From positions 142,214 to 206,213 of the forward strand of contig JALMLS010000081.1 of the NCBI GenBank assembly GCA_038496445.1: a stretch of DNA of 64,000 nt, given 5' to 3'. The position numbers and the translations under genes are program-made. Shown here piece by piece: positions 1 through 64,000 of the stretch (position 1 is its first letter; the number at the start of each line of letters is the position of its first letter). Source of the stretch: Trichosphaerium sp. ATCC 40318. Taxonomy: Eukaryota > Protista > Tubulinea. The notes beneath the pieces were generated by a model. The model was not told where the DNA came from. It did no database searches and was given only the letters and a program-made list of their open reading frames with translations.

Positions 1-126
1 CTGATGCCGTCATAATACAAATCCAGACAAAACAAAGCAAGTCACAATCCCCCAACAACAAACTACTTTTGAATTAACAAACTACACTGCCCTTTCACAT
101 TGCATCTCACTGACTCATTCACTCAG

Positions 127-1346
127 GCGGTTCTTCATGGAGTAATGGGAATGGAAATGGCGATTGGCAAACTTCCAAACCAAAGAAAAGGTAAGTAACC
201 TTCCATTCGCAGGCAGTAGCTTACGCCATCAATTGTAGAGGACGATTCGTTAGTGTTCACAGAAGGCCATCGGAAACGCCTCCACCAAAGCCAAAACCTG
301 CACCTGCACCTGCGCCTGTACCCCCTAGGAAAGAACCAACTCCGCCTGTGGAAGACAAGTCGGGTACAACAATCCTTTCTTACCTACCTTCAAAAAAAAG
401 TAACATTTATTTGCACATAGTGTCAAAGCGTTCAGCAAGATGCTCAGTTGACAAAAAGTACGGATTTGCTTTGCATCCCACTCATCTTATTTGTGTTTTT
501 TGTCTCATTGTGTTGTAGTGCCAGTGTCATTTATTGCAAGCTTTGTAAAGGCGCCATCATAGATCAGTATTTCACAGTAGGATCAAGAGATCAAACATGG
601 TACAAAATCACTAATCCCCTTATCATCATTGTGCGTTCTAAAGCCAATACCACTCGTAGGCATGTTAAGTGCTTCAATTGCACAGATTGTGGCAAGTTTT
701 TGGAAGGAGAAAGAGTCGCAGTCACCGAAGCTAAGGGCCTACAGTGCAGATCATGCGCCAAAAAACCAACGATTAAGTGTGCCACTTGTGGAGAGTTCAT
801 ATACGGCGTACACACTGAAGCAGTTGGCAAGATGTACCACCCAAAATGTTTCGTGTGTACGTCCTGCTCTAAGCAGCTCCAAGGCAATTTTCACCTTGTT
901 GGAAACGAACAACTGGTACGCACAATTAAACAATGCCATCGTGAAAGCGACAGTACACAACAGTGCTCGTTCTAAGTCGTTTCTTTCTAGCCACATTGTT
1001 TGGACTGTGGGCCTGGGGCAGCACGCGGTGGACGTACTGTTGGGGATTGCCTTACATGCTCTAAACCGGTCTCAGACGCAGGAAAATACTTAGAATTTGG
1101 GTACAGTGCCGCAGAACGCATCTTAGCGCATCGCTAATCTTTTTTGCCAAACTACAGAGATAAAGTTGTACATAGTGAGTGTTTTGTGTGTTATCAGTGT
1201 AAGAACAAACTCGATCCAAGCATGTTTTATATCGAGGGCAACAAGGTATGGAACCACAGTCACAAAATGACAATTTTCTTTTTTTAATGTAAATTACACG
1301 TGTTCACGTTTTTACGTCCACATAGTTGCGCTGCGCCAATTGTTAA
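127..1346 (+). CDS. LIM-domain protein (Pro-rich region plus 3 LIM domains), 5'-partial, spliced
   Basis: CxxC...HxxCFxCxxC motifs in joined exons (HVKCFNCTDC, HPKCFVCTSC, HSECFVCYQC); PPPKPKPAPAP region; GT-AG introns; stop TAA 1344-1346; gene probably starts upstream of the window. Confidence 0.85.
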
Positions 1347-1471
1347 TTAGAATGTCGACTGGCCACTTTTTTTTTACAGTGCGGGGGTCATTTCAAGTGT
1401 ACTTTATAATAATGGAAACTAAAAAAAAGCTGATTTTGGTTTACAACTACAGCTGTATGCTTTTTTTTTTT

Positions 1472-4111
1472 TCAGTTCACTTGGACTGCTTTCTTTTTTA
1501 GTTTAGCTGCCCGCCTAGAGCGTTCAACATCTTTGTATCTATTCCTGTAGTCTTTCACCTCCTTCTGAAGTGCAGGATCCAAGGTTTCCCAATGAGAATC
1601 CTTGAGAACGTGGTAGTAGTTACGCAGTATAAAGTCAAAGCTATCTTCGCGTAGAAATAAACTCTTGAACGCATCTGCCAGCGCTAGTGAAAAAATAAAC
1701 GTTAGACCACGACATACGCGGAACTGTACCAAAGAGTAACACAGCGTTCTCTACGCAAAGGTGTCCTAACAAGAACATTTCGCTGCGACGTCTGAGATTC
1801 TCAATCATGAACCTGCTGCTCAACTCGAAAACTTCTTGTGCTGTGCTCGCTATTATTTCCTATTTGATATCAACACAACCAGTAGTATTACAAAGCCGCC
1901 ACGTACACCCTTCAAGTTGGAAGAATACAAGTACTTCAGTACTCGCCTAAAGCCTTCAAAGCTGATATCCGGAAATGATATGTTGCCGTCCGTGCTCTCT
2001 TTCAACAATGAAGCGCCACAAAACATGGCCCTGCGCACGCATTAAAACCATAATTTAACAAAATCCTACGCACTTGAAGTAATCAGATCTAGCCTGCAAT
2101 ATAATACGGTGAGCGCTGATGGATCGGTTTCCAATAGTTATTGTAGCGTCTGAAAATTTTGATTCATTGATGAGCGCCTGCATCTCAGACGCGTACGTCG
2201 ATGCAGGTACGCGATCTACACGTATCACACTGATCGCTCGCTCCGAAAGTGCTTCTGTAGATTGGTTTTGAGTATGGAGAGTCGTTAGAGTGATAAGCTG
2301 TACCTAGTCTGTCCAGCTCAGCCCACTTGGCTAACTTTACCATATCTTCGAGGTACTTGTGATTACAGACAAACTTGTCAGCGTACAGGTATCGCAACAA
2401 CGTCTTCACTATAGAAAGCCTGTGTTCTGACAGATCGAGAACGTATGGTGCCCTAGTTGAATATGTGAGTGCGAGGTTACACCGCTTTTAAGAAAGGACA
2501 ATAAACATGTTCAAAACGTAGACACGTACTCCAGCTTTGAGATGATATCTCTAAATTTTGGCCAACGGCCCCATAATAATATACAGTGGGCGTTTAGCTC
2601 TTTGCCATCTACACAAAGTTAACGCAATTTGTAGCGAGGTGGCGTGGATGATTTGTGTGTACCTTGACACAATACTTTCAAATCGCTAAAATCCATCTTA
2701 TTTACGAGCACCTCAAATCCAACCTCGTCTTTCAAATACTGAGATCTCGCCATTCTCCGTAATTCTCTTGTGGCATAGAACAACGCAGTCTAACCAATCC
2801 GTTAATTGATTTTGTTGGGTTTTTTTTTGTTTTCCATTCAAAAAATGTAAAAACGTGTCACCTTGTCTTCAATGGTGTTCTTGATATCTATCACCGCAGG
2901 GAATCTATATAGGTTTAGCGAATATACACAAGGCGATTTTGTATCCTCATACTTGGCAGCGATCATTTTGAATATCTTCGTTTTATTTGACAAGATCGCA
3001 AGGTGGAGCGCACTGTTGCCTACAACGTCATTTACCTACATTATATGCAACACAAACTAATTGCAAAAAGGCATACCGTCTAAAGGTTCCTGTACAGAGG
3101 CATCGAGATCCTAGGTTGAATGATGAATACATAGAGCCAATGAAATACAAAGGGGGCGGTTGTTAAATTGTACCTCACGCTCTAGCAGCAACTCTACTAT
3201 GTCAGCATAACCAGATCTCGATACCATATGCAACGCAGTCTCGCCTACAAACAGTATACTTAACCATAGGTATTTAACAAGATGATCATTTCAATGCTAT
3301 TCTGTGAAAACTCTTGGTACCTTCTTCGTTCTTTAGGTTGACGTCACAATGTCCAACCTCTATTAGAAATCGGGCAATGTACTTATGATTCTTAATGCAG
3401 CATACATGTAATGGCGTGCCGTGTTTGCTGCTGTTGTGATTGACAGAGCCTACATTCGGGTGAGCCTCCAGTCAGGGAAAATTATGCGAAATGACACATT
3501 ACTGCTTGTAATGTATAAAAACGAATGAGGTGTGCTTACATCCATTCATGAGTAGCAGTTGAACAATATCTACCATGCCTCTAGCAGAGGCAATGTGCAT
3601 TGGCGATACAGTCCTAAAATTTGAGTTTGTAGACGAACGAGAGGGAGAAGGTAGTAGCACACCTGCAAATGATGGATGGATCAGCTCCAAAACGGAATAA
3701 CTCTTCGACGATTTCGCCCTCACTACGCAACACTGCCAAGTGCAGTGGTGTTAATCCGCGGCACCTGAGATGAATGAGTACACATGACGCAAAAACTGTT
3801 AAAAAAAGCAAGAGTGTAACGCACACAATGTTTGGATCAGCGCCAGCGTTCAATAAAAACGGAACAATGTAGTTATAGCGTCTAAAAATCGCCTTGGGTA
3901 GATTTTAGCGAAAAGGTGTTACAATAACGCATCGAAATTGTGTCTTTACGCTTATTACGCTTACCAAATACAAGGGAGTGTATCCTTGCTGTTTTTCATT
4001 AATGTTATCTTGTAAATTGGGTGCCGTCCTCAAATACTCCAAGGAGCCAGTCTCAACATGAGCGTGAATGCCTCTAAACTCTTTATAGGTCTGTGGGTGG
4101 CGTGCTGTCAT
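1472..4111 (-). CDS. Ankyrin-repeat plus BTB/POZ domain protein, spliced
   Basis: Ankyrin motifs GYTPLY, GLTPLHLAV, SPMHIASARG, GNSALHLA; BTB-like segments LLRYLYAD and RAMFCG..LKES...FPDISFEGFRRVLKYLYS. Confidence 0.85.
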
Positions 4112-4424
4112 TGTTGCGGAGATTTACACTCAGACTGGGTTTCTACACTTGAACGCGCTTCTACAGGCGTATTTCCGCGTTGCACGTTATTACGGTTGTA
4201 AGTGTAATTTGTACAAACCTTCAAAAAGGGTCAGACCTGTCTTGACTCAACTCAAAGCACTGCATTCCACATCACACAGATCAGGCCGTTTTAGAAACTC
4301 TGCGCTAGTTTCGTAGGCGACGCCATAAGAGGCAGAATTTCATAACGTTTCTTGATTATTATCTATTTTTCCTTCAAGAGTTTAAACCAACCTTATCGCT
4401 CGGAGTATTCACATTGCGTACGCA

Positions 4425-6762
4425 ATGTCAAACGGTCAGGTACAAGTTCCGGTTTATTGTTTTCCGTGTACTTGGCTCACAGCATACCACAATAGGCAGA
4501 AGTACTCGTGTACCTCGCTAACTCTTTCCCTTTTAAATATGAGACAGTTGTGATCAAAGAGAGACAAACCGCCAACGCACTCAAGTTTGCGGTGTGTAAG
4601 AAGTACGTAGACGTTACAAAGACGTGTTGGCGTGTTTCGTGCGATCAAATGTCACATTTTTGAATTATATTATGATTATGTGTAAACCTGGTGACTAACC
4701 AACCGTTACTACGCCAACGCGCCCCTTATATACGTCACGTGCTAACTCGATTTTTTTTTCCTTTTTAAAGACAAGGCATCACCACACGCTTCGACGACTA
4801 CAGTAAGTCATTTTTTACTTATTACTCACCTGTCCTACTACCCGCCACCACTGCCAACCAAAAATCTGACACTTATTTTTATCACGCAGGTATTTACTGG
4901 TTGCATAACAACACAAAAGTAAAAGAACTCCCTGAAAAACCGTATGCATTGCACGTTAAATGGGGGGAGAAGAGCGGAGCAAAAAACAAATTTCTGTTTT
5001 TGAACGTAGAAAAACAGCAAGACTTCAAAAAGACGCTCAAAGCAGCACGTATAGAACAATCTACTGAGCGAGGCGATCCCATTGGAGATACTATAAAATT
5101 TCTTACAGCCCATGCACTTGAGGAAGTAGGTCTGTTCAGGGTGTCAGGCAGTCAACGCAGAATTAGAGAAATTGTAACTCTCTATGAACAAGGTGGCACT
5201 GTACGTTTTAGCAATTTAGCCCATTTGTCACAACTATTTGTTATAAATATACCTAACAGGCTCATTTAAGGTGACACCCGATATGTACGGAGGGACACAC
5301 AATGCTGCAGGTATTTTGAAACTTTGGCTGCGCGAGCAAGACATTCTCATCCCGCCAGACTTCACACAACGCCTCAATGACATTGGTAGTACGTATTTAT
5401 ATGAAAAAACCAAATAATTATATATGGAGCCAGTCGCTTATACCGCGTTCTAGCCAATGAAAGTGATGAAGAGAAATGCGCAGACGGCATTTCAGAAGTA
5501 TTCAAAACAATTAGCAAGGAGCGCATAGCCAATCTTCACAAACTCTGCTTGTTTCTAGAAAAATTAGCTCAAGGCTCAGCAATTAACAAGATGGATGCTG
5601 GCGTACGTGCATACTTTTACGTCCTTTTTTTTTTTTTTTGACATTCGAAAAAAAAAACACGTGCTTTTTACAAAAAAAACGTGTATTGCCCATTAATCCA
5701 TGACTTGTAGAACTTGTCAATTATCTTTTGCCCGATATTTGATATATCGGCACCTGTATTCACAACAATGATAAACCAGCTGTCAAGGATATTCACACCA
5801 CTCATATCCTCAAGTCCAGCCGAACCAAAGCAAACCACAACCATAAATACGCGAACGCCATCAATTGACGCTTCACCTGCCCTACGCACAGCAGCGGAGA
5901 CAGCACGCATCATGAACGAGGCTCCTGCAAAAGCACCACCGTTCAAGCCCGCGCCATTCAACGCACCGCCTAAAGTGCCACCAAAGTCCGCACGACCTGT
6001 CAATACTTTCCCCAAGAGATCATTTGTGCCACAAGTACAACAAAGACAACAACAACAGAAGCCGGCTCCACTGGTTTGAACCCTTTATTTCGTGATTTAA
6101 CAGTCTAACGCAACCCCTTTTTAGAAGGCGATCAATCCTCGCACCTTTACAGACAATGCGAGTGTGGCATCAGAAGAATCAGATACAGACACAGATCCTT
6201 TCCAGATGATAGAGGGATTGCAGTCTGAGTTTGCCGAGTTGGAGGTAAATAACCATAGTGGATCCACTCTGGAGCTTTTTTTTTTGTACCTTTTCTGACA
6301 CCTCCTTAGGCACATATTGCAAATATTACTTTTGATGACGGAGATGATGAATTAGATGATGTTGTGGACACTGCCATAGAGGAGAACTTATTCACATCAG
6401 TGGATGATTTAGTGAGCACGCCATTTTCACTTCCATCCAAACCTGTGGCATCGAGGAGACCTCTAGCAGCCAGTGAACCTATTCCAGATACGCCTGATGG
6501 TGCATCCAGAAAGGCTCTGAGTTCATCAGCGGCTGAACCATACACAGGAGCAAGGGCACTACCTAGGACGCCTAAAGCAGCTAGACCAAAGAGCTTTTCC
6601 GCGTTTAAAAAATTACCTCCTAAGAAGTTTGGCACTGGCAGAGGCAAATTTCGCATACAGGGTAAAGGCAAATTTGGTGTGAGAGGCAAATTTGGCGGGA
6701 GAGGCAAGGGTAGAGGCCGAGGTAGAGGCAACTTTGGGCCAAAGAGAGCTCCATTCCGCTAG
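4425..6762 (+). CDS. RhoGAP-domain protein with Pro-rich, acidic and RG-rich tail, spliced
   Basis: EVGLFRVSGS (arginine finger), AGILKLWLRE, NKMDAG/NLSIIFCP; start codon inferred from exon joining. Confidence 0.85.
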
Positions 6763-6946
6763 CCACGTAAGAATGAAAAAAAAACAATGATGGCAATTCA
6801 CCTGTAAAATAGATTGACTGTGATTTTTCTCAGAGAAAAAGTTGTTGTTGCATTATTCTTTTTTTTTTCACAGGGCTTATTTATTAAATGACAAAATACA
6901 ATTCTTTTTTGGTATCATCAAAGTATGTATGCGTACAACAACAAAA

Positions 6947-9900
6947 TTAATCATTGATGCCGGGTAACTTGGTATTAGAAGGCAAACCTCTATCTGGCTT
7001 GAACACAGTAGTTCTAGGTACCATGGTGATGCAATCAGGTATTGGGCAAACAGAGACACATAACTAGGGCAAGTATTGTGAGTACGCCAAATCACAAAAA
7101 CCAACAAAAGACAAGAAAATAAAACAACGTACAGTACAACCGGTACAGTCGTCTGTGATCTCTGGGAGATGTGTTTCAGCGTCGAACTAGATAACTCCGT
7201 TAGCACGTATTATTAAATGATCTAGTGGGCTCATCGCACCTTGATGGCCTGGTAGCCAGAGTCGTTACATGTCATGTAGCACTTGCCGCAGTTAATACAC
7301 ATCTCAGAGTCTACGATAGCTACAGCCTGTTGTTTGTTGTCTAAATCTGTGTACTTTCCGATCCTATCAAGTGCAGCGCCCTATGCCGCGTGTGAGTTAC
7401 GCTACAAATAGTTTATCGAGTACTCTAATGTCCTCAATTGATGGGATCTCCTTCTGTTCTGGTTCTCGTGGTTTTGGCGCTGTTTCGAGTAGATCTGTCT
7501 TGGCAGCCCATTGCTTCAATGCATCGCGGCGTTGTTGCTCATAGTGACCAAATCGAGGTAATCCTTTACCAATTTCGTTCAAAACAGTCTTCATGCGACT
7601 GGCTGGAGGGCTGATGTGGAGAAATAGGTTAGATTACACTGTTTGTACACGAGTAGTGTGCATAACACAAAAATAAAGTAGCGCACCTTTGGTAATCCCA
7701 ATCAGCTAGATCCTTACGAGATTGCATGTACAAGCACGCCTTTAATCCAGTGATGTAATCTAGGATTAGTTAGAAAGAATGTTGCACAAATAGGATGCGC
7801 GATGGTGACGAACCTTCAATCACTGTAAAATCTTGATTCTGTACGCTAGAGCATATTTGTACAACACCAGCACCTGCAAAGAAGAATTGCATGGCTACTT
7901 CAGCGCTATCGATACCGCCAACGCCCATAATTGGGTATCCTGGGAATTTGTTACCAACAGCGGACACCTGCAAACAAAAATGAACAACACTTGTCAGACC
8001 CACTATTGTTAAAAAGTACCATCTTTAGCGCAACAGGTCGAGTTGCGTTTCCAGAGACACCACCGTATGTGGTTTTCTTCTCTTTACCAACTGCTGGCCA
8101 AGCCGCTGAGTTCGAGGACAGTCCCATCAATCCTGAGATTGTGTTGATGGCAGTCACACCTGTAGCGCCTCCCTTCTTTGCTGCATCAGCAATGACGGTC
8201 ACATCAGTAACATTTGGAGTCAACTTGGCAAACACTGGAATATCAACAACTTCAGTGACCCACTTGCTGATGTTCTCTACGAACACGGCATTTTGACCGC
8301 ATGCGATACCCATGCCTCTCTCTCCCATACCGTGTGGGCATGACAAGTTGAGTTCTAGAGCATCAGAACCTGCACGGGCTGCCATTACAGCGAGCTCTTG
8401 CCAATCCTCTTTAATATAACCGCACATAATACTACCGACAATAATATGTTCTGGGAAGTCTTTCTTTAGCTCTTGTATGCCCTTGCACCAGTAAGTTGCT
8501 GTCTTTTCAGAAATGAGCTCAATATTCAAGAAGGATGATTGTCCAGGTCCATAGTGGTAATTACTGGTTGTACCACGCACGATACGTGGCGATACGTTGG
8601 TAACAACATCTTTTGCGAGACTGAAAGTCTTTGTTACGGCAAATCCCCAACCTGCTTCGAATGCCCTACATTTCATGTTTAGTACATATTCACCACCAGA
8701 AGGGAAACAAAATAAATACGTACCTTCTAAGCATAGGCGCAGAAGTACATGGCGTTGCAGAAGCGAGACCAAATGGATTGATGAACTTGAGGCCTGCAAA
8801 TTCGACGGAAATGTCAACCTCGTCAATAGGTGTACAAAAGTTTGGCAATTGTGGTTTGGCTACGAGCTCAGCTGATAGTGGAATACCGTGTGACTCTTGT
8901 AAGTACTTGTGCATATACCAAGCGGCTTGTTTACCATCATTGGTTGCTTCAACAGTGGTTCCGTGACCCTTTTGAAATACAGTGAGTATAGATATGGACA
9001 ATCTAATAATAACGCAAAGTGTTCTTTATACGCACGATTAAATCACCGCCACAGAACAACCACTCGGCTGCCTTACTCTGACCTGTTTCGCGATCTACAT
9101 CAGCGCATCCCCACTTGTCGAGGGTCAATGGTGCAACAGATTTTAAGTCGTCTACTTTAGATCCAAAAGCGGAAATAATGTGATCGCCTGAGAACATCGT
9201 ATAAGCAATAATCAAACAAGCAAGCCCAAGATACGTACATTTGACGCGAATGAAAGAGTCTTCATCATTGTAATACAGGCCATCGTCACCCTTTTCTCTC
9301 TTGTAAAACTCAATGGCAACTACCTTGCCTTCCTTCATCACAACCTTCTTTGGGTTGCAGTATGGCATAAACTCGCACTTTTCAATCCTGACAAGGTCCA
9401 CTTCCTCTTCAACAGCCTAGCAAACATTTTATTAAAACGACGTGATTTGACGTGATTAGCAAAAACCACATGAAACTTACTCTCATTTCAGGTGTTGCTC
9501 GTCTAAAAGCGACGTATACACGCTTGGAACCACAACGCAATGCTGATGTGGCGCAATCCATAGCTGTGTCACCAGCACCCAATACAACTGTTCGTCCTTT
9601 CAATTCCATGAGTTGTGACTGAGGGAGGGCGAACAACGATTAGATATAAAACAACATTACCAATATGTCACTACTTACCTTGCATCCGCACATGCCTGGC
9701 TTTGATGCTTTAGATACCAATGGCAAAAATTCCTTGCTTGTCCAGAAGCCATTCTCAGATTTTAGTCCTTTAAACACATCCGAAATTTTTGGCTAAAAAT
9801 TGAGAAACAGGTGAGTATTGGTGCTAAACAACGACATTGTAAAACGTACATCTGGCATACCAATACCCATAAATACGGCGTCATTGTCTTTCTTTAAACC

Positions 9901-11177
9901 ATCAAGTGTAAAGTCTTTACCAAGTGCTTTACCATGCTCAACCTATTAAACCACCAAAATTCAGTACTTCGCTTTTTTTTTCTTTTTTTCTTCTCGAAAA
10001 TTTACCTTGACGCCAAGATCCTTCATCAATTTTACTTCAAAATCGACAACGTCGTATGGCAGACGAAACTGAGGGATTTCAGTGGAACTCAAACCACCAG
10101 GGAACTCATTACGCTCGTAAATCGTAACATTTTGATATCCCAAACGAGCCTTCAAACAACTTTTAGCAAATCGTACATTTGAAGTGTTAATGACGTACGA
10201 GAAAGGTAGCGCAACTGATAGATGCTGGTCCACATCTATTTCGAAGAGTATCAATAATGGAAAGAATGCTCAATAAGCGGACAAAAAAGCAATTTAAAAA
10301 AAACTGTACCCTACTAAAGCGACCTTGGCTTTATAGCTTGGTGGTAACTCAGAGAGTTTTGGTAACGACGAATCGCGTATTTGTGGTACACCCATTTTTT
10401 TAAAGATTTCTGTTGCGAATTGCTGCAAACCGCCGATATTAATAGCACCTTAACGTTAAGCGTTAATCAAAGGAAACGAAATGGTTTTTCAATCATTTTA
10501 AGCAAAAATGGCTTTTGTACCTTCTTCCGTTGCAGCGAGATTACAACCGCCAACGCAAAGGTCCGAGGTAGGGCATACCATACCGCAAGTCAAACCAAGA
10601 GGGTTATCAGAGAAAATCTTTTTCGCGGCACCGTAGTAATTTCTAGTGCTTATAGACGAGATGAACGCTTTAATATCAAGTTGCGTTGGGCACGAGCTTT
10701 GGCAAGGCGCATCAGCGCATCTGTGTAAAGCGATAAATACACGACATACTAACAAACACGCAAGTTAACGCATTGATGTAAAATAAGCGTACTTTAAACA
10801 ACGAGCTGATTCAAACAAAGCACCACGCTCTGTTAGCGTTGTTGGTTTAATGTCCGTAAAGTCGCGATGCTTAGCGCAACCCTAGAGCAAGTTACACAAA
10901 ACAGTTAGGAAAGGTATCGTTAAACACACCGATTCACACTCAACATTTCGCTTCCAGTGCTCCTTGGCCTTAGAGGTTGCGTCGGTTGACTTGAAGTTAG
11001 CGTATGATTTAACTACAAGGCGTTAAAACTAGACCTTTAACAAATGGAAACCTTTGGGGTGAAGTGCTAGTATCTACAAAGCGTATGAGAATAGTAACAA
11101 ACCAGAAGCGTTAATTTGGCAGGTATTGTACGCACCTCAATATCAGCTACTTGGGACACTTGCTTTAGCTTTGACAT
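6947..11177 (-). CDS. DPYD: Dihydropyrimidine dehydrogenase (NADP+), many introns
   Basis: [91 protein letters not shown]-terminal ferredoxin CINCGKC and CTGCTLCVSVCP. Confidence 0.97.
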
Positions 11178-11447
11178 GTTGAAGGGCGTGTAAAGCTGAA
11201 TGCGTCTAAATTAATTGGTTGGCCTACTTTTCAATTTCTGGCTTAACCTCTTCTCGAAAAACCTAACCCTGGAATTCCCTGGCAGCAATGGGCTTATCAC
11301 CATTTTACCCAAACTCAAACCAACGTACGCAATACTTCTCCTGATTGATTACCACTTCGTTTACGACTTTTTTAATCTAATTTCTTCAATAATTACACTA
11401 TTTACTACACCAATCGCTAAAGTACTTTTTAGTAGAGAGAATAAACA

Positions 11448-12523
11448 ATGGCTGATCTACCATCAAATTTTAAACCTGGTAAGTTTGCAAGAAAGCAGAA
11501 AGTACCGAAACCTGAACTAACCTCAGTTTAAGGCGACTGGATGTGCCCTAACTGCAACGCCCATAACTTCCGTTCTCGCTCTCAATGTATGAAGTGTAAC
11601 GCCGAAGGCGGTAGCGGTGGCGGCGGTAGATCACAGCGTAGAGATTACGACGACAACCGCGGTTACGACCGAAGAGGTGGTCGCGATAGATACGACGACA
11701 GAGGCGACCGTGGCGGCAGATTTTGTACGTAAACAACCCACAAAGCAGCGGAACGCCATTTTTACGTCTGCATTCGATAAACACGCAACAAAAAAACCGT
11801 ATTGGTTTTTATTCTTTGGATTTTATTGATTATTTTATCTTGTTCTCACCCTCTTTTCCAGCCCGTGACGATCGTGGTCGCGATTACTCTCGATCACCAC
11901 CTCGTGGCCGTACACCTCCAAACTTCAAACCTGGAGATTGGATGTGCGACGAGTGCGACGCACACAACTTCTCTCGCCGTGACACGTGCATGCGCTGCTC
12001 CAAGGATCGTCCTGCAGGCGGTGGTGGTGGTAGCAGCTACGGCGGTAGCAGATACGGTGGTGGTCGCGATGGCGGATACAGTGGTGGTCGCAGCGGTGGC
12101 TTTGACCGCCCTGACAACTTCAAGCCAGGCGATTGGATGTGTCCAAACTGCAACGCCCATAACTTCCGTTCTCGCTCTCAGTGCATGAAGTGCGCAACCT
12201 CTAAGGACGAAGCAGGTGGTTTCGATGATGATCCAAGAGGCGGTGGTGGACGCAACGACCGTGGTAATGACCGTGGTAGCTACGGTGGCGGTCGCGGTGA
12301 CCTCCCACCTAACTTCAAGCCTGGAGACTGGATGTGCGACGAGTGCAGCTTCCATAACTTTAGATCAAACACTGAGTGCAAGAGGTGTGGTGCTAGTGCC
12401 CCTGGTGAAGGTTCTCCACGCGGTAGCAAGCGTTCAGGTGACTATGAAGACAATCGCGATAACAAGAGAAAAAGATTCAACCGCGATGATGACTCCGAAG
12501 AAGGCGATGACAGAAGAAGATGA
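11448..12523 (+). CDS. RanBP2-type zinc finger (x4) RGG-rich RNA-binding protein
   Basis: Four FKPGDWMCxxCxxHNFxxxxxCxxC units separated by RGG/RD-rich linkers; ATG 11448, intron after NFKP. Confidence 0.92.
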
Positions 12524-12964
12524 ATATTTTCGAATACGCAATAAGCGCTGAGCACAGGCCAAAAAAAAAAGTACAAAGAACAAATTTTTATGGTGGTGTG
12601 GTAGTAAATTTCAAGTACCGATATAAGGGTTACAAAAAACGAACGGGTGTCGGTTGGAATTTAATGTGAGGGGTTGAGGCGTTGTGAAAAAAAAGATTGT
12701 GTGGGACGTTTTTGTCATAAAAAAACGAACAAATATGTGCGAACCGACCGATTGATGGCGGGGGGTTATAGGGCAAGTGTGGCTCAAGAAATAATGCCAC
12801 AAGTTTGCGGTGTAATAGGAACAAATCCTCTTGTCAAAAAAAAAGCTCTCGTTCTTTATACATCGAGCAGTAAAAGCAATCCTTTCTTTTCCATGTTTAT
12901 GTATGTTTTTATCTCCCGTTTATTGTTGTTGTATTTACAAGTGGGTATTGCGCGGATGGCAGTA

Positions 12965-14240
12965 CTAGTCCCAGTTGGCTCCCCACTGTATTTTTTCTTC
13001 TTGTGGTTCTGGCTGTGGCTCTGGAGTCGGTTCTACTGCCTGCGGTTGAATGCTCGGGGTTACTGGTTCGTCAGCATCCTCGCTGTATTTGGTGCTGACA
13101 GTTCTCCTGCAATTGCGTTAGATAGCAGAACAAAGTGCAACAACTCATTACCTTGGAGGAGCCTGATTAAAGGATGAGCCCCAAGTCTCGCGCTCTGGCT
13201 GGAAGGTGTCCTTGGTGTCGACAGTATTTACTTCTCCATCGCGTGTCAAAAGTTGCTAGAAAGATTATGAGATTACATTCCTAAACAACGTCCGAATGCG
13301 CACCTCTCTGACCATGGTTTTTTTCGGTTCTTTTGTTGATTTGGCACACATTTGTCTTGTGTGAGGCCAAACGAATAAGACCTGGTTCAGGCGTTAACAA
13401 AAAAACAAGGCCTAACAGAAAATAGGATTGTTTCGTACCCAAAACAGGCATGCAAAACAGTCAATAGTGCACGTTATGATGTACATATTATACCTGCATG
13501 TCCAGTCCGGATATTTTTTAGAGAGCGTAGTCTAAAGGAGCCGATTGAGAAGGGGAGATAAAAGGAACAACAAAATGCGACTACAATATTACCTGGCAGT
13601 GGGACTTTGCTGTACTTACAGCTGTCACATCAAATGCAGCAGAAGCGCCATATCCTGTAGCGATGAGCAAGGACGCCAAAATTATCTTGCGAGATGGTTT
13701 AGCAAACAACGTTTGATCAAAACGGCAAGGACCACACTTACAATAACCCCAAATGTTTTGTTGTTTTTAATGACAGACCAGTAAATACTACTGGCGGCTA
13801 TTATAGTCGCAGCTACTGCTGTGCACGTGCGCAGTGCTATATTCTTAACAGGCCACGTACATCGCAGTGATCCAAATCCTTTGTTTGCTAACACGGCTGA
13901 GTTAGCAGTGATAATACCGTTAACATCGATTTTGTTTGGTTACATTGGAGCTGTGTTGGTTGCGCATTCGATTGACACTCAATTTTGTACTAATTAATTT
14001 GGCGTCAGCGCTGGCGTATGGGTTTTGCGTACCGTATGCTGATTTACCGTAAGGTCTTGATTTTCTGGGAGAATTTGATTTTAAAATGTAAATTAAAGCA
14101 ATTAATAATCGCTACCTGGAATCTGCATGCCACTAAAGACAAGCGACGTGACGGATATCGCCTTGTTTGAAGTTAGAATTATCCGGTGGTCGTCAAATAT
14201 TACGTACGAGTACCACTAAGTGAAATAGTGCCGATATAAC
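12965..14240 (-). CDS. Small multi-pass membrane protein of unknown function, spliced; 5' end uncertain
   Basis: Joined exons give hydrophobic helices (WAVISALFHLVVLAISVTSLVF, IILASLLIATGYGASAAFD, YIITCTIDCFACLFWVLFVW) and an acidic tail ending IQWGANWD*. Confidence 0.55.
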
Positions 14241-14599
14241 GGCCCATCTATTCATTAGGTGAGAGCTTGTAAAAAATGAGAGTCAATGTTCTTCTAGCAC
14301 AGTTTGTTAGCCTTTGTGATGATCTACTGAGTGCTGCTTCGTACGTGGCACAATAAATATGCTCGTTGGCGCTATTAGGGTAATCGTTGTTTGTCAGTAC
14401 ATTATTAACAAATATAAAGCTACCAGGCGCGCTGAAAGCGTAGCGGTAATACGTCAATGGTACTAATCACACTTTACAACTTATTTTGTGTAATTCAGCT
14501 ACAAGCACACATACACGCCACACAACGCGTTTAAAACTACAAAGCAAGCGTACAAATAGGTCAGTGTCAAATACACTCGCGAAATACTTTCCACAAGAC

Positions 14600-16430
14600 A
14601 TGGTAGAGGCCAAATCAACAGAAAGACAACTCGCCTTGCCAAATACGCACAAGAGCGCACTAATAGCAAAAGAATATAAAAAAAAAACAAGAGAAGCAGT
14701 GACGTTCCATTGGGCCAGTCTTTGCCTTGCAACAATGTACGCTCTCTCGACAAAATCCTTTTTAAACGATGCTGTATCACGTTGTTCATTTGTTTAATGT
14801 AGTAAAGTTCCAATCGGTGTGGTAAGTGAATTTGAATAGTTGACATAGTGAAAGGGTCTTTTAGCCAAGTCAGTTTAACCAACTTTGGACTGGTTTTAGG
14901 TTTGTAACAGTTCAGCCATTATCACTGACGGACTCTTCGATATAACAAATGTTATAAGAAATAAGGCGTACACTGCGGGCTACAAAGGTACCATTTGTTT
15001 AACAACAATGCTGCATTTAAAGTGGCGCAATCACATGTCTTTCGCTTTTTTTCTAATAATTGTTATAGCTTCTGTGCCCGTATCCACTATGACGTATCCA
15101 TACGGAAAGGGCAAGTACATGCCTTTATATGGCGTTTTGGGCGCATCAATGTCGATGGGTACGTTGTCGGTAAACGTATCCGGTTGTGCTAAATGAATCA
15201 TCTCAAGGTGTTATTGCATGCATGACAGGTTTGGGATTTGCATCATTGGTTTCTGCACCATACTGCGTACGGATTTAGAGATGATTGTATAAGAATAACA
15301 TGTATCAAAGGTGACATTTGCAGGTGCTGTTTCAGCTTGTGCGCTGTTTTTTGTGCGGGGAGGTCTCTTTCAGTACTACCAATCTGGCAACAATAAAATG
15401 GTGGATGGCAAGAAGAAACACGATGCTCCAGAACATAATCTGGTATATGATGAGGATAACGTACCAGCATTGCGTCATAGAGAAGCACTATTACCATCAA
15501 TAATAGCATTTGGATCTGCTTTTGTGTCAGCAGCAGGAGTACCATTTGTGGATGCATGTGGTGGTACGTGTTTCCTTTCTACAACCATCAGTCTCATTTG
15601 TTTATTATTTTCTAGTCTTTATCATCGCTGCCTTCACTATGAGGTCTGTATGGCTGACATACACTCGCAATGCGGCAGCATTAGTTGAAAAGAATGTGGA
15701 GCATGTCAAGTTTGAACAGATATTAGCAACTCTTGATGAATTGAAGCTTCCTGTTGAGGTTTTCTACAATTTACGTGTGCGCAACATGGGTCCGTATTTT
15801 GTAGCAGACATGCGAGTCTTGTTGCCAACAGATTTGGATATTGAGAGCGGATGTAGTCTGGTCAAGCTGATACAAACAAAAGTTGAACAAAAAGTGCACA
15901 GACTGAGGGAGTTCAACATTGTGCGTCACTACACTGGATTCTCATAACAAAGTGTCATAGTCTTATTCTTTCTGTTATAGTTTATGGACTGCGAATCCGA
16001 AGAAGAACGGAAAAAGAAGCGGTCAGCCTCTAAAATACCGTTGATACACAACAAGATATTTAAAATTGTTGAAGAAGTACATTCATTAAATTGTTCCTTT
16101 TTGGAAGTTTTCATCGCAATAACACAGGGCTTTTAGGCTGATTTGTTTCGTGTTTATAAGACGTCCAAGTACCATTCATATATATTTAATGACTACCATG
16201 TTGTGTTATTCACTGCACATGTGGATCCAACGTTATTACCATCGTACGTCTACAAACAACCATGTTTTGGAATGTGTATTGATGTTGTGTCTGGTTGTAG
16301 AAAACAAGATGAGGTTTCTAGTGGCTTGCGTACCTTTATCCTTGAACAATTACAAGGCGTAGTCGATGATGTTATCATCAATACTGATGTGTATCCTCTA
16401 ACAGATGGAGCGATTGACGTATTGAGATGA
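14600..16430 (+). CDS. Cation diffusion facilitator (cation efflux) family transporter, divergent, spliced
   Basis: TYPYGKGKY (family YPYGxGK motif), TM segments, C-terminal dimerisation-domain-like YNLRVRNMGPYFVADMRV. Confidence 0.7.
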
Positions 16431-16856
16431 ATGATATCCATCAAATCCACGAAAAAAAAAATAGAAAAAAAGAAAACAAATAAGAAATGGTTCTGATTTC
16501 ATCTGGTTGATTGGTTTTTTATTAAACGTTACGTTTTACTGAATTGTAAGGGCATTAAGAAGTTGGTATTAAGAATTTCTATTGTTGTTGCCTATTAGAT
16601 ACTTGCAAACAAATAGACATATTTCAAGACTTTCGAGAAAATTCTGAGTTTCCTTATTCGGGAATTAGCAATATCCCTTCTTTTGTAATAGAGATTTGGT
16701 AGCTCAACTATCACACCTTCGAGTACTTCTACGGTTGCTTTAGCTTCGCCTTCTCCTAATGTTACTGATTACGCGTTATATCTTCATTGAATTCATAAAC
16801 ACCTTAAGTCTCCAATTCTGTTTTCTTTTTGTTTGACGTGATTATATCACGGGAGA

Positions 16857-18781
16857 ATGAAGGAGGGTCGTGTGTGGTTAATTATTCTGGCATTATATGC
16901 GTTGTCTTCCGCTGTGGTGATGCTGTTTGCATTTCCTTTCTCTGGAAGTACATTGCACCCTTTTTCGCCTGAAACCGGTAACACAATGCATGTTACGCTG
17001 CAGCATACGCCACATGCCTTAGAAAATCTCAATCCGGTGCCAGAACCTACAAAACCGGTAGAAGAGCACGTGACAACGCCAAATATAGTGGATATTAGCC
17101 GCAAACCTATTATAGAGCCTCATGTAGATAACTCTATTACAAAACCAACATTTAAGCCTCTGGAAGTGCGTCATTACTGTACTAATGCGTGTTAACTTTC
17201 ATCCAAGCGTCTGGATCCGATAATTTACGGTGATGAACCTAAATTGCTTATTTACGCTCCAAATGGTCAATTAAACAGTACGCATGTCTCTATTATAGCG
17301 TACAACCTAACTTTTGAGTGCAATAGATCAACGGAAGTGCGCTAAAAAAACCACGTCGCATAAATCATCTCACGTGATATTTATAGGTCCTTCATGGATG
17401 CACTAGGTTTCGCACGTGTTCTTAACAGGTATCATAAGAATACCTTGTTTTTTTTTAGTTTTTAACACATTATACGCTGCAGGACACTCGTGTTACCTTA
17501 CTTATCCTTTCGGTATGTTATTACTGTTAGCACATGTCTCATTCTGAGCATTCTTTAGGCATAACTACTTGCAACGATTCGAAAACAACATGGGCGTGTA
17601 CGCTCCTATTGGGTGCTTTTTGTGCTAATTTCTAAGTATCATCAAGTAAGACGACATACGTTCATATGCAACAATATTTTGATGTGTCAACGGTGCAAGG
17701 TATCAAACTTGTGCGCCCAGGACCATACCTACGGGATGTATGCGGTAATATAGTCACGTTACATGACGTGCATCAAACAAAAGAGACGAACCCAAAGAAA
17801 TACTACAACAAGTAAGCCACTGCTCATGTGACAGTCAATTCACTAATGTCTGTTTGTCAGGAGGTTAGGGTTAAAGTGGGACAGTACGTCATTTCTAAAA
17901 ACAAGTGGTTTAGTACAATGTTTATTGAGTTGGATATTAGTCAAAAAGCACATGAAAACAAATACAAAAAAATGGAACACTGAAGCTGTGCATCGAGCTT
18001 TTGGAGGAATCCAAACAACATGTTTGTGCTTAGGTGTTCTATTCAATGACTTTGAGCATCCTTCAAAGTTAGCATATGCAAATCTTAGACAATCTATACG
18101 GTTTGCATCGTGGGTTATGAACACAGCCAGAGTACGACATTTCAAAACTGAAAGTTGGAACAAAGGATTGACGTGATTGTACGTTTAGGATGTGCGGTCT
18201 ACACTTGGTTTAAATGAAAAACCGTTTCTAGCACTTCATCACCGTAGAAGACCAGCGTACGTCATATTTCTTGAGTGTATTTCTTGTAGGGATTGTGTTT
18301 TAATTGCGTGGTTGTAGAGAAGGGTTTTGTATGAAGCACCAAAAAGCCCGATTAACGTGTACTTTACCACCGGAATATGTCATAGCAAAAATACATGAAG
18401 CATTCACTAAATTTAAACTACATGCAGACACACCAATATTTCTTGCATCATCTATTACAAATGCAACTGAGGTAGATATCATCAAATCTGCTTTTCCAAG
18501 TACATAACCAACAAATGTTTAAAAACACTGTCCAACACTTTGTCTTAGATTGTAGGACTTATATGCCAGTCTACACTATAAAACAATCTGACGATGGGTT
18601 GATGATATCCATGGTATGATGTGTTGTAATATTCGGTGTTGGAGCTTAATTTTGTTAGATTGACCAGTTGCTGTGTTCTTGGGCGGATTTCTTTCTGGGT
18701 ACTTCGCAGAGCACTTTTAGTCATATTATACGAGAAGAGAGGACTATTGTACTTGGCAAGGATAAGGGCATCACCTTTTGA
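16857..18781 (+). CDS. GDP-fucose protein O-fucosyltransferase-family protein (type II membrane), spliced
   Basis: N-terminal signal anchor; GQLNNQR...ARVLNRTLVLP; FLALHHRR; IDQLLCSWADFFLGTSQSTFS. Confidence 0.85.
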
Positions 18782-19032
18782 CCAGACTAGCTACATTTTT
18801 TTATTATTGTATGTCGCTTCCCTCTTGTACTTGTATTTATAATTCTCGAATATTCCCTTTTACTTCAAACTTCCATCAGTTGTTTATGTTGAGTCACAGT
18901 TGCCCCATTATTAGATCAACAATTCTCGTTGTTATTGCAGGGATAAAGCACCATTTTTTTGTTGTAGTATTCTTAAGATCATCAATGGAAATTGGTATAG
19001 TCTGCCAAGGTATAATTTTGTATTTTGATTTC

Positions 19033-19891
19033 TAGTAGTTGTAGGTTTTTTGTTCACAAAACCTTTCTATGGCTTCTACAGTTGTAGGTGTGTATGTATC
19101 ATTAATAACTACTGTCCCAGTTTTGTATCCATCCCAACTTAAAGAGCACTAGAAAAACACGTGTCATTGTTTGTAACTTGGTAGTTTGTTATCAGCTCAA
19201 AAATATTGTCACGTGATTAAACACGTGTAAATAATCGTGATGGCATGACGTACACTGTATGGGATAATTCCTGAAATTCGTATTGCTTTAAATTCCTTTA
19301 TAGTTTGCTTCTGCTTTAAAGTTTTTCGTTGTCTTCTCTTTCGTTTGTTCCTCTTATTATTCGCTTTGTAATCACACCTCCCTATTAACATGCACACCCC
19401 TTTCCTGCGTGATATAGTGGTGCGATGGGTATAACGGATCTCATAGGTTAACGTGACAGTGCCCAAAGCATTAATATCTCTTCTCCTGCAGAGTTTCGAG
19501 TTAAACAAGGTTTTATTTCGAAACAAACCGTACCAGTTGGGTGAAGGTTGTATGTTTATTGTTTTAACATGCTCGCCTCGTTCTAATTTACATGCATAAA
19601 GGCCAGCAAATTCCAGAACGTAGTGTTGCATTTTTAGTTGTTTTAGTAGCCCTTTGGTATCACTGTCGCTGGTTGAAATCTCGTAAGTACGTTTTAGCGC
19701 TCTTAGCCCTGTTTAAAAGTTATTAACGAAGAAAGTGCCAGAATTTAATCAAAAGTGTACGTACACGCGTTTTTACCACCCGAGAAAGTGTTTACAAAGG
19801 CGCAGGTAGTGCTAAACTTTGAAAGAACAAAAATATCGCATAGGTCCATCACACATACTATAAGCTCCGGCGGCATATCAAGAAGCTCCAT
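19033..19891 (-). CDS. F-box protein with unknown C-terminus
   Basis: Begins MELLDMPPELIVCVMDLCD...KFSTTC (F-box-like); splices into ORF 19209-19631; 3' end uncertain. Confidence 0.55.
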
Positions 19892-20084
19892 TGCCAACAG
19901 GGTATTGTAGAAAAATGTAGCTCTTCGCGTTTACTTGAATATTCGCGTAAACTTTAACGATTTTTTCCTGTTTGGCCATCCGACTGTTGGGACATTGTTG
20001 TTTTACGGTTTTTACTTAATTTATAAATTGAATCTGTCTTGGGTTTACAGTGTCAGTGATGGTTATCTTACATTATATACATTA

Positions 20085-21111
20085 TTACGGTGATGCCTCG
20101 GAATCCGATTCTGTGACTGAACCAAGTGAAGGTAGAGCAGTTGCTTTTAAAGGAGGTGGGGATCCTCTAGCTATGCTGTTCTTTGTGCTCTATACAATGA
20201 GAGTTAATATAGCGGCTTTGAAGCGGTATACGTGTACCCCCATTGAACAAGGTAGACGCGTAAAGTCAGAGTTACTACGTGGCCTTCTTCTTCTTTGTGA
20301 TACGCTTGTTGGGATGGCTCTAGGAGTTGATGGTGTGAAAGTGTCTTCATCGCTTATTTCTGGATGTGCTAGTGCCATTTGTGCTGTATATTCTCCTTCT
20401 TTCTGCTTCCATAGCTTTGTTATAACAAGAAAGAGGTATGGCTTGACCTGAGGACCGATTTAGCGAATAAGGCGGTTTTTTTGGGTTTTTTGTACCTCAT
20501 CCTCGTCCATCTCGCTTAGTTTTTGTGAGAGACGCCTAGAGATGCAAATGAGATCAACGTAAACGATATAAAAAAAGATTTCTGAGCATACTCATTTAAC
20601 CAAACCCAGCCAGCTAGTATTTCGTCTAGTGAATTCGAGGCAGCGATTTGGTAGTAAGGGGAGTAGTTATAGACAATACGAAAATTCTCGGTTGTGGGGT
20701 CGGAGAACACGAACCGACCCAATTTCCCAAACACACCTATTATAGTACTTTAGCGTTATACAATTCCAAAGATAAAGAGAAAACTCAAGCGGAAATGTCT
20801 TTTAAAACCGTTGGTTTGCGTTTCAACAATTGGTGGTTTTGGGAAGTGGAAGTAATTGCAGCTCTGCCCTTCAAAAATGAGCGAACAGGAGTTCATAAAG
20901 GAGTATGGTGACAAATTAAGGCGTGTAGGTAATATTCGTACCGGATACACCTGAATCAAAGCCTATGTGCGCGTTAGTACAAGTAAAGCGCGTTTATATA
21001 AAAAAAAATTGTACCTTCTGTAAAATGGCGCTGAAGAGAGAAATGATCGCTTCGCTTTAATGTGGCCCATAGCAGACCAGAGCCAAAGGTTTGACGAGGC
21101 TTAACCCACAT
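20085..21111 (-). CDS. Short protein resembling the TBC1D8/9 N-terminal region
   Basis: MWVKPRQTFGSGLLWATLKRSDHFSLQR and FRIVY...YYQIAASNSLDEILAGWVWL resemble the TBC1D9 N-terminus (recalled); low-complexity tail; stop at 20085. Confidence 0.55.
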
Positions 21112-22230
21112 TATTCGCACTTCATAAGGAAAGAAGTTGCGCCTATCGAGTCTTGTTTACAATTATTCGCTGGAAGATAACTTGGTTGGTTACTGTGAAA
21201 CTGGAATTCAACGTCTCTTGCTACGAACGAAAAATTGCCGCTGGTAAAGAAAATGAACATGTTTGACTTTTTGTCTGTGTTTTCGTGAAGCGAAGTTGTG
21301 CAATTTGGTGGAAGTAAAGCTTAGCCTAGAACCGACAAAGCCCAATGATTGTGTTTATCTGTTCTTTGTATCATTATGTGACTAGTTGCCTGCATTCAAC
21401 AAATTCAACTTCTTGCTTTTGTTGTTTGCCGGTTTTATTCAACTCTTTGCGCATGAAACGATATTTCCTCCAGGTGGTTTGAATTGTAATCAACTAGAAA
21501 AATTTAATGACAGCGGTCTCCTTTCGTCGATGTCAAAGGTACAGACTTTGAGATTGCGTTTACCACAGTGAGGAGATATGCACCAAGGTTTTGTGAACAA
21601 GCAAATCAGCTGTACAGGCCTGAATAACGGAACGTTAATCTACTATCTCAGTTCGTTGGTCCTATTGATACTACCAACCCATCAAATGCAGCATTACAAG
21701 GTACATCACCACTGAACGGTGCTGGTGTCACTGTCTCAGATTTACGATTACAACCGAGCCTTAAGAGATGGCCCTCCTACAATTGGTAATTAACACTTGA
21801 CCAGGCACATTTTACACTGCTAAAATCCAACTATTTCGCTCAGGAAGCACTTTATTTGTGTTGTAGTATCCATTGGAGCACTTTTTACGATAAAAATAAA
21901 TGACTAAATAACTAGTTGACTAACTTGACTGAGGACAATACAGAATTCAAGAAAATATCCAATCAAACGAATAGAATGATGCTTAATGCACAACGTATCT
22001 TTATCATAAAACATGGAACTGTCAAAAGCTCATGAGTGTAAATAAACATTTTGTATGTCAAAGAAAAAATAAGAAGCAGCGAAAGAAGGTTCTGTCACAT
22101 TTTTGAATTTTCACCGAAAAAGAAAATTGCCTTTACAACATTATATTACACGGCTATGTTGTAGATTAGCACTATCATTAATATAGTGCTTTGGACAATA
22201 GAATAGGTCAAAGTTTGAATGGTTTTCGGA

Positions 22231-25200
22231 TTAATTTACTTTTATTTTGTCTTCGTAATTGATCCTTCTTAGTGTACAGAATAAGATGATAGTCAGATCA
22301 ATTACAAAAAATATTGGAAGAACCCATCCAGTCAGGTAATCAGAATCATCATCTTCATCCTCTTCCTTGATACACTTATGCATCTTTAGAAGCTCCTTTA
22401 TTTCATTAGCACGTTTTTTGTACTCAGCCACTTGACCTGCAGGCAAAAAGTTAAACAGTGGATTCTACTACTCCAAATACAACAGTACCATCAAGCAAAA
22501 CCAATCTTTCGAGTGCTTGTGACCATGCTAACCGTTCGCTTGAATCAACAATATTACGAATGATAGCACCAGCATGGCTGTACGCTCTTTCAAGCTTATC
22601 CAAGGGGAGGTATGATCGAACATTTGGTTCATAGATTGCTTTTGTACGAATATTATCTAGTATACTATACGCTTCTTGCATTGTTTCTGAAGCTGCTTGC
22701 AATGCATTAACAATGTAGTTGCGGTGAGCGACATCTGTATCAAACGCAGAAAAGTGGTATTTGCTTGATGTTTCAGAAAGAGGGCTATCGCCTACAGACC
22801 AAGCCCAATCCTATTGGCTTAAGTCAATACCATAGTTTTCGAAAAAAAAACCGCCAAAAACATTCGACGCACTTGAACTGTCTTATTGTTTGCCTCGCTA
22901 AATCCAACATGGCGTGATAATGTTCCACTTAATACCTCAACTGTTGCTGCCAAACATCCCTTCATGGGTCTCATTAGATCTATTTTTATCGTAGTTTAGA
23001 ATTCAGAGAAAAATTTAAAGGAGTTGATTTACCATAGTAAATTTTGTCTCCGTTGCAATCCAATTGACTAGGATGTTTGCGTTCTTTGGACTGTACAGCC
23101 AATACCATACCAGGAAGAGCCTTAGGCAGATGTTTGTTAAAGAGGTAGTGATGTTTGGATGAGAAAAATTCCTGTTTTTTGTACCTTGGCAGTGTGGTGA
23201 TGATCGATCAGTACTGGTGATTCGTATGCCGTTGAAAATAAGAAAATAGGAATATGTCTTGTGCCGCTACCGTATGTATCATTTGATGAAAGGCCTTCCA
23301 TTTGAAGTGCAGTCAATTGTTGATAAAACTTTAGAGAATCAATGTAAAGTGTATCAGCTGAATAGAATTGTCCTTCATCATCTAATGCAGGTGAATTACT
23401 GTGCTTCAAAGAACGTGCAAACGCTAATGAAAGCTCAGCATCGTCTAACATGGACAACCTACAAAAAACAAGTCAGCAATTTGTTCAACTCTTCTTTTTG
23501 TTTTTTTCTCGTTTCAGAACAACCACGCACTCTTTGAATCTGAACGTGAACTCTTGAGAAGGCAACTTAAATTTAGCTATCTCATGTTTGAAATCATCAG
23601 TATTAAAATTATGTCTCCCGAGTGGGTCGTAATCCTAGAGCCGCAAATAAACGAAAATGTTTCCAAAACAAAAACACTCAAAGAAAAGAATAGTTTCTCA
23701 GTCAAGCTGTTTCGTACTTTGTGAGTCTTTATGACATAGAAGTCAAATGTAACACGTTGTGTGTAATATGTACGATACCGTGGTTGTGGAGGAGTTATCA
23801 AGTGTGTAATAGCACGTGATGTGACAGCATGAAGATCTGATAAAAATCTTCCTTGTACCTCAGCTGTCCAAATCTTATCAGTATTTTCTAGTTCCTTGTC
23901 CACGATATCATGAAGAAGACCATCAATCGTGGTATCCGTGGTCGTAGACGCTTCGTGTATACGTAGAGACACTTGTTTGCAAAGAGGACTATCTTCTCGT
24001 TTCTTTCTTAGACAGTATTGCGTGTAGTGCTTTTTTGCGATTGAAATCATGTTTGCTCTCACAGCTCCTTCATGTTCCCTCTGGAACGTTGCTTGTTTCT
24101 CTAACAGATAATCAAAAATGTCATTATCCTCGAAATGAGGGGATTGGTACCTGTGGATTTTGGTATTTTGGAGTGAACTGAAGGCAGTGAGTGCGTGTGC
24201 CTGAAACCGACTCCGTCTTGAGCTGATACTGTAGTACCCCATTCAAAAGGGCCAGCAGTCAAGTCAATAAACATCATGCGACCATGTGATACCCACGTGT
24301 CAACCAAACAGTCAGAGCAAGGTACCATACCTCTTAGGACCTCATAGAGATATCTCTTTTCATATCCTGTACCTTGTACTGCTGTATACTTTGCAACTTC
24401 TTCAATAGTTCTTTCTTGCTCTCCTTTGATGAGTGCGCACTCTGGCATGTCGGCATTGCTCTCATCTGTGCAATCTTTTTCAGAATTTTGTAAAGACCAA
24501 TCAACCACGTCGCCTTTTACGAAAATAGAGAGGTACTGCTTCGCCCATTCCTAAAAAAAAGTATTGTTAAATCAGGGGAGACTAATTTTTTTTTGAACAA
24601 GCACGTGCCATTGAATCTCTCATCACGTCATGATCGAAAACATGTTTATCTTCACCTTCCGCAAAGTATCTGGAATGATAGTCTTCTACAGTATCATCAC
24701 CTTGCTTTCCTGATCTCCCAGAGCCCTGTTTTTTGTAGAAATCCGAAAATGAAGCAATATTAAGAGTACCAAAGCTCTGTTAAAAACATTAAAAAATTAT
24801 TTTACTTCTTTGGGTCTAACGTACTCCCTTAAGCAGCTCAATCTCCTTTTGTGAGTATCCAACTCTATATCCATATACTTGATCCTAAGAGAACATTATT
24901 GACAAGATATATTAGAAGAGTGATGAATAAAAAGAGTACCTTGTTGTTTACTGGGCGAAGTGGGTTAAGTACGAAAATAGTATATGACTTAGTGAGACCA
25001 AGATCATCAACAAGGCTCTCTAGTAGCCCAGCAATCTTGTATGGATTCACATAATATTCAGTATCTTGCCCTTCTGTCTCATTACCGGACTTTGGGCCAT
25101 CTATACTGCATTGTTGTGCGTGAGGATCAGAGGCACGCTAAAAAACAAGATATCACAATGTGTCACCATTTAAACTCTCTATCATTGTCTAATTGCGTAC

Positions 25201-25851
25201 TAGATGCCATAAGATTGCATCTTGTAAAATGGTAGTTACTAGAGGTGCTGTGCGGATGAGATGCAACCGGTATCTGGAGGTGAAGGACAATTTTTAGAAA
25301 AACATGAAAGACCACTTTGAGAGGATTATACGCTTCTCTTTGGAGACGTACTTGTACCGAATGACGTATGGGGATAGTTTTGCTTCGTTTTTAAGCATTT
25401 TATCGCCCAGAACCTCATCTGTTGACGTTGATTGGAGAACTGTATCCAGTCCTGCGGACATCCACGCTTCTAGAGCCTCCCATGATAGATGAATGCCTAA
25501 AGGAATGATTAAACAACATGACACGTAGGTTTCTAATTGGTTTAGGCGTTACATGCTGAAACGTGTTAAAAACAAGCGCACCCGTGTTACCATCGCCTCT
25601 AAAGCCTATTGGTACAATATTTACATGGACAGGAATAGTAATCTCGTTCATTGGACTAAAGTTCAACATAGATGCGAGAGACGCTATAATGTTATGATGG
25701 GGTGGCGAAATAGAGATGTACCTTGTTCGTTAAACGTAAACTGCTCTACTTTGTTTTAATAACCATAAAACAGATGATTGGGCGTACTGAAATCGGTTGC
25801 AGTGCATAATGCGCAAAAGCAACAGAAGAACACCAATATTAGATTTGACAT
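22231..25851 (-). CDS. Conserved uncharacterised type I membrane protein (similar to the plant At4g16180/At3g28720-like family)
   Basis: Signal peptide, IPVHVNIVPIGFRGDG, YTIFVLNP, FIDLTAGPFEWG, IPIFLFS, WAWSVGDSP, C-terminal TM helix plus basic tail; family assignment from memory. Confidence 0.7.
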
Positions 25852-26246
25852 GGCACTTTTGATTGCATATGCCGTACTGTGCGTATCTTACACTGACCGG
25901 GAGTAATAAATGTAGTTAAGGCTACGTTCACTTGACATAACGGTATAACCACTCTAATCGATTATGAGACGATAACAACGGCGTTTCAATGACATTGAAA
26001 CGTTAATTGACGCTTTCACTGGCAAATGAAGAACCATTTGATAACACGGCCTTACAGCCCTTATTGTAGTATTTCAAACGCTACAATCACTACATACAAA
26101 AACACGGTACACGTGAAATAAAGTCGAGACGTGTTTGGATTATGGATTTGGTTTTTTTTTTTGAATTATTTGTACATACTAAAGAACCCTGAGGACGCCT
26201 TTTTGGGCGTGTTAGTTCTTTTCTTTTTTTCTTTTTTTTGTCCTTA

Positions 26247-29200
26247 TCAATCATCCAGTAAATCGAGAATGTTAGGTACTTCAACATCACTTTTTTCAGT
26301 AGTAGTGTCAGGTGCGATAGCGACATTGCTAGATTTGTTGATAGCATCAGGAGATTGTTGTTTAGGTTTTTCATTTTGTTGATCGTCAACACTCACTGAT
26401 GGAGGTGTATCGCTATTATTTTCTTCAGCGTCCTCAACAACATCTTCATTATCATCATTATCTTCTTCACCAGCATCATTATCACCATCAGGTTTCTTTG
26501 TTGAGTCGCCAGTAAACACATTTGTGAGAACCTTGTCAACATCTTTTTCTTGCTTTTCAACTGGTACATCAGGGACAAAATTGGTGTATTCTCCTTCCTA
26601 CAAGATGACACAAAATTAGTACACAACAACAAATACAAAAGACATGACAAGAAGAATTTTATCAATAGTTCCTAGAACTTTCATCCGTACCTCTAACAAC
26701 AAGTCGTTTAATTTTTTCTTTTCTTGAGCCATCTCGAAGATATGCTCCTCACATGATCCTTCTGTAAGTAACCTGTAAACATATACTTGCTTTGTTTGAC
26801 CTAATCGATGGGCCCTATCCTCAGCTTGTCTATCAACTTGTGGGTTGAACGAAGTGTCATAGAAAATGACAACATCAGCAGTTGCCAAGTTGATTCCAAG
26901 ACCACCAGCACGTGTCGACAACAAGAACGCAAATATGCTCTTATCCTTATTGAACTTATCAATTAGACCCTGACGCTCACCAACAGGTGTTTGTCCATCA
27001 AGACGTTGATAAGGAAAGTCCAAATCCTCAAAGAGGAGCTCAAGGATGTCAAGAAGTCTAAACGAAAACTATTGTCAGAATTTTGGAAACATTGCAGTCA
27101 TTCGTTCGTACCTTGTCATTTGAGAGAATATAAGGACTCTATGTCCTTCACTCTTAAGTTTAGGTAGTAATGCAGCTAATTTTTGGAACTTTCCAGATGA
27201 GTAGAGCATCGTTTCTAAACAAAAAAGTCAAAATCGGTCATCGCTTTTTAGCAAAAAAAAAAAAAGGCAAAGTAAAAGGTTGCCACGTGAGCAATTCAAA
27301 AAATCACAACAATCATATCCATTATAATACCTCGTTTTAACGCAAATTTTTGCATATAGTGAGGAGTACAAAATCGAGCAAGCTCGAAATCGGAGTATCC
27401 TTGAAACTCCTTTGTTAGATCAGCAATAGGATCTTCCGCATATTTTGGGTCGTTTTCTTTTAAGGTTTGTACAATTTTATCGACCATCTCATCAGAGTAG
27501 AACGACCTCACAAGGATAGGATGATTCGATGTCTATAGTTTATAAAAATCAATAAAGCGTGGGTTTGGGGAGGAGGTAAATAGAATCAAATCAAACGTAC
27601 TTTTCTGAGTTGCATGAGAATGTTATTTAAAAATTGGTTGATTGATACTTTCTTAGTATTAACATCAGTAGTGTTCTTCTCCCATACTTGTCGAGAATGC
27701 ATATATAATCTTTTATAAAACTCAGATTGATGATCAGTCATCTTGCACCGAATTACACACTCAATTTTTGGCTTGAGGTTAAGATTGACCTGAGAAAACA
27801 CAAGTCAGCAAAAAAAAATGTCGCAAAGAGGAAAAAGTTGGGTTGACCTGAGATTTTAATCTACGAAGGATGAATGGACTTAAAATCTTCTTCATGCGCT
27901 CCACATATGTATCCTTTGTTGAAGACTTTGCTTTTTTGTTACGTATGTATTCTTTAAATAGTTTTTTAAACTCAGGAACAGAATCAAAGAGCTGTGGCAT
28001 TAAAAATTTAAGAAGATTCCAAAGTTCCTCCAAATTATTTTGAAGTGGTGTTCCTGTAAGTAACAAACGATGCCTATTTAGAATGTAAGTATGAGTCAAT
28101 AACAATAATAAAATACGACAGAATGCAACAAGATACCAAGGGAGGTAAATTTACAAACTGCTGACGATCAAAGAGGAGATACAACAAAAAGTTGATTTTT
28201 TTCTTTTAAAAAGTGGGTTTCTTGGTTTGGTTTTTGTCGTACTGTGAGTTCATCATTGATAGAGCTTGGAAACGTAGTGAGCTCTTGTTTTTAATATTCT
28301 GTGCTTCATCTAGTACTAAAAAGCAGAATTTCATTTTAAGCAAGAAATTCCTGTCAACTTTAGGAAATGACATTTCATAAGTTGTTAAAATTACCTACAA
28401 AACGATTAAAAACCAAAACAAAAAAAAAATAAATTAAGAGCCACGTACATCATAGCGATATGGATGTTTTAGAAGTAACCTTTGATGACTAATACGCTGT
28501 TCTTGAGCACCATGGTATACATGAATTCTTAAATCCGAGCACCAACGTGTCAATTCGTTGTGCCACTGTGCCAGGGCTAGGTAAAAAGTTAGGTCAATTT
28601 CTTTTTTTGTTTGCCTCAAGTCAATTGCTTACTTGATGATGGAACCACTACAAGGTGAGGTGGCTTTTCTCCTTCCATTTTCAGTTTAGCAAAGAGAGAT
28701 ATCGTCTGTACAGTCTTGCCAAGACCCATCTCATCAGCGAGAATACCATTAAGTCCAGCCTTGCTTAAAGTATACATCCAGTTAAGACCCTCAGCCTGAT
28801 ATCCCTTTAGGACCAACATATCTGCCATTATCTCTGGCTTAGTTGTAGAAGTTCCATCAGTATTAAGTGTCTCAGAGACGCGCTCTGAAAGTTCTTCACA
28901 CTTTGTGATGAGACCAGCAATTTTTCTATCTTGCCATTTCTTTGGTGCAGGCTTCTTTTTATCGAGTACGACAACAGGTTCGCTCTCATCAACCTCTTCC
29001 TTGTCATTTGAAGAAGAAGATACCTTCTTTATGACTTGTGTATTACGGCGTATAATTGTACCATTTCTTGTACGTAGGGTTGAAGGAGGAGTTGTTGGCG
29101 TCTCTTTCTAAAAAACAAGTATTTTTAGTTTTCTTGAAATTATTTTGTTTTGATTGAGGTAAAAGCTATTACCTTGACATCTTCCATTGGTGTATCTATT

Positions 29201-31200
29201 GTACCATTATTATCTGTTGTATCATTAACAAGATCAAGAATTTTGCTATTAAGCTTTGGCTTTGGTAGATTTGGGGCAGTTGGTCCTCTTCGTCTAGGTA
29301 CAGTCCTTGATGCTGTTCTGGTACCTCCCCACGATTTATTATAGTGCTTTGGCTTATTCTCTGCTGCTCTTACATCTCCGCGTTGCGCATTAAGGCGGTG
29401 AATAGGTTTAGGTTGAGCTTGAACTTGAGGTTGATAGGATTGGTCATTATCTACTCAATCGTTTAAAAAACGTTGCAATCAAGCACAGAAACAGATGAAA
29501 AAAAAGAAAAAGTGTACCCTGTGCAACCCGGTTAAGAAGAAAATCAATCGCGTCTGCCAAGTTGTTTTGAGAGTCCTTAAGTGCTGCCATAGCCTCTTCG
29601 CCAGCGAAGCCCTAAATATCAACGTGTTAGCGGTGATACGCTTCGAGCTTTGAGTTTTGTTAAAACGCACCATATTTTTCAGTTTTTGCACATTAGCATA
29701 CGAAACAGTGACTTTAACTTCACCACCTTCGTCGTCCGAATCTACAAGCGTAGGATCGATACAAGTGCGCTTAGGTTTTCGTTGTCGTGGTTTTTTCTTT
29801 GTTGCCATCCTACGACGCTTTACAGGGCGCTCAAGTACACTAGAACCTACAGGTCTTTCTCGCTTTACAGCCTAAAAGAAAAAAGTAGTTGTAAGTATCT
29901 TTTCATGAATGAACAACGTTTAAAACGCACCTGAGTAGTTTCTTCTGGTTCAGGCTTAAAAGAAGCGTCTCTGGCCTCTCCATCGCTACTATCCTCTTGC
30001 TCGTTGTCTACGTCATTTAATGACTAATTGAAGAAAAAAAAACAACAAAAAAAAAGAGGCTCGTCATTGTTATGCTTACTCTGTGCATAAGTTTGGTAGG
30101 CTGACATGATATCCTAATTATTTCTTTAGAATAGGTTATTTGATTACTTAAAAATAAAGAAAGATTAATTTACTAGCGTAAACAAAGCTTATTTTAAGTC
30201 ATCATCGTCCGTTCAACATGTTTTGCACAACGTCAAATTAAAAAAAATTCCCTAAAATAGAGCACGGTATGGTACGTACAAAATCGTCTGTAACTGTCTC
30301 CTTAACAACATTCCTACTTCTAAGCTTCGATCTCGTGGTTGGAACAAACTCATCATCATCTGTAGGATGATTACGGACGATGCTACTACCACCCAAATTT
30401 GGCGTAAAAGATGACCTATTTGACCACCTTGTACCCCTAAAATCCAATCAAAATTATTTCATACACCACTATTACGGCTTTCTTGTATTATCGAAACATT
30501 GACAAATTGTATTTTTTCAATTTTTTTTTTTTTGTTGTTTTCTTCTTCTGAAAAAAGCTGAAAAAGACAAACAAAGTTGATGGATTTGTTCCCATTTTTT
30601 CTTTATTCCATTACGGAATTTTAAAATAATATTTATACTTAAAGTACCCATTCCCATATCCCAAGCGTGACGGGTTTCCTGATTCAAATATTAGAATTGA
30701 GCAAGTGGAGAATGATTCATTTTTTTCTCACTGTTTCTTGTAGATAGCCATGCCGGTTGGTAGGTATTCGTAGTGTACGATGGTTGCGTCTTTGGAGCGG
30801 ATGGGGTATTATGCCCGTAAAAATCGAAAAACTCTGTAATTAGTTATTTTATAGCACTTCATGGGTGTTTAATCAATATCGCGTACTTCCTAGGCGTGTA
30901 TTTCCAGGAGTAACTTTTTTCTTGCGGCCGCGCGGTGAATCTACTATAAAGCCCGTGTCTCCGTAGCTATTTGACTTTTTAGCGTAATTGACGATCATAG
31001 AACGCACTCAAGCTCTTCCTCAGAAACATCGTCTTCTTCAGGTTCTAATTCGTCGTCTTCATCAATTTCAAAATCGGACTCCCTCGCCTCGTCTTCCTGA
31101 ATGCAGTAAGAAGCGATTATTCGCAGAACTGCTGTAAACTGCTTTGGTGTGCCTCAATAAAGTCAGGATCTTCAAAAACGTCATCTTCCTCGCTTTGCAT
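26247..31200 (-). CDS. SMARCAD1: SNF2-family chromatin remodeller, SMARCAD1/Fun30/ETL1-like
   Basis: [72 protein letters not shown]; long acidic/basic N-terminus with a possible CUE-like segment. Confidence 0.85.
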
Positions 31201-31285
31201 CGTTGTTGTAAGTAGACAGAATAATATAGCGCCAAATTGCCGCGCTTAAATAAAATTAGCCTAAGCTTATGCTACGGAATCTGCA

Positions 31286-33132
31286 ATGGAGGCAGTGACG
31301 GAAGAACAACCTGTACAACAGACCCCAGTTACACAAGAGAATGAAACAGCTGATAATGACACCAAAGTACAAGTTTTTACAGATGAAGTGTCTAAAGTTA
31401 CTGTACGAAGCCTTTACGTAGTTTTGGACTAATAAATGTGCAGATAGCTGTTGAAGGTTGCTGTCATGGAGAACTAGACGCTATTTACAATACAGGTATG
31501 CCACGGCGCATTTTCGTACGTACTAAACCAGCGCTGTGAAGGAAATTGAAGAAAAACATGACAAAAATATTGATTTAGTTCTACTATGCGGGGATGTACA
31601 GGTACTACGATTATATACGTTCACACCAATCCTCCACTCTAACAAAAATCGAGGCTGCGAGAAATCAGGCAGACATGGCTTCGATGGCAATGCCTCCAAC
31701 CTACCGAACTCTAGGAGACTTTCACCAATACTACAAGTAAGTACAAGCATACCACTCCTTTTTTTTCGTTAACAGCTTTCAAAGTGGCGAAAAAAAAGCT
31801 CCATACCTCACAATAATTATTGGTGGCAATCACGAAGCAGCTTTGTACTTTTGGGAGATGTACGCATGTCTACAAGTGTTACAAAAAGAAATTTTTCAAT
31901 GAACCTTCCTTCAACGTTCTCTTCGTATTCACTCTTTTAAGGCCCTTTGGAGGATGGATTGCACCGAATATTTATTACCTAGGATTCGCTGGTGTAGTAA
32001 ACTACGGTGGATTACGTATTATGGGGCTATCTGGGATCTTCAAACATTACAACTACTTTAAAGGTAATATCTCTTTTTTTTGGTGTACTAGCTGCTTGCT
32101 TTCAAGTCTCTCATGTCTATTTGACACAATAAGACCTTATATTATGTATTCAGGTCATTGGGAAGCTCCTCCTTTCACAGATAATCATTTGGTAAAGAAG
32201 AAATCGTATTACCATATTAAAGAATACCAAATATGGAGAATGTCTCTTCTCACTGGAAATTTCGATGTTGCCCTCTCCCATGACTGGCCTACAGGTGTTT
32301 ATAATCATGGTGATAAACAAACACTTCTTCGTATGAAACCATACTTTCGTCAGGAGGTAGGTGGTGTCTCTTATTTTTGATTTCAAAAAAAAAACCACTA
32401 ACTTTTTTGGATCAAAGGTTTATTCAAATAGACTTGGTAATCCACATGGCAAATACCTTTTAGACAAATTACAACCAAAGTATTGGTTTTCTGCTCATTT
32501 ACATGTTAAATTCGCTGCTGTTTGTCCACATACGCATAACAACAAAGAAACAAAGTTTCTTGCTCTTGATAAGTGCTTGCCTGGTAAACATTTCTTACAG
32601 GTAAAACACGCACTTTTCTATTTTTTTTTTTTTATTGCTGTTGTTGACGTTTTTTTGAGGTTGTTGATGTTGATTGCTCATCTGAAGGAGAAAAAAAATT
32701 AACATATGATCCAGAGTGGCTTGCTATTACTAAAATGACGTGGCGGTTCTGGCCATCAAATCATTGGCAGCTGACTGATGAGATGTAAAATCTTTTTCTT
32801 TTTTTTACCTTTTCTAAATTTCAATATTGTAGGAAGGCTATACTTACTGTTGATGATGAGACACTGTCTTGGGTTAAAAAGGAATTTAACGGAAATTATG
32901 AAATTCCTCTTAATTTTGAAAAGACTGCAAGTTTGGACTCAGAAGAGGTTAAATTGGCGCCAATCACTGACTTTACACAAAATCCTCAAACAATGGCGTT
33001 AATGAAGGTAACAAAATTTTTTTACTTTTGACCTTCTTCTCATTCATAGAAACTAACTGTATTTTCAAGCGGCTTGGTATATTTCCTACACCAATAGAAC
33101 CTGAGGCTAACCCTGAGGAGATTGAATTATGA
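31286..33132 (+). CDS. DBR1: RNA lariat debranching enzyme
   Basis: [55 protein letters not shown]; ends ANPEEIEL*(TGA). Confidence 0.96.
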
Positions 33133-33401
33133 TGTACAACCTCTTTTGTAATAAATCAATTGTTTAACCTTCTAATTGTTGCTCACCAATTCAAAAATGA
33201 ATTAAAAAAAGTGACTACGACTCCAGCTGGTGGTTCAATGCTAGGATAATCACTGTGTATGAGAACTGTTTTTCTCCGCTTTTCCCGCTACCAAGACAGG
33301 TGGAACTCACGGAGAGGCTGTAAAACAATGTACTTTGTACGTCACGCGATCGATAGGAGTTATCAAAACGTTTATTTAGTGAGTGTGGTGTCGTGTGTAC
33401 G

Positions 33402-33467
33402 AGAATAATTCTATTTCATGGCGCAAGGCTTCGAAAGAGTTTTCCAAGCGCCTATCATATTTATTCT
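33402..33467 (-). promoter_or_regulatory. SECIS element (form II) of selenoprotein copy 1
   Basis: Minus strand reads AGAAUAA-AU-AUGAU-AGGCGCUUGG-AAAA-CUCUUUCGAAG-CCUUGCGCCA-UGAA-AUAGAA-UUAUUCU: 7-bp helix I, UGAN/NGAN core, GC-rich helix II, apical As and mini-stem; starts 48 nt after the stop. Confidence 0.93.
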
Positions 33468-33514
33468 ACGCAAACAAGAGTATTCACTCGTTGTTTTGAT
33501 TGTCCAGAAGCCAT

Positions 33515-34007
33515 CTATTGAAAATTCGCTTTAATAGCGTTGATGACCTACCATTTGTTATTTTCTACGCTCAAGAACCATGATAGCGTGCCTGTGCATG
33601 GTTTGAAATGTGATGGCCTGTAGATAACTTAGAATAGTAAAGAGTTCCTTTGTGATCTGTTACTTCGAACGAACCACCCCTGGGAGTACTGTTAACCCAA
33701 TCAAAACGGACAATAAAGCTAAAATAGTATTCCAGTTACCTATTTTTCCTTCCCAAAATCGTAGCATCGTTTCCTAGAACGTTGAGGTTTGGAATTGCAG
33801 CTCTAAGCTTTTCTGCAAAAGCTGTAAAAAAAAATCTCGTTAATACGCATGTATTGACCTCTAAACGCTATTTCATACCTAGGTACTGCTTTTTGTAACC
33901 TCACATGGTACTAAAACGCGATTGTAAGTATAAACGGCTACACGGAGGTATATTATGGTTTACCAGTATTCTACGTGTATAAATCTTGCTGCTGCTCTTG
34001 CTGCCAT
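33515..34007 (-). CDS. SELENOW: Selenoprotein W-like (Rdx family), copy 1, 92 aa, Sec encoded by TGA at 33901-33903
   Basis: Exons 34007-33964, 33910-33879, 33821-33740, 33679-33592, 33547-33515 give MAARAAARFIHVEYCTMUGYKKQYLAFAEKLRAAIPNLNVLGNDATILGRKNRGGSFEVTDHKGTLYYSKLSTGHHISNHAQVINAIKANFQ; CxxUGY, GxFEV and YSK motifs; SECIS downstream. Confidence 0.92.
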
Positions 34008-36069
34008 TCTCAATTAGTGATTAAATAATGCTGTCTGGTCGCTAATTTATAGTTACGAATACTTCTGTTGACTTTCCACGGAAGCACCTTTTTTGGAATA
34101 CCCTTCCTAGGAAATGTTGCGCTATTCACGTAAAGTTGCTATTTGAATCACAAGGCATTACTTTGAGTAGAGTCTTTATTGTACATGAGCTTGTAGTCAA
34201 TAACGCCTTGATATTCTAAAAGTGTTTGTACTCCAGATCCAGATATGTGTAATGTCAAACTATCATTATTGCTAAGCGTAATGTATCCACCCGCCATTAA
34301 ACCTGACTCCACAATGTAGATACCATCCAGTTGTTTGAGTATGAGCTCTGGAGATTGAATAAACCATCCCATTTCATCCATGCTGGTTGTGTCTTGTATT
34401 CTAAGTCAGTCGACTTCTACTTAACGATTCGGCGTCTGTACGCTTCCTGCGTGCGTAGGAGATCCAAGTTCGGCTATTTGCAGTACAGAAGTGATGAGCG
34501 AAGCAAAGAAGCCGAAAACTGGGCGAGTTTTATTTGTTAACAGGCACCTCAAATGACAAGGACACTATTCGGGTTTGCCAAACGGAAAATTGTTAATGTC
34601 ACGACAAGAAGGTACGAGGTACGAGTTATAAGTTAAGTCTACTTTATTAGTCTAAGTACAAGTGTATTATTGTGACAACATAGTATCCAAAAAGGTGCTA
34701 CGTTTTTTTCAACGAAACAGTGACGGAAAGAAACGGTCCTAATTTCGGTCTTCCGTGGGGCGTCTACAGGAGTCTTTTGTAGTTAGATGAACACTTTTTA
34801 TGAGCAACTGTATGAGTAAGCAAGACTGGTTTGGAGGGAAGACAAACGTATCAGTGGCTCTAACGCAACACACGAGTAAGTGTTTATATCTTAGAACATA
34901 CATTTAACAAGTGGTATTTATGAAGGAAAAATGGATCCTCAAAGTCAGTTTTCTCAATAAATTCAGTTTTTAGGATCAGAAAAAGTTTATCCTTTTTTCA
35001 AGGGCTTGCCATCAGTTATCTGTGCTTGGCAGTATCTGGTAATCTAAGGATTGTGAGGTTGGTCAAAGTTCCTCAAACGCCTGGAATTCGTGAGAATTTA
35101 CAGCCATATGACAGTTATTTTGACACTTTCTTTTGTACACATGATAAAACGACAGAACCGGTACAACATACTGAAAGTTGCTGGCCGTCTTTACTTAAAT
35201 GTGTACCACGTGGCTTAATGTCGGTAAGAATTGTGATTTAGCCAGTGGCGGAATTCGTTAAGTCATTTTAACAAAATGCTCACTTAATCAGTTTTGATGA
35301 GGTTTAACCGCAATTACCGGGAACGAGAATGCTCGGAAACGGTAGAAACAACGCGTTTATTGCGATTAAGCACATGTTTGCCTTTTTTACCGTGTCACTA
35401 TTTTATTGACACGCAATTACAGCTTGAAAAGCGTTTATTATGTGGTTTGTTACGTAAAAGAAGCTTTCAAACGCTTGTTATCAACGACACGAAAAAATAG
35501 CAAAATTTTCTCGTCGCACAGTGCCGATCCCTGAAGGAGCGGTCCTCATTGGCGAAATAAACGTATCTGGTGAGGGTTTGGAGCTCAAAAGCGCGTGGGC
35601 ACAACTTTTTTTCCAGCGCGAGATACAAAGCATATCTGCGACAAAAGCGCACTTCATAGACCCCGTATCACCAGCGCCCACAAAATTATGAAGACTCGGC
35701 GTTGCTAGCGGGTAGTCAAAGGGCGTAATCTGCAAAATTCCGCTTGCGGAGAAATAATATAACCTCACCCTAATTGTGATTAAGTGTTTAATATTGTAAC
35801 GGACAGTTGTGAAGTATTTGCTAACTAATTTATTATCTTCTATACAAGACTTAGACGTCATCCAAACGTCATATAATCGCTAGATAGCGATATAATCACG
35901 GAGTCTCTCTGAGCACGTGAATACTCTGATAATTCAATGAATCCAATCCTCGAGACTTCTCGTCTAACATATCGTTACAAATATCACCCAGCTAAACGCA
36001 TTTAATCCCCTTCAAGTTCTCCTTTTACTTTATAACATTTGCTCAACGAAAACTAACTGTGATCATACA

Positions 36070-37092
36070 ATGGAAAAGAAAAAACAAAAACAAACCCAGT
36101 TCAACCAAGTATTCGACCTTGTTTCGCTACCAATTGAGTTAATAGTCCATATTCTCAAACAAGGGACATATACACTTCGTACAGCCCAAACGTGCATTCT
36201 TTTACGAGATATAGTTCACAACCATGTTGGGTATGGTCATATCCATATTAAAAACACAAATGAAGTTCAGATGCTTTCTGGTAGCCCATTACTCCACAAT
36301 ACGACTATTGATTTTTTTCGAGAAAAGCCAACAAACGACATTATTGCAGCATTGGCAGGTGTACACACTATCTCCTTGTATGATTGTCAATCAATAACAG
36401 ACAATGGCATTGTGGCATTGGCAGGTGTACACACTATCTCCTTGTATGGTTGTCAATCAATAACAGACAATGGCATTGCGGCATTGGCAGGTGTACACAC
36501 TATCTCCTTGTATGGTTGTCAATCAATAACAGACAATGGCATTGTGGCATTGGCAGGTGTACATGAGATTGATTTAGCACATACAAAAGTAACAGATGAA
36601 GGCATTGCGGCATTGGCAGGTGTACACACTATCTCCTTGTATGGTTGTCAATCAATAACAGACAATGGCATTGCGGCATTGGCAGGTGTATATGAGATTG
36701 ATTTATCACATACAAATGTAACAGATGAAGGCTTGAAGGCATTGGCAGGTGTACATAAGATTGATTTAGCAGGTACAAATGTAACAGATTCAGGTATTGC
36801 AGCATTGGCAGGTGTACATGTGATTAATTTAGCACATACAAATGTAACAGATGAAGGCTTGAAGGCATTGGCAGGTGTACACACTATCTACTTGTATGGT
36901 TGTCAATCAATAACAGACAATGGCATTGCGGCATTGGCAGGTGTACATAAGATTAATTAATCACATACAAATGTAACAGATGAAGGTTTGAAGGCATTGG
37001 CAGGTGTACACACTATCTCCTTGCATGGTTGTAAATCAATAACAGACAATGGCATTGCAGCATTGGCAGGTGTACATGATATTGAGTTTTAA
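36070..37092 (+). CDS. Intronless F-box plus LRR tandem-repeat protein with premature TAA at 36958-36960 (possible pseudogene)
   Basis: LVSLPIELIVHIL F-box; 21-22 aa repeats ALAGVHTISLYGCQSITDNGIA and ALAGVHxIDLxHTNVTDEGLK; repeats continue in frame past the stop to TAA at 37090-37092. Confidence 0.85.
36345..37085 (+). repeat. 63/66-bp coding tandem repeat array (about 11-12 units)
   Basis: Recurrent GCATTGGCAGGTGTACA anchor every 63 or 66 bp. Confidence 0.95.
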
Positions 37093-37562
37093 TCTCCCTC
37101 ATCACAAAAACAATCTTCACCCTAACACTTTTTCACTAAACGCTATTTTGTAGCCTTAAAACGTACAGAAACGCAGTGTAGTCATTGTAAGTAATAAAAT
37201 TAGCGTTTAAGTTACTTGTGTAATCTGTATTTTTAAGAAAGCAACACATTAAACATAAGTTCTGGATGAAGCAGATGTTGCTTAGCTTCGGAAGATACCT
37301 CTATTTCTTTGAAGGTAAAAGGAACAGGCTCAGTAATGTCCCATGCACAAGTCTTCTTGTAAACAAACCCTTTCTTATTGCCATACTATTAGGCCGTTTG
37401 TGCTAATTTGAAGATGACTCGATGCATCATTCATAGAGAAACGTTGCGCTTATGTGTCAAACGTTTGTTGATGTGTAATGCTGTCACACAACCAAAACAA
37501 GCCTATCACAACTTACTTAAGCGAATTCATCTATCCTTATATTTAAGGGCTGAGTAAGAGAT

Positions 37563-38739
37563 TTACATTAACAAACATTTGTTTTTCTGTTGCTTATGTA
37601 CTCCAAAATGTATACCGGTGTGTTGTAGAGCAACCAAGAGTGCCTCCAAAAATACTACAAAAAAAAGAGTTTCAACATGTGAAAGTTTTAGCACATGGTG
37701 CTATTTGCATAAACATACCGTCTCCAACACCTCTACCCTCCTTAGAACTCACTTCAATGTAACTATAAGCCTATTTTCACATGAGATACAAGTTGTTGAT
37801 TGGGACTAAAACACAATATGAGTTCCATGTACTTGTATTTCCCTTGCCAATTGGTAACCTTGTTCAGTCACGATTATCCTATCTTTTGAAGTTGTTTGTC
37901 TTAAATCTGATTTTGTTCCAACTAGTATAACAGGTATATTTGAAATATTGTGGTCCTTCTCGTATTCCAACTTCTCCATGAGCCACTAAAATAGTGTTTC
38001 TCAGTAAAATACACTTGTTTTTCGGTAGGTACTTTTGTTTTTATGTTTCTAAAACTTTGTGGGTTGACAAGGCTGAAGCACAATAAAAACAAATTCTAAA
38101 AGACACGCAACAGTTAGTAATATATGTGCATTGAAACCTGTATGGAGTACTGAATTGTTGTAGGAGTAAAAAACTCGAACATTTGCATACTCACTGTTTC
38201 CTTCAGTATCAGTCACCTCTGTACAGACTGTCATCAAGTTGAACGTGGTTGCTGTGTATTTTCTTTTATAAAGGAATTCAATTGATACCTATTTCTATTG
38301 GTGCACCAAAGTGAACAGTGAATGAACTACAACAGTGAGCATAGAACTTAATTTTTTCAGAAAATGATGTTTCGGAACACGTGATTTATTACAAAAACAA
38401 ACAAGTTATTTGGTTAGTGCGTACTATGAATCAGCAACATTGGGAGCAAAATCTAGAGGAAACGTTCCAGCTAAAAAGCACAAAACTAAGCGATTGCAAA
38501 GATTCCAAAAACTCAATTTTGCACTTTTGTCTTTGGCTACACTAAGCCCACAATATGGTTTTATTAATGGATCTGCATTACTCACTTGCGTATGTTATGA
38601 CCAGAGATGTTTTACCTTCAAACCGAGTTATTTAAACACCCAATACTCCAAAACAGATTCAAAAATTCCCGTTAGTGATACCTACACCGGCGTCACCAGT
38701 AACAACCATTTTTATGCGTTTTGTTGCTTTATTCGCCAT
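37563..38739 (-). CDS. Atypical Rho/Rac-family small GTPase with CAAX box, spliced
   Basis: KMVVTGDAGVGKTSL; FPLDFAPNVADSY; DTEGNSEY; LFLLCFSLVNPQSF; ILVGTKSDL; YIEVSSK; ends KNKCLLM*. Confidence 0.88.
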
Positions 38740-38894
38740 GTGATAGTAGTTGTTTGTAAAAAATTGACTGAACTGAATGCCCTTGACTTCCCCTTTTAAG
38801 TTGGTTGATGTAAAATGAAATATTACTACATTATTTTTAAAGGGGTGCTCTTTAATAGTAGAGCACGTGCTCTAGGAGACTCTTTTTTTTTTTG

Positions 38895-41601
38895 TTACAC
38901 GGAATGAACAAACATCTTAAACTGATATACACCTGTTGCGCTATAGGTTCCATAGCTAAACATAAGGCGTTGAGAATAAGTCCATCCACTGCTTAGTATA
39001 TGTGCTCTTCCTTTTTGGCAAACACTACTAGCGTTTGGAATACGCTCAGGGATAAAGTTGACATTGGGTCCAGAACGCTAAAAGCAACATGAGAAGATGG
39101 CTTGTATCTCCAATACGTATGTAAAACAATGACGTACTTGTATCACTAGCCGTCTGTTTCCAGCACCTGTAAAGCAATTAGGGCTATATGGTACATAAAC
39201 ATCAGCATAAGCTCCGCTTATTGTCTTCAAAGTAACAATCCATTCTAAAAGTTGTTAATTTTATATGTTGACTACCAAAAAGGGTACCTGTGTTTGAGCT
39301 TTGGACGACGTTTGTCAATACAAATTGACTTGCAGATACTGGCGCAATGTTAGGGTACGGATTTGAGGCTGGAGAATGGTAAGATCCCAAGTCATGAACT
39401 GGACCAATGTTCGCTGGCCTAAAGGTAAAGTTAGCATGTGTTGGTGAAATAGACCTGTACGATTTTAGTGTCAGCCAATCTCGGAATGGTCGTTGTGTTC
39501 CACCATGATTAGGGTTGTAAAGACCATAGGTCATCTGTATCATGACAATGTCATTGTCTTTCAACTGGATAGGGTTTGGTAGATCCATACGCAGTTCGTA
39601 GTAGCATTTACCCAAATAGGTAATTGCGCACGGTGGAGGTGTTGTAGGAGGTACAGTTGTGGGCGGAAGAGTGGGTGCAACAGTGGTAGGCGCTACAGTT
39701 GTCGGTGGAAGTGTTGTCGGTGGTAATGTTGTTGGTTGCAGAGTAGTTGGAGGTGAGGTAGTTGGTGGCAACGTTGTTGGTTGAAGTGTTGTTGGAGACG
39801 GAGTTGGAGGTGCTGTTGTTGGCGGGGATGTTGGCACTATAGGAGCTGCTGTTGTGGGTACCACAGTTGGTGCCGGAGTAGGACATTGTGACTTGGAGTA
39901 AAAGAGTCTGTCTTCTGGGATAACTTGACGACCTGCTCGTGGTACATACCACTCAAGTTTAATATTACCATCACCTTCGTGGTCGTAGTATTCAACAGTA
40001 ATTGGATAGTGCAAGTCTTTTACCAGGTGATATCCAAAGTACTTCATGCCAGTTGCCCCAGATCCCCATCTTACAAAAAATATCAGTAAGAGATCGCAAT
40101 AGATTATGACAAATCGTACTCAATAATCTTCGATCTGGTTGCAAAGTATAGCCTCACACCATCGTCTGCGTTGACAACAAAATAAAATGTTCCTGTAACT
40201 GGTGCTTTGACATATCCCTTAAGGGTACATCAGATGTCTTCACAAACATGGATAATGTACACGTACAGTCCATCGAACAGATATCTTACTTGAGGGAAGA
40301 TCCTGAGGAGTGCCAGCCGACCAATCGATATTTACAGTAGGATCAGCTTGAGGTTTAAGAATATTTTCAAACGCTGATTGAGTAGGTATGTGTGGGTTTC
40401 CAGTATACTCAAAGTACTCTGCTAAGAGACCTTTTCTATGATATCCTCCGTTGCAAACTAAACTGCTATTAATATGAATGCTTTATAATAGGCAAGGATG
40501 GATACCTGAAGGTGTTGGTCGGCACTTTCTTACTGAGAAACCAAACATTCCTGTACTTCCAAACATGTTCGCTGAACATCCTCTTGTAGGATACTGCTCA
40601 CGAAAAGCTGTTTCCATCCAAGACTGACCTATAGTATCACGTTAGCACAATTTATTTCAGGTGGTAAGTACGTACCGTTGCAGTGATTGTTAGGGCAGTC
40701 AGCGCAAATGCCACCAAAAGCAGTTTCTGTATATCCTATAATAATCAAGTTAGCTAAACATAAAAGTACGGTAAACTCTCTAACTCACCAGTGGGACACT
40801 CTGGAGGCCAGCCAACATCGGAGCAATAATGGAGTCTACATTGACCATATCTAGCAAAGCCTATTTGGAACACAGCATCTAAAAAACTCTATAATTAGCC
40901 GAAACATAAACTGTAAAGTAAAAAGTGAATACCATAGCATAGCGCATTGTCTGACCAAAAAGTGCCTTCTTCAGGCGTAGCATCCCAAGATACACAAGTC
41001 CAATCTACAAAACAGTAAACGCGATGATACAAGCACGTGCTGTACCTGCAGGGTGGGTAGCGTCATTGACAAATTTGAAGTTCATATCAATTGATGTTTC
41101 CCAACACAAAAAGTTGTTTTGCCACGAATCCGGGTCTAGTGGCTCATACAACCTTTCACACGATTTACCAGAAACTGGACCTTGCGTGCTGAACTCAAAG
41201 GCACCTAAATATACAATCAGGCTACATTTATAGTGCAAAGTGAAGGACGTACTTGCGTCGCCTGTGTGTTCAGTCCAACACCAATAATTGTCACTCCAGG
41301 AAGTTGCGGGAGGTTCGTTTGGATCGTCCAATGATAAACAGTGCATGTTGGCCACAGGTCCGCTTGTAGAGAACGCATACATCGGATTACTACCAAGAGC
41401 TTCAGAGTTCCGCTTTACAATAGTAGACGAACTCGTTTGTAGAGCACCTTGAGTTGTGTTAGTAAAGTACTTATGTTGCTTTCGTGAGGGCCTACATGAA
41501 GTAGTTGTAACCAAAATTGCAAAGAGAAAAAGGTAAGGCTACGAAGGATTTAGTTGTTGGGTATTTGTTACTAGTAGTAGCATGTTTACGTAAGTTGCCA
41601 T
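38895..41601 (-). CDS. Secreted PA14-domain protein with N-terminal Cys/Trp repeats and a Pro/Thr linker
   Basis: GLLAEYF...SVRWTGYVKAPVTGTFYFVVNADDGVRL...YPITVEYYDHEGDGNIKLEW...IPEDRLF (PA14); PTTLPPTT repeats; WSDNYWC and WQNNFLC repeats. Confidence 0.85.
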
Positions 41602-43628
41602 CTCTTTGAAAATCACAGGTTTAATGAAAAAGTCAAGTAGTACTGTAAAGTGAACGCAAGTCGTAAACTGTTCTTTGAAGCAAACACAAAAAATGCAAGC
41701 AAGAAACCCTACAGCGTTGTGTTCATTCTATTGCCAAACTGTGCTAGTATAGGCTATAGGTGTTAGACTTTGAGGCTTTGAAGTCCGCGTAGAATTAGTA
41801 GAAAATTGAAGATTTTTCATGTTCTTTTTATGTTGTAATGAAAAACGTCACACTTGGAGCTTCCTTTTTCGTTTATCGCAAGCTCGTGATTTATTACTAA
41901 TGTGTTTATTGTCTGTCACCGTTTTTAAAGAAAACACAAAAAACTAAAACAAGCTACAACGTTTCATGGCTCACGTGATTTTCAGCGCATAAATTAGTTC
42001 TATGAATTCATATTAACGACTTATCGTTAACAAATACTATCTACATAGCACAAACAGCTAGGAAAAGACATCAAAGAGAAAACATAACCAATTTGAAAAG
42101 TATTCAGAGAAACTTGGTCATAGTAAACATTTGAACTGTATTTTGCGACTTCGAAAACAACATTGCACATGAGCAATAAAGGCTCGGTCTCCTGCCATGA
42201 TTTTCACAAAAGAGCCACGAAACAAAACCATTGAACCTTCAAATTTGTACATATGTATCTCCAGTTGTACTCTCGTTTTGTTGGTGACCAGTTGAACGCA
42301 ACACAAGAAAATAATAAGAGTGTACAAGTGCAAGCTATGTTGGTCTGCATCACGTTCGAACACTTTGTAAAAACTGTGCTATCAATTTGCTAGCCCCGTC
42401 CGGCGACTGAGGACTCAATTTGTTGATGGTGTAGGGAGAAAAAGCACTTCCATCACACTTCCTTTACATTTCCAGATTTTACCCACTCCCTTAGAATCCA
42501 GTTACACCTCTTGCGGCGAAAATGTCTAATATAGTAAACGACTTGTTTTTTATTTTGTGAGAAAAAATATCCATTGTAAATTTTATGAAACCTTCCATCA
42601 TTGATTGCTAACTTATCTTTTGCTGGTTGACCATTAAAGAAAATCTATCTACTGCTCCAACTTGATAATCATTTACGACTGTCATCGACATTACCGCTCC
42701 AAGCAGAAGTTGTAGTATCTGTATAAATGTATCGGTATTTAATCTGACCGTCTGTACCGTCATGTGCCAGTTCCAGTTTGAGTCATAATAAACGTGTCCA
42801 CTGTGTCTGCATTGGTGGTAATGCTTTTGCAAGTGTATCAGTGTTCGCAATTACACCTTGCATAAGAGCACAGTCTTTCATCATAAAGAACCTCAAATAG
42901 AGTCATACGAGCTTGAATAGAAATGCCAGCGATGAAATCAAAAGTAGGGGTTGTTGCATAGTTATGTAATGTTGGTAGCTTAGTTTCTTTTTGGTTTTTT
43001 TTCAAAGTTGTTTTTAAAGGTCAAAACAACGTGATTTCAAATAACATTTTGTGGCTTTTTTGCTATTTTGTTTGTCACCTTTTTGACAAATTGGTATTGT
43101 TAGCAAGACAACGGTGTAGGAAATATGAGTAAATTAACGTGAGAAGACAACATTAGTTCAAAAAAAACACAAAGTGCAAACATTCAGTGATTGGTTTGCA
43201 AGTGTCGTTAAAAGCAGGTATGTGTTCAAAACCGCTTTTAGAAAATGTTGTTAAAAATCATTACCCTGCATTGAGTGGTTCTATGCTCTGTAGCACGGTT
43301 TTCTGACAAGAAAAACCATCCAATTTTTGTGATATTTTTTTAAATTTCAACAGGTTGCGTCTCACATAGTTAGCTTGTTGTTAATCAAAATATATCACTA
43401 TCGCAAATTGACTATTTCAAATTACTCATACACCTAGAAGAGGTTTTTCTCTGTAGCTACAATACGAACTCTTGCAATGAAGGGACGGTGCTGCTAAAAT
43501 CCCAAACTAGTTCCAATAGAACTCAGAGCAAGTACTACACAAACTATTCTGGCTTGCTTGTACTCAACATCAGATTTCGTGTTAGTTAGTTCAGCAAGCG
43601 TCAAAGAAAATTTAATCTAATATTATAT

Positions 43629-45441
43629 TTACAAGTCTTGTTGTTTTATTTCTGTATCTTTCTTTTTTTTCCTCGTTTCTATATTCACCTTTTCAAGAGG
43701 TACTGTATCACTCTTAGGTTTTCTCCTTATAGCTGTTATTTGTGTTATATCAGCCGCAATTATGCATATCCAAAGACACGACCATACAAAGAACCATCCC
43801 GCCGGGTATCGAAAAAATGGAGCTGCTCCCATAAGAGATATAATCATAGCGAGAATAGAAAAAACAGCGCTGAACATTAATTGAGAAGTGATCTAAAACA
43901 AAAACAATAGTTTAGTTAGATGACTTTCAAAGGAAAATTTTTTCTGACCTGTTTAATTTTGAGGACCTCTGGAGTCTTATGTGTAACTTTATATAGCGCA
44001 ATCAGTACTCTTGTACCATTAAACAATAAATAGGATACTACACATGTAGTGGCAATAAGGTAGAGAGCAAGAGCTGCTTGATAGACGTAATTTGCGTATC
44101 CGAAAGCCAAAACGAAAGCAATACTAAAATCGACTAGAATGATTATAAATATGACTGATACGCATGGTATCAAGAATTTGTGAACATTATGTCTTGTGTG
44201 TTGCCTAAGTTCTTTTACATTATGAAGCATCTCGTGCCTACACATGGGTTAACATTGTAAAAACAAAAACCCTATTTTCTTATTTTTTTCTTACCAGTAA
44301 AACGCAATGATTACTGACGTTGCTAGTGATAGTGATGGTAATACTGTTATAGCGAAGTCGTGCAAAGCTTTTGGGAATATTCTCCGCGAATAAATTGGAT
44401 CGATTATAATATACAGTGCCCGTACTATATTCAAAGTCAACAAACTTAAACAAAAAAATACGCCATGGGCCAAAGTGCGTACATGTGTTTGCAAAAATTT
44501 CTATGATGAGGCATGTGTGAGAAAGAGAGAATTTAAGCCCATTTCTTTTAGTAATTATACGAAGCTTGTGACATGCAATAAAAACAGCAGCAACTGCCAA
44601 GGTACCAGCTATAACCGAAAAGTAATACTGCAAACGAATAAGAAAAATACAGCGTAAAACAGCGAAAAAACGTAAAACAGCGAAAAAACGTACAAACCCA
44701 AACTCGTTTATGCCTGACCATGGGTTGCTGTCTATTTATTCTTAACGGATTGGTATCACAAATTCTATTAGAACGTACCAGTACGATGCAAGGTGACCAT
44801 GAACGAAGGGTATGTGCCATTCTTGGGTGTATTCAAAACTTTCAAAATTTGAGCCAAGTCATCTCCTGCTTCCACTGTTGGTATCGCTGTAAGCTCAGGA
44901 GCTTGATTTTTATTGATTCTAAGGTAAGACAAACCCCCTGCCACCTCTTTACGAAAAAAAACCCGTTAAAATCTGACAGTTGTGCACTAAAAACCTAGCA
45001 CACGTGCTTGAAAATGTTTCAGATATTACAAGAGCTAAAGCTCCTTTATCAATTGCTTCAGCGACGAGATAACCCCAGTCATATGTGCCTGTTGTGATGT
45101 ACACTATATTTCCTGAAACGTTAGGACTGACTAAGGAAACAATGGTCCCTAAAGAACAGTTACATTGCATGAAAAGTGAGCGGATAAATAAACTCGCCGT
45201 CGTGAAAACAATATTACCTTGAATTGATGGCGTCCTCCACGCGTCCTTTGATATCCATCCGACGTCTGGTGTATTAAATGAACCTGCTCTATGCGTTGGC
45301 AATCAAAAGGGGGTAAAACAAATAGCTACAGGAAGTATATATAAACTTACGAGTATACGAGGAGTTTGTATTTAGTTCTAGTGCGCACACAGGACCGCTC
45401 ATGGTAAAAAATAATGCCAAAAGAAATCGTTTCATCAACAT
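43629..45441 (-). CDS. Signal peptide plus PA-like ectodomain plus multi-pass (about 7TM) membrane protein
   Basis: MKRFLLALFF signal; AIDKGALALVISE (PA-like); DSNPW junction; several TM exons (IIDPIYSRRIFP...SVIIAFYW). Confidence 0.65.
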
Positions 45442-45841
45442 CGAAATAGGGAAATGTGCTGCTCACGTGAGTAATCACGTGCCGCTTTATGAGGTTTTTA
45501 ATATAGGCCCTCTTCGACGCGCTATTAGCCGCTTGATGTGATTTCTTCGACGACGAGAGTGATCAAATAGAAGCGAAATATCGTCAGGTATTGTTACGAT
45601 CGGAATTTGTTCAGTATTTGAAATTCTTAGGTTGTGTTTTTTTATCGCGACGTACTCCCTTTTTTTTTTTATTTTGATTCTTACTAAAACTAGATTATAT
45701 TATCACGTGACGACTCATCATCCAAGCATAGCTTGGTATAAATAAACGTGAAACCAAATTAGAAATTATTTAAAAGGTTTTTTTTTGCGTCATCTGTTGG
45801 CAATAAAAGTAATGTCACGTGACAACATAAGGGGTCATAAA

Positions 45842-48800
45842 TTACGAAATTACAATTTGTTTATTTTTGTTTGTATTAGGCTCATGGTCAGTTAAATTCA
45901 CGTGTGGTGGCGATATAACAAGAGACTGTTGTTTCGATCGAGCCATGATAAACTAATTGAAAAAAAGCTTTAGTCTTTGTTCTTTTGGCAAGAAAAAAAC
46001 GCACATTTTGGAACACTGACACGTAGTTATCCTGTACCACACTTGGCGCTGAATTTCCGTTTTTAACTTTGACGTTAATAGTGCCTCCCACTAATAACAT
46101 GTTAAATGAAGATAACATTTTGATGTCCTTACCTAGATCAGCCGAGCAATTACAAGACTGTAAACCAGCACAAGGTTCGCTCCACTGACTGTTAGATTTG
46201 CACTTGGCTATAAAAAGTAAGTTCGCTTATCACTGCTGTTCCTTTATCGTCACATACCATGTACGCCAGGAGAATAAACCGATGATATATTGTACTGTTG
46301 ATAGAATCCTACGTAATCAACTAGACCTCAGTTAAATATCACAAAATAAAACTCTGCAGGTACTAACCGATTGCAAAAGCATATTGCTCGTTATAAACAA
46401 ATGAACCGTCTCCTTTATAATCAATAGTAACACTGATAAAAGCCATATCACCAGAAGGTTTAGCTGGTGGCTTCAAATGCATTGTCACCTATACAATTAA
46501 TGTCAATTCACATGTTTGGCTGTTGTAATAAGGCTTACGTATAAGTTCCACAAAACCCACGTGTCATTAAAACCATCCAATAGTGTACCCCATAATGGTT
46601 CTGATTCCCTAAGAAAACGAAGAGTCAACCTTAATTTGGGAGTTGTGAGGTAAAGTACCATTGAAGGTATTTTGTTTGAGAAAAATTGGCAGAATTTTTG
46701 TTAGGCATGGAAAGGATTACAGGATCACGTGCTGTAAACGGTGGTACTAAAGCCTACAACCGACAATTTAGTTAAGTTCACAAAAAGTCAACAAATACCG
46801 CACCATACCACCTATACGATCACCATATGTAGCATTCCCATCAGGATAACTAAACATGTGTAAGCCAACAATTTTTTTAATACATCTTGTTCGGTTCTTG
46901 AACGGCGTACATGACGTTTGGTATAACAATAGGAGGAAGAGGTTTTCTTGGTGTACACTGTCCGTCTTTACTAGCACGAAAGGCTGCAAAGGCTAGGAAT
47001 GCAGCTTCTGAAGAACCCATTTGATCAGCTCTAAAGTTGTATCCTTTTTCACAAAAAGCGGGTTCAGTCTACAACACAAACAAACGAAACGAGAAATTGT
47101 TGGAATGTACCTGTCCAGTTTACATTCTTTTGTAGGCAGTCAAAAGATGATTCTTTATCGTTCAATGCCATTGCAGCAAAAGCATACGATGCCCAGTTCT
47201 TGAAATCAGGAAAAACTTTAAGACCACACATTTCGATGACAGGTCCGCGCCATGCACTTACGTTGAAGTATGGTGCGTTAGCTTTATTATTTGGTATGTC
47301 TTGCATCTTTTTAATAGCTTTCAAGCTCGTAGACACCCTAAAAGAATAATCAGAAAGCGTTGCTTGTATACCGGTATAATATCTACGAACCAATCTCCAG
47401 AAATGAGCTTAAACAAAATTATTAGTTTTTCTACCTTTGACATTATGTACGTACCACGTGCTCTGTAATAGGCGTCACGGGTGTTACCTATATACATTAA
47501 ATACCATATAAGTCGTTAAGGCAAAAATAAGTCGCACTTGAATGCCAAAGAGAGTTGTCACTGAGTCTTGAAGATAGTTAGCATTTTTCCACTTTTTTTT
47601 TCAATATTCTCTTAAGAGACTGCACCTGCGAAATACGTTGTAAATGTCATTCCTACTTCTTTGGCGACCCCAAATATTGTCATATTAGAATACAAAGAAG
47701 GGAAAATATTCTTCTCTGGTGTAGTACGGATATAGTACTGAATCTGGAAAATAATAAGAAAATCACAACAAAAAAAACAAAAAAAGTCAAAGTTCCTCGT
47801 GCCCCAGTCAATTCATGAGTCAACAACTAAAAGACATCAGCGTTAGATACAAATACTCATGTATGGTATGCTTACCATCCTGCCAATATTATACAACCTT
47901 GTACCAAGTTTCTTGTCTGGAATGACTTTGCCAAGCAAAGCAAGACTGTACCAAGCGTTTGCTGCTTCAGAATTACCACCGCCGTTATCTTTACCTTCCT
48001 GTCTAAACACGGTTAATATTTATATCTACTATGGTATGAAGCTGTACTGGTTTTGGAGGCCCCTTGCAAAACTGTAGGAGTACCAAAAATCCATATGCCT
48101 AAAATCAGGAAAGTATTTATCTGAAGGCGATGGATTCGCTATATCCCGAACTAAGTCCATAATCTAAATATAAATGGGTTATTTAATGTCTAAAAGAATG
48201 GGTGGTTGTACCTTAGCAAGGTTATCTTTACACCAATTTGGATCATAGCTGGACCAAGTCAGCGAAGTACAAAAAAAACGAAACAAAATCGCCGCACCGG
48301 CACACTACTGCATAGGCGTATATGATATAGCCGTAAGCAAAACTATAGTAAAAGGTTAAATTGGATGCAAGGTTATTAATATAATTGGTATTCGTACTGG
48401 TGGTCTCCCATGTAACCTATCACAAAAGTAAGTTGGTTTTAAACGATACAAAAAAAAAGATATTACCATTTCCGAAAAGAAGACGTGAAGAGTTTTGCGT
48501 TGCCTTTAGGTGTGTGAGTATTGCTTAATATATTTTCAATCATTTAAGCTTATACTTACCAACTCTATGACTCCTCCAAATAGTGTATCATAGAATCTAA
48601 GCCAACCTTAGTCGAGACATGTTTTTTTTTTTCAAAACCATACTACTTTTGAAAAAAGCTCGTACAAGTTAAACTCTGTGCATATCTACTAGTATGTTAA
48701 GAACAATAAATACTGATTACCAAGTACTTGATTAGTTCCTGATAGTATATTATCCATGTGCGTTTCAAGCTGTGAAAGCGGCTAAAAACCGAGTTAAGTC

Positions 48801-51618
48801 AACACCGTGTTATTGTTGAAATTGTGTGCCTTAAACGGGAATTGAGTGCCATTATGGAAGCTTGCAGGAGGGCTGACATCATTCACCCAATACTAAAGGT
48901 ACTGTAAGAGAGCTTCAAAAACATAAATGCTTACTTCAGTTTCACCAAGACGCTCTGCGATAAGTAGACTTCTTGCTACTTTAGCTACCTCAAAAAACAA
49001 AATTTAGTACGTTCAAAAAACTAGTATTCCATCTAACAACCACCCAATAAAAAAGTAATTTGAGAGCACGTGACTGATGGGAATTACTCCAACATTGCAC
49101 CACAGGCGTACCTTCCTTCCATAATCGTACCTAAAAACACAAGGTTATCTCAGTGAGAAGAGTCTCAAAACAAACTTACACTTCACTCCCATAAATCCCT
49201 AAAGTTCTAGTTTAATCACGTGCGATAAACACATCTTCAAAGTACCTCCGAATAAACCAGGGATTAGCTTTTCATCTGAAACTTTGATAGCTTCGAAATC
49301 AGAATATAATGCTGTTCTAATACCCTCAACCATTGTATCGTTATCTGCTTCGCAAGGCATAAAAAAATCAACATCAACAAGATCTTGTTTCAAAGTCCAC
49401 GTGTTTGCCAGTACACATGTGAGATCGCCACGTATGGTCTTACTAAAAATAGATTAAAAAAACAAACAAAAGATTAACTTACTATGAAAGTGGTGTTGAT
49501 GTGTACGGCTTCTGAAGTGAATCCATATGATGTGGCATAGCACACATCAATGGAATACCGTTCGAATTTGTCGTAGTCCATGAAATGGATGTTACAAGTG
49601 ACTTATCATCATTTATTTGAGTGTTCAAATCTGCTCCAACGACAGTTATCTGATTGTCAACAAGCGTCTGTACGTTAGCATTAGAGAATAAGCATGCCAT
49701 TGTAATCTACCTGTATTCTACTGTCATACTCTTCTTGTGATATTATTCCATGGCTAACGAGGGCTCCTCTAAAGGAGTAAATTAAAATCAAGAACATCTC
49801 TAGTTTTTTGGTACTTTATTGTCCCAGTGAATAGTTTGTCGCTGAAAAAATGAGTCGCATTTTTTCTTACCCATGTCATTGGATGAGACGATGTTACTAC
49901 CCACGTCTATATTATTCTTCGTTAGCTTTGACTTAACGACTAGAAAAAAAAAAATCGTACTTGGTTAACATGAGTGTACTTCAACTTATCATCATCATTG
50001 TATGTTGAAGAAAACCATCTGCTTTCTGCAGTTGTTGGATACCGTTCATAAAACGAAAACGTCCAGCAATTCTCTGTTGCTAGAAATGCTTGAGAATGAA
50101 CTGAGGTATCCTTTAGGATCAGCATCGTACTTGTATTACATTCTGATAGTGAGATGTTGTATTTTGATCCGATTAGAGCTGTAAGTTTTGTGTATTGGTT
50201 CGTCACTTTTTTTTATGAGTTATCACGTGTTTAGGTAAATTCAAACTTACCAAAAGGCATCCCTCTTACTATTGATGACGTCATTGTTCCGTTTGATGAT
50301 GTTTCCCATAACCACGTTACATCAAGAGGTCCTATTCTTAGTTATACTAGCCATGATTTTGGTTTTCTCTTATTGTTTGTTTCTTTTTTGGGCTACGCTA
50401 GTACGCTATCGCGACATCGTTTTAAAGAGTTCGTACCTGATTGTTTGAGAACACTACGCTTTGGAAAATCTGTAAATAACGGCATGAAACCGATAACAAG
50501 TCTACCCTCTGTACACAAAAAAAAGTGAACAATTTAGTCATCTCTAAAATCAAAAAGTAAAAAACGTTGTCATTGTTAGTACCTCCCATGAAGGGTTGAG
50601 ACTGTCGTTTAAGTGTAGGAAAACTTGGATAATGAAAGCCAAACTAAAATAAACAAAACTTTAGGGAAATAGAAAACCTGGGAGTGAAAAACTCTTACGG
50701 GGTTATAATCCCAATAACCTGGACTACAAAAACAAGTTAACGAAGAAACAACATTATTGACGCATGAAATACGCATTCATGTATAAACTTAGCGTACTTT
50801 AGAACTGTGAGGATATCTTTATCTGCACTACAAAAAGGATTGTCACAAGTGGCACCCCATGCTTCATTTGAGTGTCAATCAGAAAGCTTAACAACAACTA
50901 AAATTTTTTACCTCCACAAGATTCATTTTGGTACTTGTTCCTATACATCATTTTAGCGTCTAAATACACTCAAATCACTATACGTACTCACAAGAGTACT
51001 GATTCTGTCTCAGTACTTCAAACTCTTCTTCATAGTAGACCCATATGCTTTTTTTAGTAAGCAATGACATTTTCTTAAGAACTTCGTTTTTTATCAAAAA
51101 AAGTTTTTCTCTTGACGCACTAAGAGTCTGCCAGAACGAGTATATAAGGTGTTGGATATATCATAAATGTTCTATATGTTGATAAAGGTATAGTCTCAAA
51201 ATAAGGAGGCATCGTTGAGGTAGAAGGCGCAAGAGGCAAAACCTTATTCGGTTTAAATAAATCTCATCAATAGTGGCTTATAGTTCGTACCGCGTTGACC
51301 CACCAACGGCTTGAAGGGTATGGTTTACCTTGAGAAATTTAGTGACATTTGTGTTATGACCTTTCACTAACCTATTTTACCCCAAACTGGTAAAGGCTTC
51401 AATAACTGGCGTAGGCAAGGCATAAGAAAGTCAAAAGAGAAATTCGGACGGAAATTTCTTCTGTCTTTCTTTCTTAAGATCATCAAAATGTACCTTGTTA
51501 TCTCTCGCCTCGATGCCGACACTAGGTTTGCATGGTACGCCCTCGTACTCTGAACCGCATAAAGGCCTTGTTTTATCAAGTTTCCACGTGATAGCGCTAA
51601 AAGCGCCACTAAAAACAT
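45842..51618 (-). CDS. Glycoside hydrolase family 81 (endo-beta-1,3-glucanase-like), highly fragmented into short exons, with C-terminal extension
   Basis: KPYPSSRWWVN, IVRGMPF, LMCAMPHH, YDTLFGGVI, DHHFAYGYIIYAYAV, LVRDIANP, RHMDFWYSYSFARG, SEAANAWY. Confidence 0.85.
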
Positions 51619-51914
51619 GTGAGAGTCACGTGATGACGGTTTTCGTGCCTGAAAAGACAAAAAACCGTTGTCACTCTTAGCAACAGTGTTATATCTATCA
51701 TTTTATAATATCAATGCATGCGAACGTTGTTATGCTTGTTAAGCGCTACTGGCTGAAAAAGGTGAAGAATGAAAATTCAAAACATTTCTACTCTGGTGCC
51801 TCTTCGTAAATAACGGCGCTTCAATTTGTCATACTGATTTTCACACAAGGTTTATACGCGATGTAGGGCTACAGACAGTTATTTTGGAGTCTCATTTTTT
51901 AGTGTCTTTTTTAC

Positions 51915-52414
51915 TTAGTTTACACCATTTTCTGGAAGTAACGATTCTCGTTCTTCTGACTGCATGTCTTCTGGCTTCTGCGCACACACGCAGCAACACA
52001 TTACACACCATATTATAACGGAAATCTCAATGACACCAGCAACGGCGCCTCCAATGATAGCGACGAGCGTCCAATCCGATAAAGGCTCTTTAGGAATCAT
52101 TAAAAAAAAAACAACCAAGAAATTTACAACAATCAACCAAAAAAAAGAGAAACCCTTTCACGCACGTGCATCGGCCTGCGTAGGCGAAAATGTTGGATAC
52201 AGTGTCGGTGAACCTACTGTCGGTGTAGTTGTAGAGTTAGATGTTGGAGCTGTACTATTCGACACAGGCGGTGGCGGTGCTAAGTATTTTAATGAGTATG
52301 ATCGACTTCTTAGTGTTTTAAAGGCGTACTGTTTCCTGTGCGATGCGCAACTGTTTGGATAGCTGCACATAACAATATTAATACTAACAGTGTTGGTTTA
52401 AGCGTAGTATACAT
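51915..52414 (-). CDS. Small single-pass membrane protein with S/T/P-rich ectodomain
   Basis: Signal peptide, PT-rich exon, TM LVAIIGGAVAGVIEISVIIW, Cys cluster, ERESLL dileucine-like tail. Confidence 0.65.
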
Positions 52415-52502
52415 GAAACTGTGCTGCGTCTAAACAAGTCAAACAGTAGTTTTTTTTTTTTTCTTCAAAAACAAAGCGCAAGAAGATGGTTGTTATACAA
52501 TT

Positions 52503-53333
52503 TTATTTACATTTAGATAGAGATATATGGTAATGACAGTGAACGTCAACATGTCCGTGCATATCCATTCTTTTAAACTCTCCTTGTATCCTACCACATA
52601 TCCAGTAACAAGTTATGTTTGATTGTCCATTAGAATGCCATGTTTCGTACTTATACTCTCTCTTTCCTTTTATATAATAGCAATCCTTCTCTAATTGTCC
52701 GTTGTGATACCATTCAAGGCACTTTCCGTCTAACAAGTCTTTTTTATAGAAACACTTTGTCTTTATCTTTCCGTTCTTGTGCCACTCTTCAAACAATCCA
52801 TCTCGTTTTCCTTTCTTATAAAAACAAGTCGCTTTCTTCATACCATTCGCTCTAAACTGCTTCGCTTCACCTTCCTTCAGTCCTTTCTTAAAAACGCAGT
52901 CGAGCTTCAATCTACCATCTGGACGCCAGTGCCTCGCCCTTCCTTCCTTGACACCTTTTCGAAAATAGCAGAGAAGTTTTAGTTGTCCGTTTTTGTGCCA
53001 CTCCTTGTACTTTCCTTCTCGCCTCAGCGTGTCAGTATCAATAAACCAAAGGCTTTTTATTTGGCCTCTTCGATAGTAAGTTCTATGTTCGCCGTCGCAT
53101 CTGTTCCAGATAGCATGAACGCTACCGCACTTGTAGAAGGTCTTCCAAGTACCTGCTGGTCTGAGCGACGTATCGTATCGCGTCATCATAGCAGCTTTCT
53201 TTGAAATTAGAGGCCATAGTTTATAGAGCTCTGTGTCGGTACTAGCGATACGTTGTTGAAGTTCTGGAGGCAAGGATACAAGCGCTAGTGGGAACGCTTT
53301 TGCCTTGTCTGTTGTGTGATATGTGCCATTCAA
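52503..53333 (-). CDS. Intronless F-box-like plus MORN-variant (YwqK-type) repeat protein; no in-frame ATG ahead of the F-box
   Basis: LVSLPPELQQRI; 24-aa repeats such as EGKYKEWHKNGQLKLLCYFRKG; TATA-like TATAAATA at about 53375-53382 on the minus strand. Confidence 0.8.
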   Translation of the reverse strand: MNGTYHTTDKAKAFPLALVSLPPELQQRIASTDTELYKLWPLISKKAAMMTRYDTSLRPAGTWKTFYKCGSVHAIWNRCDGEHRTYYRRGQIKSLWFIDTDTLRREGKYKEWHKNGQLKLLCYFRKGVKEGRARHWRPDGRLKLDCVFKKGLKEGEAKQFRANGMKKATCFYKKGKRDGLFEEWHKNGKIKTKCFYKKDLLDGKCLEWYHNGQLEKDCYYIKGKREYKYETWHSNGQSNITCYWICGRIQGEFKRMDMHGHVDVHCHYHISLSKCK

Positions 53334-54531
53334 TAAATCGCGTTTAGGTTCGTCTGGCCTTCTATGAGTATCTCTATTTATAGCCTTGTTAGATAACGAA
53401 CAACCACATCACGTGACAGATGAAAAAAAACCGAAACGATGCGAAAACTTTTTTTTTTTTTTTTTGATTTGGTTTTTTTTCACTTGGGTTTTTTGTTTTT
53501 GTCGTCTTGTATAGGTTTGTATACGTACTGTATTACGATGTATTTAACTGGATTGTTAAAACTTTGTGAGACTGTTTTATAATTCTGCTTGGAGACCTTT
53601 TTCTTTTGTCTGTAATGTAACATTTGATTTTTTTTAGAGTCTTTTGGATTTTTTTGGGTCTGCTGGGGTTAGAGTACAGTGTCTACTTTTTCTTCTTGTG
53701 TATCACGATCTATTTCCACCCTTGGTATAGTAAATTTCCAGAGATGCGTGTGTTGTCAGATGATGATATTATGTGACTAAGTTGTGGCAGGTGAAGAAAT
53801 GTTATTTAGTTTTTTTACCGTTTTTAGAAGCCATGACTTAAACAATAAATACAATAGATTCGTCTATGGTTAGATACAATGTATTAGATTACATTAAAGC
53901 ACAGCGGAGTAATTTTAAACCCTCCGTAAGAAAATATCACGTGACTGGTCGTATAAGTGTCCCAAACGCTCTTTTTGGGCTGTGATTGTTTACTACGTAA
54001 TTATTTAAACTCCGCCGCTCACTTTTTGGAGACAATACCGACATTGTCCTTTTTTCGGCTTACTAGCGTGTGTAACGCTTTTTATACAAAGTAGAGCCCA
54101 ATGCTGCTTTCGAAAAGTTTTCTCTTTTTTCCCTTTTCGAAAATAAAGCACTGTGTGTCGACATCGCTAGCTGTGTACTTTTATCTTGGCGGTTTTTATA
54201 CTAACCTTTCTATAGCTTCACGTGACTGGTTTTTTTTACATGAACGCGCATTGTAAAATCGCGTTTAGTGTACGATATCTCTTGTGTCATTTACTTGCGC
54301 AGACAATTGTCTACCAGAGCTTCGTTATATAACGTACGTAGCGACTATGCTAGCGAAGCCAAACAGAAATAATTTCGACCTTCAGTCTTCTAGCATCTCC
54401 ATACACGAGCACAAGATGAAATGTAAAATATTGTATTACTGGTTGTAACAAAGAACAGTTGAAATTTAAACACGTGCTACGAAATAACACTACAATATTA
54501 TACTTCCACGTAGGTATTGTAAATCGAAGGC

Positions 54532-54777
54532 ATGAATTTATTGCAGCTTCCTACAGAGATAATAGCGCACATCTTGCGTCAAAACAACCAAATCGCGATG
54601 AAAAGCTTGTCAAACTTGTCATTTCCTTGCTTCAAACGTTCATGTTATTGGATAGCACGCCATTACACTTACAAAGTACTCAAGCGAAATCAGTTTGGAT
54701 TCTTACATAAAAAAATCACGCTGAGTACATGTGTTTCTGACGATAACATTGTCAAACAGCAAATTCTTCAAAATTAG
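54532..54777 (+). pseudogene. Truncated or degenerate F-box gene
   Basis: MNLLQLPTEIIAHIL F-box start; ORF ends after 81 aa with no clear continuation. Confidence 0.45.
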
Positions 54778-55436
54778 GCTTCAGAGTCCAGAAAATAGCA
54801 GAAAAGTCTTGTTTTTTTTAGTTGTCCGTGTAGCAAGAATCGAACAAATCTGATCGTCTCCCTCTGTAGTCCATATTTACCGTTCTTTATGGCGTATGAG
54901 AATGTTGCTGGAGGTCGTACTACAGACCTTACTAGTAACTTAAGGCGTCAAAACACATGCTGAGGTTCATACCATTAAGCTTCGCAGCACTGCATGATGA
55001 AGTGCAACTAAACCATTTACTACTTTTCCATGTTGGCTGTATAATATCTAACCACTGCCAGCAGAGATGTGCTGCTACCACGTTGTTCAGAACTTGTTGG
55101 TTTTTGTATAAAACCTGTGCTACATACAGGAACCTTTTTAAATACAGTTTCTGTGGTCACATGTGCTACAGCTTGCAATAATACGGCTCCCATGTAACAA
55201 TATTTACAACCATGTGAAAGACAGAATCAAAGCATCATTGTTGTCGAAGTGTCTGTAAAACAAAGAAAAAAAAAAAGAGGAGAAAACTACCATCCGATGT
55301 GGAAGTGTTTTTCTCCATTTTTCTGCTACTTACAGGTGGAATTCCTGGAGAGGCTGTAAAACAATGTACTTTGTACGTCATATTGTCGCAGGAGTATCAA
55401 AACGTTTATTTAGTGAGTGTGGTGTCGTGTGGTACG

Positions 55437-55502
55437 AGAATAATTCTATTTCATGGCGCAAGGCTTCGAAAGAGTTTTCCAAGCGCCTATCATATTTATT
55501 CT
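55437..55502 (-). promoter_or_regulatory. SECIS element (form II) of selenoprotein copy 2
   Basis: Identical by eye to 33402-33467, with the same helix I, GA quartet, helix II and apical As. Confidence 0.93.
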
Positions 55503-55550
55503 AACGCAAACAAGAGTATTCACTCGTTGTTTTGATTGTCCAGAAGCCAT

Positions 55551-56034
55551 CTATTGAAAATTCGCTTTAATAGCGTTGATGACCTACCATTTGTTAGTTT
55601 TATGCTTAAGAACCATGATGGCGTGCCGGCGCGTGGTTTTTCATGTGATGGCCCGTAGATAACTTAGAATAGTAAAGATTTCCCTTGTGGTCCATCACCT
55701 CGAATGCTCCTTCTCTAAAGACATAATTAAAAAGGACAATAAAGCAAATTAGAATTAATTACCTTGGTTTTCCACCTAAAATCGTTGGATGGTTACCTGC
55801 AATAGCAAGCTTTGGCATAGCGGCTTGAAGCGCATGTGCGAAAGCTTTGGAGGAAAAAATGTCAGAAAGTCGTTTTCATCCACTAAACGCTGGTAACATA
55901 CCTTGAAATTGCCGGTTGTAACCTCACCCGGTACTAAAACACGATTGTAAGTATAAACGACTTCATCGAGCTCTAAGTGTGGCTTACCAGTATTCTATGT
56001 GTACCCATTCGTATGCTGCTTCTTTTGCTGCCAT
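55551..56034 (-). CDS. SELENOW: Selenoprotein W-like (Rdx family), copy 2, 93 aa, Sec encoded by TGA at 55924-55926
   Basis: Exons 56034-55988, 55933-55902, 55844-55763, 55714-55627, 55583-55551 give MAAKEAAYEWVHIEYCTGUGYNRQFQAFAHALQAAMPKLAIAGNHPTILGGKPREGAFEVMDHKGNLYYSKLSTGHHMKNHAPVINAIKANFQ. Confidence 0.92.
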
Positions 56035-56351
56035 TCTCTGTTTCTTTCAATAATGTACTTGGATACTACCGTTGACTTTGTTGATTTCCTTTTTTTTTTT
56101 TTGAAAGAGTTCCAATGTACACTTTGCAATTCACGTAAACACCCTTATTATTAGGTCGGTGTGATAACGCCAAGACCCATGAGAATCAAAATTACGTGAG
56201 GCAAGTGTGTCGTGTAAACCACTATGCCAAACTTGCCAACTGCTAGAGTGAGGTGGAACATTACATTGTACAAAAAGGGTTTATTTTTGAGATACAAAAG
56301 AAGAAGTTGGCTACACTTGCTACCAGATTGGTCGTTGTTAACATGGCTGGA

Positions 56352-59338
56352 TCACACAAATTGATTTGTCTTCATGATCATAGATACGACATTTCCTGTC
56401 TTTGAGAAACCTAGTTGAAAAGTTAAAATGGCTCTAATAACAGTGGTGTCAACGCACAATTTTAGACTCCGCATAACTGATTTACTGTATGCTCCATGTA
56501 TACAAACAGTTTCTAGCGATGGCGACATACCAACAAACTTCTCAAAAGCATCTGAACTAACTTGTGAACCTAGTATAGGTTCAAATCTTTCCATTGTTGG
56601 AACTACAGCAATGTTAACAAAATCTTTTTACTTAGAAAAAAGCAACGCACATTTAAGACCATCTAGGGATTTCCACGACATCTCTACGATAAGAGTGCTA
56701 AAACTACAACAAACCGAATTAGTAAATAGGTCCAGTTAATTTGCTTACTCCTTTGATGGATGTGCATTCTTGAACGGAGCACAGACGGTGTCTTTCAGGT
56801 GCAGTTGTTGTAGTGATTTCATTGAAAGTATTACATTCCTAACAGCTTTGCCATCTGTATAGTGCGATAACTTCAAGTTTGATATCAAACTACACTTTTC
56901 TACAATAATGCTCAATAATAGAAACAAATTATCAAGTTGAATTAAAAAACTGTATGCCTACCTGCAATTGTTTTCAAATGAATTGAGGAAACAATATATG
57001 ACGATACATCAAGTTCGCACAAGTGTTGGAATGAAACATCACAACTGAGGAATATTCTGTTTGGAATTGAAGTTTTCGGAATTATGAGCTAAATGGTAGG
57101 TTAGTGTAAATAGCAAAAGAAAGCTCATTAGGGAAACCATACCCGTAATTTCTTTAGTAATGTAAATTTCTGTTCTATGAGGCGCCTGCATTCCTCTACC
57201 TCATCCTTGTTTTGAAACGCAGCAAGAATAATATCCACCTCTTTTAAATCACACGGAATCCTACAACAGTTAACTTTCACTTATGTCATATTTATATAAG
57301 CTAGCTCACATTTCCAGAAGGGGTAATAGAGTACTAGTTCCCAGCTTGATAGTCAAGCGTTTAAGTTGCAAACAAAAAGGCTCTGTAAATAAAAACCCTG
57401 TGTTAGTAACAATCCAACAACACAACATGACTTACTTGGGCTTTTATCCGTATTTACTAACTCTAAAGGTACAAAAGTCAGTATAGTATATTGAGTGGGA
57501 ATTAAAAGTACCCTTTGCATCTATCTTTAAGTACGAAATATTTGGTACTTTTCTTAACAGCTTAAGGTCAAATGTATTTTCAGGGACCATAGGATTGACA
57601 TGGTCATAAACAAATAATTGGCTGAGCATCGGCATTGGATCAATCGCAGAAAGGTCTGAATTTGATATAGACAGTTTTTTGCAAGTCTTGACGTTGATCA
57701 AGTCCATCAAGGGCAATTTAATATTCAAGGCACAGTTTGACCACAGACTCTATAGTAACAATGATGATAAGCAATGGTTGATAACAATTGCGAGGTGTAC
57801 TTCAAATGTCAGTTGAATTGCACCAAATTCGTGATTCATTGCATAGCAAGAAGAATCAAAGAACAATTCTTTGAGGTTCGGAAACCATGAATGCAAAACT
57901 TTATGAGCGTTAGCCCAATTGAAGCCACTAACATCAAGTGCCACCAATGAAGGCAGACACAGTGGATCAAAGTCTTTTTTTGATAGCTTTTTGGAACGTT
58001 TGGGCATCCTAGGATAAAGATAAGCAGCTTTACGATGTTGATTAGATGGTACTAACCCAAGTTTAACAAGAGAAGTTTGCCTAGATATTTGTACGAATAA
58101 AGAACGAACTGTATCTACTTCCCAGTCTCTGGCATCAATACCAGACAAGTTCAAATGTGTAAGTTTTTCACATTTACTTATTGCCGAAATGATATATTCA
58201 GGCTTTAACCAGCCGCAACCACTAAGTCTAAAGTAGAATGAGTATCTTCGAATAAGAAAAAGTCTGGAACCAGTTTGAGGTTTATCATGATGTTTGTTGT
58301 AGTACCTTAGCGTTTGAACCATATCGGAGCATTCTGTAATCTTACTCAATAAAACTAAGTCTGTTATCCAACAGCTATAATAAGACAAACTATTAGTGCT
58401 TGAAAAACTATGAAAGATCTTCAAATGATTTGAGACTTGCGTAATTTTCAGAACAAATCCCGGTTGCTCAATAGAGCTACGAAAGGCCTATTACGCTCTA
58501 AATAGCGTCAAACCACATTCCGGCACTGTCATTTTGATTGGTAGCCAGTTTTTTTCTCGTTTTGAAATAAAATCACGTGCGCGCGTAATCTGGTGTTTGT
58601 TTTAGCGATTTACATCACGCAGCTTTTTTGGAGTAAAACAAAAGTAATAATCGAAAAAAAGTGGCTACCAATCAAAATGACAGTCTCAGAATGTGGTTTG
58701 ACGCTGTTTAGAGCGTACTAGGCCATTCGTAGCTCTATTGAGCAACCGGGTTTTGTATTGGCAATTACGGCTTTCAAATACAAACCAATACATACTTATC
58801 TAATTCAATGGTTCTGCCAAATGCAAATTGTGCTGCTTGTTTCCAATGGAGACACACTTGACTTAAATGGCGTCTTTGGAATTTTGTCAAATGCTCAAAA
58901 ATCATAACCACAATCTCCGTTGGCATATCTCCAAAGTTGCATAGCTTTACCGCGTCTTCGTCACATACCTTTACAAGGGAATTAAAACAAGTAAAAACAT
59001 TTTTAAGGTGACAGGAAACCTTCATACCGCTTGGTATAAATCCCGCTCTAATTTTCTTAAACCCTGCTGCATCGTTCCAAAGATCGAGTTAAAGTTGCTT
59101 ATCTCCGACTAAAGGCGACGATTATTTGTGTCGGGTGTGTATAAACCAATAGCATACCGATTCATTAATCAAGTCCTTGTTTGTTTCCAAAAGACTCTGT
59201 AATTGCCTTACAAACGCTAGTCGATCACTGTCGCGTATATTGTTGCGTGTTGTATTTGACTTGGTACGTTTTCTGGGAGAGATAGTCTAAAACCGTTTTA
59301 GATGAATAGATGATATTAACAAGTACTTTTAGTGACAT
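56352..59338 (-). CDS. F-box plus degenerate LRR protein, spliced
   Basis: FGDMPTEIVVMIFEHL...LSQVCLHWK F-box; LRR-like CEKLTHLNLSG, LPSLVALDVSG, FPNLKELFF; both ends approximate. Confidence 0.7.
58440..58769. mobile_element. MITE/foldback-like element with about 100-120 bp terminal inverted repeats
   Basis: 58459-58556 (CCCGGTTGCTCAATAGAGCTACGAA...GGTAGCCAGTTTTTTTC) is the reverse complement of 58653-58750 with few mismatches; degenerate extension out to CGTAATT/AATTACG; no ORF. Confidence 0.8.
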
Positions 59339-60497
59339 GTGGCTGTAACAGTTATGATGATGAATTTCTCTTTTTTTAGTGAAAAGAAGACTGAAAACGA
59401 ACCGATTTTTTGGTAAGACGCTAGTCCATATGCTAGACATACCGTGATATTTCTCTTTTTTGTTTGTGGCTTGCTAACGCCAAGCAAAATTAAACATTGT
59501 TGAGAATTACAGACAATTTTTGTGTTTTGCATTTAACCCTTTCTCAGTTTGAAGTACGGCCTTGAAACTAAGATTTCTATATTGCACATAAGATTGTAGT
59601 ACTTGGAACATAAAAACGAAGGCCTACAAAAGCACCACAAGTGTATTTCAGCGTTATCACGAAAACATTGTTTTACATGTACTACCCTACGCGTAGGTAG
59701 TTGTTTTTCGTTATTTATATGAAGGTTTGCGCGTATTTTATAAAAAACAGCTGACTGTCAAGACAAATTAACTAACGACCGCCTAGACTTAAATACAGAT
59801 TAAAAAATGGACCATCCATTCAGCTACGTTTGATTTGTTTTGGTTACAAACCAGCGTAGTAATTGTATATCTGTGGAATTACACTTTTGAGTTACGCTCA
59901 CGCTGGTTGCCTTCTTGTCGCCAGGGCCCTATCCGGGGGTCGCTTTTGCCTTTATTCATGTACAGTTTTTCTCTTTCCCTAAAGGCTTTCTCACCTTCAA
60001 GTTACTGTACAGCTGCTACATGGTTAAAACCGCGTGTATGGTATGAAACTTAAAACGCTTAAAAAAACGTGTTTAATAGCTGTCACAAGCAATATCTCTT
60101 GCTAGCTTTGGGTTGCCGTTGATAATGTCTTGAATGCATTCCATTAAATTCTTCATCGTCCATAGCCGTTTGCGTGTCCAGGTTCCACTTTGGACTGCCA
60201 TTCATTTTAAACACGTGATAACCTTGAACGCCTAAAAACGAGTCCCATATCGCGATAACGCGTATATGTGAGTCAACACCACCCGACATCACCAAATGGT
60301 TACTGGTTGCAGCCAGCTCAAGAGACTTTATTGTGATTGAATGAACACGTGACATAAAAGAGATAAGAAATAGATTATGAGCGGTTAATAAATTGTTTAT
60401 TTTGCACGCTCGCGTTTTAGGTTTGTTGGCTTACTAAATTACAGATTATACAGCATACTCGCGAACAAGACTACACAAGTATTGATGTGTGTTTGGA

Positions 60498-61585
60498 TTA
60501 TTGATATTTTTTCATCTCTTCCAGGTAGTACGCAAGAGTGCATCTACAACAAATCATCAAAAAAAAAAAAAGAGTCGAATAAAAATAACAAAACGAAATT
60601 GCAAAATATTCATTTAAGCTAAAACACGTAGTCGTTACGCTCTGCGTAGTGCGTTTAATAAAAAATAAAGAATCAACTACGCGTATAAAACACGTAGATA
60701 AGTGTCTTTGTCTTTTGACACGTACGCGATTTTATCGAACTCTGGGTATGCGATAACAGTGTTTAGGAACTTGACGTCACTTATATATAGACAGATGCTC
60801 TCTATGCGCTTATCTGTCTTTGGACTTATCAAACCAGTTAATATCTTACGTATACCAATACTGAACTCTCCAATAAGCTCTGAAACCCTCTCAACTCTTT
60901 TTCCTTTTAATGTATTCGTCTTGTACCCATTACGCACAGAAGCACATATACGTCTAAAACCCGATACAAGGGAGTTAAACGAGTCGTCTGTCAACTTTTT
61001 ATCTTCATAAAGCATTAAAACCTACACAGCATGGTGAATACGATAGACAAGATATTATAGATTAATGAGAGGTATATAAGTTTCTTCAGAAATGAATTCT
61101 GCTTTAGTAAAAGGCATTTTCTGATAACTGACTGTAAAAAGTGAAAAAAAAAAAGTTCGGGGTATTTGTACCTTTACAGCAATTTTAATAATGTCTTTTT
61201 TCAATGTTTTGGCGAACTTAGGGTTGTTCTCACGTCCTACCATAATTTTGACAGTGTTCAGCAAGTCTAACGTTTCTTTGTCGACAAATTTATAAATGAG
61301 CTGTTTTCCAAGAGAGGATGAAGCAGCAGCTGATGCCATGCCCTTTTTTTTGCGATACATCCAGCTCCCTTTACCCTTTTTTTCTGGCTCTTCGTCTGAT
61401 ATATCGAAGTCTGCGTCGTCTATGTCATCTAACGTGTCTCTCTGTGCGTATTTTACAAAAACTGTGCTGATCTCTGTACAACGTACCTCTTCTTTACCAT
61501 TAGACTTTTTACCCTTCTTAGAGCCTTTTCGCGAGCGTTTTGGTGTTTTTTTTACTGGTACCTCCTCTGCGCTGTCTTTTTCCAT
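60498..61585 (-). CDS. TNFAIP8/TIPE-family (DUF758) protein
   Basis: KKGMASAAASSSLGKQLIYKFVDKETLDLL...AKTLKKDIIKIAVK|VLMLYEDK...LISPKTDKRI resembles the TNFAIP8 fold sequence. Confidence 0.75.
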
Positions 61586-61959
61586 TTGTAATGTCTGTAT
61601 TTATGTAATGGAGACGTTTGATGCCTGTTTTTAAAAAAGGAAGTGCTTTTCAACGACATTCTTGTTATGTACTATACAGCTCCAAAATCTGCATAATAAC
61701 GTTATATTACGTTATATTTAAAGTTGATTTTAACATTTAATGTACTAGCGCACCAGTTAATGCGATGATTCACAACTAACGCAGACTATACGTTCGCTAG
61801 TATAAATAGATACGTTGTATGGTGTCATGATGTCCATGACGGGGTTTTAAATCGTGTCGTCATTTCTTGCCATCTTATTTCCGCTTTACGAGTATTTAAG
61901 TATACATTATGGACAGCAAGAGTATGTATGTATTTATTTATGGCGTTTAGAGATCGTTT

Positions 61960-63296
61960 CTAGGTGGTCTTTTTCTTCTTCTTTTTGGACCAGTAACTGC
62001 GAATCGAGAAGTCCACAAACAGCCAAAACAATGTCTGTATGTATACAAAGTATACTACAGTAACTCGCCATGGGAACGCACATTCTATACAGACTGTTAA
62101 AAGTGTGTCACAATCAAAACAAGCGGAGAATCAAAGATTTTTTTGTTTTTTCGATAAGAAGCCGTTCATTTTTACTCAAAGTAGTTCAAGGCGCGTAGGC
62201 TTTGCGTATAGACCTCGGTAACGTAGAATTGTATTGTTTCACTTTGTGAAGGTGAGGACGTACTGAAGTATAATAACCAGAAGGCTTGTGCGTTCATTAG
62301 GATGAATTGAAGCAATTGCATATATGTCAAGTACTATTGAAGAAAAAAAAATCAGTCAGTACGTCATTACAAAACCAAAAAAAAAAAAAAAAAAAAGTCA
62401 ACAAAATAAAGTCTCACTTGTTTCCACCAGACACGGTATCCCAATGTAGATAAAAAGTAGTAATAATACATTGCAAGATGTACAAGGGAATTTAGAACAA
62501 CCTAAATGACACAGGTAAGTCAAGACAAACCGAGAAATTGGAAAAAACTTGTCACAAACAAAAAAGAAAAATAAATAATTTGAAGATTTTGAAAACCAAA
62601 AAAAAAAAAAAACTTGTCACAAAGTTTCTCTTCTGTACCGTACCGTTAGGTAAATATCGCCATCAAAACCGACATTAACGTTAACCCAGTATACAAAGAA
62701 GATTGTGAGATGGTGATAAACATGTAAAAATGTAAGTTGTTGCCACTTTTGACCCAATACAATGAGTATAGTGTCTAGAAAGTCAAAAACCTATAAAACG
62801 TCTTGTCAGAAGTTAAGAAAAAATGAATAGTCATCAAAAATGAATCTATTTGGCATAGAATAGCCTTTCTTACGTCTTTAGTGCATTTCCTAAGCGTAGA
62901 AACGATAAAAAACGTTCGTTTACGTACCTTGGAAAGATAAAAAACCCATAAAACAGTTGCGATGCGTGTAGAGCCTTGTTCGAATGTATTGCACACAACA
63001 TTAAAGTTATTGATAACAGCTTGTCTGATTGCTTCTCCACACATGTATGCGCATAGAAATACTTGCAATAGATTATAAACAAGCTTGGTAACCTTAAACC
63101 ACCCTTGGTTCCCAGCTGGTGAAAGACCAAGTGTTTTTACGATCGTAGGGCCAATCAACACAAATACAGCGTACGCTACGCAAGATATAACCATAAACGA
63201 AGCGGAAGTGCCAGTCCATCCTTTTGTTACAGGATTTGATATGTCTGGTGCTAAGAAGGTAAGGACTTGCTGTCCGTATTCCTCAAGCGTTTCCAT
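61960..63296 (-). CDS. ELO/GNS1-SUR4 fatty-acid elongase
   Basis: YNLLQVFLC, FYLSK|xLDFLDT, QLTFLHVYHH, NSLVHLAMYYYY, YLTYMQLLQF, C-terminal KKKKTT ER-retention-like tail. Confidence 0.95.
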
Positions 63297-64000
63297 GGCG
63301 CGATTTGTACGAGAAAATGACGAAAAAAATGAAAAAAATTACTAATTCGTTCCCAAGTCGCAAAGTTTAACAATTTACATTAAAAACCGTTTAGATGTAT
63401 TTCAACTAGCGACAAATGGCGCTAAACGCTTTTTGTTTCACAAAACAAGCACACTCGAGTGATTTTTTATAAATCTTAAGTTTAATTGCTGTTTTATTAC
63501 TCTCTTGTTGTTTTTTGATATGTTTTAAGGGTGTTTTAGCGGTTTATATGTATTTCTATGGTATTCCTTTTTTTCCCAGATACATTTCTCTCTATTTTGG
63601 CTGTGGCTTCTCTTAACGCTTCATTTTCGCTGGTGAATTAGTTTATGACTACGTTTAGTTGTATTTTATTGGTTTTAAGGTATAACACGTGCCTAGAGAA
63701 ACCAAGCGGCACGTGAGTCCAGTTTCCTTTTTTGCTTAAAACGCTCAAACAAAGATTGCTTTTTTTTGGATGGTGTGGATACCTTTTACGTTTAAACGGA
63801 TTCTCCATTTCTTTAGTAGTCATCTGTGATGCTCTACTGCGCTGTAGGCCACAAACAATCTTATTTTAGTTTTTATGAAGTTGGTTTTTTTGGGGTTGTC
63901 TCGTGGCTTCCTGGACCGATTTTTTTCGCTTTTAGTGAGCGTTTCGTTGGGCGCGATAGTTGCTTTGGTTTTTTTGTGTGAGTTGTGAGTGAAGATTTGG

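Follow-up and report, generated by a model that had tools for sequence, protein, structure and literature searches.

Proteins of the Rdx family, to which SelW belongs, carry a tGxFEI(V) motif in their C-terminal half (PMC10650576). Mammalian SelW is known to bind glutathione and 14-3-3 proteins, its exact functions being unknown (PMC10650576). In eukaryotes, selenocysteine (Sec) is inserted at UGA codons through a SECIS element, via which SBP2 and eEFSec act (PMC7539508); one described form of SECIS has a UGAN/KGAW core with apical adenines (PMC3753652). Among amoebae, Sec use has been verified by 75Se in Dictyostelium, where five selenoproteins are listed and SelW is absent from the list (PMC2375036). 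Sec use is also predicted in Acanthamoeba, and SelW is present in most Sec-using eukaryotes (PMC2375036, PMC8038987). The published Trichosphaerium genome has 37.7% GC and a mean intron length of 75 nt, and selenoproteins are not mentioned in the paper or its supplements (PMC10521059). We analyzed one stretch of 64,000 nucleotides from this organism (hereafter, the window), in which GC varies between 35 and 46% in 2-kb bins and introns are 43–60 nt long, values compatible with those of the published genome. Here we describe a SelW-like gene on its minus strand (copy A) and a paralog of that gene (copy B).

Gene structure and transcripts

No open reading frame had been called at the copy A locus. 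The earlier note, made from the letters alone, had proposed a minus-strand gene of five exons for a 92-residue protein, containing EYCTM-TGA-GY with the Cys codon divided by intron 1, followed by GGSFEV and YYSK. This model was borne out: the five exons join to 92 codons and a TAG, every one of these motifs is present in the spliced frame, and all four introns were found spliced in RNA contigs that keep the TGA-bearing exon 2 (Table 1). The contigs come from three public runs of three studies, in which 11–20% of the words from the 5-kb region are present; the RNA status of the runs was guessed, and splicing is seen in their contigs. X1, within a single 291-nt contig, and X2 each contain the four joints (53, 57, 60 and 44 nt), while X3 showed splicing of introns 1 and 2 and X5 of introns 2 and 3; the joints of introns 1–4 were thus all seen in contigs of two studies. 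One X3 contig has a loose end at 34022 which we take to be the SMART template-switch oligo, marking the 5' end of the cDNA about 15 nt upstream of the ATG. The 60-nt intron 3 fixes the product at 92 residues, and a 95-residue model using an in-frame intron 3 acceptor at 33689 was rejected because the contig joints use 33680. The unused acceptor (33688–33680) would add S-T-P to give a family-like P-R-G-G-S-F-E-V and is absent from the contigs. According to a frame check, skipping of exon 2 or retention of any of introns 1–3 would create premature stops; no such forms were found among the contigs of the runs, although contigs cannot prove absence. Copy A is a genuine gene of five exons that is expressed and encodes a small, predicted redox protein.

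Table 1. Positions of copy A, copy B and neighboring features in the window.
Feature	Position	Strand	Evidence
Copy A, 5' UTR, ~15 nt	34008..34022	-	X3 contig 5' end at 34022
Copy A, exon 1: ATG, 14 codons + TG of Cys codon	33964..34007	-	frame check and contigs
Copy A, intron 1, 53 nt, GT-AG, interrupts Cys codon (TG/T)	33911..33963	-	joint in X1, X2, X3
Copy A, exon 2, encodes C-T-M-U-G-Y	33879..33910	-	frame check and contigs
In-frame TGA, codon 18, predicted selenocysteine	33901..33903	-	frame check, contigs, paralog, homologues L001, L002, L004
Copy A, intron 2, 57 nt, GT-AG	33822..33878	-	joint in X1, X2, X3, X5
Copy A, exon 3, predicted helix 1 + strand 2 region	33740..33821	-	frame check and contigs; structure from homologue model
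Copy A, intron 3, 60 nt, GT-AG, distal of 2 in-frame acceptors used	33680..33739	-	joint 'skips 60' in X1, X2, X5
Copy A, exon 4, motifs GxFEV and YYSK..TG-H	33592..33679	-	TIGR02174 E 0.071; P0001 66% identity, E 1.4e-4
Copy A, intron 4, 44 nt, GC-AG	33548..33591	-	joint 'skips 44' in X1, X2; GC donor also in paralog
Copy A, exon 5 coding part, 10 codons + TAG	33515..33547	-	frame check and contigs
SECIS-like element with AUGA (33458) and 3' UGAA (33418-33415) in the core, AAAA (33443-33440) at the apex	33402..33467	-	fold and geometry scan; paralog copy identical
AATAAA 3' of SECIS, candidate poly(A) signal (putative function)	33371..33376	-	
200-bp tract, no substitutions and two 1-nt indels vs paralog; probably gene conversion	33361..33560	-	sequence comparison
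Copy B coding, 93 codons (exons 56034-55988, 55933-55902, 55844-55763, 55714-55627, 55583-55551)	55551..56034	-	
Copy B SECIS, matches copy A at 66 of 66 positions	55437..55502	-	sequence comparison; X5 contig
DBR1; splicing of its five 3' introns seen in RNA contigs	31943-33132	+	Pfam DBR1
Intronless F-box-like + tandem LRR ORF; near-identical repeats, multiples of ~65 nt	36070-37090	+	
ORF: PA14 domain piece, then Pro/Thr-rich mucin-like stretch	39202-40047	-	PA14 E 0.013
Intronless 276-aa ORF; repeats resemble MORN2/YwqK-type of giant viruses, bacteria	52503-53333	-	by eye
330-bp imperfect inverted repeat, 75% self-complementary; possibly MITE or foldback element	58440-58769		

Several observations concern the surroundings of the gene. 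DBR1 converges on it, and the DBR1 contigs end near 33170, about 200 nt from the candidate poly(A) signal. At 34824–34970, X1 and X3 contigs reach depths of up to 309 and show numerous indels and long loose ends; they derive from a repeat or from a relative of an abundant transcript. No tRNA genes were found within the 64 kb. Within the window, the 11-mer TTTACGTGAAT is found at two sites only, 34134–34124 and 56139–56129 on the minus strand. These precede the ATGs of copies A and B by about 120 and 100 nt, in surrounding DNA that is 52% identical, and the 11-mer is a candidate promoter element common to the two genes.

The 3' hairpin and the second gene copy

The earlier note had also placed a canonical SECIS 48 nt past the stop codon. 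A hairpin does begin at that distance. Its helix I (AGAAUAA/UUAUUCU) has 7 bp and can be extended to 11, its core is AUGAU (33458–33454) opposite UGAA (33418–33415), helix II comprises 10 nt (seven pairs, two U.U and one A.A), and the apical AAAA lies 11 nt past the UGA of the core. The UGAU/UGAA core, the AAAA and helix II fit the UGAN/KGAW pattern. While helix I, the core and the apical adenines were all found as described, the mini-stem proved marginal (2–3 bp, 0 to 1.7 kcal/mol above an open loop), and the Rfam SECIS models, applied to 2 kb and to 131 nt with a threshold of E<=10, gave chance matches and no SECIS match. The folding z-score was -1.8 to -2.5. A strong SECIS-geometry filter retained two sites in 128 kb, the copy A element and a twin at 55502–55437 (site at 55493). 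In shuffled controls (n=40) the same filter retained 0.175 sites per 128 kb (about 3e-4 per 200 nt), a chance figure that is optimistic since the thresholds were set after the element had been seen, a stricter first version having missed it; a loose pattern was found about 5 times per 128 kb of shuffled sequence. Because the thresholds are post hoc, the location and conservation of the hairpin weigh more than its shape.

The twin belongs to copy B (56034–55437), which lies 22 kb from copy A and was found by a tblastn search of the unspliced window with the environmental homologue L001 (see below). Copy B has the motif C-T-G-U-G-Y, with its TGA at 55926–55924, and keeps all four intron positions including the GC donor of intron 4; 62 of 92 residues are identical between the two proteins. 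Its expression is evident from contigs of the divergent exon 4 and from the exon 4/5 junction in X2 and X5. Judged from the coding sequences (dS of about 0.96), the duplication is old, and introns 2 and 3 are 62–65% identical between the copies. The 5' ends have a pattern of their own across exon 1 and intron 1 (34007–33911 against 56034–55934): the 10 differences in exon 1 are all non-synonymous, none being synonymous, and the 80% identity of intron 1 exceeds that of introns 2 and 3. An earlier conversion at the 5' end may lie behind this or, with 11 sites, chance.

The 3' ends are free of substitutions over 200 bp. This tract (33560–33361) runs from the end of intron 4 through exon 5, a 47-nt spacer and the SECIS to 40 nt further. 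By simple arithmetic, a perfect 47-nt spacer would arise by chance with a probability of about 2e-9 to 3e-5 at a background identity of 65–80%. Both flanks are diverged yet homologous (intron 4, 89%; distal UTR, 79%), and in RNA contigs the exon 4 specific to either copy is followed by the identical exon 5 sequence. From these two observations, gene conversion is the best reading, and the 3' ends of the two copies were most likely homogenized recently in this way, the UTR of copy A being known from the assembly alone. An artefact of assembly or polishing might also have produced identical ends: the published Trichosphaerium assembly, if it is the one used here, is based on long reads, Pilon-polished and haplotype-reduced (PMC10521059), and the UTR of copy A past about 33508 is covered by no read set. 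We consider this unlikely, since independent RNA contigs tie A-specific and B-specific exon 4 to one exon 5 sequence and since diverged homologous sequence bounds the tract on both sides; extreme selection, the other way to identity short of conversion, would leave unexplained why identity extends to the 47-nt spacer and to exon 5 at its synonymous sites, as selection on the SECIS does not account for them. The pair offers a natural example of an identical SECIS serving two coding regions that have diverged. A literature search found no report of SECIS gene conversion. At each of the two indels between the tracts, 33469 and 33398, copy A has a single letter where copy B has a doublet, and both may result from errors in the assembly.

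A second AATAAA, in addition to the candidate poly(A) signal, lies within the 5' arm of helix I in both copies (33465–33460 and 55500–55495, minus strand). Polyadenylation directed by it would deprive the mRNA of the SECIS. At least some copy B transcripts extend past it: an X5 contig over the SECIS bears the two diagnostic insertions of copy B together with its flank. The copy A contig stops near 33508, and no single contig links the copy A coding region to the SECIS. The alignment of the X5 contig over 33361–33503 had been a candidate for a copy A mRNA with SECIS; it was rejected because its two insertions and loose end point to copy B.

Family membership and decoding of the in-frame TGA

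Database searches were run exon by exon, the joined read-through protein serving in local frame and copy comparisons only. Among 18950 models, exon 4 matched only TIGR02174 (SelT/SelW/SelH), at E 0.071 and 13.4 bits, below the curated cut-off; exon 4 of copy B matched the same model at E 0.065. Neither Pfam nor the PDB sequences, mouse SelW among them, gave a match to exon 3 or exon 4. Against 1.84 billion representative proteins, exon 4 hit the protein P0001 (E 1.4e-4, 66% identity). The contig of P0001, L001, and a second contig, L002, hold intronless environmental homologues with a TGA at the equivalent codon, reading M-K-F/Y-H-I-E-Y-C-T-A-TGA-G-Y ... G-A-F-E-I ... Y-Y-S-K-L-E-T-G-S-H-I; both genes had been mis-called to start 3' of the TGA. 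The post-TGA fragment of L001, which lacks the CxxU, scored E 1.8e-7 with TIGR02174 (31.3 bits against a cut-off of 34.2) and E 3.5e-4 with Pfam Rdx (21.2 bits against 22.6). A model of this fragment (pLDDT 74) has a helix, three strands and a helix, strand 1 being missing from the fragment. Its best PDB match with Foldseek was mouse SelW, weakly (E 0.32, TM 0.55), and its best Atlas match, also weak, was an Rdx cluster; VIA gave a Z of 4.2–4.3 among tied rows, not top-ranked. When compared with L001, exon 4 beat 2000 of 2000 shuffles and exon 2 all but 6 of 2000, and exons 1, 3 and 5 were individually marginal or not significant, yet in the correct order. A bacterial Rdx gene (L004, protein P0004) also has a TGA, in I-E-Y-C-A-V-TGA-H-Y, and has YSKLETGSHI in common with L001 and L002. 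Two other candidates were discarded: P0002 was a repetitive chance match and L003 a wrong-strand false match.

The family's motifs are in place in the spliced frame, with CxxU near the N-terminus (C15-T-M-U18, from RNA-confirmed splicing) and GxFE as GGSFEV in copy A and EGAFEV in copy B. Together with SK, the exon 4 match to TIGR02174 and the homologue-level matches, they uphold the assignment to the Rdx family that the earlier note had made. Copies A and B are members of the known Rdx/SelW-like family and call for no new mechanism or family. Since no relatives were found in GTDB genomes or viral contigs, a bacterial or viral origin by gene transfer is unsupported. The 3' UTRs of L001 (358–409) and L002 (909–960) have a near-identical 49-nt element within otherwise diverged surroundings; it has an AUGAU/UGAG kink-turn-like core, a helix I and a mini-stem, is without apical AA or CC, and is a candidate non-canonical SECIS. 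We lean slightly towards a wider reading, in which copy A falls in an unnamed protist SelW-like branch (YYSKLxTGxH), overlooked since gene callers start past the TGA, in which two paralogs homogenized by conversion over the last exon, 3' UTR and SECIS share one recoding signal, and in which L001 and L002 perhaps use a SECIS without apical adenines.

The sole internal TGA of copy A is codon 18 (33903–33901), in the context V-E-Y-C15-T-M-TGA18-G-Y, and no differing letter is listed there in any of the X1, X2 and X3 contigs. The same TGA is shared by copy B, L001, L002 and the bacterial L004, and is retained between A and B although the preceding codon differs (ATG and GGG). Past it, over codons 19–82, A and B differ with dN 0.25 and dS 0.96 (ratio 0.27, Fisher p 8e-5), and for exon 4 only the ratio is 0.15. 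The post-TGA frame has thus been selected as protein, which requires read-through. Through dN/dS across the stop, the paralog pair itself proves UGA recoding in an unusually clean way.

Read-through need not imply Sec. The UGA might be decoded as Cys or Trp by leaky near-cognate reading or be reassigned genome-wide, the hairpin being incidental, and in favor of this the UGA is followed by a G. This we regard as very improbable. The earlier note had taken TGA for an ordinary stop in DBR1, rightly: spliced with its RNA-defined introns, DBR1 has 289 codons, 10 TGG and 3 Cys codons, and TGA solely as its terminal stop (33130), which indicates, from the one gene examined, that recoding at the selenoprotein gene is local. 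Two long ORFs in the window likewise use TGG and TGY normally. Moreover, the codon of the catalytic residue is TGA in four further sequences, one of them bacterial, and a hairpin with a canonical core is present in both 3' UTRs. That copy A is a transcribed pseudogene or the source of a 17-residue peptide, with the TGA a nonsense mutation, is scarcely credible: its SECIS is supported by the assembly alone, but purifying selection acts past the TGA, frame and splice sites are intact in both copies, and distant homologues have the same TGA.

We are therefore highly confident that copy A is a spliced and expressed SelW-like Rdx gene whose UGA18 is read as Sec by means of its 3' UTR SECIS, that its product most likely acts as a redox protein, and that it has an old, expressed duplicate, the two 3' ends having been homogenized most likely by conversion. 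Decoding of the internal stop as selenocysteine is almost certain, Sec insertion itself being inferred, as is the active Sec system that the earlier note had proposed for this protist. In the proposed mechanism, splicing would yield an mRNA with the UGA at codon 18 and the SECIS in its 3' UTR; SBP2 would bind the SECIS and eEFSec would bring Sec-tRNA, as in the standard eukaryotic route, for the UGA to be decoded. The product would carry its CxxU after the first strand of a predicted minimal thioredoxin-like fold. By analogy with its family, it is most likely a soluble, presumably cytosolic thiol/selenol oxidoreductase that would cycle through a Cys15–Sec18 selenenylsulfide.

Comparison with known selenoproteins

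Copies A and B add SelW-like proteins to the selenoproteome of this amoeba, and their description would correct the annotation of two small genes. Like SELENOW/SelW (Rdx, PF10262, TIGR02174), copy A has about 90 residues, an N-terminal CxxU followed by GY, then GxFEV and S-K, and a 3' UTR SECIS. Unlike SelW, it has T-G-H-H after YYSKL and is too divergent for a direct sequence match to the mouse protein. This TGxH pattern is common to copy A, L001, L002 and the bacterial L004. The CxxU/C and GxFE motifs are also those of SelT, SelH, SelV and Rdx12/MIEN1. By inspection, however, copy A is without the long N-terminal extension of SelV, the RKRK nuclear motif of SelH, and an obvious signal peptide or the hydrophobic insert of SelT, and it differs from Rdx12 in having Sec in place of Cys and no C-terminal CAAX.

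The bacterial SelT/SelW/SelH proteins (P0004/L004; NF041051) resemble copy A in IEYCxxU, GxFEV and YSKLxTGxHI, with 15 of 24 residues identical over exon 4. The similarity is weak (profile E 0.099), and the bacterial genes are intronless, whereas copy A is interrupted by four introns and carries a SECIS of eukaryotic type in its 3' UTR. In bacterial selenoprotein genes the SECIS lies directly after the UGA. As two linked, Sec-containing SelW-like paralogs, A and B recall the tandem duplicates SelW2a and SelW2b of zebrafish (PMC3316567). Unlike that pair, they lie at a distance of 22 kb and have in common a 3' tract of 200 bp, SECIS included, without a single substitution.

Follow-up and report, generated by a model that had tools for sequence, protein, structure and literature searches.

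The question raised by this locus of Trichosphaerium sp. ATCC 40318 is whether an in-frame TGA in a short minus-strand gene is read as selenocysteine (Sec) in a second, diverged selenoprotein copy, and what the presence of the same codon and of a SECIS element in both copies says about the selection acting on them. The window, the whole stretch of 64,000 nucleotides analysed here, corresponds to positions 142214-206213 of contig C110 in an assembly of 70.3 Mb and 642 contigs. Its DNA is of eukaryotic character, with a G+C content of ~38% and introns of 48-60 nt. The initial annotation had placed a diverged paralogue with a Sec codon some 22 kb from the first copy, and this is borne out by an intact gene of the CxxU selenoprotein type, copy 2, which comprises four coding exons on the minus strand (56034-55606) and codes for a product of 89 residues. 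Its paralogue, copy 1, lies at a distance of 22,027 nt, likewise on the minus strand (34007-33571), and codes for 88 residues.

Coding exon 1 of copy 2 (55988-56034, minus strand, 47 nt) is delimited by its sequence and splice sites, starting with the ATG at 56034 and ending with the TG of a split Cys codon; the N-terminal ..HIEY piece that it encodes resembles the MKFHIEYC and MGKIHIEYC of relatives. Exon 2 (55902-55933, minus, 32 nt) equals exon 2 of copy 1 in size and phase and carries the Sec codon, an in-frame TGA at 55924-55926 (minus) within the motif C-T-G-U. Exon 3 (55763-55844, minus, 82 nt) aligns with the part of the relatives that follows Sec, upstream of the conserved PRxGAFEV, while the coding part of the last exon (55606-55714, minus, 109 nt), closed by the TAA at 55606-55608, encodes ..GAFEVMDHKGNLYYSKLSTGHH.. 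and a His-rich tail. Together the four pieces (47/32/82/109 nt) amount to 270 nt, or 89 codons and the stop. Copy 1 is assembled on the minus strand from exons of 44 nt (33964-34007, ATG at 34007), 32 nt (33879-33910, with the Sec TGA at 33901-33903 in C-T-M-U), 82 nt (33740-33821) and a last coding part of 109 nt (33571-33679, TGA stop at 33571-33573), giving 267 nt in total (44/32/82/109 nt).

All introns of the two copies run from GT to AG and match in position and phase. Intron 1 divides the Cys codon of the redox motif (TG/T), while the codon divided by intron 3 (AG/A, AG/G) rebuilds the family-conserved Arg of P-R-x-G-A-F-E-V, and Sec and the conserved Pro lie 18 residues apart in the window gene as well as in the cDNA L016. 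Since the split codons restore the Cys and the Arg and the Sec-Pro spacing matches that of a cDNA, the three splice junctions are backed by homology. The two loci can be aligned over ~750 nt, and this alignment, along with the colinearity of the exon pieces with independent relatives, excludes a chance origin. Upstream of about -30 from the ATG no similarity between the copies was found in a locus-versus-locus comparison. Within the 3'UTR, 37 nt bounded by GT and AG (55551-55587) were considered as an intron and not adopted, being below the real intron lengths of 48-60 nt. In the sequencing runs, none of which is recorded as RNA, 0.27-0.36 of the sampled words were present, a fraction that fits exon-only RNA contigs or low-coverage DNA.

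Several details of the initial annotation hold at this level, namely the motif EYCTG[TGA]GY with its TGA at 55924-55926, the amino acid contrast between CTM-TGA-GYKKQYL in copy 1 and CTG-TGA-GYNRQFQ in copy 2, and the freedom from frameshifts, the ORFs being intact in both copies. Of the exon sizes it gave (32/82/88/33 nt), the first two are right and the last two are wrong, as the last coding exon measures 109 nt in both copies; no usable GT donor was found 88 nt into the last exon of either copy.

Homology searches were made with separate exon pieces (26-35 aa) and with exon profiles. Single exon pieces, which are too short, gave no match in Pfam, PDB or six-frame Rdx scans, a word search based on the last exon's open frame of 50 aa returned zero candidates, and a search of the ESM Atlas with exon 4 provided a weak lead only, to a cluster with Rdx in 17% of its members (score 0.83). 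When 1.84 billion representative proteins were searched with a profile built from two last-exon sequences, four matches at E<=0.001 were obtained, two of them short ORFs, namely P0001 with an E of 8e-6 and P0003 with an E of 9e-4. P0003 and its relative P0005 lie above the Pfam Rdx cutoff (35.8 bits for P0003, against 22.6) and score 46 and 34.9 bits, respectively, with TIGR02174 (SelT/SelW/SelH; cutoff 34.2 bits), and the solved structure closest to P0003 is MIEN1/C17orf37 (2LJK, E 1.3e-5). The start of ORFs of the P0001/P0003 type follows directly on an in-frame TGA, treated as a stop in gene calling, and the exon-3 and exon-4 pieces of the window gene are colinear with the proteins of these relatives. 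By this indirect evidence, copy 2 is placed, via its relatives, as a probable member of the Rdx (SelW/SelH/SelT/MIEN1) family.

The frames of the relatives continue upstream through this TGA. L015 and L031 contain the full frames M-K-F-H-I-E-Y-C-T-A-TGA-G-Y.. and M-K-Y-H-I-E-Y-C-T-A-TGA-G-Y.., respectively; L016, a cDNA with a long poly(A) run at its end, reads M-G-K-I-H-I-E-Y-C-T-S-TGA-G-Y..; L018 reads ..I-E-Y-C-T-S-TGA-G-Y.., and L017, of which an intron-bearing genomic form exists (L019/L022/L024), reads ..V-E-Y-C-T-S-TGA-G-Y... The Sec site is therefore occupied by an in-frame TGA, homologous to that of copy 2, in five out of five distinct relatives (L015, L016, L017, L018 and L031; motif IEYCT[A/S]-U-GY), and no Cys form at this site was found among the few relatives examined. 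The earlier proposal that TGA has been kept at the second redox position thus stands, the codon being ancestral and located at the same site in every relative fetched. Type-2 SECIS elements are present downstream in L016, L017 and L018. The public gene calls of L015, L016, L017, L018 and L031 all start past the Sec codon and give products of 55-63 aa, the first residue of which is V in four of the five and M in P0009 (L031).

As in the Rdx family (PF10262, TIGR02174; MIEN1 2LJK), the window genes code for products of ~85-90 aa with a CxxU straight after a hydrophobic first strand, in which ..HIEYC..U is followed by U-G-Y and then by the G-x-F-E-V and S-K-L strands, and they have a UGA-encoded Sec with a SECIS in the 3'UTR. 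The first strand and the motif that follows it read VHIEY-C-T-G-U-GY in copy 2 and IHVEY-C-T-M-U-GY in copy 1. The window dipeptides T-G and T-M set the pair apart from the family; the dipeptide of mammalian SelW is G-A and that of SelH is T-S. The initial annotation had proposed that the two dipeptides could tune redox potential or substrate; the second x of the CxxU simply varies in the family between A, S, G and M. While the Rdx relatives keep a C-terminal amphipathic helix (..EEVVKKMKK or ..GEVVQLMKAKGFK), both window copies instead carry a His-rich tail (..TGHHMKNHAPARHHGS).

This tail is encoded on the minus strand at 55609-55660 and 33574-33625, reads ..TGHHMKNHAPARHHGS and ..TGHHISNHAQARYHGS, respectively, and is conserved between the copies. 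It could bind metal, and it suggests that the last helix of the thioredoxin-like beta-alpha-beta-beta-beta-alpha fold of the Rdx family may be altered.

The environmental homologues on JGI and ENA contigs (L015/L031, L016/L018 and L017/L019) equal the window genes in length and share the IEYCT-x-U-GY motif with TGA, the PR-x-GAFE[VI]-x-D..G..Y-x-SKL core and a downstream SECIS, but their introns are missing or located elsewhere, each contig shows a single gene and the C-terminal helix is present. Across the 70-Mb genome, the family profile finds this pair and a third copy on contig C384, and no further paralogues or Cys homologues. The last exons of the two copies are 77% identical to each other and about 47-55% identical to those of the relatives. 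The earlier description of a lineage-specific pair agrees with both observations.

The genome encodes a tRNA-Sec(UCA) (Rfam RF01852, 61.7 bits against a gathering score of 47; G000:C5:742868-742954, L007:1501-1587, minus), which was found by Infernal and was not called by ARAGORN, as well as a SepSecS gene of five colinear exons on C99 and selD-like exons on C102, each of the latter scoring under the whole-protein cutoff. UGA is not generally reassigned, since the ORF of copy 1 ends in a TGA stop. Selenocysteine is the most likely reading of the UGA at 55924-55926.

A SECIS-type hairpin is located in the 3'UTR of copy 2 (55437-55502, minus), as identified by folding and by a descriptor scan. 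It consists of a helix I of 7 bp, an AUGA core at 55490-55493, an unpaired AAAA and a GA at 55451-55452, and lies 112 nt past the stop and 325 nt of mRNA past the UGA. The initial annotation had named a retained SECIS, and the AUGA..AAAA..GA hairpin ends precisely at the left coordinate of its feature, 55437. In copy 1 the descriptor scan finds a hairpin of 66 nt (33402-33467, minus) that is letter for letter the same. The published criteria for SECIS elements (PMC2375036) place 10-13 nt between core and AA and 15-39 nt between AA and GA, allow at most two consecutive unpaired positions, and set fold-energy thresholds of -12.6 kcal/mol overall and -3.7 kcal/mol for the upper stem. With 11 nt from AUGA to the unpaired AAAA, a further 22 nt to GA, and energies of -13.6 kcal/mol overall and -12.1 kcal/mol for the upper stem, the window hairpin falls within these spacing and energy limits, and its upper stem is similar to those of four control SECIS elements (-11.5 to -16.2). 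Helix II is weak: of its 10-12 scored positions seven form standard pairs, and U-U and A-A mismatches occur. The loose descriptor yields ~4 chance hits per 128 kb, equivalent to a chance of ~0.6% for a given 200-nt UTR.

The Rfam SECIS_1 model gave no match on either locus, at the gathering threshold or at E<=10. This silence means little, as the model is insensitive here and found a single site in the whole genome (C7:495604-495665). A covariance model built from the SECIS elements of three relatives is uninformative, as it detected neither the window hairpin nor the control SECIS elements of L014 and L015. A further descriptor match in the window (39753-39802, plus strand), with 10 helix-II pairs, is attributed to chance, a G/T-rich repetitive stretch (GGTGG/GTTGTTGG units) pairing with itself. 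The window hairpin resembles the SECIS elements of Dictyostelium discoideum (PMC2375036) in its AUGAU core followed by a U-U mismatch, with more U-U mismatches in the stem, and in the unpaired A-run (AAA/AAAA) 10-12 nt past the core. It differs from them in having AAUA rather than the Dictyostelium-specific UGUA before the core, and UGAA rather than UGAU on the 3' side.

Identical residues are found at 54 of 86 positions between the two products. Nei-Gojobori counts made per exon, from which the Sec codon, an indel codon and the three codons divided by introns were excluded, give a dS of 0.62, a dN of 0.26 and a dN/dS of 0.41 (bootstrap 0.20-0.79; 0.45% of resamples reach 1 or more). Exons 3-4 have ratios of 0.2-0.35, the lowest being that of the last exon (0.20). 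Exon 1 shows eight non-synonymous and no synonymous differences and contains the only coding indel between the copies, of one codon. Both copies keep EYCT.UGY, GN and R.G.FEV.D..G.LYYSKL.TG, the ORF and all six splice sites. A dN/dS near 1, which the initial annotation had named as evidence against its view, was not found, the interval around 0.41 excluding 1. These comparisons support net purifying selection on the coding sequence, for which the pairwise value is compatible with one relaxed branch.

The third copy, on contig C384 (27.4 kb), belongs to an alternative haplotype, as C384 matches the window on both flanks (42007-54701 and 60088-64000) at 96-97% identity and in one orientation. 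In the region G000:C384:11067-14723, the gene-bearing segment of 1.5 kb (window positions 54700-56201) is inverted relative to these flanks, window positions 56202-60087 are absent from C384, and the joints are occupied by unrelated DNA of 765 and 1405 nt. Each joint insert carries GGATTTGCCCTGAAA, a 15-mer with only four copies in the 70-Mb genome. The inversion may be either a structural polymorphism or a mis-assembly. Compared with copy 2, the C384 gene has a single synonymous change and an S-to-F replacement at the last residue. Among the neighbouring features, diverged tandem repeats are common to window positions 36481-37088 and the far end of C384 (G000:C384:599-5103; 65-76% identity, with many offset matches ~129 nt apart), and a 276-aa ORF at 52503-53333 (minus) contains repeated ..G.KEG....W..NG.LK...C.Y.KG.. 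units that look like those of the MORN type.

The coding sequences stand in contrast to the 3'UTRs, in which a block of 202 nt in copy 2 (55395-55596, minus), including the SECIS and the AATAAA at 55405-55410, recurs as a block of 200 nt in copy 1 (33361-33560, minus) with no substitution and two 1-nt indels. The blocks span from 10 nt past the stop to ~10 nt past the AATAAA, and elsewhere the exons of the two copies are 65-82% and their introns 59-81% identical. The block is also identical on C384. At the synonymous divergence observed, such identity cannot be neutral. In the orthologue pair L016/L018, the coding sequences are ~80% identical and the 3'UTRs through the SECIS only ~78%, and helix II of L016, L017 and L018 covaries, with both sides changed in four of 11 pairs; the constraint usual in the family thus does not freeze the 3'UTR. 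Past the poly(A) signal (55300-55394 and 33263-33360), similarity between the loci is patchy and includes 34 consecutive identical nucleotides at 55347-55380. This patchy region contains splice-acceptor-like signals on the minus (..ttgttttacag/CC) and plus strand (..ctacttacag/GTGGAA.., ending in TAA). A plus-strand terminal exon or antisense ORF under 55300-55380 was rejected, as the frames are not kept between the copies.

Several explanations can be set against each other here. That the TGA is an ordinary stop and the similarity downstream of it untranslated, such that there is no selenoprotein gene, would fit with the failure of Rfam to recognise the hairpin, but is highly improbable. Conservation at the protein level extends for ~70 codons past the TGA, at the low dN/dS of exons 3-4, the sequence in question matches relatives of the Rdx family, and without read-through the ORF would be just 17 codons long. 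Furthermore, every relative has TGA at this family-defining CxxU position and the genome possesses the Sec machinery. Somewhat more credible, though still unlikely, is that only one copy works and the other, be it copy 2 or copy 1, is untranscribed or decaying while appearing intact. One copy may lack a promoter, given that the similarity does not extend upstream of about -30 from the ATG, the pairwise dN/dS fits one constrained and one relaxed branch, and the differences in exon 1 are all non-synonymous. A neutral copy of 270 nt would, however, be expected to bear stops or frameshifts at a dS of 0.62, and instead both copies have preserved the ORF and the TGA as well as the six splice sites and the residues conserved in the family, with a one-codon change as the sole indel; copy 2 of the second haplotype, moreover, shows only the two changes described above.

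The identity of the 3'UTRs admits two principal readings, of which recent gene conversion appears the likelier, though well short of certain. Under the alternative, extreme purifying selection would act on the whole 200-nt UTR as a long, sequence-specific regulatory module that surrounds the SECIS and is common to the two genes; this is a less probable source of the identity but carries more weight than either explanation above. The identical tract roughly coincides with the mature 3'UTR and recurs on the second haplotype, and the two 1-nt indels argue that it is not one sequence assembled twice. Against this degree of constraint stand the divergence of L016 and L018, which are only ~78% identical in this region at a similar coding divergence, and the covarying helix II. 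The lack of any substitution over 202 nt at a dS of 0.62 exceeds the constraint known for SECIS elements, and the patches of identity past the poly(A) signal (55347-55380) are as would be expected of a tract at the DNA level. A more speculative variant, a little less probable again, is that the two old paralogues and both haplotypes owe the identity of the 202-nt UTR, which comprises the SECIS, the ~90 nt on its 5' side and the poly(A) signal, to function or to repeated, possibly 3'-end-anchored (cDNA-templated) conversion; in a side reading, the conserved His-rich tail would make this a metal-binding SelW-like protein. As the 3'UTRs are identical between the copies, the retention of the SECIS amounts to one observation rather than two, and more probably reflects recent conversion than long retention. 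In the earlier argument for purifying selection, the net constraint on the coding sequence and the ancestral TGA therefore hold, while the retained SECIS must be withdrawn as independent support.

The explanation which we favour with reasonable confidence is that copy 2 is an intact Sec gene of the Rdx family and the paralogue of copy 1 by an old duplication, that both copies have been kept, and that their 3'UTRs were converted recently. The four-exon gene would give rise to an 89-residue thioredoxin-like redox protein with a C-T-G-U motif, and the SECIS hairpin, located 325 nt further along the mRNA, would assist the reading of the UGA at 55924-55926 as Sec. The paralogues of 88 and 89 residues would have been produced by an old duplication of local character (dS ~0.6) and maintained since then under net purifying selection, and a recent, short gene-conversion tract may have made the SECIS, its flanks and the poly(A) signal identical again. 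The gene structure, the homology, the conserved TGA of the family, the Sec machinery and a dN/dS below 1 are direct results, and from here we infer that Sec is inserted, that the proteins have a redox function, that both genes are expressed and that conversion made the UTRs identical.

Large selenoproteomes are known in aquatic protists (PMC2375036), and two adjacent SELENOW genes have been described in Chlamydomonas reinhardtii (PMC7539508). The latter resemble the present pair in that Sec genes of the same family occur close together through local duplication and divergence. The Chlamydomonas genes are adjacent, whereas the window copies lie 22 kb apart and combine strongly diverged coding sequences with letter-identical 3'UTRs, a pattern that the excerpt of PMC7539508 used here does not report for the Chlamydomonas pair. 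The duplication itself is real but fairly ordinary; what is new is the 3'UTR, which appears homogenised, the lineage-specific His-rich tail in place of the last helix, and the inverted segment of the alternative haplotype.

The two genes add an unannotated, lineage-specific pair to the selenoproteins of the Rdx/SelW type and illustrate why such genes escape annotation: an intron interrupts the Cys codon, gene callers halt at the UGA, and the public relatives are all truncated at the Sec codon. They also show that an identical SECIS in two paralogues is no evidence for long-term selection, since the 3'UTR has here probably been homogenised. Should the identity prove functional, the UTR could, for example, be a module placing both mRNAs under one control by selenium supply or decay, and the pair would offer a compact natural system for asking which parts of the 3'UTR beyond the SECIS core matter.
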